From Saprospirales bacterium (GTDB lineage: Bacteria > Bacteroidota > Bacteroidia > Chitinophagales > Saprospiraceae), in assembly GCA_031398055.1 (NCBI GenBank), contig JANNMS010000263.1, forward strand, positions 5,488 to 69,487: a stretch of DNA of 64,000 nt. Reading direction: 5' to 3'. Position numbers and translations under genes: made by a program. Below the pieces are notes generated by a model. The model saw only the letters and a program-made list of their open reading frames with translations, was not told the origin of the DNA and made no database searches. How positions within the stretch are numbered: position 1 is the first letter of the stretch; each line of letters begins with the position of its first letter. Positions 1 to 64,000 of this stretch are shown one piece after another.

Positions 1-686
1 TCAATGGTTTGACTTGGAAATTGGGCGTGATGCACGATTTTAATTTAAAATTTGACCCAAACAACAAAGAATTGGCAACCGAGTGGATTACCGCAGGTTT
101 GACATTTAATGCCAACCACAAATTGAACGGCACTGGAAATACCTTGAAAATCAGGAGCAGAGGCCGAAATTCCAACGGCACTTATGCCAGCCCAGACACT
201 TTGGTTTACCTGCCGGACCAAAATGCAGACGTCACTTTGCCCGCGACGGTCAGTTTGGGTTTGACTTACGTAAAAGCAAATAAATTGAAACTCGGCGTAC
301 AATATGACTACGCCGCTTGGTCAAATTACGAAAACAACATCCGCCCATTCAAAATGCGGAACACTTCGAGCATCGCGGCGGGACTGGAATATATTCCTAA
401 TTTTAGTTCATACAACAAAGCGTTGGCGCGCGTCCGGTATCGTGTTGGCGCATATTATCGGCAAGATTCGCGCATCATCAACAATGAAAATGTGGACGAC
501 CTCGGTATTTCTTTTGGTTTTGGATTGCCCGTGATTTTGCCCCGGCAAGGCACTTCGTTTGTCAACACGTCTTTTGAATTGGGGAAAATTGGCGGCGGAA
601 CGAGTGTCGAGGAGGCCTATTTTCGGATAAATTTGGGTTTCACTTTGAACGATAATTCGTGGTTTTACAAACGCAGATTTGAGTAA
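1..686 (+). CDS. Outer-membrane beta-barrel protein (FadL/porin-like), C-terminal part; 5' end lies outside the window
   Basis: The frame is open from the window edge. The sequence shows an alternating beta-strand pattern and an aromatic C-terminus, ...NDNSWFYKRRFE. No catalytic motif seen. Confidence 0.55.
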   Translation, partial: NGLTWKLGVMHDFNLKFDPNNKELATEWITAGLTFNANHKLNGTGNTLKIRSRGRNSNGTYASPDTLVYLPDQNADVTLPATVSLGLTYVKANKLKLGVQYDYAAWSNYENNIRPFKMRNTSSIAAGLEYIPNFSSYNKALARVRYRVGAYYRQDSRIINNENVDDLGISFGFGLPVILPRQGTSFVNTSFELGKIGGGTSVEEAYFRINLGFTLNDNSWFYKRRFE

Positions 687-691
687 TAGTT

Positions 692-755
692 ATTGGTTAT
701 TGGGGAATTGGTTATTGGTGTGCGCAGCCGGATAACCAATTCCCCAATAACCAAT
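692..755. repeat. 'Word' hairpin: perfect 24-bp arms (attggttattggggaattggttat / ataaccaattccccaataaccaat) built from TTATTGG-type words, with a 16-nt loop
   Basis: Arms at 692-715 and 732-755 are exact reverse complements. It begins 6 nt after the stop of the upstream + strand gene. Confidence 0.9.
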
Positions 756-772
756 TTCCCAATAACCAGTAA

Positions 773-803
773 CAAAAAAGGATGCCCTTTGTCAAAGGCA
801 TCC
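773..803 (-). terminator. Rho-independent terminator for the 840..1925 gene
   Basis: Hairpin ggatgccctttgtcaaaggcatcc at 780-803, followed on the minus strand by TTTTTTG. Confidence 0.7.
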
Positions 804-839
804 AGTGTGCAAGCAGTTCAGGAGATTACAGCCACAGAA

Positions 840-1925
840 TCAACGGTTTGAACCAGTTGACGGCGTGTGGCCTTCACCTGAGATTAGTATTTTTTCAATC
901 TCATTTATCAAGTTTTTGCCCGGCTCAGAAAATTTTGCGATGACCGACGCGTCATGTTTCGATTGCATCAAAAAAGCAAAATTATCGGCCAGCACCTCGT
1001 CCGGGTGGATAATGTAGTGCGTGTTGTCCTTGATTTGGCGGAAAAAATCGGGCAATTCGCGCAAATTCAACGTGCTCGAAAAACCGTCGGCTGCCGTCAC
1101 CACTTTCCAGCGATTTCCTTCCGGTTTGATTTCAAACAAATTGAATTCGAGATAACTGAAAAACTCAGATTTTTCGGTTTTGAAACCCACTTCGTTCGCA
1201 TAAATTATCGGAATGGCTTCGATTGCCTGCCCGGATTTGGTTTGGAGCGAGATCTTTTGGGCAAAATTCACACCGTCCGGGTTGAAAAGTGTGCGAGCCG
1301 CCAAACCTTCCGGCAAGATAAGTTTTTGAAAATCAATGTTTTCGAAGCCAATCAAGCCGTAAAGTTGGTTGCGTTTTTTCTCGTTCAAACGACTGTAAAC
1401 ATGAAACAATTCGTGAAACATGGTGGTCGTGAAAGCAGTCTTGTCTCGATTTTCCAATTCATTTTCTGGGATGACGATGCAGTTTTCGCGGGTATAATAA
1501 ACGCCGTCACCGTAATGTTTTCCTTTTGTTTTTATCAATTTCAGGTCGCGGGGAAACAAATCTTTCGAGACCGATTCGCAGGTTTTGAAAACGTGTTCCA
1601 TCACCGAGGCCACAAATTCAGTTTCTTTTCCGGTAAAATTTTCGACATCAGATTTCAAAAATTGCAGGTATTCATCTTTCAAATTTTCGCGGGTTTCGCC
1701 GTCGCGGAGCGGGCGTTTCATTTGGATTGAAATTTCGGAAGCCGTTACTTTTTCAAAAAAACCATCGAACCGATCGATGGTAATCGCATCGGCAGCTTCG
1801 GTGCTGTCCAAAAGCATCAAACGGGTGTTCGGGCTTAGTTGAACTTCGGCCAGCGGCTGTTGCGCCGAGCACGAAAAAAGCAGAACAAATGGGAGCAGGC
1901 CAATCAGGATAACTTTGATTTTCAT
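840..1925 (-). CDS. Lipoprotein with a zincin-like HExxH motif (putative metallopeptidase), otherwise uncharacterised
   Basis: Signal/lipobox LLPFVLLFSCSAQ and the motif TTMFHELFHVYS. Confidence 0.6.
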   Translation of the reverse strand: MKIKVILIGLLPFVLLFSCSAQQPLAEVQLSPNTRLMLLDSTEAADAITIDRFDGFFEKVTASEISIQMKRPLRDGETRENLKDEYLQFLKSDVENFTGKETEFVASVMEHVFKTCESVSKDLFPRDLKLIKTKGKHYGDGVYYTRENCIVIPENELENRDKTAFTTTMFHELFHVYSRLNEKKRNQLYGLIGFENIDFQKLILPEGLAARTLFNPDGVNFAQKISLQTKSGQAIEAIPIIYANEVGFKTEKSEFFSYLEFNLFEIKPEGNRWKVVTAADGFSSTLNLRELPDFFRQIKDNTHYIIHPDEVLADNFAFLMQSKHDASVIAKFSEPGKNLINEIEKILISGEGHTPSTGSNR

Positions 1926-2054
1926 ATTTTCAAAAAATTAGATTTTTTCCCTAACCATGTAGATTTTGAACGACCTACATATTTTTATTTTCCACAAATA
2001 TCCATGCGTCACTTGCTTACCATTCTTTGAAAAATGCCTAATGAAAGTTGGCTG

Positions 2055-2100
2055 ACAAAAAATAAAAACGCCCTGTCGGGCGGTGGCCAAAACAGGGCGT
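2055..2100 (-). terminator. Rho-independent terminator (minus-strand orientation)
   Basis: Stem acgccctgt (2068-2076) pairs with acagggcgt (2092-2100). On the minus strand it is followed by TTTTTATTTTTT. Confidence 0.6.
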
Positions 2101-2215
2101 TTTCGGGGAGTTCGTCGAAAAATGAAATCAAATTTTAGGCAGGTCGGCTTTTGTGCCTTTGCGAAATTCAACTAACCTTGAACTGTCCACAAAATCTTGC
2201 ATCTAAATATACCAA

Positions 2216-2396
2216 GCCGCAGAGCGGCGGAATCTTTGTAGCATTTGGCAAAAAAAGGGAGAATTGAAGGTGCAGCGCACCGAAATATCTCGGTGCGCTG
2301 CACCTTAACAAATTAATTGCCCGAACGGGTTTCTACAAATATTTTGGTGCGCTGCACCTGTTTTCGGCAACGCTTAAATTTTGGTGCGTTCAACCT
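2216..2396. repeat. Cluster of REP-like units of the form 'CTACAAA-KATT + GC mini-hairpin'. It includes a perfect 17-bp inverted repeat at 2267-2306 and three direct copies of AAATATYTYGGTGCGCTGCACCT.
   Basis: aaggtgcagcgcaccga/tcggtgcgctgcacctt at 2267-2306. Copies of ggtgcgctgcacct at 2292-2305 and 2346-2359, with a degenerate copy at 2383-2396. An inverted unit gccgcagagcggcggaatctttgtag at 2216-2242. Confidence 0.8.
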
Positions 2397-2403
2397 GAAA
2401 ATC

Positions 2404-2646
2404 TTACTGTTCATAAAAATCAAATTTTGAAACAGTTACGGTTGGGAATGGTGCATCCCCTTTAAATTTTTGAACAGCAAGCAATCGAGGGTTTTTGGCT
2501 TTTTTTGTAATTATTTTGGTCGGTTTTTGCCCCATTTCACGTTGTTGCAAAAACATCAAGTAATCCAAATATGCTTGAAGTTGGGACAAATATTTTGGTT
2601 CGAGTTGACCCAAGACTTGTTCGATAGAAATTGAATTTGCAGTCAT
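2404..2646 (-). CDS. Small DUF2281-like protein (possible orphan antitoxin-type protein)
   Basis: 80 aa. The N-terminal helix ...IEQVLGQLEPKYLSQLQAYLDYLMFLQ resembles DUF2281/VapB-like antitoxins. No partner toxin ORF is present. Confidence 0.4.
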   Translation of the reverse strand: MTANSISIEQVLGQLEPKYLSQLQAYLDYLMFLQQREMGQKPTKIITKKAKNPRLLAVQKFKGDAPFPTVTVSKFDFYEQ

Positions 2647-2694
2647 TTCTTAAATTTTTTGTTCAAAAGTATTGAAAATTCAATCTCAAAAACA

Positions 2695-2886
2695 TAACTA
2701 CTCAGGTTCTTTTTTCAATAAAAACCACCATTTATCCCTACTTCGAGTGTCATTCCGTAGGAATCTGCCCAAGTTTTTCCACAATTTTAATAAAAATCGA
2801 GGTGAATTTTGGGCAGATTTCTACGGAATGACACAGTGGAAAGGTGGAAACTGTGGTTTTTATTGAAAAAAGAACTTGAGTAGTTA
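2695..2886. repeat. Nested long inverted repeat (MITE-like or a complex terminator): 34-bp outer arms and 26-bp inner arms
   Basis: Outer arms 2695-2728 / 2853-2886 have 1 mismatch. Inner arms 2747-2772 / 2809-2834 have 1 mismatch. A T-run follows on the minus strand, downstream of ftsY. Confidence 0.85.
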
Positions 2887-2906
2887 CTCAAAAACAAACC
2901 CAAAGT

Positions 2907-3863
2907 TCATTTTTGGAAAAGCGACTCCACGAACGCCTTTTTATTAAAAATTTGAAGTTGCGTGATGGACTCGCCCACCCCGATATATTTTATCGGAATT
3001 TTGAATTGGTCGCTGATTCCAATCGCCACCCCACCCTTCGCCGTGCCGTCCAATTTTGTCAAAGCTAAAGCCGTGACCGGGGCAACTTCCGTGAATTGTT
3101 TGGCCTGTTCGATAGCATTTTGTCCGGTCGAGGCATCCAAAACCAGTAAAATTTCGTGCGGCGCACCCGGCAAACTTTTTTCCACCGACCGACGAATTTT
3201 CCCCAATTCAGCCATCAAATGTGTTTTCGTGTGCAGCCGTCCGGCGGTGTCGATGATGCAAATATCGCAGTCGTTTTTCAGGGCAAATTGCGTGGCTTCG
3301 TAGGCCACCGCGCCGGGGTCGGTGTTCATGCCTTTTGAAAAAAACTCGCAGCCGACGCGGTTCGCCCAGATTTTCAATTGGTCAACCGCCGCTGCGCGAA
3401 AAGTATCGGCCGCACCGAGCACGACTTTGTATCCTTTTTGTTTAAATTGGTAGGCCAATTTGCCGATGGTCGTGGTTTTTCCAACGCCGTTCACGCCGAC
3501 GACCATCAAAATATACGGTTTTTTGCCCGTCGGAAAATCGAAATCATCAAAATCCTCGGTGTTGTTTTCGCCCAACATTTGAACGATTTCGTCACGCAGA
3601 ATGCCGTTCAACTCGTTGGCATCCAAATATTTATCTTTCGAAACGCGGTCTTCGATGCGTTTGATGATTTTCACGGTGGTCTCCAAACCGACATCCGACG
3701 AAATCAAAATCGTCTCCAATTCGTCCAAAACTTCCTCGTCCACCGTGCTTTTCCCCGCGACCGCCCGCGAGATTTTGCCGAAAAAACCCTCTTTCGTTTT
3801 TTCTAAACCTTTGTCTAAATCTTCTTTTTTTTCTTTTGAAAAAAATCTGTCAAAAAATCCCAT
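2907..3863 (-). CDS. ftsY: Signal recognition particle receptor FtsY
   Basis: SRP GTPase motifs GVNGVGKTTTIGKLA, DTAGRL and TKLDGTAKGG. Confidence 0.95.
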   Translation of the reverse strand: MGFFDRFFSKEKKEDLDKGLEKTKEGFFGKISRAVAGKSTVDEEVLDELETILISSDVGLETTVKIIKRIEDRVSKDKYLDANELNGILRDEIVQMLGENNTEDFDDFDFPTGKKPYILMVVGVNGVGKTTTIGKLAYQFKQKGYKVVLGAADTFRAAAVDQLKIWANRVGCEFFSKGMNTDPGAVAYEATQFALKNDCDICIIDTAGRLHTKTHLMAELGKIRRSVEKSLPGAPHEILLVLDASTGQNAIEQAKQFTEVAPVTALALTKLDGTAKGGVAIGISDQFKIPIKYIGVGESITQLQIFNKKAFVESLFQK

Positions 3864-3868
3864 GTTCA

Positions 3869-3970
3869 GTTATTAGTTATTGGTTATTAGTTATCAGTTA
3901 TCGGTTATTGAATTTTCAAGCACGGTCAGACGACCAATAACTATTAACCAATAACCAACAACCAATTATA
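3869..3970. repeat. 'Word' hairpin (imperfect) built from GTTATT/TTATTGG words
   Basis: agttattagttattggttattagttatcagttatcggttattg pairs with cgaccaataactattaaccaataaccaacaaccaattataact. It fills the ftsY / response-regulator intergenic gap. Confidence 0.7.
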
Positions 3971-4736
3971 ACTCGCCGTGCATATTTCTGAGCGTATTCA
4001 ACAAGTCTGTTTTTTTGCGGCGCGAGACCTCGACGTTGTCGCCGTTTTCCAAAATCAAATAGCCGCCCTCGCCTTTCACATAACTTTTCATAAAATTCAT
4101 GTTGACGATGTGTTTTTTGTGGACGCGCACAAAACTCAGGCGGACCAGGGTGTCTTCGTAAGCTTTGATGGTTTTCGAAGCCGTGATTTTTTCGCCGCCG
4201 CGCAGGAAAAAATGCGTGTAATTGTCCTCGGCTTCGAGGCGAACGATGTCGCGCAATTTGACAAAAAAGATGCCGTCCAAACCTGAAATGCCTATTTTTT
4301 CAAAAGCATTGGGCATGCCCGGATTGTAATTTTGTTGCAAAACGTCCAGCCGTTGTTTGGTTTTGACCGATTTTTTCCCGGCGCGAACCCGGCTGACGGC
4401 ACGCCGCAAATCCTCGCCTTCGATGGGTTTCAAAACATAATCGATGGCCGAAAAATCAAATGCTTTCAAAGCATATTTGTCAAAAGCGGTGACGAAAATG
4501 ATGTCGAACGGAATGTCTTCGAGGGCTTGCAAACCTTGAAAAATCAATCCGTCAAGCACTTTGATGTCCAAAAAAGCCACGTCGATTTGGCTTTCTTTGG
4601 CATCCACGATTTTTTGCAAATCGGCGTTTGACGCCCCGGTCGCGATGATTTCAACCTCCGGGCAATATTTCTCCAACATATTTTGGAGGTTGAGGAGACT
4701 GGTTTCCTCGTCTTCGATAATGATGGCGCGTGTCAT
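3966..4736 (-). CDS. LytR/AlgR-family response regulator (receiver + LytTR DNA-binding domain)
   Basis: The receiver starts MTRAIIIEDEE, with DVAFLDIKV. The LytTR C-terminus reads ...FVRVHKKHIVNMNFM. I prefer the start at 4736 over the ORF-track start at 4874. Confidence 0.85.
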   Translation of the reverse strand: MTRAIIIEDEETSLLNLQNMLEKYCPEVEIIATGASNADLQKIVDAKESQIDVAFLDIKVLDGLIFQGLQALEDIPFDIIFVTAFDKYALKAFDFSAIDYVLKPIEGEDLRRAVSRVRAGKKSVKTKQRLDVLQQNYNPGMPNAFEKIGISGLDGIFFVKLRDIVRLEAEDNYTHFFLRGGEKITASKTIKAYEDTLVRLSFVRVHKKHIVNMNFMKSYVKGEGGYLILENGDNVEVSRRKKTDLLNTLRNMHGEL

Positions 4737-4898
4737 CGTTTTCTCTATTTTTTGGTGAAAGATGCTTGTTGAATTCGAGCCCCAAATGTAGTTGGATTGG
4801 TGGATTGGTTGACGGATTGGCGGTTTTTCATTAAAAAAATGTGCCATTCCAGACAGTTGCGAGGAATGGCACATTTGAAAAAGAGGCCAAAATTTCTT

Positions 4899-6407
4899 TC
4901 AATTTGTCAAAACAATTTTGCTTTGAAAATGAATGCGTTTGCTGTCCCGAAAAAGGGTTGAATAGATTCCTGGTGGCAAAAAATGCAGGTCAACCGAAGC
5001 CGCATTGATGATTTCTTGCTGAAAAACCAGCCTTCCGGTCAGGTCAAAAATGGACATTTCCTGCGTCCCGACACTTTCGGGCAGCCAAATATTGACGATT
5101 CCATTGCTCGGATTTGGAAAAACAGTTGGTTTTTCAGCATTTCCATCAATTTCACCAACCGGAACCGGGCTGCAAAAAATACTGTCCACACAACCATCGG
5201 GCGTTATTTTCACCAACCAACAATAGGCCAAGTTGCCAGTTTCGGTCATTCCGCCCGCGATGATGTTGCCGCTCGAAAGTTCGCCACCGCCTCCCAAAAA
5301 ACTCCTACTTGGAACGGTGTTTTCAAAAACTGGCTCGATGTTTTTTGTCCAGACCGTGTCGCCTTCCGAATTGAACTTGACAAACCAACCTTGGTACCTG
5401 CCAAAATTGAGGCTCCCGACCAAACGTTGCCCGACACCCATGTAATTGCCGTCCTTGGTTGGAAAAATATTGTAAATCACATTGATCAGGCCATCTTTTG
5501 ACACTTCATAGTTATTGACTTTCGTAACTTTAAATGCAGTATCCATAACAGCAGCGAAATTTGCGACTTCTTCCAAGGAAGGGCTTTTTTTCAACGCATT
5601 CCTTCCAAAAACCAAGTAACCATCGTTAGAAGGTTTTTTTAAAACATAGGAACAAATATCAATCGGCCCATTGGGATCGGGTTTGAATTCTTTGATAATA
5701 TTGCCATCGAAATCAAACTGTACCATCCATGAACTATAATCTGCCTCTGTATTGCCTTTGTTTAATACGTATCCGCCCACAGCCAAAATAGTAGAGTCGT
5801 TTATCAGGATAAATTCCTTCAAATATTCGTCAACTTTTGGTTCGCCGTAATAGGCCATCCATTGGGTATTGCCCTGTTTGTCTATTTTTCGGATAAAGGC
5901 ATCAATGTAATAATCATTCCTTTGGGCATCGCCACCAACAATGTAACCATCATCTAATTCAACAATTGACCGAGGAAATTTAACCAGACTGGTCATGTCA
6001 GGATAAACTTTTACAAACTCGGTTTGAAAATGCCTGTCAAATTTGATGGCCATTGCATCATTGGAAGCAAAAGTAAATGCGGTGGCCAAAAAACCGCCAT
6101 CATTGGTCTGTTCGATATCTGCCCACAGCTCGCCCGTGGAAAGTGCCCATCCCAAACTATCACAAATCAATTGATTGTCAATAAACAAGCCGGATGAATC
6201 ATATCGTGCAAAATACAAACATTGGTAGAAAGGTGGGTCTTTTGGTCGTGCCATTCCGTAGCCAATTATCGTATCATTTATTACCAAAACCCTGCGAAAT
6301 TGGTTGCGAGGAAAACCTTCATCATATTTATTATTAAATCCGGGTTGGCATATCGAAATAGTTGAGGCTATTGGCAAAAACAATAGAATGAAGATAAACT
6401 TTTTCAT
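4899..6407 (-). CDS. Secreted protein with a type-A T9SS C-terminal sorting domain
   Basis: N-terminal signal peptide. C-terminus VFPNPSNGIVNIWL...IFDLTGRLV...GIYSTLF... Confidence 0.8.
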   Translation of the reverse strand: MKKFIFILLFLPIASTISICQPGFNNKYDEGFPRNQFRRVLVINDTIIGYGMARPKDPPFYQCLYFARYDSSGLFIDNQLICDSLGWALSTGELWADIEQTNDGGFLATAFTFASNDAMAIKFDRHFQTEFVKVYPDMTSLVKFPRSIVELDDGYIVGGDAQRNDYYIDAFIRKIDKQGNTQWMAYYGEPKVDEYLKEFILINDSTILAVGGYVLNKGNTEADYSSWMVQFDFDGNIIKEFKPDPNGPIDICSYVLKKPSNDGYLVFGRNALKKSPSLEEVANFAAVMDTAFKVTKVNNYEVSKDGLINVIYNIFPTKDGNYMGVGQRLVGSLNFGRYQGWFVKFNSEGDTVWTKNIEPVFENTVPSRSFLGGGGELSSGNIIAGGMTETGNLAYCWLVKITPDGCVDSIFCSPVPVGEIDGNAEKPTVFPNPSNGIVNIWLPESVGTQEMSIFDLTGRLVFQQEIINAASVDLHFLPPGIYSTLFRDSKRIHFQSKIVLTN

Positions 6408-6478
6408 TGCTTCTTTTATTTTTGATGAAAAACAAAAGCCAGTATTGTTGCCAAATGCAACAATACTGGCATAATTGA

Positions 6479-9469
6479 TCAGTGAGCAACAACAAGTTTA
6501 CTTCGGAAGTGAATTCGATTATTCGATTGAATAACAACAGTATAAAATCCAGAAGGAATTCCTTTTAAATCAACAGTTGCAGATTGGGCAATTTTTTGGT
6601 TGACCATCATTTTGCCAGTCAAATCAAACAGACAAAATTGGTGCGGGGCAAGACCATCTGGACAACGAATTTCAAGCAAGCCACGGCTTGGATTTGGAAA
6701 AATTTCAAAACCCGGCTTGTTTGGAGAAACCGAGCCTGATTTAGCAGGTTTTTCGCCCAATTCCAAATCATCACAATATGACCAAGTTTCCCGGTCATTT
6801 CTGAACAAGACCTCTTTTGCCAAATAACCGGGTTCGGAACAGTCCGAAACCCACAAATTCAAACTGTCCAAAACCGTTTCCGGTAAATGGTTCAATGATT
6901 CCCCGTTTTCCAATGATGGCCGGATGATTGCCAAAACCTGTTTGATTTTATCAAGTTCGTCGGCTTGTTGTGCTGTCAATTGATTTCGGATTGGAATTTG
7001 GAGCAACCAATTGTCATAAGATTGGAATCCTTTTTTGAAAAAATAATGCCGTGCAATGCTTTGGTCAGATTCATAGGATTGCAGGTTTTTGTACCACTCG
7101 AACAAGGAATCAATTTTGATCCCCAAAGTGTCCAGCGCGTAAAATTGGACAATTTTTGACCCAATTCTATCCATTTCAGCGCGATGGACAGCAATTTCTC
7201 CTTCTAAAATTGTTTTTTGTGCCGGGTCGGTTGTTGTGGACAAAGTTATTTTTTTTGCCAACCAGGATGACTTCGCTTCTCCAAAATCAGTTTTTACAGA
7301 TTCTGGACATTCAACACAACCATCGTCATTGGGAACAGGACAATCTCCGTTTGCAAAAGGTGTCGGCTCCACATCTACATTAACCGCAACTTGTGGGGTT
7401 TGGATTGGAACGTTTAAGTGGTAATAGGTAAATTGATTGCCAGTGTTCCAGATATCAAAATTTGCGTTTTCAAAAGTGTTACCTGTTGCTACATTTCCCG
7501 GAAGAAATTGGTCAAACCTGCCCTGCGGGTTCCTAATCCCAGTCCCAGAGATGTAAATATGCGAATTTATACTTCCGGAATATTCGTTGCACTCGTACAT
7601 CAGTCCACGGGTCGAGCTTGCTGCATTTATACCTTGTGCGAGATCCCCGATATCCAAATCGAAGTATTTATTAAGGTGGATCAGGTTTTCGGCCTCACCT
7701 AAGTTGCGGGCAAGCGTCCCGACAAGGATTTCTTCTTCTTCGTTGTCAATGGATTGGAAGGTGTTGTTGGAAACATCGAAATTGGATTGTTGACCCAATA
7801 ATTCCAGTCCAATAAAAGGTTCATTCGGTTGCGCCGGGCATTCATTTTTCCGGTCAATGTTAAAGGTTGAACCTGTAATCCTAAATGCCTCTGGAAATGC
7901 AGAATGTACCCCGGTATAACATCGTGCGAACGACGAACCAGTGATAGAATACCCGCCGTTCAAAATCTTCAACGACGAGGAACGGACACCAAAATCGAAG
8001 TACCTCAACCAAACTGTCCCTTGCAAAATGAACCCTGCATCTTTGGCAACTATCCCGTTGGCGCGGTCCGCCCGCCCGCCGCAACCTTGGATCCGGTTGT
8101 CGAACAAAAAACTCGAGGAGATTTTTAGACCAGAAATGCCCTCCATTTTTATCAAGGTCGGCTTGGAACTGCCCCGATAATTGTCGTTCACGATAAAAAT
8201 GGAAGCGTTTACAAAACTCTTGTTTGGCTGTAAAACACCATTATTGACAAAGGTATGGCTGCCAAACTCCAGCCCAATCGAACAGTTTTCAAGCCTTCCT
8301 CTTGCCTCAATTATCCCACCACCTTTGTTGTCCTCGGCATCAAACTCGACCGCGCCAATCCCATGAACGGCATGTTCAACTTTTCCACTTCCGTTCAATT
8401 GAACAAGACCTGCATTTGTGGTAGTCTGGTCTGCATTTTGGGTGCCTTCCACTTCGATCCCGCCCCACATTCCACACGAAGCGGTAATTGTTGAGTTGAT
8501 GACCAATTTCCCGCTTTTTTTTACAAAAATATAAGTACCAGATGCCATGTTCACTACTGCGTTCAAAATCAATGTCGCCCCTGCAGGCACTTCAATGTTC
8601 TGTTCAAAAGTGGAAGCACTGTTCCAAGTTGTCGTTCCTGGTGGCACAACAAACTGCTGGTTTATTTGAAAATTTTGAACTTCAGGATGGTATTTTAAAA
8701 AGTAGCGCATCCGTAGAACTTGCTCAGGCTCAAACCTGTCTTGACACCTTTTCGGCGTAGTGTATGCCATAAAATTTTTAAAAATAGTGGAACTGATGCT
8801 AGGGTGAGAAGTAGAAACGGAACAATCATCATTTACGATTATGAAATCATCATTGGTTACTGGGTTTATTACAGTTCCACAAACTAAATCCCCACAACAA
8901 TTACAGCCCGGATAAAAAACTCCTGAGCCATCTGGGCAAACCGTAGTTTGTTCATCGCAAGTGGTCGCAAATGTGTGATATAAACCCAAACAGTGCCCGA
9001 CTTCGTGAATAAGAACAGGTAAACTTGAGGCGGGAACGCCATTTTCAGAGCCTTCTACCCAAAGTCTATTATCAGGGACTGTACCTACTGATCCTTGCGC
9101 CACTCCGTTGTCTGGACGAATATTAACAGTCAATCCGCCTATAAAATTCTGCTCGACATTTGCTACTTGAAAGCATTTCCCATCGGGAGCTGCTGCCAGA
9201 ATGAAATAAATGTGGGATGGTTCAGGGTTGTATGCCTTGTTCAAATTGTTCAGGGCAATTGTAGTCCGGCGGGTAAGCTCTGCGTTGCCCAAATTGGCTG
9301 TCCATGTTCCAGTACTGGCGTTCTCAACAAAAACAAAGTAGGTTCGGATATAAAACTTCCCGGTTACTTGATCATAGGGCCCCGTGAAACTTTGGGAAAA
9401 AAGAGGCAGGAAAAAAAAATGGAGAAGGATCATGATTACCCCCCCCTGAAAAAGAATTGTTTTTTTCAT
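6479..9469 (-). CDS. Secreted zinc metalloprotease-like protein (HExxHxxGxxH, M43/metzincin-like) with a large beta-helix-like region and a type-A T9SS C-terminal domain
   Basis: HEVGHCLGLYHTF. C-terminus FEIFPNPSRGLLEIRC...LFDLTGKMM...GFYTVVI. I prefer the start MKKTILF at 9469. Confidence 0.8.
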   Translation of the reverse strand: MKKTILFQGGVIMILLHFFFLPLFSQSFTGPYDQVTGKFYIRTYFVFVENASTGTWTANLGNAELTRRTTIALNNLNKAYNPEPSHIYFILAAAPDGKCFQVANVEQNFIGGLTVNIRPDNGVAQGSVGTVPDNRLWVEGSENGVPASSLPVLIHEVGHCLGLYHTFATTCDEQTTVCPDGSGVFYPGCNCCGDLVCGTVINPVTNDDFIIVNDDCSVSTSHPSISSTIFKNFMAYTTPKRCQDRFEPEQVLRMRYFLKYHPEVQNFQINQQFVVPPGTTTWNSASTFEQNIEVPAGATLILNAVVNMASGTYIFVKKSGKLVINSTITASCGMWGGIEVEGTQNADQTTTNAGLVQLNGSGKVEHAVHGIGAVEFDAEDNKGGGIIEARGRLENCSIGLEFGSHTFVNNGVLQPNKSFVNASIFIVNDNYRGSSKPTLIKMEGISGLKISSSFLFDNRIQGCGGRADRANGIVAKDAGFILQGTVWLRYFDFGVRSSSLKILNGGYSITGSSFARCYTGVHSAFPEAFRITGSTFNIDRKNECPAQPNEPFIGLELLGQQSNFDVSNNTFQSIDNEEEEILVGTLARNLGEAENLIHLNKYFDLDIGDLAQGINAASSTRGLMYECNEYSGSINSHIYISGTGIRNPQGRFDQFLPGNVATGNTFENANFDIWNTGNQFTYYHLNVPIQTPQVAVNVDVEPTPFANGDCPVPNDDGCVECPESVKTDFGEAKSSWLAKKITLSTTTDPAQKTILEGEIAVHRAEMDRIGSKIVQFYALDTLGIKIDSLFEWYKNLQSYESDQSIARHYFFKKGFQSYDNWLLQIPIRNQLTAQQADELDKIKQVLAIIRPSLENGESLNHLPETVLDSLNLWVSDCSEPGYLAKEVLFRNDRETWSYCDDLELGEKPAKSGSVSPNKPGFEIFPNPSRGLLEIRCPDGLAPHQFCLFDLTGKMMVNQKIAQSATVDLKGIPSGFYTVVIQSNNRIHFRSKLVVAH

Positions 9470-9560
9470 GTTGAAAAAATTTTGGTGAGAAAAATTTGAG
9501 TTGTAAAGAGTTTCAAACTTACTCGAAAAATTAATCCCACCAAAATTTTCAACAATTCGA

Positions 9561-11090
9561 TTACTCCACAATCAATTTTATCTTCAACCTCGACCCGATT
9601 TTCAAATTTCCGTAGCCGTTCAATTTCAAAATTTCTGCCGTCGGGACTTCGTATTTTTTGGCAATTTCATCCAAGGTTTCGTTCCGCCGGACGGTGTGAT
9701 ATTGAAAATTTTGAACAGTCGGCGGCTTTGGTTTTTGGGTTTCTGCTGGTTTTGCCGTGAAATCCTGTTCCGAGTTTTTGGCAAGAATCGGCACGGAAGT
9801 TTTTGTTTTTTTCTGTGGTTTCGGAGCGGTCGGTCTCGCCTCAGGCGAGAGCGGAGCCGGCGTTTCAATTTTCAAAACTTCGTGTTTTTGAATCACGACT
9901 GGCCGCCACAATTTCAAAGAAGTGCCTGCCGAAACCCAATTGCTTTTCAAATTATTCCAAGATTTTATCTGTTCGCCGTTCGCGCCGATGGCTGCGCCGA
10001 TGCGGTCGATGTGGTCGGCTTGCTCAATTCTGAAATTGGTTGTGGCATATTTTCCATCATTTTCGGTGCCGATGATAAATGTGGAAGCCAAATCGGCTAC
10101 GTAATTCCGCTGGGAACTCAAACCGTTCAAATAATTGACAAAAGCAGTCATCGTGCGCGTCGGAAGAACAATGTAATGGCCTTCCATCGTGGCCGGGATG
10201 TAATCTTTTTTGTAACCGGGATTCAATTTTTTCACGACTTGATATTCCAAACCGGTCGCATCGGCAATCGAATTGAACGACATCCCTTCCCAAGTTTTCA
10301 GGTAAGATGTCAATTGCAAATCCAATTCCGGGTCGGTGGTCATCAAATTGTGCAATTGAAAATAGTTGCACAAATAAGTTGCGGCGATGAATGCAGGGAC
10401 ATAATTGGCCGTTTCTTTTGGCAAATAGCGTTGCAAATGCCAAAAATTGCGGCTGTGCGCCCGTTTTATGGCACTGCTCACCCGACCCGGCCCAGAATTG
10501 TAAGCCGCCAAAGCCAGAGCCCAATCGCCAAATTGCCGGTGCAAATCTTTCAAATATCGCATCGCGGCATCGGTCGAGGCAACTGGGTCATTGCGCTCGT
10601 CCACCTGATTATTTTGGCGAAGGCCATATTGCGAACCAGTTTGGGGCATGAATTGCCAAAGTCCAGCCGCCCCGACCCTCGAAGTTGCCTCCGCATTCAA
10701 AGCCGATTCGACGACGGACAAATATTTCAAATCATTTGGAAGGTTGTGCTCCTTCAATTTTTGCTCAAAAAGTGGAAAGTAAACGAGGCGTTTTCCGAGC
10801 AAAATTTCTGCTTTGTCCCTTTTTCTGTAAAAATAAGTGGACAAATAACTGCGCACGGCAGCCGTGTAATTCAAGGGCAAGCAACTGCTCAAATAGCCCA
10901 ACCGCTCCTTGACTTCGCCATCATAAAATGGCAGGACGCCGAGATTTTGGGTTTCGGGGGTGAAATTTTCGAGGGTGTCCGGTTCGCCCAACAAATCAGA
11001 TTCTCCATTTTGGGCAAAAAAAGCACCCGGAAAAAAAACTAAAATTAGGCAAGTGAAAATCCACCTTGGCATTTTTGTCAATCGCTGCAT
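9561..11090 (-). CDS. Lytic murein transglycosylase (MltD-like) with a C-terminal LysM domain
   Basis: SLT motif VVESALNAEATSRVGAAGLWQFMPQTG. LysM motif YHTVRRNETLDEIAKKYEV...ILKLNG. Confidence 0.85.
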   Translation of the reverse strand: MQRLTKMPRWIFTCLILVFFPGAFFAQNGESDLLGEPDTLENFTPETQNLGVLPFYDGEVKERLGYLSSCLPLNYTAAVRSYLSTYFYRKRDKAEILLGKRLVYFPLFEQKLKEHNLPNDLKYLSVVESALNAEATSRVGAAGLWQFMPQTGSQYGLRQNNQVDERNDPVASTDAAMRYLKDLHRQFGDWALALAAYNSGPGRVSSAIKRAHSRNFWHLQRYLPKETANYVPAFIAATYLCNYFQLHNLMTTDPELDLQLTSYLKTWEGMSFNSIADATGLEYQVVKKLNPGYKKDYIPATMEGHYIVLPTRTMTAFVNYLNGLSSQRNYVADLASTFIIGTENDGKYATTNFRIEQADHIDRIGAAIGANGEQIKSWNNLKSNWVSAGTSLKLWRPVVIQKHEVLKIETPAPLSPEARPTAPKPQKKTKTSVPILAKNSEQDFTAKPAETQKPKPPTVQNFQYHTVRRNETLDEIAKKYEVPTAEILKLNGYGNLKIGSRLKIKLIVE

Positions 11091-11493
11091 CAGTAAAAAT
11101 CTTTATTAAAAATTAAAAAAACAAGCCAATTTGGTAGGAGGTAGATGGGTGATCTTGGCTTTTGAGATGAAAAAACGGCTTTGGAAAAGAATTATTTTCG
11201 ATTAAAAGTAGGGTTCAATGAAGTTTCTTGAAACAAGTATTTCACGGGTGTATTGGCAAAAGTCAGAAAAACTGGTCATCCGAGGTACTTTTTAAATCAA
11301 AAATTTTTGTCAGGTTATTGCTTTTTTTTGAAAGTGGGCATCGTTTTCGAATCTTCAAAGGTTTCGGGAACGTGGGTTTGAGAAGCCGCCAAGATTTGTG
11401 CCAAAGAACTTTTTAACCAAAACGGCAAGGCGGCAAAGCATCGTGAAATGTGGTAAAATATGTTCCGTTTGGTTCGCAGGACAAGCAAAAACG

Positions 11494-12408
11494 TCAAACG
11501 ATGGGCGATAACTTTAACATTTTTGCGGCATTTTCCTTCAAAATCAAAGGTTTCACCTCGTCCTTAAAACCGGCCGTTTCAAAATCTTTCAGCCATCTTT
11601 CGGGCGTAATCAATGGGAAATCGGTGCCGAAAAGCACCCGTTCTTTCAGTTGCGTGTTGGCATATTGCACCAATTGTGGCGGAAAATACTTCGGCGACCA
11701 GCCCGACAGATCAATAAAAACGTTCGGTTTGTGCATCGCCACCGACAGCGCCTCGTCCTGCCACGGCCAACTCGGATGTGCTATAATAATAGGTAAGTCC
11801 GGAAAATCGATGGCCACATCGTCGAGGTGCATCGGGTTGGAATATTCGAGCCGCAATTTCCCGCCGCCCCGAACCCCACTCCCAAAACCAGAATGTCCCG
11901 AATGGAACAGCATCGGCAAACCCGCCGCCGCAATTTCTTCATATAAATGGTAGGCCAACCGACGGTCGTTCGGGTAAAAACCTTGAACCGTCGGGTGAAA
12001 TTTGAAGCCCCGCACCCCAAAATCTTCAATCAATCGCCGAGCCTCGCGCGCGCCCATCCGGCCTTTGTGCGGGTCGATGCTGGCAAACGGAATCATGATA
12101 TCCGCGTTTTTCGCCGCAGTTTCAGCGATTTCTTCATTTGGGATGCGCCGCCGGCCAAGTTCGAATTCGGCATCGATGCAAAACATGACGAACGCAATTT
12201 TCCGCTCGCGGTAATAATCTGCCGTTTCCTGAATCGTCGGGCGGTGCGCAGATTTGAAATATTTGGCGAAGGCCACATCGAATTCCGGGCGGAAATCGTC
12301 GTGCGGTTGGCAGCACGAAACTTCGGCGTGGGTGTGGACATCGATGGCGAGGATGTCGCCGAGGTTTATTCCCATCTTTTTTAGGTCTAATAATTCATCA
12401 TTCATCAT
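11494..12408 (-). CDS. Amidohydrolase-superfamily (amidohydrolase_2) metal hydrolase; candidate beta-ketoacyl-CoA hydrolase of a Cou-like pathway
   Basis: Metal-binding start IDVHTHAE, then ...IIAHPSWPW... Its start overlaps the SDR stop (TAATG). Confidence 0.7.
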   Translation of the reverse strand: MMNDELLDLKKMGINLGDILAIDVHTHAEVSCCQPHDDFRPEFDVAFAKYFKSAHRPTIQETADYYRERKIAFVMFCIDAEFELGRRRIPNEEIAETAAKNADIMIPFASIDPHKGRMGAREARRLIEDFGVRGFKFHPTVQGFYPNDRRLAYHLYEEIAAAGLPMLFHSGHSGFGSGVRGGGKLRLEYSNPMHLDDVAIDFPDLPIIIAHPSWPWQDEALSVAMHKPNVFIDLSGWSPKYFPPQLVQYANTQLKERVLFGTDFPLITPERWLKDFETAGFKDEVKPLILKENAAKMLKLSPIV

Positions 12409-13196
12409 TATTTCGCGGCCATCCGAATTGCGCCGTCCAGCCGAATCGTTTCGCCGTTCAACATTTGGTTTTCGATGATGTGCTTTGCGAGTGCCGCAAA
12501 TTCGCTCGGCTGCCCGAGCCGCGCGGGAAAAGGCACTTGCAGGCCGAGCGAAATTTTGGCTTCGTCGGACAAATTTTTCATCATCGGCGTTTCAAAAATG
12601 CCGGGCGCGATGCACATCACCCGGATCCCAAAACGCGCCAGTTCGCGGGCAATCGGCAAAATCATGGCCACAATCCCACCTTTCGAGGCCGAATATGCCG
12701 CCTGTCCGATTTGCCCTTCGAACGCCGCCGCCGATGCCGTTGCAATCAAAATGCCGCGTTCGCCGCTCGCGCCCGGCTCGTTTTTTTGCAAAATTTCGGC
12801 CACCAAACGGATGACGTTGAAAGTCCCAATCAAATTTATTTGAACGGTTTTTGAAAAATTGGCCAAGGAATGTGGCCCGTTTTTTCCCAAAACCCGTTCG
12901 GCTGGACCGATGCCAGCGCAATTTATCGCACCGTGCAGGCCGCCAAATTTTCGGACCGCCACATCAATTGCCGCCCGGACGCTCGCCTCGTCGGTGATGT
13001 CGGTTTGGACAAATTTTGCGCGGCTGCCGAGCGATTTTTCGGCAATTTTCCCGGCATCGGCGTTGATGTCGGCGAGCAGCGCGAAACCTTCATTTTTGAC
13101 AATTATTTCGGCGGTCGCCAAACCCAAACCCGATGCGGCGCCGGCTACAAAAAAGACCTTGTTTTTGATTTCCATTTTCTTGATTTTTTTTGACAC
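12408..13196 (-). CDS. Short-chain dehydrogenase, 3-hydroxyacyl-CoA dehydrogenase type (HSD17B10-like)
   Basis: Rossmann motif [13 protein letters not shown] and catalytic [11 protein letters not shown]. Confidence 0.85.
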
Positions 13197-13292
13197 ATAG
13201 GAACATAGGAGTTTTCACCTAGAGACACATAGGTTTTAGGTGTTTTTAAAAATCTATGTGTCTCTATGTGAAAACGCCTATGTTCCTATGTG
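13194..13292. repeat. 'Word' hairpin with 39-bp arms (CATAGGAACA words), intercistronic
   Basis: Arms 13194-13232 / 13254-13292 have 2 mismatches. The left arm contains the SDR start codon. The right arm contains the last codons and stop of the CoA ligase. Confidence 0.9.
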
Positions 13293-15131
13293 TTTAATCT
13301 CCAAAACCTGCGGCAAAAGTGCTATTTCATAAATCATCGCCACCCACTCCGCCCGGTTCGCCAAAATCGCCCGCTGATTGATGGAGCCTTTGTCCGTGAT
13401 TTCGCCGCGTTCCATCGAAAGTTGAAAATCGGCAAAAACCGCCCGGCGAACCAGCGTCGAACTGCCCGTGTTTTTTTTCGAAAAACCGTCCAGCACGTTT
13501 TTCAAAGCAGCCAAAACTGCGGGCGAATTGACGATTTTTTTCAAATCAAACTCGTTTTCCAGCCCGGCCAATTTTTTGCAAAAATTCAACTCTGGAAAAA
13601 CGATTGCCCCCAAAAATGCGCGGTCGTGTCCTGTTATCACTGCATCCTGAATCAAACCGTTGCCCGCTGCGATGAGTTTTGATTTTAAAATTCCGACGTT
13701 TACCCACGTTCCCGTGTCCAATTTAAAATCTTCGGCGATGCGCCCGTCGAAAACCATTCCTGCGTTCGGGTTTTCAAAATCAACAAATTTCAGGGCATCG
13801 CCCGTGCAGAAAAAACCTTCCTCGTCGAATGCTTTTTGGGTGGCTTCCGGGTTTTTCCAGTAGCCCGGCGTGATGTTTTCGCCGCGAAAACGGGCTTCCA
13901 ATTTGCCACCGTCCGGCACCAATTTCACTTCCAAACCGGGCACTGGCACGCCAATCATCCCCGCAAAACTTCCAAAATGAACATTAAAAAGGCAGGACGG
14001 ACTCGCCTCGGTCATGCCCAAACCGGTGCCGATCAACAGCCGTTTGCCGGTCGTTTCGTGCGCCAATTTTTCCAAATCGTCCCAAACGTGCTGCGGCATG
14101 CCCGCCCCGGCGTAAAAAAACATTTTTAAATTACTGAAAAAATGCTTCCGCAAATCGTCGTCTTTTCTGAGTTGCGGAATCAAATCCTCAAAACCTTTTG
14201 GCACGTTGAAATAAACGGTCGGTGCGATTTCGCGGAGGTTTTCGAGCGTCGTTTCGATGCCTTTCGGGGTCGGGTTTCCGCCGTCGATGAACAACGAACC
14301 GCCGTTGAAAACCGTCAAACCGAAGTTGTGGTTGCCGCCAAAAGTATGGTTCCACGGCAGCCAATCGACCAGCGTCAGGCCGCCGTTTTTGAAAAAAGGA
14401 AAAGTTTGGGTGATTTGCTGCCAGTTCGCCGTGATGTTTCCGTGCGTATTTATCACGCCTTTTGGCAGGCCGGTCGAACCGGAAGTGAACAGGATTTTGG
14501 CGACCGTCGTCGGTTGGATTTTTTGAAATGCCTTTTCGACGGCGCGGGTCGGTTTTGTTTTTAAAATTTCTTCAAATAAAATCTGCCCCGGCAGCGCATT
14601 TTCCACCGCAACCACTTGAATCTCCCGCGCAACGGCTCGAATTGCGTTTTCAAATGCCTGGCCATTTTGGACAAAAATCAGCCCCGGCGAAAGCATTTCG
14701 ATGACGTGCCGAAGTTTTTCAAAATCGGTTGACCGCAAAGAATACGCTGGGGCAATCGGCGAAAACGGCAAACCAACGTGCAAAGCGGCAAGCGAAATCA
14801 AACCGTGCTCGACGCTGTTTTCGGACAAAATGACGAGGGGTTTTTCAGGCGAAACTTGACTTTCGAGCAAGAATTGGGCGAGGTTTTTTACTGCGTCAAA
14901 AGTTTCCGAGTAGGTCAAATTTTGCCAGAAGCCGTTTTTTTTCTGGCCGATAAAAACCCGGTCGGGCGTTTTTTTTGCAAAATGCACGAGCCGCGCCGTC
15001 ATCCGGTGCGGGCGTTTTTTGAGTTCGACGGCAGATTTTAAAATGACAATCCCATCGTCGATGACCTTTTTTTCGAGGTCAATTTTGATGGTTGGGATTT
15101 TTAGAAAAGGTGTTTTTTTTAAATCCATCAT
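13278..15131 (-). CDS. AMP-dependent acyl-CoA synthetase, feruloyl/hydroxycinnamoyl-CoA synthase-like
   Basis: AMP-binding motif LFTSGSTGLPKGV. About 617 aa, a length typical of feruloyl-CoA synthase-type ligases. Confidence 0.8.
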   Translation of the reverse strand: MMDLKKTPFLKIPTIKIDLEKKVIDDGIVILKSAVELKKRPHRMTARLVHFAKKTPDRVFIGQKKNGFWQNLTYSETFDAVKNLAQFLLESQVSPEKPLVILSENSVEHGLISLAALHVGLPFSPIAPAYSLRSTDFEKLRHVIEMLSPGLIFVQNGQAFENAIRAVAREIQVVAVENALPGQILFEEILKTKPTRAVEKAFQKIQPTTVAKILFTSGSTGLPKGVINTHGNITANWQQITQTFPFFKNGGLTLVDWLPWNHTFGGNHNFGLTVFNGGSLFIDGGNPTPKGIETTLENLREIAPTVYFNVPKGFEDLIPQLRKDDDLRKHFFSNLKMFFYAGAGMPQHVWDDLEKLAHETTGKRLLIGTGLGMTEASPSCLFNVHFGSFAGMIGVPVPGLEVKLVPDGGKLEARFRGENITPGYWKNPEATQKAFDEEGFFCTGDALKFVDFENPNAGMVFDGRIAEDFKLDTGTWVNVGILKSKLIAAGNGLIQDAVITGHDRAFLGAIVFPELNFCKKLAGLENEFDLKKIVNSPAVLAALKNVLDGFSKKNTGSSTLVRRAVFADFQLSMERGEITDKGSINQRAILANRAEWVAMIYEIALLPQVLEIKHIGT

Positions 15132-15904
15132 TCGCCTACTTTTTTAGATTTTCCTTCCAAAAAATCACGCAGCCGCTGTTTGGCCTCCGGCGCATTTTGG
15201 GCAATCGCGGCGGTGAGCGATTCGAGCATCAAACCAACATCTTGGCCTGCATCCACGATTTTTGGCAGGACGTGCATCAAGGCAAAATTGGTCATCCCGG
15301 CGTTTCCGCTGATTTTTTTTGCCAGTTCCATTGCCTTTTCAAAACCCGCGCCGTCGGCTGTCAAATATTGGGAAAGGCCAATTTCAACGCCTTCCGCTGC
15401 CGAAAAAACGCGCCCGGTCAACATCATATCCGTCATCCGGGCCAATCCAATCAGTTTTGGGACGCGAACCGATGCCCCACCGCCCACAAAAATCCCGCGC
15501 TGACCTTCGGGCAAAGCATAAAAAGTAGAATTTTCAGCCACCCGAATGTGGCAGGCCGCCGCCAGTTCCAGCCCGCCGCCGACGCAGGCACCATGCAAAA
15601 CTGCGACGACCGGCACGGCTCCAAATTGAATTTTTTCCAAACACCGGTGCCACATCCTTGAATGAAAAACGCCCGCGACGGCATCGCGTTCGGTGAGTTC
15701 CGAGAGGTCGAGGCCCGCGCTGAAATGTTTTCCTTCGCCAAAAATGATGGCGCATTTCACGCCGTCGGGGATGTTGGAAAACACGTTTTCGAGGGCCAAA
15801 ATGGTCCCGTCGTTGATGGCGTTTCGTTTTTCGGGGCGGTCGAGCGAGACGACGAGGATGTTTTCGCGGATTTCCGTTTTGAGGGTTTTGGATAAATTTT
15901 CCAT
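15128..15904 (-). CDS. Enoyl-CoA hydratase/isomerase (crotonase) family
   Basis: Crotonase motifs FSAGLDL and ...AVLHGACVGGGLELAAACHIR. ATGA overlap with the ligase. Confidence 0.9.
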   Translation of the reverse strand: MENLSKTLKTEIRENILVVSLDRPEKRNAINDGTILALENVFSNIPDGVKCAIIFGEGKHFSAGLDLSELTERDAVAGVFHSRMWHRCLEKIQFGAVPVVAVLHGACVGGGLELAAACHIRVAENSTFYALPEGQRGIFVGGGASVRVPKLIGLARMTDMMLTGRVFSAAEGVEIGLSQYLTADGAGFEKAMELAKKISGNAGMTNFALMHVLPKIVDAGQDVGLMLESLTAAIAQNAPEAKQRLRDFLEGKSKKVGE

Positions 15905-15913
15905 AAAAAAGTT

Positions 15914-17239
15914 TCAGTTTTGGGATGCAAATTTCTGGTTTTCAATCACTGCCCGGTACGGTTTCAAAACCAAAAAACTAAACAAAGTAATCAACAATCC
16001 ACCGACCAAAAACAGCACGACCAACGAATATCGAATCGCGTTTTCATCTTTAAAAACAAAATCGGTGAGCAGCGCGACCGACGTGGGGCCAAAACCGAGG
16101 CCAATCAAGTTTAAAATAAAAAGCAAAATCGCGGATGCCAAGGCCCGAACTTGGTTCGGCATGATTTCCTGCACCGCCGCGACCGCCGCGCCAAAAGGCA
16201 TCGCCAGCGCAAAACCGGGGACAAAAACCGCCAGCAACGCCCATTCTGCTTTTGGCAAAAGTGGCAATCCGCAGGCCAAAACACAGAGGATTCCGGCCAG
16301 CAAACTGACCCGCAACCGCCCGTCGGTGATGCCTTTTTTGACCAATCTGTCGGCCAGCCAGCCGCCAAAAAGCACCCCCGAAATCGAGGCAACGACCAGC
16401 ACCGAGCCGTAAAAAAAACCTGCCCGGGGCACTTCCCAACCATAAGTCCGGGCGACAAAAGTGGGGATCCATGCGTTGCAACCGTAATTTATCAAGGCTT
16501 GAAAAGCGGTGGCGAAGCAAATCAATAGGTAGGCTTTTCGGTGCTGGAAAATGATGCGGAAGGATTCGGCGAGCGACAATTTGGCGGTCGCGCCGTCCTT
16601 TTTCATCGTGTTGGTGCGGGCGGGTTCTTTGATTGTGAAAAGCAAAAGCGCGATGACCAGCCCCGGCAGACCGACGTAAAAAAATATCAACTGCCACGGA
16701 AAAATTTCTCCAAAAACAGGCACGCTGACCATGCCTTCCGTCGGCAATTTTGCCACGATGCCCGAACCGATCAGCATCGCCACGCCGCTGCCCAGAAAAA
16801 TGCCGAGGGTAAAAATGGACATCGCGGTGGCCAATTTTTTCTTTGGAAAAAGGTCGGCAATCATCGAATAAGCCGACGGAGAAAGGGTGCTTTCTCCAAC
16901 GCCGACACCCATTCTGGCCAGAAAAAACTGCCAATAATTGGCCACGCCCGCGCAAATTGTGGTCATCAAAGACCAAATCGAAATGCCAACGATGATGATG
17001 TTGCGCCTGTTTTTTCGGTCGGCCAAACGCCCGATGATGACCCCAAAAAGGGTGTAAAAAAGGGCAAAACTCAAACCCATCAGCAAGGACATTTCGGTAT
17101 CGGAGAGGTGCAAATCGCGTTTTATTGGCTTGACGAGCAGGCTCAAAATCTGCCGGTCGAGGAACGACGAGATGTTGGCCAGCGTCAAAAGGGCGACGAT
17201 GTACCAGGAGTAGCGGGTTGATGATTCGTTTTGTGGCAT
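15914..17239 (-). CDS. MFS transporter
   Basis: 12-TM-like hydrophobic profile and the MFS loop GRLADRKNRRN. Confidence 0.85.
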   Translation of the reverse strand: MPQNESSTRYSWYIVALLTLANISSFLDRQILSLLVKPIKRDLHLSDTEMSLLMGLSFALFYTLFGVIIGRLADRKNRRNIIIVGISIWSLMTTICAGVANYWQFFLARMGVGVGESTLSPSAYSMIADLFPKKKLATAMSIFTLGIFLGSGVAMLIGSGIVAKLPTEGMVSVPVFGEIFPWQLIFFYVGLPGLVIALLLFTIKEPARTNTMKKDGATAKLSLAESFRIIFQHRKAYLLICFATAFQALINYGCNAWIPTFVARTYGWEVPRAGFFYGSVLVVASISGVLFGGWLADRLVKKGITDGRLRVSLLAGILCVLACGLPLLPKAEWALLAVFVPGFALAMPFGAAVAAVQEIMPNQVRALASAILLFILNLIGLGFGPTSVALLTDFVFKDENAIRYSLVVLFLVGGLLITLFSFLVLKPYRAVIENQKFASQN

Positions 17240-17270
17240 TGGATAAATTTACTTTTTAACAAAATTTCAA

Positions 17271-17816
17271 TTATAAAACCTTAAAAAACCGCAGCAAAAC
17301 ATGGTCTTTCATCCGCGCTCCGGTACAAATGACAACCGTTTTCGTGAGCCACGAATATTTGCCATCGGCAACTTCAAAAGTGGCAGCCGTCCGCATGTAA
17401 TATTCCGAGGGGTCAACCGCTTCGCCGCGTGCCAACCGCGCCAAAACTTCGGGCGGGGCATGGCGGATTCCCCGGTTTTGGATGTAAATCAGTGCGCCGT
17501 CGTCCGTTTTTAAAGTATATCTCGCTTCCAAATCGGCAGTGCCGTCGGCGCGGACGGTTTGCCAATCTGCACCGCCGGGCAGCACCGTCCCGTTCAAATT
17601 TGGCCCAGAAAAGGTGCCTCCTGTGATTGGGATGATTCGGCGTTTTCCGTAATTCGTTTGGCCGAGTTCCTGCGGCGGGTCGAGGGTGACTTTGGCTTCG
17701 AAAATGAATTCGAGGCTGGGCTGCGGCAGCGTGGTTTGGGTTTTGCAAGATTGAATATTTATAAATAAGAAACTGAGCAGGAGTATTTTGTTGAAATTTT
17801 TCATTGAAACAAACAT
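17271..17816 (-). CDS. DUF3237-family beta-barrel protein with a lipoprotein-type signal
   Basis: ITGGTFSGPNLNGTVLPGGADWQTVRADGTADLEARYTLKTDDGALIYI matches my memory of DUF3237/UPF0311. Confidence 0.65.
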   Translation of the reverse strand: MFVSMKNFNKILLLSFLFINIQSCKTQTTLPQPSLEFIFEAKVTLDPPQELGQTNYGKRRIIPITGGTFSGPNLNGTVLPGGADWQTVRADGTADLEARYTLKTDDGALIYIQNRGIRHAPPEVLARLARGEAVDPSEYYMRTAATFEVADGKYSWLTKTVVICTGARMKDHVLLRFFKVL

Positions 17817-17842
17817 TTTTTAAAAGTGGCAACCCAATATTT

Positions 17843-18421
17843 TCAACCAATGCAATGGCCAAAAATTGCGGCGGCAAAGTACACCAAGGAAAATTTTTGA
17901 GAAAAAGTAAATCCAGCAGGTGAATTTCCGGGGGTGCCGCCGAGACCGAGCGCGGTCCATGCCTGAAAATCCGTCCAATCTTCGGGCGAAAGTTGCGATT
18001 GGATGTCGGAAATGGCGGTCTGTTTTTGGCTGCCGAGTTTTTCGATGCCGAGTTCGACGACGTCGCCGGGACGGAGAAAAACGGGCGGTTTTTGCCCCAA
18101 ACCAACGCCCGACGGCGTGCCCGTGCAAATCACGTCGCCGCGCAGCAAAGTCATGAAACGGCTGACGAAACTGACCAAAAATGGGATTTTAAAAACCATG
18201 TCGTTGGTGTTCGAATCTTGCATTTTTTTGCCGTTCACGGTGAGCCAAAGGTTCAAATTTTGGGCATCGCCGACCGCCGCCGGGGTGACAAGCCAAGGGC
18301 CGAGCGGGCATTGGGAACGGCCAACTTTTGTGCCAAAGCCATTTTGGCAAGAGCCGCCTGGGCATTTTTCGATGGCACGGGCGCAGGAAATCTTAGTAAA
18401 TGTATATTTGTTTGATAAAAA
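17843..18421 (-). pseudogene. Fumarylacetoacetate hydrolase (FAH)-family gene remnant. The N-terminal third or so is missing and the C-terminus carries an atypical ~50-aa extension.
   Basis: FAH C-terminal motifs ...CPLGPWLVT..., LWLTVNGKKMQ and GDVICTGTPSGVG...FLRPGDVV. The frame is closed by TAA at 18422-18424 with no upstream Met and no N-terminal domain. Confidence 0.6.
17890..17934. repeat. Copy A of a ~45-bp direct repeat (AAAAGTAAAYCCAGCAGGTGAATTTCCGKGGG core)
   Basis: About 90% identical by eye to 21243-21287, in the same orientation. Confidence 0.85.
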
Positions 18422-18439
18422 TTACGCAGCGGCCAATTG

Positions 18440-19432
18440 CTATCCTTCTATTTTATCTGCCCAAAAAATGTAGCGATGATCTAAATGTTCAAAAAAGGAG
18501 TTTGCATTTTTTGAAAAACCGACCAATTGAGCGAGGTGAGGCAGCATCATTTTGACGCGTAGCAAATGTGTATCTACGATTTGTGCGTCTGTGAATCTGT
18601 TAAAATCGGGATATCCATTTTCAACATATCCAAACGAAAATCTATTGGTTTTGCCAAGCAATAAATTATTGCCACCGAACGTCCGATTTTCAAAAACGTT
18701 GAGCATTGCACCACTGTCGTGGGTGTTTTTTTTCTGGCTGCGTGCCATGGTTTTCATGGTTTCTATGACGGATTGAATGGCTTCCACGAGTTGATGGATG
18801 ACTGTCTTGTCATTGATATTGGTAGTCTCCACGCAATTTTGAATCTGCGCCATGGTTTTGTCAAACATGGTGCATGACCAGATTTCGGTGCTCGGAATTT
18901 GTTCAAAACAATGCCTGATTTCGCGGGAAGCATCTAAAATTTCTTGAATGGCGGGTTGTGTTATCCAGTTTTCGTCAAAATTGGGTGGCATCAAATTATT
19001 ATAGATTGAGAGTGCCCTAATCCAATAATACAATTTAAAAGCGGCCAACAAGCGGCTATGTTTTAACCAAAAAATGGGTGTGTCGTCGGTTTTGTGCCAA
19101 AGATGGCCATTGCCGAGTTCCAATAATTTGTGGAGGTCGTGGTGCAAGGATTGGACATATTCTTTGGGTGAATTTTCGAGGGAAGTGGGCGAATCGAACA
19201 CGAATTGATGTTTGATTTCGGGCAGGATTTCGGCCAAAGGGAATTTGAATTCCTTAGAAAGTGCCAATCCCTCGTCAAAAGTTAGCGGCGTTTTGCCGCT
19301 GCGGCGGTCGTAGGCTGCCGTTCTGGAAAGTTGAAAAAAAGAGGAAAGTGCGTCCAATTCGGCTTTTTTACTTTTGAATTGGGCGCTGACGTGTTCAAAA
19401 AGTTTTTGTTGGAATGGAAAATCTGTACCCAT
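18440..19432 (-). CDS. Hypothetical protein, with a possible N-terminal HTH-like segment
   Basis: 330-aa ORF of ordinary composition. The N-terminus ...LSRTAAYDRRSGKTPLTFDEGLALSKEF is HTH-like. No recognised catalytic motif. Confidence 0.5.
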   Translation of the reverse strand: MGTDFPFQQKLFEHVSAQFKSKKAELDALSSFFQLSRTAAYDRRSGKTPLTFDEGLALSKEFKFPLAEILPEIKHQFVFDSPTSLENSPKEYVQSLHHDLHKLLELGNGHLWHKTDDTPIFWLKHSRLLAAFKLYYWIRALSIYNNLMPPNFDENWITQPAIQEILDASREIRHCFEQIPSTEIWSCTMFDKTMAQIQNCVETTNINDKTVIHQLVEAIQSVIETMKTMARSQKKNTHDSGAMLNVFENRTFGGNNLLLGKTNRFSFGYVENGYPDFNRFTDAQIVDTHLLRVKMMLPHLAQLVGFSKNANSFFEHLDHRYIFWADKIEG

Positions 19433-19503
19433 GGCAGGTTAGGTTTTGGGTTGCAAAGAGTTTTGTTGGAAATATCTCCCGCAAACACGGACGGGTAAAA
19501 ATG

Positions 19504-19612
19504 TTGTCCGCGTTTGCTGAACAAAATTGAGGTTTTTATTTTTCTTGTCCAAAAATCACGGAAATAATTTTTTTTTGTCCAGAAATACAGACGGATTTTT
19601 TTTGTTGGACAA
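19504..19612. promoter_or_regulatory. Array of TTGTCC boxes (three direct, one inverted) in a divergent promoter region
   Basis: ttgtcc at 19504; ttgtccaaaaatcacgga at 19545-19562; ttgtccagaaatacagacgga at 19575-19595; inverted ttggacaa at 19605-19612. Confidence 0.4.
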
Positions 19613-19786
19613 TTGAAAATGCGTTGACTTTTGCAGTACTTTTTAAGAAGGACAGAATTTAATTGCAATTAAATTTGAAAACATTTTTTCACGCATCACC
19701 AAAATCTCGTACTCAATGAAACAACAATTGATTAAAAAGTACATTTTTTTATATTCACCATCAACTAATTTTTTTCAAAAACCATA

Positions 19787-19821
19787 GAGTGGGCAATTGA
19801 TACTTGAATCATTGCCCACTC
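19787..19821. promoter_or_regulatory. Perfect 11-bp inverted repeat 16 nt upstream of the lipoprotein gene start
   Basis: gagtgggcaat (19787-19797) pairs with attgcccactc (19811-19821). Confidence 0.5.
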
Positions 19822-19836
19822 ATAAAAATATAGCAA

Positions 19837-20622
19837 ATGAAAAAATCAATAGCATATTTGATCAGTTTGGGCTTGCTTATTTTTGCTTCTTGCAAAAAAG
19901 ACCCTGATTGCCCACCTGCTATTTCTTCTGGCAATAATTGTGAACTTTTTGCCCACCGCAGTTATCCTCAATTGGACATCAGTAACAATCCGGCTGCTTG
20001 GTACAAGGCAGATATTGAAGGTAGGTTTACAAGTGTAGGCACAGGTTATGAAGAAGGTGGTTTGTATTATGACCTTGCATTGTACAATGTTTATAGAACC
20101 ACCACACCGGTTTTCAATCCAAACGGCACGGAAAAAAGATTTAATCTTTATCAGATGGGATTCAAATTGTTTAAAACCAAAGATTTTCTTGGAAAACCGT
20201 ATGGGCTTTTGCGGCTTCGCTCTCCTTTTTTTGACAAGGATACTGTTGCAAACCAAATCCAATTTGTTGAAAATTTATTGACACCCGGAGAAAAATTAGT
20301 AGATGATGGCACGGATGAAGGCATTGGATGGAATATATATTTTGATTTAACAGAAACAATTACTTCGGCCAATCAAACAAATACAAGTGGCGCGCCCATG
20401 TTTACAAATGCAGCCTTTCAAAGTGTACCATTCAACAAATTTAAAATTACAGAAGTACAAAAAGAAGACTTGGGTGCAAGTGTCCGTTTTACATTTTTCT
20501 GTGAATTTCAGGGAGAACTTTACAGAGAAGCCACCAACCCTGCTGACGGTACTGACTATGGCAAATATTTCGGCAGGATAGAAAACGCCACCGCCAAATT
20601 TTACATAGACGTAAACAAATAA
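19837..20622 (+). CDS. Hypothetical lipoprotein
   Basis: Lipobox LLIFASCKKD. No recognisable domain. Confidence 0.6.
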   Translation: MKKSIAYLISLGLLIFASCKKDPDCPPAISSGNNCELFAHRSYPQLDISNNPAAWYKADIEGRFTSVGTGYEEGGLYYDLALYNVYRTTTPVFNPNGTEKRFNLYQMGFKLFKTKDFLGKPYGLLRLRSPFFDKDTVANQIQFVENLLTPGEKLVDDGTDEGIGWNIYFDLTETITSANQTNTSGAPMFTNAAFQSVPFNKFKITEVQKEDLGASVRFTFFCEFQGELYREATNPADGTDYGKYFGRIENATAKFYIDVNK

Positions 20623-20634
20623 ACACCATTCAAA

Positions 20635-21114
20635 ATGCCAACCATCAAATTTGCCCCTTTTTTCACAGCATTTGTGTTGTTTTTTGTGTCTCAAAAAGAA
20701 ATCTCGGCACAAAACCTGCGCGACACCACGCCCATTTTCATCAATTATGGTGGGCTTTTCAAAAATGGATATTATCTCAAAAGCGGCACGAAATATCCGC
20801 TGGGTTTTAATTTTTCCAATTTGGACAAGGAATTTAAAGATTTTCCGAAAGCACACGCGCTTTTTGTCAAAGGAAAAAAGAAAGAAGGCTGGTCAAAAGC
20901 CCTCGAAACGGTGGGTTCGTTGGCCACGATTGCAGGAATTATCCACATCGAAAACCAACTTTCGAAAGACAAAATCAACAGAAATCAAATAGAATGGGGT
21001 TTGACGGGCATTTTCGCAGGGATGCTCATCGAGTTTGCTTGGTCCGTGCCACTGTCAAAACGCGCCCGAAACCACATTAACGAAGCCGTTTATTGGCGTG
21101 GACTTGGGTATTAG
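20635..21114 (+). CDS. Hypothetical membrane/secreted protein
   Basis: Signal peptide ...FVSQKEISAQ and a C-terminal hydrophobic segment. It lies 12 nt after the lipoprotein gene. Confidence 0.55.
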   Translation: MPTIKFAPFFTAFVLFFVSQKEISAQNLRDTTPIFINYGGLFKNGYYLKSGTKYPLGFNFSNLDKEFKDFPKAHALFVKGKKKEGWSKALETVGSLATIAGIIHIENQLSKDKINRNQIEWGLTGIFAGMLIEFAWSVPLSKRARNHINEAVYWRGLGY

Positions 21115-21242
21115 AGAACCGAACGTCGGCAATGGTTGAAAAACGAAGGTCGAAAAGGCATTTTTGATTTCTGGGAACCCGGCCAGGCGGGTTGTTCGAA
21201 CTATCCAATGGTTAGACAACAGCGGCCAACCCGCCAGTACAT

Positions 21243-21287
21243 AAAATTTTAGGAAAAAAGTAAACCCAGCAGGTGAATTTCCGTGGG
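21243..21287. repeat. Copy B of the ~45-bp direct repeat
   Basis: It matches 17890-17934. It sits immediately upstream of the candidate atpD -7 box. Confidence 0.85.
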
Positions 21288-21294
21288 CAATTTT

Positions 21295-21302
21295 TACTTT
21301 TG
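21295..21302 (+). promoter_or_regulatory. Candidate Bacteroidota -7 promoter element (TAnnTTTG) for atpDC
   Basis: tacttttg lies about 80 nt upstream of the atpD ATG. Confidence 0.3.
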
Positions 21303-21375
21303 CGCGGCTTTACGAAAACAGGGGTTTCCGAAAGGATATTCTGCCGACCCCAATTTTTTAAGATTCAATACCTAA

Positions 21376-22899
<1,524 letters not shown>

Positions 22900-22903
22900 T
22901 CTT

Positions 22904-22980
22904 AACTATGAACTATGAACTATGAACTATGAACTTTTGAGGTTTGTAGGTTTATAGTTCATAGTTCATAGTTCATAGTT
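22904..22980. repeat. 'Word' hairpin: AACTATG x4.5 facing CATAGTT x3.5, intercistronic between atpD and atpC
   Basis: Left arm 22904-22935, right arm 22953-22980, with at least 26 bp complementary. Confidence 0.9.
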
Positions 22981-22989
22981 TAAAGAAAT

Positions 22990-23238
22990 ATGAATTTATT
23001 GATTCTTTCTCCTGAAAAGGAAATTTTCTCCGGACAGGTAAAATCTGTCAAAGTTCCGGGGCAGGACGGACAATTTGAAATGCTCGAAAATCACGCGGCC
23101 ATTGTCGCAGCGTTGGGTCGCGGCGAGGTTCGGATTATAAAATCTGACAACTCGCGCATGACTTTTGGCGTCGAAGGCGGTTTTGTCGAAATGATAAACA
23201 ACGAAGTTTCGTTGCTCGTTTCCAGTGTGAAAGAGTGA
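22990..23238 (+). CDS. atpC: F1 ATP synthase epsilon subunit (short form)
   Basis: Epsilon beta-sandwich pattern ...VKVPGQDGQFEMLENHAAIVAAL. It sits immediately downstream of atpD. Confidence 0.85.
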   Translation: MNLLILSPEKEIFSGQVKSVKVPGQDGQFEMLENHAAIVAALGRGEVRIIKSDNSRMTFGVEGGFVEMINNEVSLLVSSVKE

Positions 23239-23268
23239 TTTTTTGGGGCAAAATTTCTTTTGAAAAAA

Positions 23269-23308
23269 TAAAAAGGCGCGGTCAACTTCGGTTGCCGCGC
23301 CTTTTTTG
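23269..23308. terminator. Bidirectional Rho-independent terminator between convergent atpC and paaA
   Basis: ggcgcggtcaac-ttcg-gttgccgcgcc at 23275-23301, flanked by an A-run and a T-run. Confidence 0.8.
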
Positions 23309-23328
23309 TTTATTTTTTTGTAAAAAAA

Positions 23329-24294
23329 TCACGCAGCCAAACTCTCCGCCTGCCGCATTTTCTGCTTTTCAGAATACGCCACCGCCGCATCCCGCACCCA
23401 TTCCCCCTCTTCCCAAGCCTTCGTCCGCGTCCGAATTCGTTGTTTGTTGCACGGCCCGTTGCCTTTCACGACGTTCCAAAATTCGTCCCAATTTGGTGTC
23501 CCAAAATCGTAATGGCCACGTTCCGCGTTCCATTTCAAATCTGGGTCGGGCAAGGTGAGGTTCAAAACCTTGACCTGCTCCGCAATCATATCCACAAAAC
23601 GCTGCCGCAATTCGTCGTTTGAAAAAAGTTTGATTTTCCATTTCATGCTCGTTTCCGAGTTCGTGGATTCACCATCCGGCGGGCCAAACATCATCACTGC
23701 CGGCCAAAACCAACGATTTATCGCTTCCTGAGCCATCTGTTTTTGCGCCTCGCTGCCCTGCGAAAGCACCAGTAAAATCTCAAAACCTTGCCGTTGGTGA
23801 AAACTTTCTTCCTTGCAAACCCGCACCATCGCCCTGCCGTACGGCCCGTACGAACTCCGGCAAATGGGGATTTGGTTCAAAATCGCCGCCCCGTCGACCA
23901 ACCAACCGATCGCGCCCATGTCTGCCCACGAAATCGTCGGATAATTAAAAATGGACGAATATTTTGCCTTGCCAGAGTGCAATTCCTCGACCATCGTATC
24001 TCGATCAATGCCCAAAGTTTCGGCGGCGGAGTACAAATACAGGCCATGCCCGGCCTCGTCCTGCACTTTTGCGAGCAGGATTTTTTTTCGTTTCAGGCTC
24101 GGGGCGCGGGTAATCCAATTGCCTTCGGGCAACATCCCAACGATTTCGGAGTGCGCGTGCTGGCCGATTTGCCGGATCAAAGTTTTTCGATAGGCATCCG
24201 GCATCCAATCTTTTGGTTCGATGCGGATCCCAGCATCAATTTTTGCCTGAAATTCGGCTTCGAGGTCGTGTATTTTTTCTGATGGATTTGTCAT
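23329..24294 (-). CDS. paaA: 1,2-phenylacetyl-CoA epoxidase catalytic subunit PaaA-like (di-iron oxygenase)
   Basis: ...[29 protein letters not shown]...[12 protein letters not shown]...[10 protein letters not shown] prefer the start MTNPSE at 24294. Confidence 0.8.
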
Positions 24295-24383
24295 TTTCAA
24301 TAAAAATTTTGAGTTGCAAAAGTAGGAAATCAGGTTTTGGGAAACTGAAAATTCCCCCAAAATCTAAAACACTTTGAACAACC

Positions 24384-24577
24384 ATGGGAACACGGAAAAC
24401 ACGGAGGACACGGAATTTCACGGAATTCTTGATTCAAAAAATTTTTGCCGTTGTTGGCGTCCTCGCCAACAACTATTTTTCGCTAAAAACTTCCGAAAAA
24501 AAATTGTTGGCGAGGACGCCAACAATGGCAAAAAAGTAGCCCTGCGGATTTCGGAAAATTGAAAATTTTCCGAAATC
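24384..24577. repeat. Repeat-rich leader region upstream of the giant adhesin: CACGGA x4 direct words, a 22-bp inverted pair, and a 14-bp-stem palindrome
   Basis: cacgga words at 24384-24424. ttgttggcgtcctcgccaacaa (24451-24472) pairs with ttgttggcgaggacgccaacaa (24504-24525). gatttcggaaaattgaaaattttccgaaatc at 24547-24577. Confidence 0.85.
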
Positions 24578-24703
24578 TCAGAACAATGGCTCTCCCACCG
24601 CACAAAATTTTGAAAAATTTTCCCCACTCCATCCATCATTGTACTTTGCACGCAATTCCAAAAAATCTTTCAAAGTAATCCAGTTCGAAATCCAAACCAA
24701 CTG

Positions 24704-27700
24704 ATGAAAAAATCTTTCCTCCATTTTTTGGTAGTTGCCCAGTTCATTTCCCCAATTCTTTTGTTTGGCCAATGCCCCCCGCCGGGAATGCCAGTCGCGG
24801 GCGGCACCTGCCTCACCGCGCCTCTGATTTGCGAAAATTTGGACGGCTACTGCGCCACCATCAGTTCAACAAACAATCCCGTTGCCTTCCCCGGTTGCGC
24901 CGGTTCGAATTTGAACAATGACGATTGGTTGGCATTTATCGCCGGCAGCACCCAGATTTCCATCCAAATTTCGCCCTCAAATTGCGTTTTGATGCCGCCA
25001 TTTATGGGTTTGCAAGGCGCGATTTACAGTTCGTGCAGCAACCAAACGGCCAATGTTTTGGACGTTCAATGCCCCTGTTCGACCGTGCCGTTCATTTTGG
25101 AATCGGCCAATTTTGTGGTCGGCCAGACCTATTTTTTGGTTTTGGACGGCTGCATCAGCAATGTTTGCGATTTTTCAATCGACATCATTTCCGGCAGCAC
25201 CGGCGCAGCTGCACCGCCAAATCCGGGAAATATCAGTGGCCCAAATTCGGTTTGCGAAAATTCCACGTCCATTTTCAGCCTCGCCGCCGTGCCGAATGCG
25301 TCCAATTATTCTTGGACTTTGACTCCCGCCATCGGCGATCTCGACCCCGAAAACAGCCCAAATCCGACCACCAACATCACGTGGACGTCCACCGGAACGA
25401 CCCAACTTTGCGTCACGGCCTCGAACAATTGTCAATCCAACCCCACCCAATCCTGTAAAACCATCACTGTAAATCCTTCGCCGACTGCCGAAATGTCGGG
25501 CGGCGGATTGTTGTGCGACTCGAATCCGCCGGCCGTCCCGGTCGAAATCGAATTTTCAGGCAACGCGCCGTGGACATTTATTTACTCAAAAAACAACGTG
25601 AACCAATCCGCAATCACCACTTCCAGCAATCCGTACATTTTACAAATCACCATGCCCGGCGATTTTGAACTGATTTCGGTGACGAGCGGAGGCTGCCCCG
25701 GCACGGTTTCCGGCTCGGCAATCGTCAGTGGCTCAGATTTTGATATTTCTGGAATGACCGAAAATTCAACTTGCGGTTTGGAAAATGGCAGCATTAATTT
25801 ATCAATTTCCGGCGGATCACCAGATTTTATCTTTTATTGGTCGAACGGTGAAAACATCGAAGACCTCGACGAGTTGCTCCCCGGAAATTTTTCCGTGACC
25901 GTTTTCGACGACAACGGCTGCTCGGCCACCGAAAATTTTACCGTCGGAAACACCTTCGTCAACATCAATATTTCTGGAAATACTTCGCCCAACACTTTTT
26001 GCGGCAGCACCGGAAACGGCAGCATCGAAACCAACATTTCGCCCGCCGACCCCAATTTTCAATTCGATTGGTCAAACGGCGAAAACACCCAAAATATCGC
26101 CGATTTGCTCCCCGGAAACTACCAAATCACCGTGATTTTGGGTTCAACTTGTTCAGAAACCGCCAATTTCACCGTCGCCGAAGAGCCCGATTTGCCTGAA
26201 ATTGATGCCACGACCAACCCCACAATTTGCAATTTGGAAAATGGAAACATCGAAATTTCAATTTCCGGCGGCGTCGCACCGTTCAATTTTGATTGGTCGA
26301 ACGGCAGTTTTTTCCAAAATCAAACCGACCTCGCCGCCGGAAATTACACCGTAACCGTCTCAGGCTCAGACGATTGCACCGCCGAACTTTCTATATTTCT
26401 GGAAAATGAAAACCCGGAAATCACCATTTTTGAATCCATCGAACCAAACACAAATTGTCTCGCTGGAAACGGCAGCATTTCTATTTTTCTCGACCCTGTC
26501 GATTCGCCGACCGGGCAGCCGTATCAAATTTTTTGGTCAAATGGCGACACCGGTTTTTCCATTTTCGATTTGCCCGCCGGCGATTTTTCAGTTTCAATAA
26601 ATGATGCCGGATGCACTGCCGAAGCCAATTTTTTGGTAGAAAATGAAACCACCTCGCCCCTTTTTCAAGTTTTTTCCGAACCAGAAATTTGTGGGGCGAG
26701 CAACGGCAGCATCGAAATTGAAATCGTGGACGGCCTCGCACCTTTCGATTTTGAGTGGTCGAACGGCAGTTTTTTACAAAATCAAAACAGCCTCGCCGCC
26801 GGAAATTACATTTTGACGGCCACCGATTTTGGCGGCTGCACGGCCACGCTCGAAGTTGAAATTTTGAATGAATCCGTCCCGCCCACCGCGACCGCCGTGC
26901 CGACCGCCGAAATTTGTGGCCAAAACAACGGTGCTATCAATCTCACGGCCACTACTTCAAACTTGCCGATGACTTTTTTGTGGTCAAATAATGCCGTTTC
27001 GGAAGATTTGTCCGGCCTGCCCGCTGGAAATTTTACGGCAACCGTCACCGATTTTTTGGGATGCTCGACCACCGTTTCGGCGACCGTCGGCAGCACTGAT
27101 TTTTTGATAAATATTTCCGCCACCACCTCGCCCAACACTTCGTGCGCGACTCCGAACGGCAGCATTTTTGTAAATACTTCGCCCCAAAACCCACCATTTG
27201 GAAATTACAATTTCGCGTGGTCGAGCGGCGAAACGACCCAAAATTTGACCAATTTGGCGGCTGGAAATTACATTTTGACCGTTTCAGCAGGTGGAAATTG
27301 CACGGCGACCGACACATTTTCGGTGGCCAACCAAGCCGTTTTTCCTGAAATTTCTGAAAATATTTCGCCCACGATTTGCAACGATTCGAGTGGTGCGATT
27401 GATTTGACCATCTCGCCAGCGGCTCTCTCGCCGTGCATTTTTTCATGGTCAAACAATTCAAAAACGGAAGATTTGACCAATTTGACTGCCGGAAATTACA
27501 CCGTGACCGTCACCGCCGCGAACGGTTGCACCGTTTCAAAAACCGAAAATGTGCCGAACAACAGTTCAAATTTTCAAATTTCCGGCACCGCCACGCCCGT
27601 CGTTCGATGCGATTCGCCGAACGGTTCGGTTGTTTTGACCGTCTCGCCACCATCTGGAAATTATGTTTTTTTGTGGTCGAACGGCGCAACGACGCCAGAT

Positions 27701-30700
27701 TTGAGCGGTCTGTCGCCGGGTAATTTTTCGGTTGTGGTCAATATTTCCGGTTCGGTTTCTTGCCCCGCCGCCGCCAATTTTTCGGTTTTGGACAACCGTG
27801 TTTTGCCTTCGCTTTCGCAAAATATTTTGCCCACAACCTGCGGCGAGGCCAACGGAAACATCAATTTGACAGTCGGCGGCGGCCAATTTCCCTACCTTTT
27901 TGATTGGTCAAATGGTGAAAAAACCCAAAATCTCGACTCACTCGTCGCTGGAAATTACGCCGTTTCGGTCTCGGACGCGAACGGTTGCTCGGCTTCGGCG
28001 ACCGTCAATTTGCCCGACAACCCGACCGATTTTGACATCATTTCAAAAGTAAAACCCAACAATTTTTGTCCCGCCTCAGGCGGGACGAACGGTGAAATTG
28101 ACCTCATTTTGAGTCCGCCGGGAAATTTTTCGTTCGCGTGGTCGAACAATTTTCCCAACCTCGACCAACAAAATCTGCCGGCCGGAAACTATTCAATCAC
28201 CGTGACGCTCGGCCAACACTGCACAAAAACCGCCGATTTTTTGATTGAAAACCAGCAGATTTTGCCCGAAATTTCAGGAAAAATCAGCCCAGATATTTGC
28301 AACGGCGGCGTCGGAAACATTGATTTGACGACCGTCGGAGTCGCCCCGCTCTCCTTTTTTTGGTCAAATGGCGCGGCAACCGAGGATTTGACAAACCTAT
28401 TTTCTGGCAATTTTTCAGTCACCGCGACGGCTGCAAATGGCTGCACGGCCACCCAAAATTTTTCAGTCAGAAACAACTCCAACACATTCACTTTCAACGG
28501 TTTAGCAACAGAAAACACGAGTTGCACCAGCCCGAACGGCACCGTTTTTTTAACTTTAAATCCAAGTCAACCGGCGTCTGGAAATTACATTTTTTTGTGG
28601 TCAAACGGCGCGACGACCCAAAATTTGGGCAACCTGCCGCCCGGCAATTTTTCGGTGACGATTTCGGATGGCGGCACCTGCAGCGCCGCCGCAAATTTTT
28701 TGGTGGAAAACAAAACGCCCGCCCCCAAAATTTCCGGCACGGCTACCGACGTAAAATGTTTTGGTGAAAAAACGGGCGCGATCAATTTTTCAATTTCCGA
28801 CGGCCAACCGCCCTATTTTTTGGATTGGTCGCCCGCTGTCGCTGACCCAAATTCACCACAAAATTTGCCTGCCGGAAATTACAATTTGACCGCGACCGAC
28901 GCGGTGGGCTGTTTTTCGACCGCCAATTTTTCGGTTGCCGAACCCACCGCCGCCCTCGATTTTCAATGCCAAAAAATTTCGGACGTTTCGATTCCCGGCA
29001 CGGCAGACGGCGGGGCGCAGCTGTTTTTTGACGGTGGAACGATGCCATATTTTTTCGATTGGTCGCCCGGCGGCGGCCAGCCGTCGGCAGTTTCCGGGGA
29101 CGTTTTTGACTTAAATAATTTGCCTGCCGGAAATTTTTCGGCCACCGCGACCGATGCCAACGGCTGCACCGCCACCTGCGATTTTCAAATTTCAACCACG
29201 ACCTCAAATTGCCAAACAGCCGTCGGCACGATGGACATTTTAGCAAAAAGAATTTGTGGAAATGGTTGTTTTTCAGCGACTTACAACCCAACCGGGCAAA
29301 TTTTGGACGCCGACGACGGCTTGCAATTTATTTTGCACACGGGCAGCGGCACTCAAATTTTGGGCGAAATCGCCCGCGCCGACCAGCCAAATTTTTGCTT
29401 CGACTCCTCAAAAATGGACTTCGGGATCACTTATTTTGTCTCCGCCGTCGCCGGAAATTTGGACGCCGCCGGGCAAGTTGATTTGTCCGAAAAATGCACG
29501 GTCGTCGCGCCGGGAACGCCCATTTTATTTTTAAAAATTCCGACAGCAACCATCGCCCCGCACTCGGATTTGAATTGTTTTTTTAAAAAAATCAGCCTCG
29601 CGGGTTCGTCCGATTTGCCGGGCGCAAGTTTTTCATGGTCGGCTGAAAATGGTGGACAAATTTCGAGTTTGACCAATTTTCCAAATATTTTGGCAACGGC
29701 TGCGGGCGATTTCCAATTAATTATTTCGGTAAATGGTTGCGCTGACACCACAACAACGTCAGTCGCGGATTTTTCAAACCTCATTTCGGCAGCGATTTTG
29801 GCAGACCCGGCGGCGGTTTTGGATTGCAAAATCAAGACCGTGAATTTGTCCGCCGAAGTTTCCGGCAGCCAAAATTTGGAAATAAATTGGTTGGCGAACG
29901 GCACGCAATTTTCTCAAAATCAACAAATTACGGTCGAAGCGGCGGGCATTTTTTCACTCGTCGCGCTCGATACTTTGACTTTTTGCAGCGACACCGCGAG
30001 CCTCGAAATTTTGGAAAATGAAAAATATCCGCCGCTCGTCGTCGCGCCCGTTTTGCCATTGACCTGCGCCGATTCTATCGTGATTTTGCAGGGCAGTTCC
30101 CCGATTCAAAACATTGATTTTCAATGGTTTCAGTTGGTTGGGGCGGACACAATTTTGGTAAAAAATGGGGCAACGGCTGCCGTAAAATTTCCCGGGAAAT
30201 ACCTGTTTTTTGGCCGCGACAAGACGAACGGCTGCACCAATTTCACCTCCCAAACCGTCCTCGCCGACCTGCAAAAACCGATTGCCGATGCCGGAAATTC
30301 TTTCATTTTGGATTGTTTTTCGCCCACTCAATTTTTGGACGGCAGTAATTCGGCGAGCGGCGGCGGCATTTTGCAATATTTTTGGACAACTTTTGATGGA
30401 AATTTTGTGGCCGGAAATACAAGTTCAAAACCAGAAATCAACCATGCCGGAACCTATTCTTTGACCGTGACCGATGCCAAAAACGGCTGCACGGACACTG
30501 ATGAAATTGCAATTTTTTCAAATGCACCGACCCTCGAAACAGTTGTCGTCCAACCAAAATGTTTTGGTGAAAAAGGCAGTTTGGATTTGTCAAAAACGAC
30601 GGGGGGCACGCCCCCGTTTCGATTTTCGGCGGACGGCGGCTCGACCTTTTCTGACCAAAAAATTTACCAAAATTTGGCCGACGGCGACTACTTTTTGGTG

Positions 30701-31300
30701 GTTCAAGATGCGCTCGGCTGCGAAGATTTGGACACCACGCGCCTCGCCGCGCCACCACTTTTGACCCTCGATTTGACTGCCGAAAAAACCCTTGTTTTGG
30801 GTGAAACCTATCAAATTTTGGCAAATTCCAATGTTTTTCAGGCAAATTTGGCCTCCATCGTTTGGACACCGACGGCGGGTTTGAGTTGTTCAAATTGCCT
30901 CGAACCGCTCGCCCAGCCCACCAAAACGACCCGTTTTAAAATTGAAATTGAAGACCTCGCGGGCTGCCGTGCTGCGGATGAAATTTTGTTGAAAGTGGTG
31001 CGCGGCCATGTTTTTGTGCCCAATGTTTTCAATCCGAACAGCGGTTTGGGCAATGAAAAATTGACCGTTTTTGCCGACCCGCGCAGCGTGAAAAAAGTAA
31101 AATCGCTGCTGGTTTTTGACCGCTGGGGCGAGCGCGTTTTTGAAAATTTTGATTTTCAACCGAATGACCAGGCGGCGGGTTGGGATGGGAAATTTCTGGG
31201 AAAAAATCTTGCGCCAGCCGTGTTTGTTTGGGTGGCGGAGGTGGAATTTTTTGATGGGGAAATTGAGATTTTGAGTGGGGACGTGCTTTTGCGACGATGA
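24704..31300 (+). CDS. Giant cell-surface protein (2198 aa) with ~15 SprB-type repeats and a gliding-motility-associated (type-B T9SS) C-terminal domain
   Basis: Signal peptide. Repeats follow C-x-x-x-NG-x-I...F-x-WSNG...L-x-AGNY-x-V-T-V-x-D-x-x-GC. C-terminus VFVPNVFNPNS...LLVFDRWGERVFE...GWDGKF. Confidence 0.9.
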   Translation: MKKSFLHFLVVAQFISPILLFGQCPPPGMPVAGGTCLTAPLICENLDGYCATISSTNNPVAFPGCAGSNLNNDDWLAFIAGSTQISIQISPSNCVLMPPFMGLQGAIYSSCSNQTANVLDVQCPCSTVPFILESANFVVGQTYFLVLDGCISNVCDFSIDIISGSTGAAAPPNPGNISGPNSVCENSTSIFSLAAVPNASNYSWTLTPAIGDLDPENSPNPTTNITWTSTGTTQLCVTASNNCQSNPTQSCKTITVNPSPTAEMSGGGLLCDSNPPAVPVEIEFSGNAPWTFIYSKNNVNQSAITTSSNPYILQITMPGDFELISVTSGGCPGTVSGSAIVSGSDFDISGMTENSTCGLENGSINLSISGGSPDFIFYWSNGENIEDLDELLPGNFSVTVFDDNGCSATENFTVGNTFVNINISGNTSPNTFCGSTGNGSIETNISPADPNFQFDWSNGENTQNIADLLPGNYQITVILGSTCSETANFTVAEEPDLPEIDATTNPTICNLENGNIEISISGGVAPFNFDWSNGSFFQNQTDLAAGNYTVTVSGSDDCTAELSIFLENENPEITIFESIEPNTNCLAGNGSISIFLDPVDSPTGQPYQIFWSNGDTGFSIFDLPAGDFSVSINDAGCTAEANFLVENETTSPLFQVFSEPEICGASNGSIEIEIVDGLAPFDFEWSNGSFLQNQNSLAAGNYILTATDFGGCTATLEVEILNESVPPTATAVPTAEICGQNNGAINLTATTSNLPMTFLWSNNAVSEDLSGLPAGNFTATVTDFLGCSTTVSATVGSTDFLINISATTSPNTSCATPNGSIFVNTSPQNPPFGNYNFAWSSGETTQNLTNLAAGNYILTVSAGGNCTATDTFSVANQAVFPEISENISPTICNDSSGAIDLTISPAALSPCIFSWSNNSKTEDLTNLTAGNYTVTVTAANGCTVSKTENVPNNSSNFQISGTATPVVRCDSPNGSVVLTVSPPSGNYVFLWSNGATTPDLSGLSPGNFSVVVNISGSVSCPAAANFSVLDNRVLPSLSQNILPTTCGEANGNINLTVGGGQFPYLFDWSNGEKTQNLDSLVAGNYAVSVSDANGCSASATVNLPDNPTDFDIISKVKPNNFCPASGGTNGEIDLILSPPGNFSFAWSNNFPNLDQQNLPAGNYSITVTLGQHCTKTADFLIENQQILPEISGKISPDICNGGVGNIDLTTVGVAPLSFFWSNGAATEDLTNLFSGNFSVTATAANGCTATQNFSVRNNSNTFTFNGLATENTSCTSPNGTVFLTLNPSQPASGNYIFLWSNGATTQNLGNLPPGNFSVTISDGGTCSAAANFLVENKTPAPKISGTATDVKCFGEKTGAINFSISDGQPPYFLDWSPAVADPNSPQNLPAGNYNLTATDAVGCFSTANFSVAEPTAALDFQCQKISDVSIPGTADGGAQLFFDGGTMPYFFDWSPGGGQPSAVSGDVFDLNNLPAGNFSATATDANGCTATCDFQISTTTSNCQTAVGTMDILAKRICGNGCFSATYNPTGQILDADDGLQFILHTGSGTQILGEIARADQPNFCFDSSKMDFGITYFVSAVAGNLDAAGQVDLSEKCTVVAPGTPILFLKIPTATIAPHSDLNCFFKKISLAGSSDLPGASFSWSAENGGQISSLTNFPNILATAAGDFQLIISVNGCADTTTTSVADFSNLISAAILADPAAVLDCKIKTVNLSAEVSGSQNLEINWLANGTQFSQNQQITVEAAGIFSLVALDTLTFCSDTASLEILENEKYPPLVVAPVLPLTCADSIVILQGSSPIQNIDFQWFQLVGADTILVKNGATAAVKFPGKYLFFGRDKTNGCTNFTSQTVLADLQKPIADAGNSFILDCFSPTQFLDGSNSASGGGILQYFWTTFDGNFVAGNTSSKPEINHAGTYSLTVTDAKNGCTDTDEIAIFSNAPTLETVVVQPKCFGEKGSLDLSKTTGGTPPFRFSADGGSTFSDQKIYQNLADGDYFLVVQDALGCEDLDTTRLAAPPLLTLDLTAEKTLVLGETYQILANSNVFQANLASIVWTPTAGLSCSNCLEPLAQPTKTTRFKIEIEDLAGCRAADEILLKVVRGHVFVPNVFNPNSGLGNEKLTVFADPRSVKKVKSLLVFDRWGERVFENFDFQPNDQAAGWDGKFLGKNLAPAVFVWVAEVEFFDGEIEILSGDVLLRR
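25740..29200 (+). repeat. In-frame tandem array of ~75-80-aa SprB repeats in which two subtypes alternate
   Basis: 15 occurrences of the [FL]xWS[NSP] motif at regular spacing. 'SPNTxC..NGSI' units alternate with 'ICxxxNGxI..GGxxPFxF' units. Confidence 0.85.
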
Positions 31301-31328
31301 TCGAAAGACTCCGCGACACGAAAAAACC

Positions 31329-32735
31329 CTATTTCAAAATCCCCAACGACCAGTCCACCGCTACCCGTGCTTTTTGGTACTCTCCGAGCAATTTTGCGAG
31401 TTTTAGGTTGGCTTCCAACAGTTTTTGCTCGCGGGAATTGATCAAAAAAACAGTGCTTTCTCCGATCGAAAATTTCTCCTGCTCGCCTTCCAGCATCCTT
31501 CGGTAATTTTCGGTGATGCTTTGAAAAAGTGCAATTTGCTCCGCCAAAGTATTCAAATCATTGGCATAGCCACGCAGTTTGTTTTCCAATTCCCGCGTTT
31601 TTTGATCGAGTGCGGCGGCGGTTGCAGCGATTTTGATCTGCGTTTTTTGCAAATCCCCGCGTGCTTTCCGATTGGGAATGGGGTATGAAAAATGTGCCCC
31701 GAATTTGACGTTGTTTACAAAAACATCCTCAAAACCCTCGTTTCCAGGAAAAAACGACCAGCCAGATGCCAAAAAATTGTACGAAAAATTGAGTTCAGGT
31801 TTTCGGTTTTCATTTTTCAAACGGCGTTCGATTTCCAAAATTTCCAATTTCAAAAATGAAGCGCGAACCGCCGGATGGGTTCCGCGCACCTGTTGGTTGA
31901 AATTTGTCAAAACCGTCTCGTCCATTATTTTCAAATCCAAAATCGGCAGCGGCGGCGCGGTCTGCAAATCCTTAAAATTGGTGGCATCGGGCGGAGTTTG
32001 CCACAAAAAGTTGTTCAACAAAATTGCGGCTTCCCGTGCCTCCTGTTGCTTTTCGACAAGTTCAAATTGCCGGGTCTGCACCAAAATAAAGGCTTCCAGA
32101 GTATCGATCGCCGATTTGTCGCCCTGCTTAAAATTTTCGCGCAAGCCTACAAATCTGACCTGCGCCCGATCGAGCGATTGCTCCAAAATTCTGACCTGTT
32201 CGCGTGCCACGACCCACGACCAGTACGATTTCGCAGCTGCAAAAAACAGATCGTTCAAAGCCACAAGTCGTTCGTTTTCAGCCAGTTGGATGCCTTTTTT
32301 CGCCTGAAAAAGGGTTGCACGTCGGTCGTCCAAAATCAGCCCACGACCGACCGTCCAATCCAAACCAGCGATGGCCTGCCCGGCTGCGGGCAGTGTTTTT
32401 TCCGGATCCAAAAAATTGCCAGATGCCGTGGAAAAGCCCGTTTTTAACTCCAAACCGTACCAAGTTGGCAATTTTACGCCATACTCCCCGATGGAAAAAT
32501 AGGTTTTGTCCTTAAAGATTTTGCTGTCGTAGTCGCCAAAAAGTTTCATATCAAAGCCGCCCTGTGATTTCAAAAGCTCAGCACGGGCAGCATCTGCAAA
32601 CAAATTGGCCTGTATTGTCGCCGGGTGATTTTGGCGCAGCGTGGCAAAAACATATTCCAGAAAGAGGGGCGTTTGGGCATCCATTTTTGTCAAAAATACA
32701 AAAAAGAAAAACCATCCGAAAATTCTATTTGGCAT
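31329..32735 (-). CDS. TolC-family outer-membrane efflux protein
   Basis: Signal peptide, two-repeat coiled-coil/beta architecture, and operon position after HlyD. Confidence 0.8.
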   Translation of the reverse strand: MPNRIFGWFFFFVFLTKMDAQTPLFLEYVFATLRQNHPATIQANLFADAARAELLKSQGGFDMKLFGDYDSKIFKDKTYFSIGEYGVKLPTWYGLELKTGFSTASGNFLDPEKTLPAAGQAIAGLDWTVGRGLILDDRRATLFQAKKGIQLAENERLVALNDLFFAAAKSYWSWVVAREQVRILEQSLDRAQVRFVGLRENFKQGDKSAIDTLEAFILVQTRQFELVEKQQEAREAAILLNNFLWQTPPDATNFKDLQTAPPLPILDLKIMDETVLTNFNQQVRGTHPAVRASFLKLEILEIERRLKNENRKPELNFSYNFLASGWSFFPGNEGFEDVFVNNVKFGAHFSYPIPNRKARGDLQKTQIKIAATAAALDQKTRELENKLRGYANDLNTLAEQIALFQSITENYRRMLEGEQEKFSIGESTVFLINSREQKLLEANLKLAKLLGEYQKARVAVDWSLGILK

Positions 32736-34197
32736 TTTTTAAAGGCATTTTTGGTTTGTCCACACTTTCTTTTCCACCTGTTTTTTCACTTTTAGATTTG
32801 TCTTTTTTGTCAGCATTGGTGGGCGCGAGGGGTAAGTTCTGGTAAAAATCGGGCGGGAAACCGTTCAGCGAACGCCATAATTCGTACCAAACCGGCACGT
32901 TTTTGAGCAATGCGATCCCTTTTGCACCGCCACCGACCCGGAGTTCGTCCGGCCATTTTTCCTGCGAAGGGTCGGGAGAAACGAGCACCCGAAACTTGCC
33001 ATTTGCACTGATATTCCTGTCAATGGCGGCCACACGGCCCGAAAAAGTGCCAAAAGATTGGTTCGGCCAGCCCGAAAAAAAGAAGGCTGGCCAGCCATCG
33101 AACAAAAAACGCACCTCTTGCCCGACCAAAACCAGCGGCAGATCCATCGGTTTGACAAAAATTTCGACCGCCAAATCCACGCCTGCCGGCAAAATGCTCA
33201 CCACCGGGTCGCCTTCTTTCAAAATCTCGCCGAGGCCGGGCTGTATTGCCTGCACCACAAAACCGTCCTGCGGCGCGGTGATGTAATAAAAAGTGGCACG
33301 GCGGGTATAGTTTTCTTGATCAATTTTCAGTTTTCCAACGGTCGCCGTGGCATCAAATTGGTCGGAAATCGTGCTGAACTTTTCGGATTGGGCTTTGGCA
33401 ATTTTGTTGGCAAACTCGTTTTTGGTCAGTGTCAGTTCGACTTTTGCATTTTCGAGTTCCGAGCGGCTGATGTTCAGTTTGTTTTCCGCGCTGGCCGTTT
33501 TGGCGTTTGTTTCCTGCAATTTCAGTTTTTTTTCTTCCAATTCGGTCAAGGATTTTAGGCCTTTTTCGTGCAGGTTTTTGGTGCCTTCCAACTGCCTTTC
33601 GGCCACTTTTTTGTCCAAAATTGCCCGTTCGAGGTCGGCGCGGTCGCTGGCGATTTTAAGTTCGGCTTGCTGGATTTTGTTCCGAATTTGGTCGGTTTTG
33701 CTCACCAATTCGGCCTGCATGGCTGTTATTTGATTTTCGAGTGCCGCTACTTTTTGGGAGTAGGCGGCGATGGACTGTGTTTTTGCGGCAACTTGCTCGC
33801 CTGTCCGACCGACCAAATTTGGGTCAAAATAATCGGTTTTGACCTCCGACAAAAACACGATGGTGTCCCCTTTTTGCACCCGCTGCCCCTCGGCAACGTA
33901 CCATTTTTCGATGCGCCCGGCAATGGTGGCGTGGATGGTCTGCGGTCGGTGGGCAGGTTGGAGGGTCGTCAATCGTCCATCGGCGCGGATACTTTGCGTC
34001 CACGGCAGGAACAAAAAAACCAAAAACAGCCCCGAAAAAATGAGCAGGACTTTTTTGAAAGAAAAATGATACTGCCCCAGCTGCAACCGCTTGTAGGATT
34101 GCAAATTTTGGGTGCCGACCATGGATCGGATATTGTTGTCTGAAAGGTTGAGCATGTATTTGAGTTTTATTCTTCGGGTTGGGTTTTTAGGACCCAT
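32725..34197 (-). CDS. HlyD-family membrane-fusion (periplasmic adaptor) protein
   Basis: One N-terminal TM, a long coiled coil, and a C-terminal beta-barrel region. The alternative start MLNLS at 34155 would remove the 31-nt overlap with the ABC gene. Confidence 0.85.
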   Translation of the reverse strand: MGPKNPTRRIKLKYMLNLSDNNIRSMVGTQNLQSYKRLQLGQYHFSFKKVLLIFSGLFLVFLFLPWTQSIRADGRLTTLQPAHRPQTIHATIAGRIEKWYVAEGQRVQKGDTIVFLSEVKTDYFDPNLVGRTGEQVAAKTQSIAAYSQKVAALENQITAMQAELVSKTDQIRNKIQQAELKIASDRADLERAILDKKVAERQLEGTKNLHEKGLKSLTELEEKKLKLQETNAKTASAENKLNISRSELENAKVELTLTKNEFANKIAKAQSEKFSTISDQFDATATVGKLKIDQENYTRRATFYYITAPQDGFVVQAIQPGLGEILKEGDPVVSILPAGVDLAVEIFVKPMDLPLVLVGQEVRFLFDGWPAFFFSGWPNQSFGTFSGRVAAIDRNISANGKFRVLVSPDPSQEKWPDELRVGGGAKGIALLKNVPVWYELWRSLNGFPPDFYQNLPLAPTNADKKDKSKSEKTGGKESVDKPKMPLKNAK

Positions 34198-35912
34198 TCG
34201 AAATGCGGTGTTTTTCGTATCTCCGAAAATGCGCCGGAAGCCACGATTTCACCGTTTTTCAGCACCAAAACTCGGTCGCAAAGTGCTGCCAGCATGGGGT
34301 CGTCGGTGGAAACAAGCACCGTCCACGCATTTTTTGGGTCGGTCAATAATTTGCTGATTTTCAATCGTTCGCGGGCATTGAGTTTCTGGAGCGGATCTTC
34401 CAAAACCAAAAACGATGGCGTGCTAACGATTGCCCGCGCCAACAAAATTTTGGCCACCACGCTGCCGGGCAGGTTTTTTCCACCGGGCAAAAGTTCAAAA
34501 TTGAGCCCCTGCGACTCGTTTTGAAAAAAAACAGAAAGGCCAACGCCATCGCAGATTTCCATGGTTTTTGCAAGCGGGATATCGCGCCCGAGCAGGATGT
34601 TTTCGAGCAACGTGCCTTTGAAAATATCTTCTTGGCTCGAAATGTCGCCGATGTTTTCGCGCAAAATATTGATATCCAGACTTTTAACAGGCAAATTGTT
34701 AAAAAGGAGGTTGCCCGTAAATTCCTGAATCAACCCAGAATTTATCTGCATCAAAGTACTTCTGCCAGAGGAATTGTACCCGACGAGCGCGATTTTTTCG
34801 CCTGCTTCGATTTTAAAATCCAAGTTTTTCAACGTTGGTTGGTCGCGGTCGTCAAATTGATGGCTGAGGTTGCGCCACTCGACTGTGAGTTTTTTGTCCG
34901 AGCAAATTTCCTTTAAATCAATGCCTTCAGATTTTTCGAGCGACAAATCAGTGAATTGTCCGATTTTTTCGGTCGAAGTCAGCACATCGTACACCGTACT
35001 GTTTAATAAAATGATTTTTTCCAGCGAATCGGCCACGAAAATGACCAAAATTTCGGCAGCGACGAATTGCCCCAAATTCAAACTGTTTTCCATGACCAAA
35101 ATCCCGCCCGCCACCAAAAAACCGCCAATCACAGCAACGCGCAAAAAAAGACTGGAAAAAAACTGAAATACCAGTACCCGGAAATGTTTTTTCCGGGCGT
35201 CGAGGTACCCGACCAGCAGTTCGTCGGTGCGCCGGACGGGGGTTTCGTGCTGCCCCGCCAGTTTAAAAGTGGCTGCCACACGGCCCACTTCTTCGAGCCA
35301 AAACGCGATTTTGTACTTATATTTCGATTCTTTTAAGCTAGATTCGAGGCCGGGCAAGAAACTCGACCATAAAATCAGCCCCAAAAACACCAGGACGATC
35401 ACCGAAAACGTCAAAAACACAGTGTGGTAAAAAGATAAAACCACGAGGCTGATGAGCATTTGCAAAATGGCTGCGCTGCCGTCGATCACGATTTTTGGCA
35501 GGCCTTTTTGAATGGTCAAGGTGTCGAAAAAACGGTTCACAAGTTCTGGGAGGTGCTCTTTTCTAAGTTTTTCGAGCTGTAGGTGGGGGATCCGAACAGC
35601 AAATTCGAGGGCAGAATCGGTCATCAACTGGCGTTGCAGGTGCTCGGTGGCCGAAATCTGCAGGTATTTTAAAATGCCAATAAAAATTAGCCCAAAAACA
35701 ATGGCCAAAACCAGCACGGCCCACGAAGCAGATATGCTGCCCCCTGCAATCTGACCCAAAATTGCCTGGATGCCGAGCGGCAAAGTCAGGTTCAGAAGGC
35801 CAATAAAAACGGCGTAAAACAAAACCAGATTCAGCGTCCGGCGGTGCAAATGGGTCAGCCGAAAAAGCCTTTGCAGCGGGGTTGGCGCGTTTTTTTGTGG
35901 TTTTTCCATCAA
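34167..35912 (-). CDS. ABC exporter-type protein (TMD-NBD fusion, HlyB-like without a C39 peptidase domain) with degenerate ATPase motifs
   Basis: Six-TM type-I exporter region. NBD motifs read Walker A GYNSSGRST, signature LPGGKNLPG, Walker B FLVLEDP, and H-loop position VSTDDP. Confidence 0.8.
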   Translation of the reverse strand: MMEKPQKNAPTPLQRLFRLTHLHRRTLNLVLFYAVFIGLLNLTLPLGIQAILGQIAGGSISASWAVLVLAIVFGLIFIGILKYLQISATEHLQRQLMTDSALEFAVRIPHLQLEKLRKEHLPELVNRFFDTLTIQKGLPKIVIDGSAAILQMLISLVVLSFYHTVFLTFSVIVLVFLGLILWSSFLPGLESSLKESKYKYKIAFWLEEVGRVAATFKLAGQHETPVRRTDELLVGYLDARKKHFRVLVFQFFSSLFLRVAVIGGFLVAGGILVMENSLNLGQFVAAEILVIFVADSLEKIILLNSTVYDVLTSTEKIGQFTDLSLEKSEGIDLKEICSDKKLTVEWRNLSHQFDDRDQPTLKNLDFKIEAGEKIALVGYNSSGRSTLMQINSGLIQEFTGNLLFNNLPVKSLDINILRENIGDISSQEDIFKGTLLENILLGRDIPLAKTMEICDGVGLSVFFQNESQGLNFELLPGGKNLPGSVVAKILLARAIVSTPSFLVLEDPLQKLNARERLKISKLLTDPKNAWTVLVSTDDPMLAALCDRVLVLKNGEIVASGAFSEIRKTPHFEWVLKTQPEE

Positions 35913-35983
35913 ATTTTAGGTAAGTAAATCATGGATAAAAGCGTTTTTGCCCAAGTTTGGTTTAAAATATGGGCCGATTTTTT

Positions 35984-36760
35984 TCAATTTTGAAAACCGA
36001 GAATATTTTGAACAAAAGTTTTTATCGAAACTCCATCTTCCAACGCCCGAATAAACGCGCTGCCAACAATTCCACCCGCCAAATGCCGCGAAGCAATCTC
36101 AAAATTTTCCGCCCCCGCAATCCCAAAACCGACCAAAACTGGGTTTTTCAAATGCATTTCGGCCAGTTTTTGAAAATATTTTTCCTGCGTTTCATCAAAA
36201 ACGCCCGCTTTTCCAGTCGTCGAAGCCGTTGAAACAGCGTACAAAAAACCGCCGCTCGCCGCGTCGAGTTGCCGAATCCGCGCCTCCGAAGTTTGTGGCG
36301 TGACCAAAAAAACGAGGTGCAGGCCATATTTTTCCAACGTTTTTTGGTGAAAATTTTCAAATTCCCAGAGCGGCAAATCGGGCAAAATCAATCCGTCCAC
36401 GCCAATTTCTTGGCATTTTTTGCAAAAATTTTCAAAACCAAACTGCAAAACAGGGTTCAGATAACCCATCAAAATGACGGGCAACTCGGTTTCCGAACGC
36501 ATATTTTCCAACTGCCGAAAAAGCAAATCGAGCGACATCCCATTTTCCAAAGCCCGGTGGCTCGATGCCTGAATCGTTTGGCCGTCGGCGAGCGGATCAG
36601 AAAATGGCATTCCGATTTCCACCAAATCGGCTCCGGCTGCGTCCAATTCGAGTAAAATTCGGCGGGTGTCGTCCAAATTTGGATGTCCGGCGGTGAAAAA
36701 AACGGACAAAACTTGGCTGCGTTTTTTTTCGAATAATTTATCTAACCTGTTCATTTTCAA
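35984..36760 (-). CDS. trpA: Tryptophan synthase alpha subunit
   Basis: LVEIGMPFSDPLADGQTIQ and ...GFGI... Confidence 0.95.
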   Translation of the reverse strand: MKMNRLDKLFEKKRSQVLSVFFTAGHPNLDDTRRILLELDAAGADLVEIGMPFSDPLADGQTIQASSHRALENGMSLDLLFRQLENMRSETELPVILMGYLNPVLQFGFENFCKKCQEIGVDGLILPDLPLWEFENFHQKTLEKYGLHLVFLVTPQTSEARIRQLDAASGGFLYAVSTASTTGKAGVFDETQEKYFQKLAEMHLKNPVLVGFGIAGAENFEIASRHLAGGIVGSAFIRALEDGVSIKTFVQNILGFQN

Positions 36761-36764
36761 TTAT

Positions 36765-38576
36765 TTAAAGGTTTTCGGCATTCATGTAAGTCTGCAAATC
36801 CTTGTCCCCGCGCCCCGACAAACAAATCACGACGACCTCGTTTTTCAAAAAAGAAACCTGTTCCAAAAGTGAAACCGCGTGCGCCGATTCGAGTGCCGGA
36901 ATGATGCCTTCGAGCCTCGCCAAAAGTTGCGCCGCAGCCAAAGCCTCGGCATCGGAGACCGGCAAATACGTCGCCCGACCCGTCGCCGCAAGGTGCGAAT
37001 GCAGCGGCCCGACGCCCGGATAATCCAAACCTGCCGAAATTGAATGCGGCTCAACTATTTGACCGTCAGCGGTTTGTATCAAATAAGAGAGGCTGCCGTG
37101 CAAAATTCCGGGGCGACCGAGGGCGATGGTGGCTGCCGTTTTTCCAGTCGTCACGCCATGTCCTGCGGCTTCGGCGGCCAATAATCTGACCGATTTTTTT
37201 TTCAAAAAATGGTAAAACGCGCCCGCCGCGTTCGAGCCGCCGCCGACGCAGGCAAGCACGGCATCGGGCAGTTTTTGGCCGGTTTGCTGCGGGATTTGCC
37301 ACAAAAGTTCTTCGGAAATCACCGATTGCAGCCGCGAAACGAGGTCAGGATACGGGTGCGGCCCGACGACCGAACCGATAATATAATGTGTGTCGGTCGG
37401 GTTCGAAATCCAGTCGCGGATAGCCTCGTTCGTCGCGTCCTTCAAAGTCGCGCTGCCGGAAGTGGCCGGAATGACCGTCGCGCCGAGCATTTTCATGCGC
37501 GCCACGTTCGGGGCTTGCCGCGCGATGTCCACCGAACCCATGTAAATCACGCATTTCAAACCCATCAAAGCACAAACGGTGGCCGTCGCAACGCCGTGCT
37601 GCCCGGCCCCGGTTTCGGCGATGATCCGGGTTTTTCCCAGTTTTTGAGCGAGCAAAATTTGGCCGACGGTGTTGTTGATTTTGTGCGCACCGGTGTGGCA
37701 GAGGTCTTCTCTTTTTAAAAAAATGCGCGTATTGTATTTGTTTGAAAGCCGTTTTGCCTCAAAAAGCGGAGTCGGGCGACCGACGTAATTTTTCAAAAGG
37801 TCTCGAAATTCAGTCTGAAATTCTTGGCTTCCCAAAATTTCGAGGTAGCAATTTTGAAGTTCCTCGACGTTGGCCTGCAACATTTCGGGGACGAACGCGC
37901 CGCCGAAATTTCCAAAATAGCCCTGCTCGTTGACCTGAAAATTTTTGGCCGTCGCGCCTGCCCGGATTTGCTGGCGAAAACGGGCGACTTCGCCCACATT
38001 TTTCAGGCCGGGCGCGGTCTCGAAACACGAATTGATGTCCACGCCCGCGAGTTTCGGATGTGAAATTTTTACAATTTTTTCGGCATCGTCGGCTGCGATT
38101 CCGCCGGACAAAAAGAAGGGCGTTTCGCCCCGGTATTTTTTCAAAATTGACCAATCAAACGGCATCCCGTTGCCGCCGGGTGCGTCGCCTTTTGTGTCAA
38201 AAAGGAAAAAATCAGCGACGTTTTCGTAGATTTTTGTTTTTGAAAAATCAAAATCCGAACCGACTGAAAATGCCTTGATGACTTGCAAACCACTGTTTTT
38301 CAACAATTTACAATCTTCTGGCGATTCGTTGCCGTGCAATTGAATGGCGTCCAAACCATATTTTTCGGCAGTCGCCAAAATTTGCGCGGGTTGTTCGTCC
38401 ACGAAAACGCCGACCTTTTTTGCACCTGAAATTTTTCGGGAAAAACCTTCGTCCAGCACGTCGCCAGCATGCCGTTTTGAGTTTTTGTAAAAAATAAAAC
38501 CCACGAAATCGGGCTGCAATTCGAGCAAGCGTTCGATGTTTTTGGGGTCGCGGAGGCCGCAGATTTTTAGTTTCAT
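36765..38576 (-). CDS. trpB: Fusion of phosphoribosylanthranilate isomerase (TrpF, N-terminal ~205 aa) with tryptophan synthase beta subunit (TrpB)
   Basis: The N-terminus MKLKICGLRDPKNI...VGFIF is TrpF. From ~aa 215, GYFGNFGGAFVPE, HTGAHKINN and GGGSNAAG are TrpB. Confidence 0.9.
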   Translation of the reverse strand: MKLKICGLRDPKNIERLLELQPDFVGFIFYKNSKRHAGDVLDEGFSRKISGAKKVGVFVDEQPAQILATAEKYGLDAIQLHGNESPEDCKLLKNSGLQVIKAFSVGSDFDFSKTKIYENVADFFLFDTKGDAPGGNGMPFDWSILKKYRGETPFFLSGGIAADDAEKIVKISHPKLAGVDINSCFETAPGLKNVGEVARFRQQIRAGATAKNFQVNEQGYFGNFGGAFVPEMLQANVEELQNCYLEILGSQEFQTEFRDLLKNYVGRPTPLFEAKRLSNKYNTRIFLKREDLCHTGAHKINNTVGQILLAQKLGKTRIIAETGAGQHGVATATVCALMGLKCVIYMGSVDIARQAPNVARMKMLGATVIPATSGSATLKDATNEAIRDWISNPTDTHYIIGSVVGPHPYPDLVSRLQSVISEELLWQIPQQTGQKLPDAVLACVGGGSNAAGAFYHFLKKKSVRLLAAEAAGHGVTTGKTAATIALGRPGILHGSLSYLIQTADGQIVEPHSISAGLDYPGVGPLHSHLAATGRATYLPVSDAEALAAAQLLARLEGIIPALESAHAVSLLEQVSFLKNEVVVICLSGRGDKDLQTYMNAENL

Positions 38577-39349
38577 AATTGTTGGATAAATTCAAGACAA
38601 GCCATTTCTGGCCGTTCGTTTTTCATAAAATTTTCGCCAATCAACAAGCCATCGAACCCGGCGGCGAGCAATTTTTTGGCAGTCGCGGGGTCAGAAATTC
38701 CGCTTTCCGAAATTTTGGCGACCGTTTTTGGCAACAAATCCAGCAACCGGATCGAGTGTTCGATGTCCACTTTGAAATCTTTCAAATTGCGGTTGTTCAC
38801 GCCCACGACTTGGATATTTTCAGAAAAAACATCCAATTCCCGCTCGTCGTGGATTTCCAAAAGGACTTGCAAACCGAGAGAATTGGCGGTTTTTGAAAGA
38901 TTTTTTACCTCCTTTTTGGTCAAATTTGCGGCAATCAACAAAATCGCGTCGGCTCCGATGGATTTGGCTTCGAGGATTTGAAACTCGTCCACGACAAAAT
39001 CTTTTTGCAAAATGGGGCAAAAATTGACCGCCCGCGCCGCCCGCAAATCGTCGAATTTTCCACCAAAAAAGGTCGTGTCCGTCAAAATCGAAAGTGCCGC
39101 CGCGCCGGATTTTACATAACCTGTCGTGACTGTTTCGACATCGGCGAGGCCATTTATCAAGCCTTTCGACGGCGAGCGGCGTTTGAATTCAGCGATGATT
39201 CCGGGCGGTTTTTCTTTGATATTTTTCGCCAGCGGCACGCAGGTTCGGGCGAAAAACGGGCTGTTCTCCAATGTTTTTATTGAAAAAAGTGCTTTTCGGT
39301 TGGCGACTTCGCGTTTTTTGTGGGCGATGATTTTTTGTAAAATATTCAT
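38573..39349 (-). CDS. trpC: Indole-3-glycerol phosphate synthase
   Basis: IIAEFKRRSPSKG and ...VGVNNRNLKDF... ATGA overlap with trpFB. Confidence 0.92.
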   Translation of the reverse strand: MNILQKIIAHKKREVANRKALFSIKTLENSPFFARTCVPLAKNIKEKPPGIIAEFKRRSPSKGLINGLADVETVTTGYVKSGAAALSILTDTTFFGGKFDDLRAARAVNFCPILQKDFVVDEFQILEAKSIGADAILLIAANLTKKEVKNLSKTANSLGLQVLLEIHDERELDVFSENIQVVGVNNRNLKDFKVDIEHSIRLLDLLPKTVAKISESGISDPATAKKLLAAGFDGLLIGENFMKNERPEMACLEFIQQL

Positions 39350-39409
39350 TTTTGGGTCCGCAAAACGTCGTCGAGGTTTTAAACCTCGACGACGTTCCGT
39401 TCATCTTTT

Positions 39410-40399
39410 TTAATTTAAAGAAATCAGTTTTTTTAAAGCCCTTTTCGCCCGGCCAGATTCCAAAGATTCGGTCGCGGCGGCGATGCCTTCCTCCAAATTT
39501 TTGGCGATGCCGCAACATTTCAAAGCCAGCGCGGCGTTGGCCACGACGACCCGTTTTTGTGGCACAGTGCCTTGACTTTCAAGGATTTGGATGAAAATTT
39601 TCGCGGCGTCGTCCACCGTTTCGCCGCCAAAAATGTCGGTTTCGGAAACCGCGCCGCCGAAATTTTCGGGCAGCAAATTGGCCTCGCCGTCGTGGAAAAA
39701 ACAAGCCGCCGGGGCAGTCAACGAGACTTCATCGTAGCCTCCGTGCGTGTGGACAATGGCAAATTTTTTCCCAGATTCCTGCAAAATATATCGGTAAATC
39801 CGCCCCAGTTCGAGGTTGAAAACGCCGGTCAATTGGGCGGCGGGCGAGGCCGGATTGACCAACGGGCCGAGCATATTGAAAAAAGTTTTGATGCCGAGCG
39901 CACGTCGGACGGGCGCGACATTTTTCAAAGCGGGGTGAAAAAGTGGCGCGTGCAAAAAGCAAATCCCCGCTTCGTCAAGTTCGCGGCGCAGCGCGTCGTT
40001 GTCATTTTTGAAAATGTAGCCCAATTTTTCCATGACATTCGACGAGCCGCAGACCGACGAAACGCCGTAATTTCCATGTTTTGCAACTTTCGCGCCCGCG
40101 CCCGCTGCGACGAACGAGGCCAAAGTTGAAATGTTAAAAGTGTTTTTTGCATCGCCGCCCGTGCCGCACAAATCGAGGGTCGGCGTGCCGTCAAAATCAA
40201 CGCGGCGGCAAAGTTCGAGGAGCGCGTCGCGGAAACCGGCGAGTTCCTCGACCGCGATATTTCGCATCAAATACACGGTGATAAAAGCCGCGATTTGTGC
40301 TTCATTGCATTGATTCTGAGCGATTTGCATCAGCGCGGCGCGTGCCTCGGCGCGGCTGAGTTTTCGGTGTTCGATGAGATGATTGAGTATATTTTTCAT
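39410..40399 (-). CDS. trpD: Anthranilate phosphoribosyltransferase
   Basis: CGTGGDAKNTFNISTLASFVAAGAG and ...KHGN... Confidence 0.92.
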   Translation of the reverse strand: MKNILNHLIEHRKLSRAEARAALMQIAQNQCNEAQIAAFITVYLMRNIAVEELAGFRDALLELCRRVDFDGTPTLDLCGTGGDAKNTFNISTLASFVAAGAGAKVAKHGNYGVSSVCGSSNVMEKLGYIFKNDNDALRRELDEAGICFLHAPLFHPALKNVAPVRRALGIKTFFNMLGPLVNPASPAAQLTGVFNLELGRIYRYILQESGKKFAIVHTHGGYDEVSLTAPAACFFHDGEANLLPENFGGAVSETDIFGGETVDDAAKIFIQILESQGTVPQKRVVVANAALALKCCGIAKNLEEGIAAATESLESGRAKRALKKLISLN

Positions 40400-40457
40400 G
40401 TTTTTTTAGTTGGTGAATGCCATAAAAGAAAAGACATTTTTTTAAAAAATGTCTTTT

Positions 40458-41027
40458 CTAATCAGTCAACCAATTTTCCAAAATCTGTTTTCCGTGCAGC
40501 GTCATCACCGATTCGGGGTGAAACTGCACGCCGCAAACATCAAATTCCCGGTGGCGCATCGCCATGATTTGCCCGGTTTCGTCCTCGCAAGTCACCTGCA
40601 AAATTTCGGGCAAACCGTCCCGCGAAACCACCCAAGAATGATAACGACCTGCGTCAAAATTTTGTGGGATATTTTGAAAAATCGGTTCGTCCAGCGCGGT
40701 CACGGTCATCGAAGTGGCGACGCCGTGAAACACATTTTCCAAATTTTCGAGCCGCCCGCCGAACACTTCGCCGATGGCTTGCAGGCCGAGGCAGACGCCA
40801 AAAATGGGTTTTTTCCCGGCCAATTTTTCAATGACCTCGCACAAAATCCCAGATTCGCGGGGCAGACCGGGACCGGGCGACAGCACGATTTTGTCGTATT
40901 TTTCAACTTCGGCGACCGTGATTTTGTCGTTGCGAAAAACATCGGGGCGCGTGCCTGTGATTTCCTCGATGTATTGAACGAGGTTGTAAGTGAACGAATC
41001 GTAGTTATCTAAAATCAGGATTTTCAT
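40458..41027 (-). CDS. trpG: Anthranilate synthase component II (glutamine amidotransferase)
   Basis: ILILDNYDSFTYNL, GVCLGLQ, VQFHPES. Confidence 0.92.
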   Translation of the reverse strand: MKILILDNYDSFTYNLVQYIEEITGTRPDVFRNDKITVAEVEKYDKIVLSPGPGLPRESGILCEVIEKLAGKKPIFGVCLGLQAIGEVFGGRLENLENVFHGVATSMTVTALDEPIFQNIPQNFDAGRYHSWVVSRDGLPEILQVTCEDETGQIMAMRHREFDVCGVQFHPESVMTLHGKQILENWLTD

Positions 41028-41063
41028 AAAAAATGAAATTTGAAAATGGTTTTTTGAAATTTT

Positions 41064-42497
41064 TCAAAATGACGCTGCCAATTTCACAGCCCGCCGCAGC
41101 GCACCGATTTTGTTAAAAACTTCCTGGGTTTCCGACTCTTCGTCGGAATATTTCACGACACCCGCCCCGGCCTGAAAATGCAACGTATTGTTTTTTGACA
41201 AAAAAGAACGAATCAAAATCGCGTGGTTCATCTCGTTCTCAAAATTGAAAAAACCGATGCAGCCGCCGTAAAATCCGCGAGGCTGCGGTTCGAGGTGGTC
41301 AATAATTTGCATGGCGCGAAATTTTGGCGCGCCGGAAAGTGTGCCCGCCGGAAAAGTCTCGCCGAGCAACCGCACCCGCGAGGCATCGACTGGAAATTCG
41401 CCCTCGACCGTCGAAACGAGGTGGATGACGTGGCTGAAAAATTGCACGTCTTTCAACATCGAAACGCGCACTTTTCGGGCAATCCGGCTCAAATCATTGC
41501 GGGCGAGATCGACGAGCATGATGTGCTCGGCATTTTCTTTCGGGTCGGCCACGAGGTGTTCGACGGCGGCGCGATCGGCGTTGTCGTCACCGGTTCGGCG
41601 CACGGTTCCGGCGATTGGGTTGATGATGGCTTTCTTTTTTTCGCCGTGCGCCGTCTGCCGTCCGCCATCCGCCGTCACTCGGATTTGGGCTTCGGGCGAC
41701 GAGCCAAACAAGCGAAAATCGCCAAAATCAAAGTAAAAAAGGTACGGCGAAGGGTTCACGGAACGCAGCGCGCGGTACACATTGAACTCGTCGCCCGTGA
41801 ATTTTTGGGAAAATTGGCGCGACACGACGACCTGAAAAACATCGCCACGCTGGCAGTGGTTTTTTCCGGCCGTGACCATTTTTTTGAAAAAATCATCGGT
41901 CATGTTGGTCTGTTCGTCGCCCTCGATTTGAAATTTGAAACTGGGGAAAACGGGCGAGGCAATCAAGTTTTCGAGGTCGTCGATGCGCGAAATTTGGCCG
42001 TTCGGCAGGTTTTCGAGGAGCGTCATCGTGTCTTTAAAATGGTCGATGCACACCACGAACCGGAACAAACGATAGCAAAGCAGGGGGATTTTTCGGTCAA
42101 TTTGGGGCCGGTCGGCGAGTTCGATATTTTCAAAAAACTGCACCGCGTCGTAGGTTGAGTAGCCGAAAAAACCGTTGAATTTTCGGGCGGTTTTGGTCTC
42201 GGTTTCGATTTGAAATTGGTTGAAAAAATCATCCAAGGCATTGAAAATCAGCGAGTTGGCCGCTATTTTTTTTGAAATTTTTTGGCCGCCGGGCAATTCA
42301 GTTTCCAGTCGGTCGTCGTGCAAAGTGACCCCGGCAATCGGGTCGAGGCACAAAAACGAGAGGCTGTTTTCTTTGGCATGGTAATCCGAACTTTCGAGCA
42401 AAAGTGCGCCCGGAAACCTGTCGCGGAGCCGCAAATAAAGGCTCACCGGAGTGATGGTGTCGGCGGGCAGTTTTTTTTCGAGGACTTGAATTTTCAT
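41064..42497 (-). CDS. trpE: Anthranilate synthase component I
   Basis: Chorismate-binding motifs ...GTLSGAPKFRAMQII... and GGCIGFF. I prefer the start MKIQVLE at 42497. Confidence 0.92.
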   Translation of the reverse strand: MKIQVLEKKLPADTITPVSLYLRLRDRFPGALLLESSDYHAKENSLSFLCLDPIAGVTLHDDRLETELPGGQKISKKIAANSLIFNALDDFFNQFQIETETKTARKFNGFFGYSTYDAVQFFENIELADRPQIDRKIPLLCYRLFRFVVCIDHFKDTMTLLENLPNGQISRIDDLENLIASPVFPSFKFQIEGDEQTNMTDDFFKKMVTAGKNHCQRGDVFQVVVSRQFSQKFTGDEFNVYRALRSVNPSPYLFYFDFGDFRLFGSSPEAQIRVTADGGRQTAHGEKKKAIINPIAGTVRRTGDDNADRAAVEHLVADPKENAEHIMLVDLARNDLSRIARKVRVSMLKDVQFFSHVIHLVSTVEGEFPVDASRVRLLGETFPAGTLSGAPKFRAMQIIDHLEPQPRGFYGGCIGFFNFENEMNHAILIRSFLSKNNTLHFQAGAGVVKYSDEESETQEVFNKIGALRRAVKLAASF

Positions 42498-42535
42498 TTT
42501 TGAAAAAAGTGGATTGAGTTGATTTTTTGACCAAC

Positions 42536-42570
42536 AAAAAAGGCTCACCGCGTGCGGTGAGCCTTTTTTG
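42536..42570 (-). terminator. Candidate trp attenuator terminator, between the leader ORF and trpE
   Basis: On the minus strand, ggctcaccg-cacg-cggtgagcc (9-bp stem, 42542-42563) is followed by TTTTTTG. It lies 45 nt upstream of the trpE ATG. Confidence 0.7.
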
Positions 42571-42610
42571 TTGTTGAAATTCAGGATTTCAAAAATACCA
42601 AAAAGACAAA

Positions 42611-42676
42611 TTACCGGCGCGGATGCGTTTCGGAAACTTGCCACCAATTGATGTTTTTGAAATTGAAATTTTGCAT
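42611..42676 (-). CDS. trp operon leader peptide (21 codons, tandem Trp-Trp)
   Basis: Hand translation of ATG..TAA gives MQNFNFKNINWWQVSETHPRR. The TGG TGG codons are at 42641-42646. It sits directly upstream of the terminator hairpin and trpE. Confidence 0.7.
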   Translation of the reverse strand: MQNFNFKNINWWQVSETHPRR

Positions 42677-42803
42677 CGTCAAATATTTTTTTGATGGGTC
42701 AAAGTAACGGCGGCATTTTTCAGAGAAACAAGCCGCGCTGGTTTTTTTATTTTAAAATATTTTTTTCCAAAATTTTAAAACTTTGAAAACCAATAGTTTG
42801 CGT

Positions 42804-43643
42804 TCATTTTAGTCCTGCAAAATTTTTCGCAGAATTGGTGTCGCACTTCATCCAATCGGGAACGGGGTCGCCGGTTTCGGCGAGGAACGCGACTTTTCCG
42901 GCATCGGTCACACGGAATTTCCAGACGTGGGCCTTGCCTTTTCCACTCGACCACGAGCCAAAACGGAGCACAAAATCCAGTTCCCAACCACCCGGAATCC
43001 GCCGCGCCACGATGTCGTTGCCCATCACTTTTGGGATTCCGAGGTCGATGTCATCCACGCCTTCGACGTTGCTGATTTCGTTGGCGATGGCCGCCATATT
43101 TATCGGCGACCGGGCGCGGATGGTGATCGCGTCCTGGTGGTCCGTCCAGTTTACGTGTTTTTCGATGACCAATTTGTACTTGTCCAAAAGGTCATTGATG
43201 GCCGGGCTGTTCGTTTCGGAAAGGCCTTGTTCGAGGGGTTTTGCCCAGCCGATATTTTTTTGGTAAATGACCACGAGCAGGTCAATCGACGGGTTTGGAA
43301 AAGTGTGGACGTTGCATCGTTCGATGCCTTTTGCCCGCTCGTTGCCGAGGTAAACATTGGCTAACGCGTTGAAAATCAAATCAATAGATTCTTTTTGGAT
43401 AAACGGGCTGAGGTAACGAAAGTCTTCGCCGCCCGCGCCGAGGCGCAACGAAAGCCGTGCCGCGTCGCGTTGAAATTTGCGGGCGATGTCTTTTGGCAAC
43501 TCGCCGGAGCGGTCTTGAAATTGGTTTTTTTGTGCAAAAAATTGCCCCGGTTTTTCCATCCGGAAAGCGGTGGAAAACAGGAAAACGGCGAAAACAATTA
43601 AAATTTTCAAACAGGTCTGAGATACGGAAATCATAGTACACAA
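42804..43643 (-). CDS. Hypothetical secreted protein
   Basis: N-terminal hydrophobic signal ...ILIVFAVFLFSTAF. No recognised domain. Confidence 0.55.
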   Translation of the reverse strand: MCTMISVSQTCLKILIVFAVFLFSTAFRMEKPGQFFAQKNQFQDRSGELPKDIARKFQRDAARLSLRLGAGGEDFRYLSPFIQKESIDLIFNALANVYLGNERAKGIERCNVHTFPNPSIDLLVVIYQKNIGWAKPLEQGLSETNSPAINDLLDKYKLVIEKHVNWTDHQDAITIRARSPINMAAIANEISNVEGVDDIDLGIPKVMGNDIVARRIPGGWELDFVLRFGSWSSGKGKAHVWKFRVTDAGKVAFLAETGDPVPDWMKCDTNSAKNFAGLK

Positions 43644-43886
43644 GATTTAAAATCAAAAAAAGGTGGCTGCAAGTTTTTTCACGAACGGCAAACCAAATTT
43701 CTGTGACTCGTTTTTGTTAAAATTTATGGCATTTTTTTGAAGTGCCAACATTTTACGGACGGTCGGACGGCAGGTTTTGAAGTCACAGAAGTTTAACAAG
43801 GATAGCATGGATTTCGGCCTGAATTGATTGTGTTTGCATGGCTTTTGCAACCCTAATTTTTTCAAATTTTTAATCAAACTCACATC

Positions 43887-45020
43887 ATGCAATCCATCAG
43901 TTTCGCTGTCAGCAACCACCAAGAATTTCAGGAAAATATCCAAAAAGCAAGGGAAAACGGGCTGAATCCGACGCTTGCCATTGTTTTTGCTTCCACCGAT
44001 TTTGAAATCGAGGCCATCCAAAAAGTATTTACCGAAAATAAAATCGACCTTTTTGGCTGCACGACAGCCGGTGAAATATTGGACAAGCAAGTTCTTGACC
44101 AAAGTGCTGTGTGTTTGTTGTTGGATTTAAAAAAATCGGCATACAAACTTTTGGCGACCGACCACGGCGGCCATTCTGTTTACAAAACTTCGTTTTTGTT
44201 GGGTCAGGAGGCCAAAAAATCGTTTTCCGAACCGGGCATTTTGCTGCTTTCCGGCGGCGTCGCAGTGAATGCCGACGAAATCGTGATGGGCGTGAAAGAT
44301 GGCGTTGGCCGCGAAATCCCATTTTACGGCGGGCAGGCGGGCGATGATTTGCATTTGAAAGAGACCGTTGTTTTTTCCAATAATTTAAAAACCAGCAACG
44401 GGTTGGCTTGCCTGTTTTTGGACACGGAAATCGTGGAAATCAAAGGCATGGCGACGAGCGGTTGGGAAGCCATCGGCGGCGAAAACACGGTGACCGAGGT
44501 CGTCGGAAATGTGCTGCACGGCATCAACGACGAACCCGCGCTGGATGTGTTTTTGAAACATTTTGGCTTTTTTGACAACACTGAAATCCGGGGCAGTGCC
44601 ATCACCAGTTTGAGTGCGCAATATCCGCTTCAAATTGTAAAAGATGGTTATACGGTTTTGCGTAGCCCGGTGCTTGCTGATTTTGATAACCGTACTTTGA
44701 CGCTTTCGACTGGCGTGGAAATGGGACAAAAATTCCGGTTTTCAATTGCCCCTGGTTTTGAGGTTTTGGAAAAAACGGTGGCTGAATTTTCCCATTTGCA
44801 ACAACAAACGCCCAATCCGGATGCCGTGATTTTGTTTTCTTGCAAGGGTCGGCACGCGGCTTTTGGCCCCCTGCTCGAAGAGGAAATCGATGGACTTTAC
44901 AACCATTGGAACACGCCGATGATTGGTTTTTTCAGTTACGGAGAGATTGGCAACACGCCTTCCGGGGTCTGTGAATTTCACAACGAAACCTGCTCACTCG
45001 TGCTGCTGCGCGAAAAATAA
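43887..45020 (+). CDS. FIST-domain sensory protein (FIST_N + FIST_C)
   Basis: The overall pattern ...LAIVFAS..., GCTTAGEI, ...ILFSCKGR..., GFFSYGEIG is typical of FIST proteins. Confidence 0.7.
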   Translation: MQSISFAVSNHQEFQENIQKARENGLNPTLAIVFASTDFEIEAIQKVFTENKIDLFGCTTAGEILDKQVLDQSAVCLLLDLKKSAYKLLATDHGGHSVYKTSFLLGQEAKKSFSEPGILLLSGGVAVNADEIVMGVKDGVGREIPFYGGQAGDDLHLKETVVFSNNLKTSNGLACLFLDTEIVEIKGMATSGWEAIGGENTVTEVVGNVLHGINDEPALDVFLKHFGFFDNTEIRGSAITSLSAQYPLQIVKDGYTVLRSPVLADFDNRTLTLSTGVEMGQKFRFSIAPGFEVLEKTVAEFSHLQQQTPNPDAVILFSCKGRHAAFGPLLEEEIDGLYNHWNTPMIGFFSYGEIGNTPSGVCEFHNETCSLVLLREK

Positions 45021-45044
45021 ACGCCCCAAAAAACACTAACAAAA

Positions 45045-46037
45045 ATGTCCAACGATAATCCAACAGAAAAATTAAAACTAAAAATCGAGGCACTCGGGCT
45101 TTCCCCGGCGGCTCAAAACGACCTGTTTTTGGAAATCAATTTGGTTGAAAAACAGATTGTCAAGTTGGATTTTAAAAGTTTGCGCTCGGCGAAAGACAAG
45201 GAAATTGCGGTCAATTTGCTGAACACTTCGCTCGAAAATTTGGAAAAAAACAACCGCGAACTGCTGCTGAAAAACGAGGAAATCGAGCAGAAAAACCTGG
45301 AATTGAGCGCCCAAAAAACACAAATCGAGGCTTCGGCGCAAAAATTGGAGGCCAATTTGCGCGAACTCACCCATTCTTACGAAGCCCTCGAACAGTTTTC
45401 GTACATCGCGTCGCACGATTTGAAAACGCCGCTGCGCAACATCGCCGGGTATTCGCAACTTTTGAAACGGCGGTACGAAAACCAGTTGGATGGGCAAGCC
45501 CTCGAATTCCTGAATTTCATCGTGGATGGCGTGAAACAGATGCACGAAATCATTTCGGATGTGCAGGAATATTCGCAAATGTCCATCCGGAATTTGCAGC
45601 CGGTGCTTTCCGATTTGAACAGTTTGGTGGAAAAATCACTAAAAAATTTGGCCGAAGAAATCGAAGAATCGGGTGCGGTGGTAAAAATTACGCCGCTGCC
45701 CACGCTGTCCGTTCACCCGTCTGGCATCATCCAGTTGTTCCAAAACTTGGTTTCCAACGCCATCAAATTCAAAACGGACCAGCCGCCGATTGTCGAGATT
45801 TTTGCCGAAAAAAAGCAAAAACACTGGCATTTTCAGGTTTCTGACAACGGCTGCGGCATCGAAAAAACATTTAACCAAAAAATTTTCCAACCTTTTCAAC
45901 GTCTTCAAACCACGCTGCCCGGCAAGGGAATGGGGCTTGCGATTTGCAAAAAAGTGGTACAATTGCACCACGGTGAAATCTGGCACGAGCCGCGAACGGA
46001 GGGCGGGTCGGTGTTTCATTTTACGATTGCTGAATAG
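45045..46037 (+). CDS. Cytoplasmic sensor histidine kinase (coiled coil + HisKA + HATPase_c)
   Basis: H-box FSYIASHDLKTPLRNI, N-box LVSNAIKF, G-boxes DNGCGI and GKGMGLAICKK. No TM segment. Confidence 0.88.
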   Translation: MSNDNPTEKLKLKIEALGLSPAAQNDLFLEINLVEKQIVKLDFKSLRSAKDKEIAVNLLNTSLENLEKNNRELLLKNEEIEQKNLELSAQKTQIEASAQKLEANLRELTHSYEALEQFSYIASHDLKTPLRNIAGYSQLLKRRYENQLDGQALEFLNFIVDGVKQMHEIISDVQEYSQMSIRNLQPVLSDLNSLVEKSLKNLAEEIEESGAVVKITPLPTLSVHPSGIIQLFQNLVSNAIKFKTDQPPIVEIFAEKKQKHWHFQVSDNGCGIEKTFNQKIFQPFQRLQTTLPGKGMGLAICKKVVQLHHGEIWHEPRTEGGSVFHFTIAE

Positions 46038-46040
46038 ACG

Positions 46041-46086
46041 TTGGACATTGGATGGCCAAGTCCAAAGTCCAACATCCAAAGTCCAA
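46041..46086. repeat. Short 'word' hairpin (TCCAAAG / TTGGA words)
   Basis: ttggacattggatgg faces ccaacatccaaagtccaa, between the HK stop and the next gene's ATG. Confidence 0.6.
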
Positions 46087-46089
46087 AAC

Positions 46090-46674
46090 ATGATTTACGA
46101 ATTTCAAGGTTTCCGCCCAGTCATCCACGAATCTTCGTTCATCCATCCGCAGGCGGCGGTGACTGGAAATGTGATTGTCGGACGCGATGTTTACGTCGGT
46201 CCGGGCGCGGCGATTCGCGGAGATTGGGGGCAGATTGTCATCGAAGATGGCTGCAACGTGCAGGAAAATTGTACGATCCACATGTTTCCCGGCACGCAAG
46301 TTTTGTTGAAAAATGGGGCGCACATCGGACACGGCGCGATAATTCACGGGGCAATTATTGGAAAAAACGCGCTCGTCGGCATGAATTCTGTCATCATGGA
46401 CGAGGTCGAAATCGGCGACGAATGCATCATCGGCGCACTGTGTTTTATCAAAACTGGTGAAAAAATCCCGCGCCGCAGCCTCGTCGTCGGCAATCCAGGA
46501 AAAATCATCCGCGAAGTTTCGGACGAAATGATGGCTTGGAAAACGGAGGGGACGAAGATTTATCAGGGGCTTCCGGCGGAGTGTTTTGCGTCGTTGCGGG
46601 TTTGTGAGCCGCTGCGGGAAGTTCCAAAATTTGAGAATGAACAAAAGAAAAATTACAAAATCTGGAAAACGTAA
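46090..46674 (+). CDS. Hexapeptide-repeat (left-handed beta-helix) protein, PaaY/CaiE/gamma-carbonic-anhydrase-like
   Basis: The start MIYEFQGFRPVIHESSFIHPQA... and repeated [LIV]G motifs. I prefer the start at 46090 over the ORF-track start at 45790. Confidence 0.8.
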   Translation: MIYEFQGFRPVIHESSFIHPQAAVTGNVIVGRDVYVGPGAAIRGDWGQIVIEDGCNVQENCTIHMFPGTQVLLKNGAHIGHGAIIHGAIIGKNALVGMNSVIMDEVEIGDECIIGALCFIKTGEKIPRRSLVVGNPGKIIREVSDEMMAWKTEGTKIYQGLPAECFASLRVCEPLREVPKFENEQKKNYKIWKT

Positions 46675-46676
46675 TT

Positions 46677-46753
46677 TTACCACAAAGGCACATTAGGAAA
46701 CATAAGTTTTTAAAAATCAACAACTTATGTTTCCTGATGTGTCTTTGTGGTAA
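46677..46753. repeat. Long hairpin with 32-bp arms between convergent genes (terminator-like)
   Basis: ttaccacaaaggcacattaggaaacataagtt (46677-46708) pairs with aacttatgtttcctgatgtgtctttgtggtaa (46722-46753), with 2 mismatches. Confidence 0.9.
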
Positions 46754-46771
46754 AAAAAATGGTTGTAAAAC

Positions 46772-47815
46772 TCAATCGTATTTCAACCCAATTTTCCCCC
46801 GCACCGCGTCCAAAGTCGCCATCAAATCTTCACTAAATTTCAACGGCACGAGCGGACTTTCCTTCAAATTTTGCTGCAAACATTCCATCACATGAATTTG
46901 CTCGAATGAATATCCCCAACCTTCGTACGGAAATTCGAGGTCGCGGACAATCTCTGTCCGGTTCGGGTCGTCAAATTCTGAAATCGAAATTTTTTGGGTG
47001 TGATGCCAACGCGGATGCAAAGTAATCGTGCCTTTTTTCCCAAAAATTTGGGCAATCATCGGCACGTTCGACGAAATTGTGGAGTTCAAAATGGACAATT
47101 TTCCGCCGTCAAATTTGAAAATCATCGCGCAATCTTTGTCCACACCGGTTTCAGTGAAAGTTGCGGCGGCCAAAATGTCGCGCGTTTTTGGTTTCCCAAA
47201 AACAAAATTCGACAGCAAAATCGGGTAAACGCCCACGTCTAAAAGCGAACCGCCACCCAATTTTTTATTAAAAATCCGCCATTCCGGATCGAACGGTGCG
47301 TGAAACCCAAAACTCGAACGGATGGTGTGAACCTCACCTATTTCGTTGTTTTTCAACAAGTTAAACACCTCGCGCACTGCCGGGATGAACCGTGTCCAAA
47401 GTGCTTCCATCAAAAAAACACCATTTTTTCGCGCTGACGAAGTCATCAATTTTGCCTCCGCCAAATTCATGGCAAATGCTTTTTCGCACAAAACTGGCAG
47501 CCCATTTTCGAGGCACATCACCGTCGCGGCGCAGTGCCCGGTGTGCGGCGTCGCGATGTAAACCACGTCCAAATCGGGGCATTTTACAATGTCCTCGTAT
47601 TTTCCAAAAACATGCGGCACGTCGTAAATTTTGGCAAATTCTTCGGCGCGGCCAAGATTGGTGCTGGCAACAGCGTGCAATTTCGCGCCCGGCACGAGCC
47701 GCAAATCATCTGCAAATTTCCGGGCGATGCGGCCGGGCGCGATGATTCCCCAATTTGTGGATTGGATATTTGAAAATTGGTTACTGGTTATTGGGTCGTG
47801 CGGTGCTGGATTCAT
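46772..47815 (-). CDS. Gfo/Idh/MocA-family NAD(P)-dependent oxidoreductase
   Basis: N-terminal Rossmann WGIIAPGRIARKF and the conserved EKA motif (LCEKAFA). Confidence 0.85.
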   Translation of the reverse strand: MNPAPHDPITSNQFSNIQSTNWGIIAPGRIARKFADDLRLVPGAKLHAVASTNLGRAEEFAKIYDVPHVFGKYEDIVKCPDLDVVYIATPHTGHCAATVMCLENGLPVLCEKAFAMNLAEAKLMTSSARKNGVFLMEALWTRFIPAVREVFNLLKNNEIGEVHTIRSSFGFHAPFDPEWRIFNKKLGGGSLLDVGVYPILLSNFVFGKPKTRDILAAATFTETGVDKDCAMIFKFDGGKLSILNSTISSNVPMIAQIFGKKGTITLHPRWHHTQKISISEFDDPNRTEIVRDLEFPYEGWGYSFEQIHVMECLQQNLKESPLVPLKFSEDLMATLDAVRGKIGLKYD

Positions 47816-47890
47816 TTTTGGTCATTTTAAATTTTGAAAAACTAAACTTGCCGCCAAAATACGTGTTTTTTTGCCGTCCGAAAATCAAAA

Positions 47891-47981
47891 GGAACACAGA
47901 TTACACAGATTTTCAAACACAGATTTTGGGGATTATTTTCTGTGAAAATCTGTGGTTGAAAATCTGTGTAATCTGTGTTCC
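47891..47981. repeat. 'Word' hairpin with 37-bp arms (CACAGAT words) in a divergent promoter / 5'-UTR region
   Basis: Arms 47891-47927 / 47945-47981 have 1 mismatch. It ends 20 nt before the mqnC-like ATG. Confidence 0.9.
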
Positions 47982-48001
47982 AATTTTTTAAAATCAAGAA
48001 A

Positions 48002-49144
48002 ATGAATGTCTCCGAACTTTTGCACCGCGCCCTGAAACTCGAATGGCTCACCCCGGACGAGGGCGTTTTTTTGTTTGAAAATGCGGCGACCGCCGAGTTG
48101 ATGTACGTCGGAAATCGCATCCGACAACACCATGTTCCCGGAAAAATAGTTACATGGATTATTGACCGAAATTCAAATACCACAAATGTTTGTAATGCAA
48201 ATTGTAAATTTTGCAATTTCTATCGTCGTCCTGGACACGAAGAGGCATATATAACGACCATTGAAGAATATCGGATAAAAATTGAGGAAACCTTCAAATT
48301 GGGCGGCGAACAATTGCTTTTGCAGGGCGGACACCACCCGGATTTGGGCTTGAAATTTTACTCGGATTTGTTCCGGGAGTTGAAAAGTGAGTACCCAAAT
48401 TTGAAATTGCACGCCCTCGGCCCGCCGGAAATCGCGCACGTCGCCAAACTCGAAGGCATGACGCATTTTGATGTGTTGTCAAAATTGAAGGACGCGGGGC
48501 TGGATTCTTTGCCCGGCGCGGGCGCGGAAATTTTGGATGACCAAGTCCGGCGGCTGATTTCAAAAGGAAAATGCGGCGGCGAGGAATGGCTGAACGTGAT
48601 GCGGGCGGCGCACAAATTGCGGCTGACGACCTCCGCAACGATGATGTTCGGCCACATCGAAACGAACCTGCAACGGATGGAACATTTTGCCGCGCTCCGG
48701 CAAGTCCAATCCGAAAAACCTGCCGACGCGAACGGATTTTTGGCCTTCATTCCGTGGCCATTTCAGGACGAGGACACGATTTTGAAAAAATTGAAACGTG
48801 CGCGAAACGCCGTGACTGGCGACGAATATATTCGAATGATTGCGATGTCCAGAATTATGTTGCCAAATATTAAAAATATTCAAGCATCTTGGTTGACGGT
48901 CGGAAAGCAGGTCGCGCAGGTTTGTTTGCAGGCCGGGGCGAACGATTTTGGGTCAATTATGATCGAAGAAAATGTGGTTTCTGCGGCTGGTGCGCGTTTT
49001 CGTTTCACGGCGCAGGGCATTCAAGATGCGATCTGCGAGGCCGGATTTGAACCAAAATTGAGGAACCAACAATATGAATTTCGGGAAATTCCGGCGGGCA
49101 TTTTGCAGCAAAAACTCGATGAAAAAACGATGATTGTAGATTAA
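48002..49144 (+). CDS. mqnC: Radical SAM enzyme of the futalosine menaquinone pathway (MqnC/MqnE family; MqnC-like)
   Basis: CxxxCxxC cluster motif CNANCKFCNF, then GGHHP and ...FIPWPFQ... Confidence 0.6.
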   Translation: MNVSELLHRALKLEWLTPDEGVFLFENAATAELMYVGNRIRQHHVPGKIVTWIIDRNSNTTNVCNANCKFCNFYRRPGHEEAYITTIEEYRIKIEETFKLGGEQLLLQGGHHPDLGLKFYSDLFRELKSEYPNLKLHALGPPEIAHVAKLEGMTHFDVLSKLKDAGLDSLPGAGAEILDDQVRRLISKGKCGGEEWLNVMRAAHKLRLTTSATMMFGHIETNLQRMEHFAALRQVQSEKPADANGFLAFIPWPFQDEDTILKKLKRARNAVTGDEYIRMIAMSRIMLPNIKNIQASWLTVGKQVAQVCLQAGANDFGSIMIEENVVSAAGARFRFTAQGIQDAICEAGFEPKLRNQQYEFREIPAGILQQKLDEKTMIVD

Positions 49145-49148
49145 AAAA

Positions 49149-49190
49149 GTGAGAGATGTGAGAGCGGGGAGAGTTGTGAGAATTTGTGAA
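49149..49190. repeat. Left 'GTGAGAG-word' arm flanking the four-helix-bundle gene
   Basis: gtgagagatgtgagagcggggagagttgtgagaatttgtgaa. It shares a 14-nt exact complement (gagagttgtgagaa) with 49610-49649. Confidence 0.75.
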
Positions 49191-49221
49191 ACCTCACATA
49201 TTTATAAATCAAATCAATATT

Positions 49222-49581
49222 ATGACTCACGAAGAATTCAATGAAGGATTTAGGAATAGGACAAAAGCTTTTGCCGTTCGTGTTTTAAAACTTTCAGAAA
49301 GATTGCCCCAAAATCCCGGAACAAGGGTCGTTGTTTTTCAAATTTGCAAATCAGCAACTTCCACAGGGGCCAATTTTCGCGCATTTTGTCGGGGGAGTTC
49401 GCAAAATGAAAAATTTGCCAAAATTTGTATCGTCGTTGAGGAAATTGACGAGACTGTTTATTGGCTTGAAATCATTGAAGACGCCAAATATGACGAATCA
49501 CCAGAACTTGCGGCATTGCTTCAAGAAGGCATCGAAATTCTAAAAGTTTGTGCTAAAATTAAAACAAATATCCACCCATGA
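49222..49581 (+). CDS. Four-helix-bundle protein (23S rRNA intervening-sequence protein family)
   Basis: ...FRNRTKAFAVRVLKLSERLPQNPG...ICKSATSTGANFRAFCRGSSQNEKFAKICIVVEEIDETVYWLEII is typical of this family. Confidence 0.85.
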   Translation: MTHEEFNEGFRNRTKAFAVRVLKLSERLPQNPGTRVVVFQICKSATSTGANFRAFCRGSSQNEKFAKICIVVEEIDETVYWLEIIEDAKYDESPELAALLQEGIEILKVCAKIKTNIHP

Positions 49582-50654
49582 TACATTCCGAACGCCCGGC
49601 AAACGCAGTTTTCTCACCGTTCTCACAACTCTCAAAACTCTCACGTCTCCGTTTCCCAGCCGAATGGGAAAATCAATCTGCCGTCCAACTCACTTTTCCG
49701 CACGCCGGAACCGATTGGGCAGATGTTTTGGAAGAAGTCATGCCGTGTTTTGTGAAAATCGCCGAAATCATCAGCCGTTTTCAAAAAGTGCTGGTCGTTT
49801 GCCAAGACATTTCCGAGACAAAAAATTTGTTGAAAAACGCAAACCCAGAAAATTTGCTGTTCGCAAAAGTGCCGTCGAACGATACTTGGGCACGTGACCA
49901 TGCTGGAATTACTGTTTTTGAAAATGAAAAACCGGTCGTTTTGGACTTCATTTTCAATGGCTGGGGTTTAAAATTCCCTGCCGACAAAGACAATTTGATA
50001 ACTGGAAAACTTTTCAAAAAGAAGATTTTTAAAGCAAAACTCCGGCACGGCGGTTTGGTTTTGGAGGGCGGCGCACTCGAATCCGATGGTTTGGGAACGC
50101 TTTTGACGACCTCGGAATGTTTGCTTTCGCCAAACCGGAACCCCCATTTTTCAAAAAAACAAATTGAAAATCGGTTGAAAAAATTGTTCGGCCTCGACCG
50201 CATTCTCTGGCTGAACCACGGCTACCTCGCGGGCGACGACACGGACTCGCACATTGACACGCTGGCGCGTTTTTGCGATGTTGAAACGATTGCTTTTGTT
50301 CGCTGCGACGACCCGACTGACAAACATTTTTCGGCACTTCAAAAAATGGAAATGGAGTTGAAAACCTTTCGGCAAGCCAACGGCGAACCGTACAAATTGG
50401 TAGCCCTGCCGATGACTGACGCAATCTATGATTCTGATAATCAACGACTTCCGGCGACCTACGCCAATTTTTTAATTATCAACGGCGGAGTTTTGGTTCC
50501 AATTTATGGCGTGCCGCAGGACGGCGAGGCGTTGAAAATTTTTGAAAAAATATTTGCCGACCGGCAGATTATCGGCATCAATTGCCGCTCGCTGATTTTG
50601 CAGCACGGGTCGTTGCATTGTGTTACGATGCAGTTTCCGGCGGGAGTGATTTGA
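49578..50654 (+). CDS. Agmatine deiminase family protein (PAD_porph fold)
   Basis: FPAEWENQSAVQLTFPH, DTWARDHAG, GGALESDGLGTLLTT, HIDTLARF and catalytic GSLHCVTMQ. ATGA overlap with the preceding gene. Confidence 0.88.
   Translation: MIHSERPANAVFSPFSQLSKLSRLRFPAEWENQSAVQLTFPHAGTDWADVLEEVMPCFVKIAEIISRFQKVLVVCQDISETKNLLKNANPENLLFAKVPSNDTWARDHAGITVFENEKPVVLDFIFNGWGLKFPADKDNLITGKLFKKKIFKAKLRHGGLVLEGGALESDGLGTLLTTSECLLSPNRNPHFSKKQIENRLKKLFGLDRILWLNHGYLAGDDTDSHIDTLARFCDVETIAFVRCDDPTDKHFSALQKMEMELKTFRQANGEPYKLVALPMTDAIYDSDNQRLPATYANFLIINGGVLVPIYGVPQDGEALKIFEKIFADRQIIGINCRSLILQHGSLHCVTMQFPAGVI
49610..49649. repeat. Right 'CTCTCAC-word' arm, lying inside the annotated 5' end of the agmatine deiminase ORF
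   Basis: ttctcaccgttctcacaactctcaaaactctcacgtctc is complementary in word content to 49149-49190. Confidence 0.75.
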
Positions 50655-50683
50655 AGTCGAAATAAATTTCGACCTCCAATAAA

Positions 50684-50722
50684 AATGCCCCGACTCGGAA
50701 ATCCGATCCGGGGCATTTTTTT
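50684..50722. terminator. Bidirectional terminator between convergent genes
   Basis: aatgccccg (50684-50692) pairs with cggggcatt (50709-50717). It is flanked by AAAA and TTTTTT. Confidence 0.7.
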
Positions 50723-50738
50723 ACCAAAACCTCCAAAA

Positions 50739-51215
50739 TTATTCGCTGTAATCAAACGGAAGAATTTTGCTGTCTTTCACCGTGGAAAGGGTCATCAAAG
50801 TTTTCAAACGTTCGATTTCTTCGATTTGGCTCAAAGTTTTGAACAACAACTGCTCGTAACTTGGAATGTCTTTGCAGACAATTTTGATCAGAAAATCGGC
50901 CTCGCCGGTGATGATATAGCACTCGGCGATTTCATCGATTTTCATGATTTTGTCCAAAAAGTTGTTGAGCGCGTTTTCTTTTTTCCAAGCCAAAGAGACG
51001 AGGACAAAAGTTTTCACATTCAAACCCATCGTGTTTGGGTTCACGTTGGCGTGATAACTTTGGATGATGTCGCTTTGCTCCAATTTTTTCACCCGTTCGA
51101 GGGTTGGTGCTGGCGACAGACCAATCTTTTTGGAAAGGTCGAGGTTGGTGATTTTGGAATTCTCTTGAAGAATCTTCAAGATTTTCAGGTCGATTTTATC
51201 TAATTTTTCAGACAT
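50739..51215 (-). CDS. Lrp/AsnC-family transcriptional regulator
   Basis: LDKIDLKILKILQENSKITNLDLSKKIGLSPAPTLERVKKLE plus a C-terminal RAM domain. I prefer the start at 51215. Confidence 0.9.
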   Translation of the reverse strand: MSEKLDKIDLKILKILQENSKITNLDLSKKIGLSPAPTLERVKKLEQSDIIQSYHANVNPNTMGLNVKTFVLVSLAWKKENALNNFLDKIMKIDEIAECYIITGEADFLIKIVCKDIPSYEQLLFKTLSQIEEIERLKTLMTLSTVKDSKILPFDYSE

Positions 51216-51435
51216 GGTGGAAAGGTGTTGAAATTTTATTCTGTGTGAAATAATTTCCTCAAAGGTATGGCGGCCAAAAATATCTTGCAAGTGTTTTCAA
51301 AAAAAACCTTTGTAAATTTTGCGAACACTTCATTTTAGTCCAAAACCCCAAATTATCAAAACAGCGAAGTGCTAATTTTTAACTTTTCACCAATATAAAT
51401 TTGTCCGTTCCCAACCATTTTTTTTAATATGAAAT

Positions 51436-51496
51436 AAAAAAGCCGGTTTGAACGGCAATGCTGGTCGAAACCAAAACTTTTGCCAATCAAACCGGC
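51436..51496 (-). terminator. Terminator downstream of the glutamate dehydrogenase gene
   Basis: Stem gccggtttga (51442-51451) pairs with tcaaaccggc (51487-51496). On the minus strand it is followed by TTTTTTATTTC. The loop is large at 35 nt. Confidence 0.5.
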
Positions 51497-51551
51497 CAAT
51501 TCACTACTTTTCACCGTAGATAATACGGAAGGAGCAGTTTTGAAAATATTT

Positions 51552-52967
51552 TTACGGAAAAATCCCCATCGAAATGTAGTCGCTCGCCACTTTTTTCAAC
51601 GAGCAAACCAATGCCGCTGTCCGCAAATCCGGGATGTTCGGATCCATTTTGGCCGTTTCCCGAATTTGGTTGTAGGCCGTAATCATTGTGTCGGCCAAAC
51701 CAGAATTGACCAATTCGATTTCTGTACCGCCACGGGTCAAAAACTCACGTTCCCGCGCTGAAACTTTTTGGTTGGTCATGCTTTCAACTTTGGAAAGCAA
51801 ATTTTCAAAAGCATCGTGTTGAAAACGGTTTTCGAGACGCCCAAAACGGTGGTGGCTCAAATTTTTCAACCATTCAAAATACGAAACCGTCACGCCGCCA
51901 GCATTGATGTAAAAGTCGGGCAAAATGACGATGCCTTTTTTCTGCAAAATCGGGTCGGCTGCGCCAGTAATCGGGCCGTTTGCGGCTTCTGCGATGATTT
52001 TTGCTTTGATACGTGGTGCATTTTCTTCGGTAATCACGTTTTCCAAAGCCGCGGGTACCAAAATATCGCACTCCAATTCGAGCGCGGAATTCCTGTTGGG
52101 CAAAGTTGTCGTCCCCGGAAAACCCAAAATCGAACCTGTTTCTTTCCGAAAAGCCAACAGTTTTTCAATGTTGATGCCTTTTTCAGAATGAATCGAACCT
52201 TCAAATTCCGCCACACCGATGACTTTTACATCGCCTTCCGTTTGAGAAATCATGGAAGCGTACGAACCCACATTTCCCAAACCTTGCACAACCATTGTTT
52301 TGCCGCCGATGCCTTTTTTCAAACCGATTTTTTTCATGTCTTCCGCGTGGCTCATGCACTCGCGGAGGCCGTAAAAAACGCCGCGTCCGGTGGCTTCGGT
52401 ACGGCCTCGGATGCCGTTTTGGGTCACGGGTTTGCCGGTCACGCAAGCGATGCCGTCAATTTCACCATGTTTAAAAGCCAAATACGTGTCCAAAATCCAG
52501 GACATTTCGCGCGGGCCAGTGCCATAATCAGGCGCGGGCACGTCAATTCCAGGGCCGATAAAATTCTTTTTAATCAATTCGGTGGTGTACCGCCGCGTGA
52601 TTTTTTGCAATTCATCCACCGAATACTTTTTCGGGTTGATTTTGATGCCGCCTTTTGCCCCGCCGAACGGCACGTCCACGAGCGCGCATTTGTAAGTCAT
52701 CAGCGCGGCGAGTGCCATCACTTCGTCTTGATCAACCGATTCGGCAAAACGAATCCCGCCTTTTGTCGGCATCCGATGGTGCGAATGTTGCACGCGGTAG
52801 GCCTCGATAACTTCGTATCCGTCGCCGATTTTCACCGGAAAACGCATTTGCAAAACGAGGTTGCAGGCTTTGATTTGTTCAACTAGACCCTTTGGAATGT
52901 CTGTGAACGATGCAGCTTTGTCAACGAACTGCTCAACGGTTGCGAAAAAACTGGTTGTTCCGCTCAT
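51552..52967 (-). CDS. Glutamate dehydrogenase, vertebrate (GLUD1)-like class
   Basis: KGGIRF, MTYKCALVDVPFGGAKGGIKINPKKYS, GPGIDVPAPDYGTG, NAGGVTVSYFEWLKNL. Confidence 0.92.
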   Translation of the reverse strand: MSGTTSFFATVEQFVDKAASFTDIPKGLVEQIKACNLVLQMRFPVKIGDGYEVIEAYRVQHSHHRMPTKGGIRFAESVDQDEVMALAALMTYKCALVDVPFGGAKGGIKINPKKYSVDELQKITRRYTTELIKKNFIGPGIDVPAPDYGTGPREMSWILDTYLAFKHGEIDGIACVTGKPVTQNGIRGRTEATGRGVFYGLRECMSHAEDMKKIGLKKGIGGKTMVVQGLGNVGSYASMISQTEGDVKVIGVAEFEGSIHSEKGINIEKLLAFRKETGSILGFPGTTTLPNRNSALELECDILVPAALENVITEENAPRIKAKIIAEAANGPITGAADPILQKKGIVILPDFYINAGGVTVSYFEWLKNLSHHRFGRLENRFQHDAFENLLSKVESMTNQKVSAREREFLTRGGTEIELVNSGLADTMITAYNQIRETAKMDPNIPDLRTAALVCSLKKVASDYISMGIFP

Positions 52968-53188
52968 TTGTCGTTGTGAATTTGGTGCTCAATGTTGGTT
53001 AGCTTCCGCTCGAGCCTGAACAACCAGACAACAATTCCGAAGAAAATCACCAGAATAACTCCCGTCACCACGCCAATTTTTCCGGTTTCGCGCATAAAAT
53101 CGCGGTTGCCCTGTGCCCAAGCGGCGGGCAAATGTAAACAGCCAAACAAAATGATTGGTAAAATTTTTTTGAAAATGTAAAATTTCAT
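52964..53188 (-). CDS. Small signal-peptide + single-TM protein, CcmD-family-like
   Basis: ...DFMRETGKIGVVTGVILVIFFGIVVWLFRLERKLTNIE matches my memory of Bacteroidota 'CcmD family' small proteins. ATGA overlap with the gdh start. Confidence 0.45.
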   Translation of the reverse strand: MKFYIFKKILPIILFGCLHLPAAWAQGNRDFMRETGKIGVVTGVILVIFFGIVVWLFRLERKLTNIEHQIHNDK

Positions 53189-53216
53189 GTGTCGAGTATA
53201 AGCCTTTTTTTAAAAT

Positions 53217-53999
53217 TTATTTTCTAATCGTATAAATCAGTCCGCCGGAGATGTAAAATTTCGAGCCGATAATTTCCGGAATTGTCGAAAATCCCATCTG
53301 CCCCTGAAATTTCATTTTCCGCCAGCCCATCCGAACCGTGACCGCTGGTTCGAAAACCACAAATTGGTTTTTTTCTTCCAACAAATACCGATAGATTTTT
53401 TTTGCTTCTGGGTCATTTCCAGTAAAAGTCCCGGACAAATAATCCAAATATGAAATCCGTGTCGAAATCCCCAATTCAATCGCCGAATTCAAATACCCGA
53501 CGGAAGGTTGCAAAAACAACCGCGTAAAACTAACTTTCGAATCTCCGCGAATTGGCACGCCCGGCGTCGGTGGCGGAAAAAAAATGCTTGATCCATCGTC
53601 GCCGTCCACATATTTATTGAAATAACCGCCCCAGCCCGCGCCGCCATAAATTTCAAAAACCGCCCCATCCGGTTTGCCCGCCTCTGCATATTCGTTGGGT
53701 CGGAACCAAAAACGGCCAGCCCCGATTTCCATCATCCCACCTTTTAATTTCGACTCGTTTTGACCGGACAAAGTCCACGAGCCGTTCGCGATGACACCAT
53801 ATTTATGGTGTACCGCTTTTGCAAATTGAAAATCGCCGGACTGGAAAAAATTCGGGCTCGCCAATCCGCCCGAAATCCGTTGGTCGCCTTTTTTCGTCAA
53901 CATTGGCTGGTTGTGCGTGTTCGGGATATATTGATGGTGCAAACAGGAGGTAAAAAAAAGGCAAATGGCCAAAAAAAGAAGCGTGGCTAAGTTTTTCAT
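53217..53999 (-). CDS. Hypothetical lipoprotein / beta-rich outer-membrane protein
   Basis: Lipobox LAICLFFTSCLHH at the preferred start MKNLATL (53999). Gly/aromatic-rich beta pattern. Confidence 0.55.
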   Translation of the reverse strand: MKNLATLLFLAICLFFTSCLHHQYIPNTHNQPMLTKKGDQRISGGLASPNFFQSGDFQFAKAVHHKYGVIANGSWTLSGQNESKLKGGMMEIGAGRFWFRPNEYAEAGKPDGAVFEIYGGAGWGGYFNKYVDGDDGSSIFFPPPTPGVPIRGDSKVSFTRLFLQPSVGYLNSAIELGISTRISYLDYLSGTFTGNDPEAKKIYRYLLEEKNQFVVFEPAVTVRMGWRKMKFQGQMGFSTIPEIIGSKFYISGGLIYTIRK

Positions 54000-54192
54000 A
54001 CGCAAGAATTTTTTTCGTGAAAGATGTTTTTTTCGTGAAATAGGTTTGCCGTCGGGCAAATTTGCTGCACGATTTTCGAAGTCTGGTTTTGAAAATGTTA
54101 AAACTGAAATTTTATTTTTCAATGCGTTTCGTAACTTTGATTTTAGAAAATTTGCGCGAAAATTTTGTGCAATTTTCCACCTTCACCCCATC

Positions 54193-54264
54193 TAGTTATT
54201 GGGAAATTGGGAAATTAGTTATTTGTCTGCCCAATAACCAATTCCCCAATTTCCTAATAACCAA
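54193..54264. repeat. 'Word' hairpin (TTATTGG / GGAAATT words), the same word family as 692-755 and 3869-3970
   Basis: tagttattgggaaattgggaaattagttatt faces ccaataaccaattccccaatttcctaataaccaa, just upstream of the A2M gene. Confidence 0.8.
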
Positions 54265-54291
54265 TTTCTAATCACCAAAATCAAATTCACT

Positions 54292-57200
54292 TTGAACTCA
54301 AAAATCATCATCCGCGCGAGCCTCTTTTTATGCCTCGCAACCATCCTCACCTTTTGCAAATCAACCAAAACTAAACCAACCACCATGCTTTCTGGCGATT
54401 ACCAAACCGATTGGGCGCGTGTCGACACCCTCGAAATACAGGGCTTGCCGCAGTCCGCGCTCGAAATTGTTGAAAAAATTTACACCGCCGCAAAACGCGA
54501 CGGCAAACCCGAACAAGTCCTCAAAACCTTGATTTTCAAATCAAAATACATTTCCCAGCGCGAGGAAGACGGTTTTGAAAAGGCAATTTCGATGCTCGAA
54601 AATGAACTTTCCGGCCTGCCGATGGCCGAAAACGCCATTTTACATTCGATGCTCGGCGAACTTTATGGCCAATATTTACAGCAACGCGGCTGGCAAATCC
54701 GCCAACGCACGCCTCTCGCCTCAGGCGAGACCGGCGATATTTTAACTTGGACGGCCGCCGACATCGAAAATCAAGCGTTTCAACATTATCTAAAATCGGT
54801 TGAAAATGAAAATGCGCTGCTCGCCGTGCCCATTTCAAATTACAAAGAAATCACGCTGCCCGGCCTCGGCGACACTTTGACCGCGCCGCTCCGCCCCACC
54901 CTTTTCGATTTTTTGGCGCACCGAGCGCTTGATTTTGCCGGAAACCCGGCCAATTATTTGACCGAACCGGAGTACAAATTTGAACTTTCGCAGCCCGTCG
55001 CGTTCGCCCCGGCGGCGGAATTTGTCGCCGCAAAATTTGAAACCGAGGATAAAACTTCCCGCAAATTTTTGGCCGTCCAACTTTTCCAACGCGTCCTGAA
55101 AACGCATTTAAATGATGCCGACATTTCAAATTTGGTCGTCGCGGATTTGCAGCGTTTGAAATTTTCATATCAAAATTCGACGCTCGAAAACAAGCAGGAA
55201 CTGTTCAAAAATGCCCTCGAAAACCTGCGAAAAAAAGCCGCCGCCCACCCGTCCGATGGCGGAGTCAACCCGGACAAAAATAAATTTTCGCAAGTGCACG
55301 ACCTCGAACGTGGTGCCGGGCACCCGTCCGAGGCCGAGGTCGTCTTCGAATTGGCCTCGCTCCTTGTCCAAACTGCCGAACCCGACGACCCGAAAAAACA
55401 ACTGCCCGCCGCTGCAAAAATTTGCCGTGAGGCGATTGCAAAATACCCCAAATCGTTCGGGGCAAAACAGTGCGAAACCTTGCTTTTGCAAATCACCCGC
55501 CCCGATTTGAGCATTCAAATTGAGAATAATTTGCTACCCGAACAGCCCGGTTTGACGAACGTGAATTTTAAAAATTTGAAAAAAATCTGGGCAAAAGTGG
55601 TCGCTTTTGACCTGCGCGATGCCAACCCAGAAAATCGGTACGAGCCTGATTTTCAGAAAAAATTGATTCAAAAACTCAACGAGCAACCAGCCGCCGGGCT
55701 GCGCGAGTGGAATTTTCAAACCGAAGAAGATTTCCGCTCGCACCGCACCGAAATCAGTTTTGGTGGCATGCCGCTCGGAAATTACGTTTTGTTAGTCTCT
55801 GAAAATCAACAGTTTAACCCTGAAAATGGGCGTGTTTGCTTGGCGGATTTTACCGTGACGAATATCTCCGTTTTGAAATTTCAAAATCAAGGAACTGAAA
55901 ATTTCATCGCCGCGCACCGCAAAACCGGCCAACCGATGCCGGGCGTTCACCTCGAATTTTTCAAAAATAATTGGGGCAGCGGCCGCCTGAATTTTGACAA
56001 AATCGGCGAAGCAAACACCGACCAAAACGGCCTGGCGAAGTTCGATTTTCCAAAAAACGAATATTATCAAATTGAAATCCGTGCGAGTTTCGACCGCGAC
56101 ACGGCTTGGGTTGGCAGCAGCACGACGGGCTATTCCGAGGACAATTCGCCGGGTCGCCGCGAGGTCAAAATTTTCACCGACCGCGCGATTTACCGCCCCG
56201 GCCAGCTCGTGTATTTCAAAGGTATCGCGCTGAGTTTTGACAAAAAAAATGTGCCGAGCATCGTCAAAAATGAAAAACTGGACTTCATTTTTAAAGATGC
56301 AAATTATCAGGAAAAAGGACGCATCACGTTGACAACCAACGAGTTCGGGACTTGCAACGGCGTTTTCACCGCGCCGTCGGGCGGGCTGACCGGCCAAATG
56401 CAAATCGAAGTGGAGAACTTGGGAAGTACTTCATTTTCCGTCGAAGAATACAAACGGCCCAAATTCGAGGTCGTTTTTGAACAGCCAAAAGAGTCGTTCA
56501 AACTTGGCCAAAAAGTGAAAATCAGCGGCACGGCCAAAAATTTTGCAGGCTCTTCGGTCGGCGACGCGGCGGTCAAATTTGTGGTCAATCGCGAGGCACA
56601 TTTCCCATTTTGGGGCTGGGGCGGCTGGGGTTTCAAAAGTTTTTTCCCGCGGACGAACAACCGCCAAATTGCCAGCGGAACGATAAAAACCGACGCGGAC
56701 GGACGTTTTGAAATCGAATTTTTGGCCGAACCGGACGTGGCAATTGACAAAAAATTGAAGCCAAATTTTGGTTTTTCGGTCACGGCGGACGTGACGGATT
56801 CGAACGGCGAGACTCAAACTGGCTCGAAAACCATCGAAATTGGCTACGTTTCGTTGCTCGTTGATTTGAAATTGCCGGACGAAATCGAACTCGATAGCCT
56901 GCGGAACGTGCCTTTGAAAATTACCAATTTGGCGGGCGAGCCGCAAAAAGTCTCCGGGCAAATTTTGCTGACGCGGCTCGTCGAACCGGGCAAAATTTTT
57001 CAAAAAAGATACTGGGACGAACCTGAAATTTGGACAATTCCGGAGGCAGATTTTCGCCGGGACTTCCCAAATTTTGCATTTAAAAATGAAGAAAACCCGG
57101 AAAAATGGGGAAGACAAGATTTTGTAAATTCAATAAATTTCGAAACCAAAAATTCAGGTTCGGAGAAATCCGAAATTGATTTGAACCTCGGAAAAACGCA

Positions 57201-60200
57201 GCCCGGCTGGTACGAAATGAAGTTGAAAACCCGCGACCCGTTCGGCGAAGAAATTGAAATCAAAAAGATTTTCCGGGTTTGGGATTCAAAAAAACCGGAG
57301 ACGAAATTTCAGCAACCTAATTTTTATTTGACCAAAAAAACGGCGCAGCCTGGCGACGCCGCAAGTTTCAAAGTTGGCTCGGCTACGGGCGCGACGTACT
57401 TTTTTGTTTTGCAAAATAATTTGGACAACCAATTGAAAACCAATTGGATAGAAGCAAAACCGACGAAGGATTGGCCTTTGAAAATTACTGAAAATGACAA
57501 AGGCAATATCGGTTTTGAATGGTTTGCGGTGCGCGAAAACCGCCTGTTTTCGGGCAGCGAAACCCTCGAAATTCCGTGGTCAGAAAAAGAATTGACACTC
57601 AGTTTTGAAACTTTCCGGGACAAATTATTGCCGGGGCAGGACGAAACTTGGCGCATCAAAATCACTGGAAATAAAAAAGAAAAAGTCGCCGCCGAACTCG
57701 TCGCAACGATGTACGATGCCTCGCTCGAACAATTTCGGCAGCACGATGTGCAAAGAATTTTCTTTCCGACTTTTTCAAATTATTCTGCACAATTTCAATC
57801 TGACGATATTTTTGGAATTTCGCAGGGGCAGACGCATTTGTTTAAAAATGAAGAATTTGGGCGGGGCGGCGAGCGCAATTTTCGGGCATTGAATTGGTTT
57901 GAATTTTATTTTGGAAGAAGAATGTATGCCATGGCTCGTCAAAAAAACCACAATGCACCGATGGATGCGCAGTCGGAACAGTTGGAAATGGCAGCCGCAC
58001 CGATGGCTGATAGCAATTATGCAGCGGGTGGAAATGTGGCAAGTACAGACTTAAAAATGGACGCGGGGAACATTTTACCATCTGCCCCAACTCCAAAACC
58101 TGCGCCGCCCGCGCTGCGGAAAAATTTGAAAGAAACGGTCTTCTTTTTCCCCGATTTGCGGACGGACAAAGACGGAAACGTGGTGTTGAATTTCAAAATG
58201 AACGAGGCATTGACACGGTGGAAATTTTTGGCATTTGCCCACACGACAGATTTAAAAACTGGAATTTTGAAACGCGAGGTTGTAACACAAAAGGATTTGA
58301 TGATTTTGGCAAATCCACCACGTTTTTTGCGAGAGGGCGACGAGGTCGAATTTTCGGCCAAAATTTCAAATTTGTCGGGCAAGGAAATTTCAGGAAAAGC
58401 GGTGCTGAATTTGGTGGATGCCGTTTCCGAAAAAGCGGTGAACTCGGATTTTTCACTTTCTGAAAATGCAAAAACGATCAATTTCAAAGTCGCCGCGGGG
58501 CGTTCGGAAGCCATTTTTTGGAAATTAAAAGTGCCTGCCGGAAAATCGGAAGCGATACTTTGGCAGGTTTCGGCGGCGGCTGGAAATTTCACGGACGGCG
58601 AGGAAAATGCGCTGCCCGTTTTGCCCAACCGGATGCTCGTGACCGAGACGATTCCGCTCGCAGTTCGTGGAAATCAGGTGAAAAATTTTGAGTTTTCGAG
58701 CCTCGCGGACACCAAATCTTCGACGCGGGTGGCACATCGGTACAGTTTGGAATTTACCTCAAATCCAGTTTGGTATGCTGTCCAAGCGTTGCCTTACCTG
58801 ATGGAATTTCCCCACGAATGCAACGAGCAGATTTTTAACCGGTTTTATGCGAACGCGCTCGCGCAAAATATTACCCAAAAAATGCCAAATATCAAGCGTG
58901 TTTTTGACCGTTGGAAAGGCGACCCGAATGCTTTGAAATCCAATCTTTCGAAAAATCAGGAGTTGAAATCTGCGATTTTGGAAGAGACGCCGTGGGTTTT
59001 GGACGCGCAAAACGAGGAGCAGCAAAAGCAAAATATCGCGCTGCTTTTTGATTTGAACCGGATGTCCGCCGAGCGCGAAAAAACGTTGGCGATGCTCGCG
59101 GCGCGGCAAAATGCGGACGGCGGCTGGTCGTGGTTTCCGGGTTCGCCGTCGAATGAATACATCACGGAATACATTGTTTCCGGGTTCGGGCATTTGGAAA
59201 AACTGGGGGCGGTTTCGATAAAAAACGAGCAAGAAACCAGTGAAATGCTGCAAAAAGCATTGGTTTTTTGCGAAAAATCTACCCAAAAACGCTACGCCGA
59301 AATTGAAAGATTGGTGCAGGAAGGCAAGGCAAAATGGACGGACGACCACCTCGGCGGGTTCATTTTCAATTTTTATGCACGGTCGTTTTTTGAAAAACAC
59401 CCGACGGACAAAATTTCGACCTGGGTTTTTGAGCAAGCGGAAAAGTATTGGTTGGGCAAGGGTTTGTACCAAGAAGGTCTGATTGCGTTGGTTTTGAAAC
59501 GGGCTGGCCGGGCGGAATCTGCCACGAAAATCACGAATTCTTTGCGCGAACGTGCTTTGGTAAAAGATGAATTGGGGATGTATTGGCCGAACGAATGGGG
59601 CTATTTTTGGTACCAATTGCCCATCGAAACGCAAAGTTTGATGGTCGAGGTTTTTGACGAGGTGACTGGCGACAAAACTGCGGTCGAAAACCTGCGGATT
59701 TGGCTTTTGAAAAACAAGCAGACCAACCGTTGGGCAAGCACAAAAGCGACCGCCGAAGCCGTGACCGCGCTGCTTTTGCACGGTGAAAATTGGTTGGAAA
59801 ATACCCGCCCCGTCAAACTGAGTTTGGGCGGAAAAACGGTGCAACCTGCTGAAATTGAGGCTGGTACGGGTTATTTTAAAAATGTTTGGTCGGGCGAAGC
59901 TGTGAAAAACGACTTTGCAAAAATCAAAGTTGAAAACCCAAATTCGAACATCGTTTGGGGCGCGGCGTATTTTCAATATTTTGAGGATTTGGATAAAATC
60001 CAGGTTTTTCAAAAAACGCCGCTGACGATTTTGAAGCAATATTTTCGGGAAGAATCGACGCCGTCAGGTTCGAAATTGACCCAAATTTCGGAAGCCACTA
60101 AACTGAAACCGGGCGACAAATTGAAAGTCAGAATCGAAATCCGGGTGGACAGGCCGATGGAATTTGTGCATTTGAAAGACTTGCGCCCGGCGGGTTGCGA

Positions 60201-60438
60201 ACCGACAAATGTGCTTTCCGGCTATCGATATCAGGATGGTTTGGGATATTATGAAAGCACGAAGGATTTGGCGACGAATTTTTTCATGGATTATTTGCCG
60301 CGCGGGACTTTTGTTTTTGAATATCCGATGGTGGCAAATTTGAAAGGGAATTTTTCGACGGGCATCACGACGATGCAGTGCATGTACGCTCCGGAGTTTT
60401 CGAGCCATTCGAAAGGTGAACGGATTTCGATTGAATAA
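54292..60438 (+). CDS. Alpha-2-macroglobulin family lipoprotein (2048 aa) with a thioester motif
   Basis: TTG start followed by the lipobox LATILTFCKS. MG-domain-like repeats. Thioester motif CNEQ within FPHECNEQIFNRFYANA at 58819-58830. The C-terminal receptor-binding-like region has the typical length. Confidence 0.85.
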   Translation: MNSKIIIRASLFLCLATILTFCKSTKTKPTTMLSGDYQTDWARVDTLEIQGLPQSALEIVEKIYTAAKRDGKPEQVLKTLIFKSKYISQREEDGFEKAISMLENELSGLPMAENAILHSMLGELYGQYLQQRGWQIRQRTPLASGETGDILTWTAADIENQAFQHYLKSVENENALLAVPISNYKEITLPGLGDTLTAPLRPTLFDFLAHRALDFAGNPANYLTEPEYKFELSQPVAFAPAAEFVAAKFETEDKTSRKFLAVQLFQRVLKTHLNDADISNLVVADLQRLKFSYQNSTLENKQELFKNALENLRKKAAAHPSDGGVNPDKNKFSQVHDLERGAGHPSEAEVVFELASLLVQTAEPDDPKKQLPAAAKICREAIAKYPKSFGAKQCETLLLQITRPDLSIQIENNLLPEQPGLTNVNFKNLKKIWAKVVAFDLRDANPENRYEPDFQKKLIQKLNEQPAAGLREWNFQTEEDFRSHRTEISFGGMPLGNYVLLVSENQQFNPENGRVCLADFTVTNISVLKFQNQGTENFIAAHRKTGQPMPGVHLEFFKNNWGSGRLNFDKIGEANTDQNGLAKFDFPKNEYYQIEIRASFDRDTAWVGSSTTGYSEDNSPGRREVKIFTDRAIYRPGQLVYFKGIALSFDKKNVPSIVKNEKLDFIFKDANYQEKGRITLTTNEFGTCNGVFTAPSGGLTGQMQIEVENLGSTSFSVEEYKRPKFEVVFEQPKESFKLGQKVKISGTAKNFAGSSVGDAAVKFVVNREAHFPFWGWGGWGFKSFFPRTNNRQIASGTIKTDADGRFEIEFLAEPDVAIDKKLKPNFGFSVTADVTDSNGETQTGSKTIEIGYVSLLVDLKLPDEIELDSLRNVPLKITNLAGEPQKVSGQILLTRLVEPGKIFQKRYWDEPEIWTIPEADFRRDFPNFAFKNEENPEKWGRQDFVNSINFETKNSGSEKSEIDLNLGKTQPGWYEMKLKTRDPFGEEIEIKKIFRVWDSKKPETKFQQPNFYLTKKTAQPGDAASFKVGSATGATYFFVLQNNLDNQLKTNWIEAKPTKDWPLKITENDKGNIGFEWFAVRENRLFSGSETLEIPWSEKELTLSFETFRDKLLPGQDETWRIKITGNKKEKVAAELVATMYDASLEQFRQHDVQRIFFPTFSNYSAQFQSDDIFGISQGQTHLFKNEEFGRGGERNFRALNWFEFYFGRRMYAMARQKNHNAPMDAQSEQLEMAAAPMADSNYAAGGNVASTDLKMDAGNILPSAPTPKPAPPALRKNLKETVFFFPDLRTDKDGNVVLNFKMNEALTRWKFLAFAHTTDLKTGILKREVVTQKDLMILANPPRFLREGDEVEFSAKISNLSGKEISGKAVLNLVDAVSEKAVNSDFSLSENAKTINFKVAAGRSEAIFWKLKVPAGKSEAILWQVSAAAGNFTDGEENALPVLPNRMLVTETIPLAVRGNQVKNFEFSSLADTKSSTRVAHRYSLEFTSNPVWYAVQALPYLMEFPHECNEQIFNRFYANALAQNITQKMPNIKRVFDRWKGDPNALKSNLSKNQELKSAILEETPWVLDAQNEEQQKQNIALLFDLNRMSAEREKTLAMLAARQNADGGWSWFPGSPSNEYITEYIVSGFGHLEKLGAVSIKNEQETSEMLQKALVFCEKSTQKRYAEIERLVQEGKAKWTDDHLGGFIFNFYARSFFEKHPTDKISTWVFEQAEKYWLGKGLYQEGLIALVLKRAGRAESATKITNSLRERALVKDELGMYWPNEWGYFWYQLPIETQSLMVEVFDEVTGDKTAVENLRIWLLKNKQTNRWASTKATAEAVTALLLHGENWLENTRPVKLSLGGKTVQPAEIEAGTGYFKNVWSGEAVKNDFAKIKVENPNSNIVWGAAYFQYFEDLDKIQVFQKTPLTILKQYFREESTPSGSKLTQISEATKLKPGDKLKVRIEIRVDRPMEFVHLKDLRPAGCEPTNVLSGYRYQDGLGYYESTKDLATNFFMDYLPRGTFVFEYPMVANLKGNFSTGITTMQCMYAPEFSSHSKGERISIE

Positions 60439-60507
60439 CAATCGCTTCTCAAACTTTTAAAATACTATGTTTTTCAAAATCGTAAATAAAAAATTTAAAA
60501 ACCATAA

Positions 60508-61011
60508 ATGTCAAAATTAAAATTTCAAGAATTTTTAGAAAGATTTCCGCCCGTCGAAATGCCAATCACACTTGGCGAAGATGATCACCTCGTTTTTTCG
60601 GCTGAAAATTTGCCAATTCCGGATTTCCTGATTGCTGAATTTATCCAACCCATCGAACCTGAGGAGGACGATGAATTCACGGAATATGTCTCGTGTTTTT
60701 CGATTGCTGGCACCGAAAAATTTGAAGCAGTGGTTTATTGGAAAGCCAGTTTGTTGATTTACGAATACATTTTGGCCACTTTTTCAAAAATCGGGCAGCC
60801 AATAAATCGAAAAGTGATTGCCAAAACAAAGGTCACCGGGGAAAAAATCAACCGTGCGGTGGCGACAATTGACGAAGAATTGGTGGTTTTTGTGGCCGAA
60901 GGTTTGGCCGCAGCCAAAGATGACAGTTTCGACCCGGAAACGACTAAAACTTACAATTTTGAAATTTTGGCAAATGGAGAAATTATCCAGTACAACGCCG
61001 CTTTAAATTGA
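60508..61011 (+). CDS. Hypothetical cytoplasmic protein
   Basis: 167-aa ORF of ordinary composition, followed by a clean terminator. No recognised motif. Confidence 0.5.
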   Translation: MSKLKFQEFLERFPPVEMPITLGEDDHLVFSAENLPIPDFLIAEFIQPIEPEEDDEFTEYVSCFSIAGTEKFEAVVYWKASLLIYEYILATFSKIGQPINRKVIAKTKVTGEKINRAVATIDEELVVFVAEGLAAAKDDSFDPETTKTYNFEILANGEIIQYNAALN

Positions 61012-61039
61012 GCATTTTATTTAATTTTTTTTAAAAAAA

Positions 61040-61069
61040 GCCGAATGATGCAAAATCATTCGGCTTTTT
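61040..61069 (+). terminator. Rho-independent terminator
   Basis: gccgaatgat-gcaaa-atcattcggc followed by TTTTT. Confidence 0.8.
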
Positions 61070-61176
61070 AATTTTGATGTCTTCGCCGGGACAACTTTCA
61101 TTTCATTTTTTGTGAAAAAATCCGTTCGCCAAAACCCCTGATTACTTTTGCCGCAGTCAAAAAAAATCTCCATCGA

Positions 61177-61683
61177 ATGAAAGTTACCGAAGCACTGACC
61201 GACCTGACCGAGCAAATTTTGCGATTGCTCGACCGCATCGAACCTGAAAATTACCGCCGCCCGCTGCGTGAATTTGACGGCTCGACGCTCGGCCAACATT
61301 TCCGCCACATCCTCGAATTTTATCAATGCCTCGCCGTCGGCGCACTGCAAAATGATGGCGTGGATTACGCCGCCCGACAACGGAATTTATTGTTTGAAGA
61401 AATTCCCGGCGCGGCGGCAGCGGCGTTCGATGACTTTCTTTTTGATTTGCAAAACTTTGATTGTCAGCAAGTTATCGCTGTCCGGGCGGAGTTTGGCAGT
61501 TGCGACCGACCGGCATATCAAAGCACGGTCGGGCGCGAATTGATGTTTGTTTATGACCATGCGATCCATCATTTGGCGATGATAAAAATCGGTTTGCGGA
61601 CCAATTTTCCAGAAATTCGAACGGAGAAAAACTTGGGCGTTTCGCCTTCGACCACAAAAAGTAAAATGAAAATGGAGGCGTAA
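61177..61683 (+). CDS. DinB-superfamily (four-helix, His-triad) protein
   Basis: LGQHFRHILEFY and ...DHAIHHLAMI give the His-triad spacing typical of DinB_2. Confidence 0.6.
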   Translation: MKVTEALTDLTEQILRLLDRIEPENYRRPLREFDGSTLGQHFRHILEFYQCLAVGALQNDGVDYAARQRNLLFEEIPGAAAAAFDDFLFDLQNFDCQQVIAVRAEFGSCDRPAYQSTVGRELMFVYDHAIHHLAMIKIGLRTNFPEIRTEKNLGVSPSTTKSKMKMEA

Positions 61684-61687
61684 TTTT

Positions 61688-62323
61688 TCACCGCGAAAAC
61701 TTCCTGACAATCGTCAAACCTGACCCGCCGACCGCCGAAAACATCAAATCCAGCGACCCGCTTTTTTCGTTTGCAACAAATGTCTGCCGCGCTGCAAAAC
61801 CCGGAATTGTTTCCAAAGCCACCGACCATTTTGAATTGATGTTGAAATAAACGCCAAAAATCCAACCGAAACCCAGTGAAATTGAACTAGCACTTTGTTC
61901 CGAATTATTTTTCAAAAGCCGAAATGTTGGGGAAATCGAAACTTCTTGGCCGGTGCAAAACCAAAAATTATCGTCCAGCAAAACCCTTTTTTCGCGTCCC
62001 AGCCGAAAATCTGCACTGAAAATTGCCGTGTTTTGAACCTGTTGGTTTTGTTTTTGCCATTCAAATTCAGCGTTTCCAAACCCGCCCGAAATCCGCCGAA
62101 ACGTGTGGCTGCCTATCTTTTTTTTCAATAAAAAACTGAAAAAAGTAAACGAAACGTTGGGTTTCACGCAAAATTCCCGGTTGTGCACGATGCTGTCTTT
62201 TTGCCCAAAAACGGAAGAAAACAGGGATGAGGAATGAGGGATCAGGGATGATTTTTGCCCAGCAACTTGGCTCGAAATTGAAATTAGAAAAATGAAAATT
62301 GTGAAAACGTACCATTTTTTCAT
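61688..62323 (-). CDS. Hypothetical secreted beta-rich (outer-membrane-like) protein
   Basis: Signal peptide MKKWYVFTIFIFLISISSQVAGQ. A GGGATGA-word tract (62212-62245) is embedded just after the signal sequence. Confidence 0.5.
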   Translation of the reverse strand: MKKWYVFTIFIFLISISSQVAGQKSSLIPHSSSLFSSVFGQKDSIVHNREFCVKPNVSFTFFSFLLKKKIGSHTFRRISGGFGNAEFEWQKQNQQVQNTAIFSADFRLGREKRVLLDDNFWFCTGQEVSISPTFRLLKNNSEQSASSISLGFGWIFGVYFNINSKWSVALETIPGFAARQTFVANEKSGSLDLMFSAVGGSGLTIVRKFSR

Positions 62324-62530
62324 GTCGTAGAAATTTTTGATTTGAAAGATTGATTTTAAAAATTACAAACCAGAACGGGAAAGAAACGCAGTCCGCTCCT
62401 GTTTTTAGGATTCTTTAATTTTACTTTAAAAAAATTCAAAAAAACATATCATACTTTTACAATAATTCATTAAAATGGACATTTTAACTTAAGTGTGTGT
62501 TTGACACCATCTTATCAATAAATGCCATAA

Positions 62531-64000
62531 ATGAAAAAAATCCTTTACCTCTCTGCTCCCGAAGATTCAGCCCATCTTTCCCAACTTGACATTTTCCTCG
62601 CTCCAATCCTTGAAAACAAACTGGGGGAATTGCTCAACCACTCAAATTCGATTGAAAACAACCAAACGGAGATGCTTCGCCAAGTTGAAATTGCGGATTT
62701 GGTGCTTTGCTTACTGAGCCCAAATTTTCTGAACTCCGGTTTTTTGATGAATACGCTCGCCAAAAAAGTTTTTCAAAGGATGAACCTCGGCCAATGCGAA
62801 GTGGTCTCGCTGATGCTCCAACCTTGCAATTTAGACGATTCCGAGTTTTCCGAAATTGAAAACGTCCCAGAAAATGGAAAAGCAATTTTGGGAAAATACT
62901 GGATTGGCCGACGCTCCGAGGCGTGGGTCGGCGTGGCCAGCGGGGTGCTGAAATACTTCAAATCCGACCGCAACATTTCTGCTCAAAAAATAAAGGAAGT
63001 GGAAGAGGAAATCCAAAACCTCTTGCTCACCGAAAGAGAAATCAACGAAGCCCGGTCAAAAGGCAAACCTTTTGAATTCGACGATGAATCGTGGGAGCTC
63101 CGAGACTATGAAAATTTGCGACGCTACGGCCCCGACATTTTTGAAATGATGCGCGGCAGTTCCTTTGACACAGCCACCAATCTGGACGGCAAACTTTCTT
63201 GGATGCTTTTTAAAAAAAGGCTCTTGGCCAGGACTCAAGAAATCGAGGCATTTTCACAGGAAATGAAAATACTGATCGAAAGCAACATCAACCACCATGC
63301 CCGGATCATTTTTCTCACCGGCTATCCGGGCACAGGCAAAACAACTTTCGTCCGGATGTTTATGGAAGAAAACTCCGATGACTATGATTTTGTGCTTTAC
63401 GATTTGGAAGGTGTCAATGTCAAAAGTGCCCTGACAAGTGGTCTGGAACAGGAAAAATCAACCGAACGCTCCGTGCTCGACGTATTTGCCCAAACCATGG
63501 CTCGCGACGAAGAAAGGCTGGTCGACAGTTTCAAATTACTGATCATGCACAAAAAACAATTGTTCACAACCACTTTCATCTCGCCTGCTTTTCTCCAAAA
63601 ATTGGAGGAATTGGAATTGAAAATGAAAACGAACCCACTGGGGTTTATCGAAGTTTTCACGGTGCTCCGTGAATTGGATTATGCCGATACGTTTACCGCT
63701 TTTTTTATCCACCACCTGAACGCCGATTGTTCCAAAAAAAGGAAAGTCATTGTATTTGACAATCTGGACGTCATCCGGATGGAGCACCTCGGCAGGCATT
63801 TTTTCAAGGCATTTAGTTTGTCGTTGTGGAATGCCAACAACTTGGCGCAGAGCGGCCTTTTTGTCCACAAAGACATTGAATTTACGCGCCGGTTCAAGTT
63901 TGTTTTTTGCATGCGCGAGGCCAGTTACGAATGTATCAACCCGCACGTGGATCCCCGGATGAAACAAGTGGCCGAAATTCAGCTCCGATTCAAACAGGAA
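62531..64000 (+). CDS. TIR-like (TIR_2-type) domain fused to a P-loop STAND/NACHT-like NTPase; the 3' end lies outside the window and the ORF is not in the supplied track
   Basis: Hand translation from ATG 62531 gives 490 codons with no stop. N-terminus: ILYLSAPEDSAHLSQLDIFLAPI...ADLVLCLLSPNFLNSGF...VVSLMLQPCNL...PENGKAIL...RSEAWVGVASGV. Walker A GYPGTGKTT at 63320-63346. Walker B KVIVFDNLD. Sensor-like FVFCMRE. Confidence 0.75.
   Translation, partial: MKKILYLSAPEDSAHLSQLDIFLAPILENKLGELLNHSNSIENNQTEMLRQVEIADLVLCLLSPNFLNSGFLMNTLAKKVFQRMNLGQCEVVSLMLQPCNLDDSEFSEIENVPENGKAILGKYWIGRRSEAWVGVASGVLKYFKSDRNISAQKIKEVEEEIQNLLLTEREINEARSKGKPFEFDDESWELRDYENLRRYGPDIFEMMRGSSFDTATNLDGKLSWMLFKKRLLARTQEIEAFSQEMKILIESNINHHARIIFLTGYPGTGKTTFVRMFMEENSDDYDFVLYDLEGVNVKSALTSGLEQEKSTERSVLDVFAQTMARDEERLVDSFKLLIMHKKQLFTTTFISPAFLQKLEELELKMKTNPLGFIEVFTVLRELDYADTFTAFFIHHLNADCSKKRKVIVFDNLDVIRMEHLGRHFFKAFSLSLWNANNLAQSGLFVHKDIEFTRRFKFVFCMREASYECINPHVDPRMKQVAEIQLRFKQE

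What the first reader, a model, noticed from the sequence alone, without database searches (positions are those of the whole stretch)
62324..64000. Unlisted edge ORF encoding a TIR-like domain fused to a STAND/NACHT-like NTPase (candidate immune sensor)
The ORF track omits this gene because it has no stop inside the window. My translation from ATG 62531 is open for 490 codons.

- **TIR-like N-terminus.** The first ~140 aa follow the bacterial TIR_2 pattern. A beta-strand + 'SxxxD' start (ILYLSAPEDSAHL) is followed by the hallmark hydrophobic strand + 'SPNFLxS' (DLVLCLLSPNFLNSGF). Then come 'V(I/V)xxxLxPC' (VVSLMLQPCNL) and the 'P..GK....W......AW..VA.G' tail.
- **NTPase module.** After a coiled-coil linker come Walker A GYPGTGKTT, Walker B VIVFDNLD and an 'hhhCMRE' sensor-1-like strand. 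This is the order seen in NACHT/STAND ATPases.
- **Context.** TIR-STAND fusions are known as abortive-infection/NADase immune proteins. Here the gene sits after an AT-rich ~200-bp promoter region that looks compositionally different (by eye) from its neighbours. Nearby are small orphan genes (60508, 61177, 61688).

The sensor/repeat C-terminus and any partner genes lie beyond the window, so the system may be larger than what is visible.
Basis: partly seen in the sequence, partly recalled or inferred. Interest (0 to 1): 0.7.

Follow-up and report, generated by a model that had tools for sequence, protein, structure and literature searches.

The report
TIR-fused STAND-like NTPase, dead TIR

Summary
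**Observation: confirmed.** ATG 62531 opens a frame that runs 490 codons to the window edge. An identical contig (L002) completes it to an intact 914-aa gene.

**Interpretation: partly supported.**
- **TIR.** The N-terminus is a true TIR homologue, since relatives pass Pfam TIR_2. It is also the most degenerate TIR in its clade. It scores 15–17 bits against a cut-off of 28. The catalytic Glu column reads Leu76, there is no acidic residue in aa 60–88, and the W.D..I.PG..W loop is gone.
- **NTPase.** It has a Walker A, an FDNLD Walker B and an invariant sensor-1-like Arg462. By fold and weak HMM matches it sits near STAND, KAP and ORC-Cdc6. It is not demonstrably NACHT.
- **C-terminus.** The last ~430 aa are not repeats. 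They form the best-conserved part of the family and have no fold match in the PDB.

**Family.** It is rare, patchily distributed and absent from the curated Pfam, NCBIfam and PADLOC models. Most members lack the TIR and are coupled to a small tail-anchored membrane protein. TIR-fused members lack that partner, and one member carries pYEATS instead. Two members sit beside Lamassu- or Gabija-like genes, and one orthologue is a pseudogene.

**Verdict.** This is a new variant of a known kind, a modular STAND-like conflict system. This copy's TIR is probably catalytically dead.

The parts
62324..62530 (.). AT-rich divergent intergenic spacer between the minus-strand 211-aa ORF (61688-62323) and the TIR-NTPase gene. 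It is the presumed promoter region, but this is unverified.
   Evidence: GC is 0.27 against 0.47 for the window. Sigma-70-type hits are at chance level. There is no exact TAnnTTTG motif in the spacer.
62531..64000 (+). First 490 codons of a 914-aa gene. The remaining 424 codons lie beyond the window (L002 4572-5846).
   Evidence: Open frame. An identical contig completes it. It is identical to P0002.
62531..62974 (+). Degenerate TIR domain (aa 1-148).
   Evidence: PADLOC ThsB E=1e-8. Pfam TIR_2 scores 15-17 bits, below the cut-off of 28. The AF2 strand-helix pattern has pLDDT of about 88-97. It aligns with TIR_2-positive relatives.
62750..62758 (+). Codons N74-T75-L76, at the position where TIR NADases carry the catalytic Glu. 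No acidic residue is present.
   Evidence: The Glu column of the TIR profile aligns with Cat1 E74. The Cat1 E74A mutant is defective (PMC12162218). The query has no D or E in aa 60-88.
62975..63280 (+). Helical linker (aa 149-250). It includes a long helix at aa 151-176. It also holds the conserved pre-NTPase element (aa ~192-250) that forms the N-terminus of TIR-less family members.
   Evidence: AF2 secondary structure. HMMER matches of TIR-less relatives start at query aa ~192. Family consensus 'ASPFD..N..G.LT'.
63281..64000 (+). P-loop NTPase domain (aa 251-490), with a ~95-aa helical insert between strand 2 and Walker B.
   Evidence: AAA_22 scores 30.5 bits, above the cut-off of 27. AF2 strands lie at 259-264, 285-291, 404-410, 455-462 and 480-484. 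Foldseek finds RPP1, Cdc6, ORC, CED-4 and SAMD9.
63320..63346 (+). Walker A, GYPGTGKTT (aa 264-272).
   Evidence: G269 and K270 are invariant. G264, G267 and T272 are near-invariant across 64-67 family members.
63746..63769 (+). Walker B, VIVFDNLD (aa 406-413).
   Evidence: D413 is invariant. F409, D410, N411 and L412 are near-invariant.
63914..63916 (+). Arg462 at the end of strand 4 ('FVFCMRE'), a sensor-1-like arginine.
   Evidence: It is invariant in 64-67 members. Its position at the end of strand 455-462 comes from the AF2 model.

Best explanation
**What it is.** The window ends inside an intact, single-gene, 914-aa protein with four parts:
- a degenerate TIR domain (aa 1-148);
- a helical linker (aa 149-250);
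- a STAND/KAP-like P-loop NTPase (aa 251-490);
- a conserved, non-repetitive alpha-helical C-terminal domain of unknown fold (aa 491-914).

**The family.** It belongs to a rare family with no curated model that behaves like a modular prokaryotic conflict or defence system. The commonest form is a ~750-aa NTPase encoded next to, and translationally coupled with, a small tail-anchored membrane protein. In a minority, mostly from Saprospiraceae, an N-terminal TIR is fused and the membrane partner is absent. One member carries a pYEATS domain instead.

**Inferred mechanism, by analogy with Avs, bNACHT and plant TIR-NLRs.** The C-terminal domain senses a trigger. Nucleotide-dependent oligomerisation of the NTPase then brings the N-terminal modules together. 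In relatives that keep the catalytic Glu, the clustered TIRs hydrolyse NAD+ and abort infection.

**This copy.** Three features are shown: the Glu column reads Leu76, the W.D..I.PG..W loop is lost, and the TIR has diverged faster than the rest of the protein. From these I infer that this TIR is no longer an NADase. The protein is then either a defence gene that has lost its output, or one that keeps the TIR only as an assembly scaffold. The NTPase and C-terminal domain still carry every family-invariant residue.
For: **Gene is intact**
- 914 aa, from an identical contig and P0002.

**TIR homology**
- ThsB E=1e-8 for the query.
- Relatives P0003, P0004, P0006, L007, L008 and L010 score 35-59 bits on TIR_2, against a cut-off of 28.

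**TIR degeneration**
- The query scores 15-17 bits on TIR_2.
- The conserved Glu column aligns with Cat1 E74 and reads L76 in the query. Cat1 E74A is defective.
- There is no D or E in aa 60-88.
- The positions matching Cat1 S7 and D33 read L6 and H37.
- TIR identity to P0003, P0004 and L008 is 25-27%, against 37-46% for the NBD and C-terminus. The sister L007 shows 41% against 38-50%.

**NTPase**
- Walker A and Walker B are present, and R462 is invariant.
- Foldseek finds RPP1 at 7e-6, Cdc6 at 3e-5, SAMD9, CED-4 and Avs4.
- P0064 passes NB-ARC and L007 passes KAP_NTPase.

**Modularity**
- One member is a pYEATS fusion.
- Small membrane partners sit beside NTPase-only loci and are homologous to each other. 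The partner HMM finds non-training hits at 5e-17 and 1e-11. It finds nothing in TIR-fused loci or in the window.

**Accessory behaviour**
- Only 7 cluster representatives reach E<=1e-30 among 1.84 billion.
- No synteny with relatives, or with 80 loci of the flanking A2M gene.
- Members occur in Bacteroidota, Acidobacteriota and Chloroflexota.
- Neighbours include Lamassu LmuB, a Gabija-like pair and a transposase.
- The L001 orthologue is a pseudogene.
Against: - **No model match.** No PADLOC, NCBIfam or Pfam model captures the family. 'Defence' therefore rests on architecture and context only.
- **Thin context evidence.** Only 2 of about 15 loci examined sit beside recognised defence genes. 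The window's own neighbours (A2M, a DinB-like ORF, an OmpA-type gene) are not defence genes.
- **Weak STAND assignment.** The fold matches have modest E-values and low TM-scores. The sequence-profile search of the PDB gives only generic P-loop hits.
- **Unusual C-terminus.** It is the most conserved region of the family. That is atypical for a pathogen sensor and could mean it is the real catalytic or output module.
- **Inactivity is inferred, not measured.** The loss of NADase activity is inferred from sequence alone.
- **No selection test.** The closest relative is only 47% identical, so selection on the TIR could not be measured.
Confidence: 0.6

Rival explanations
1. The protein is an active TIR-STAND NADase immune sensor that depletes NAD+ or makes a signalling nucleotide when triggered, using a non-canonical catalytic residue.
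For: - The TIR fold and the tail motifs are retained.
- The NTPase and C-terminus keep all invariant residues, so the protein as a whole still looks selected.
- Related fused proteins keep the Glu (P0003, P0004, P0005, L008).
- TIR-AAA and TIR-Avs defence proteins are documented (PMC11350192).
Against: - The catalytic Glu column reads Leu, with no acidic residue anywhere in aa 60-88.
- Two more active-site positions and the W.D..I.PG..W loop are lost.
- TIR_2 scores 15-17 bits, against 35-59 bits in most fused relatives (P0008 scores 23).
- The TIR has diverged faster than the rest of the protein on this lineage.
- In the E. coli TIR defence systems tested, mutating conserved TIR active-site residues abolished defence (PMC11350192). 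Cat1 E74A is defective.
Confidence: 0.12
2. The family is not an immune system. It is a membrane-associated regulatory or housekeeping NTPase that works with a small tail-anchored membrane protein. The TIR and pYEATS fusions are incidental adaptor domains.
For: - There is no match to any defence model.
- Most neighbourhoods hold ordinary metabolic or envelope genes.
- The C-terminal domain is highly conserved with many invariant polar residues, more like an enzyme than a fast-evolving sensor.
- Non-immune STAND clades are common (bioRxiv 10.64898/2026.01.04.697583).
Against: - Distribution across phyla is patchy and the family is extremely rare.
- Synteny is absent.
- One orthologue has become a pseudogene while its flanks are conserved.
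- N-terminal modules are swapped, including TIR.
- Members sit next to Lamassu, Gabija-like and transposase genes.
Confidence: 0.18
3. The NTPase is better classed as a KAP-family or ORC/Cdc6-like AAA+ ATPase than as a STAND/NACHT NTPase.
For: - L007 passes the Pfam KAP_NTPase gathering score at 24.8, above the cut-off of 20.
- The best match in the viral structure library is a KAP P-loop protein at 9e-5.
- A ~95-aa insert between Walker A and B is KAP-like.
- Cdc6 and ORC subunits dominate the PDB fold hits.
Against: - The insert has no membrane helices (maximum hydropathy 0.89).
- The top fold hit is the TIR-NLR RPP1, with CED-4, SAMD9 and Avs4 also listed.
- P0064 passes NB-ARC.
- An invariant Arg at the sensor-1 position and a DxxD Walker B are STAND hallmarks. 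This criterion comes from my own knowledge of the STAND literature.
Confidence: 0.25

Closest known systems
Avs (antiviral STAND) and other bacterial TIR-STAND / NLR-like defence proteins (bNACHT)
   Same: - Single large polypeptide with an N-terminal effector-type domain (TIR), a central P-loop NTPase and a large C-terminal domain.
- N-terminal modules are swapped within the family.
- Distribution is patchy.
- Members occasionally sit in defence islands (literature).
   Different: - No Avs or bNACHT model matches above noise. Avs1b and Avs4 hit 2 of 64 members at about 1e-4.
- The C-terminal domain is non-repetitive, is the most conserved region, and has no PDB fold match.
- The NTPase has a large helical insert.
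- Most members have no fused effector and instead have a small membrane protein partner.
- This copy's TIR lacks the catalytic Glu.
Plant TIR-NLR RPP1 (PDB 7dfv/7crc)
   Same: It is the best structural match to the full-length model, at E=7e-6 over about 756 aligned columns. By known domain architecture, RPP1 also has a TIR followed by its NTPase.
   Different: - Sequence identity is 12% and TM-scores are 0.19/0.30.
- RPP1 has an LRR sensor and a catalytically active TIR.
- The query itself gets no NB-ARC HMM match at E <= 10.
Thoeris ThsB and Cat1 TIR NADases
   Same: They are the closest TIR relatives by profile. PADLOC ThsB gives 1e-8, and the TIR profile finds Cat1 (9mud) at 6e-10. The strand-C 'SP.F..S' motif and the tail motifs are shared.
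   Different: The query lacks the Glu equivalent to Cat1 E74, and the equivalents of S7 and D33. It is fused to an NTPase rather than standing alone or being fused to CARF.
KAP family P-loop NTPases (Pfam PF07693)
   Same: There is a large insertion between Walker A and Walker B. The closest intact relative, L007, passes the KAP_NTPase threshold, and the best viral fold hit is a KAP protein.
   Different: The query scores 13.6 bits, below the cut-off of 20. The insert has no transmembrane helices. Any membrane association would come in trans, from the small partner found in TIR-less members.

Membership tests
TIR domain (Pfam TIR_2 / TIR NADases) | Profile score above the curated threshold | tested here: not met
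   The query scores 15.2 bits as the whole fragment and 16.7 bits for the N-terminus alone, against a cut-off of 28. Homology is nevertheless secure by transitivity. Relatives at 29-47% identity score 35-59 bits, and PADLOC ThsB gives 1e-8 for the query.
TIR domain (Pfam TIR_2 / TIR NADases) | Flavodoxin-like alternating strand-helix fold | tested here: met
   AF2 places strands at 2-7, 32-34, 57-62 and 90-95, alternating with helices, at pLDDT of about 88-97. The top Foldseek hit is the TIR-NLR RPP1.
TIR domain (Pfam TIR_2 / TIR NADases) | Catalytic glutamate in helix C (Cat1 E74 equivalent) | tested here: not met
   The column reads L76, and there is no D or E in aa 60-88. The Glu is present in P0003, P0004, P0005 and L008. 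It is absent in the query, L007 and L001.
TIR domain (Pfam TIR_2 / TIR NADases) | Conserved 'W.D..I.PG..W' loop region and strand-A Ser (Cat1 D33 and S7 equivalents) | tested here: not met
   The query reads 'LLNHSNSIE---NNQ' and L6. L007 keeps 'TWHDHQIMPGEKW'.
STAND NTPase (NACHT / NB-ARC / nSTAND) | Walker A GxxGxGK[ST] and Walker B hhhhD..D | tested here: met
   GYPGTGKTT and VIVFDNLD are present. G269, K270 and D413 are invariant.
STAND NTPase (NACHT / NB-ARC / nSTAND) | Sensor-1 arginine at the end of strand 4 | tested here: met
   R462 is invariant and lies at the end of strand 455-462. The criterion itself comes from my own knowledge of the STAND literature.
STAND NTPase (NACHT / NB-ARC / nSTAND) | Curated HMM membership (NACHT, NB-ARC, nSTAND1-6) | tested here: inconclusive
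   Query: nSTAND3 scores 19.4 against a cut-off of 27.2, with no NACHT or NB-ARC hit. Family: P0064 passes NB-ARC at 26.4 against 23.5, while P0103 misses NACHT at 21 against 26.7. L007 instead passes KAP_NTPase.
STAND NTPase (NACHT / NB-ARC / nSTAND) | NBD followed by helical and winged-helix domains, by fold | tested here: inconclusive
   Foldseek gives RPP1 7e-6, Cdc6 3e-5, SAMD9 1.6e-4, CED-4 1.4e-3 and Avs4 3e-3, but TM-scores are only 0.15-0.43.
STAND NTPase (NACHT / NB-ARC / nSTAND) | C-terminal repeat-type sensor (TPR, LRR or WD40) | tested here: not met
   Pfam finds no repeat family. The C-terminal model (pLDDT 85, pTM 0.88) has no PDB match better than E=0.85.
STAND NTPase (NACHT / NB-ARC / nSTAND) | Variable N-terminal effector or adaptor modules on a conserved NTPase | tested here: met
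   N-termini found are TIR (6 clusters), pYEATS (P0035), unassigned extensions (P0054, P0062, P0064, P0079) or none.
Known anti-phage defence systems (PADLOC v2) | Match to a system-specific model | tested here: not met
   Only the TIR matches ThsB. The NTPase and C-terminus get P-loop-level hits in at most 12 of 64 members.
Known anti-phage defence systems (PADLOC v2) | Accessory behaviour: patchy distribution, no synteny, defence-island neighbours | tested here: inconclusive
   Patchiness and lack of synteny are met. Defence neighbours appear in only 2 loci. The window's own neighbours are not defence genes.
Known anti-phage defence systems (PADLOC v2) | Protection against phage | not testable with these tools
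   This needs a phage challenge in a heterologous host.
KAP family P-loop NTPase | Transmembrane helices inserted within the NTPase domain | tested here: not met
   Maximum 19-residue hydropathy in the insert (aa 293-403) is 0.89. The whole-protein maximum is 1.44.

The most novel reading that the evidence does not exclude
The family may be a previously undescribed modular defence system with three features:
- Its core is a STAND/KAP-like NTPase joined to a conserved C-terminal domain of new fold.
- Its output module is interchangeable. It can be a small tail-anchored membrane protein encoded in trans, a fused TIR, or a fused pYEATS domain.
- The window's copy would be a bacterial example of a catalytically dead TIR kept as a non-enzymatic assembly or adaptor module, as in animal TLR/MyD88 signalling, rather than a decaying gene.
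Probability: 0.12. Interest if true: 0.7.

Novelty: new variant of a known kind. Interest (0 to 1): 0.45.

Why it matters
TIR-STAND fusions are a well-known kind of immune protein, and prokaryotic STANDs are already known to span hundreds of clades. The architecture alone is therefore not surprising. Three things add value:

- **An uncurated family.** Its C-terminal 430 aa are highly conserved, model confidently, and have no counterpart in the PDB.
- **An apparent effector swap.** A trans-encoded tail-anchored membrane protein appears to be exchanged for a cis-fused TIR. This gives a testable handle on what the family's output is.
- **A natural series of TIR states.** It runs from Glu-bearing copies (P0003, P0004, L008), through a Glu-less copy that is otherwise intact (L007), to this strongly degenerate copy and a pseudogene (L001). 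The series could show how defence genes decay or are repurposed.

For annotation, the practical point is that calling this gene a 'TIR NADase' would probably be wrong.

Tried and rejected
- **Word-indexed homologue search.** It found only one relative. The exhaustive HMMER search was needed.
- **NCBIfam scan of the query.** Only generic P-loop noise.
- **PDB searches by sequence.** The query, the family profile and the C-terminal profile gave only generic P-loop or insignificant hits.
- **Fold search of the C-terminal domain.** Nothing significant.
- **Conserved partner by BLAST.** None was found at first. Partners emerged only after checking hydropathy and building an HMM.
- **Genome scan with the 67-sequence alignment.** It failed for lack of conserved stretches and was repeated with 10 sequences.
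- **Plasmid and phage collections.** No family member. One TIR-only plasmid hit.
- **pYEATS literature.** Nothing was found. The one 'YEATS' hit was an author name.
- **Essuman 2018 paper.** Not held.
- **Promoter, terminator and Bacteroidota -7 motif scans.** All at chance level.
- **Rfam scan of the window.** No hits.
- **Weak PDC-S06 hits.** The query's P-loop and one small partner hit PDC-S06. The family-wide scan did not bear this out, so I treat them as noise.
- **'CFLYH' versus the plant RNBS-D 'CFLYC' motif.** The resemblance is from memory and was not tested, so it is not used as evidence.
Full report
**1.

Translation from ATG 62531 is open for 490 codons to the end of the window. 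The ORF list omits it only because it has no stop in the window.

I recovered the missing part by looking up the neighbouring complete genes. A 9.6-kb Logan contig (L002, SRR20217203) is identical to window 59430-64000, with 0 mismatches in 4571 bp. It extends the gene to a stop, giving 914 aa. The exhaustive HMMER search returned the same 914-aa protein as P0002. The gene is therefore intact.

Downstream, after 125 bp, lies an unrelated 1195-aa OmpA-C-terminal protein. Upstream lies a divergent 207-bp spacer with GC 0.27, against 0.47 for the window and 0.45 for the gene. Consensus promoter and terminator scans and the Bacteroidota -7 motif are at chance level. The spacer's role as a promoter is therefore plausible but not shown.

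**2. The TIR is real but degenerate**

The evidence for homology:
- The query misses the Pfam TIR_2 threshold, at 15-17 bits against a cut-off of 28. It does match the PADLOC ThsB model at 1e-8.
- Proteins with the same architecture pass TIR_2 clearly. The scores are L008 58.9, P0004 54.4, P0003 53.3, L007 48.0, L010 37.9 and P0006 35.5 bits.
- The AF2 model of the region is confident and has alternating strands and helices.

The evidence for degeneration comes from alignments with TIR-only proteins, Cat1 and TLR1:
- There is a strongly conserved Glu column ('SDYIxxxE'). A profile search of the PDB aligns it with Cat1 E74. E74 lines the Cat1 NADase site, and E74A is defective in vivo (PMC12162218).
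- The query has Leu76 at that column, and no acidic residue anywhere in aa 60-88.
- The equivalents of Cat1 S7 and D33 read Leu6 and His37.
- The 'W.D..I.PG..W' loop is replaced by a shorter 'LLNHSNSIENNQ'.
- Relatives P0003, P0004, P0005 and L008 keep the Glu. The sister L007 (47% identity) has lost the Glu but keeps the loop.

| Comparison | TIR identity | NBD / C-terminus identity |
|---|---|---|
| Query vs P0003, P0004, L008 | 25-27% | 37-46% |
| L007 vs P0003, P0004, L008 | 41% | 38-50% |

These figures show that the TIR has diverged faster than the rest of the protein on the query's own lineage. I infer that this TIR is not an NADase. That is a sequence-based inference, not a measurement.

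**3. The NTPase**

Across 64-67 family members, G269, K270, D413 (Walker B 'FDNLD'), R462 and R501 are invariant. R462 ends strand 4 of the AF2 model, which is the sensor-1 position.

The core has five strands. A ~95-aa helical insert lies between strand 2 and Walker B. It has no membrane-like segment.

The full-length model has pLDDT 89.6 and pTM 0.80. Its Foldseek matches are the TIR-NLR RPP1 (7e-6), Cdc6 (3e-5), ORC subunits, SAMD9, CED-4, Avs4 and RdrA, all with low TM-scores. The best match in the viral library is a KAP P-loop protein at 9e-5.

The curated HMMs are ambivalent:
- The query passes only AAA_22.
- P0064 passes NB-ARC.
- L007 passes KAP_NTPase.
- NACHT and nSTAND matches are sub-threshold.

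Sequence-profile searches of the PDB give only generic P-loop matches. The fair statement is 'STAND-like, within the STAND/KAP/ORC-Cdc6 neighbourhood'. It is not 'NACHT'.

**4. The C-terminal 430 aa**

The relatives show that the region beyond the window is not a repeat sensor.
- It is the best-conserved part of the family.
- It carries many invariant polar residues: R501, N544, C617, R621, H731, E733, S804, H831, R839 and N859.
- It models confidently on its own, at pLDDT 85 and pTM 0.88.
- It has no significant PDB match by fold (best E=0.85) or by sequence.

**5. The family and its modular forms**

Among 1.84 billion cluster representatives, only 7 reach E<=1e-30 and 87 reach E<=1e-10. Six clusters have TIR plus NTPase. 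About half of the 150 listed hits are ~700-800-aa proteins that start at the query's aa ~192, so they lack the TIR. The rest match only the TIR.

One member carries a pYEATS domain instead, and several have unassigned N-terminal extensions.

No Pfam or PADLOC model covers the family, and NCBIfam gives the query nothing beyond P-loop noise. It is absent from annotated phages and plasmids.

In the genome collection it occurs in MAGs of Saprospiraceae, Chitinophagales, Croceivirga, Thermoanaerobaculia and Chloroflexia. All three TIR-fused loci recovered in that scan are from Saprospiraceae, which is probably the window's own lineage.

**6. A partner in TIR-less members**

Every TIR-less locus with readable flanks has a small ORF of 139-174 aa (309 aa in one case). 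It abuts or overlaps the NTPase gene, either upstream or downstream, and has a single hydrophobic helix, usually at the extreme C-terminus.
- Several of these ORFs are demonstrably homologous. L009 against L097 gives E=3e-12.
- An HMM built from five of them finds two non-training copies, next to the NTPase in L013 (5e-17) and in L014 (1e-11).
- The same HMM finds nothing in any TIR-fused locus or in the window.
- The partners have no Pfam match and no convincing PADLOC match.

I read this as an exchange of output module. A membrane protein encoded in trans has been swapped for a TIR fused in cis. This reading is inferred.

**7. Accessory behaviour**

- None of the window's neighbours flank any relative.
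- None of 80 loci carrying a relative of the flanking alpha-2-macroglobulin gene (55-66% identity for the closest) has the TIR-NTPase or the three small ORFs beside it.
- L007 and L001 are syntenic orthologues at 88% DNA identity. L001 carries a 2-nt insertion and a CAG-to-TAG change, so it is a pseudogene.
- One member lies directly after a Lamassu LmuB gene. The pYEATS member lies beside an OLD-TOPRIM ATPase plus a UvrD helicase, a Gabija-like pair. One abuts a transposase.
- The window's own neighbours are not defence genes.

**8. Interpretation**

The architecture, the modularity and the patchiness fit the known logic of prokaryotic STAND immune proteins. These have an N-terminal effector, a central NTPase and a C-terminal sensor. 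A recent survey counts 589 clades, of which 198 are defence-associated (bioRxiv 10.64898/2026.01.04.697583). TIR-AAA and TIR-Avs defence proteins are documented (PMC11350192).

The most likely mechanism for the family is trigger sensing, followed by NTP-dependent oligomerisation, followed by activation of the output module. In Glu-bearing fusions that output would be NAD+ hydrolysis.

For the window's gene the output module looks inactive. Either the gene has lost its function, or its TIR has become a scaffold.

Three rivals remain open and are scored in the report: an active non-canonical NADase, a non-immune membrane-associated NTPase, and a KAP/ORC rather than STAND affiliation.

**9. Verdict**

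This is a new variant of a known kind and is of moderate interest. The most useful leads are the conserved C-terminal domain of unknown fold, the swap between membrane partner and TIR, and the natural series of TIR decay.

Noticed in passing
L009 12244-12717; L011 12223-12687; L097 6305-6757; L102 417-884; L100 783-1202; L013 33-1073 (frame); L014 7445-7675: TIR-less relatives of the NTPase are translationally coupled to a small (139-174 aa), mostly tail-anchored, single-pass membrane protein family. It has no Pfam match and no convincing PADLOC match. It is absent from all TIR-fused loci and from the window.
   Followed up: partly
L095 1766-8783: A pYEATS-fused member of the NTPase family sits next to an OLD-TOPRIM ATPase and a UvrD helicase, a Gabija-like pair. 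A 139-aa ORF abuts its start, ending 1 bp upstream.
   Followed up: partly
L011 7619-12223: A TIR-less family member lies immediately downstream of a Lamassu LmuB-like SMC ATPase (PADLOC E=8e-34).
   Followed up: partly
L001 1-2169 versus L007 1735-4105: The closest orthologue in one Saprospiraceae MAG is a pseudogene, with a 2-nt insertion and a CAG-to-TAG change. Its syntenic counterpart (88% DNA identity) is intact. Both are followed by Peptidase_M16 genes, unlike the window's copy.
   Followed up: yes
Proteins P0009, P0012, P0026, P0036: Giant proteins of 1564-1928 aa contain 4-6 tandem TIR-like stretches that match the query's TIR.
   Followed up: no
Protein P0148: A 977-aa protein fuses a TIR_2 domain to a dynamin-family GTPase. 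This is another TIR-NTPase architecture, unrelated to the family studied here.
   Followed up: no
L002 4557-5843 (aa 486-914 of the gene, beyond the window end): The conserved C-terminal domain gives a confident AF2 model (pLDDT 85, pTM 0.88) but has no significant PDB fold match. It carries about 10 invariant polar residues, which suggests a pocket or active site.
   Followed up: partly
window 61688-62323 (-), 60508-61011 (+), 61177-61683 (+): Three small ORFs lie between the alpha-2-macroglobulin gene and the TIR-NTPase. The 211-aa ORF has an N-terminal signal-like hydrophobic segment and no family match. The 168-aa ORF has a sub-threshold DinB_2 match. None is conserved next to A2M in 80 related loci.
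   Followed up: partly
window 54292-60438 (+): A 2048-aa bacterial alpha-2-macroglobulin (MG2, A2M, bait region and bMG10 domains). Its closest metagenomic relatives are only 55-66% identical, so no close relative of this genome was available.
   Followed up: partly
window 1-64000: The Rfam gathering-threshold scan found no RNA family anywhere in the 64-kb window. A second very large ORF (24704-31300, 2198 aa) was not examined.
   Followed up: no
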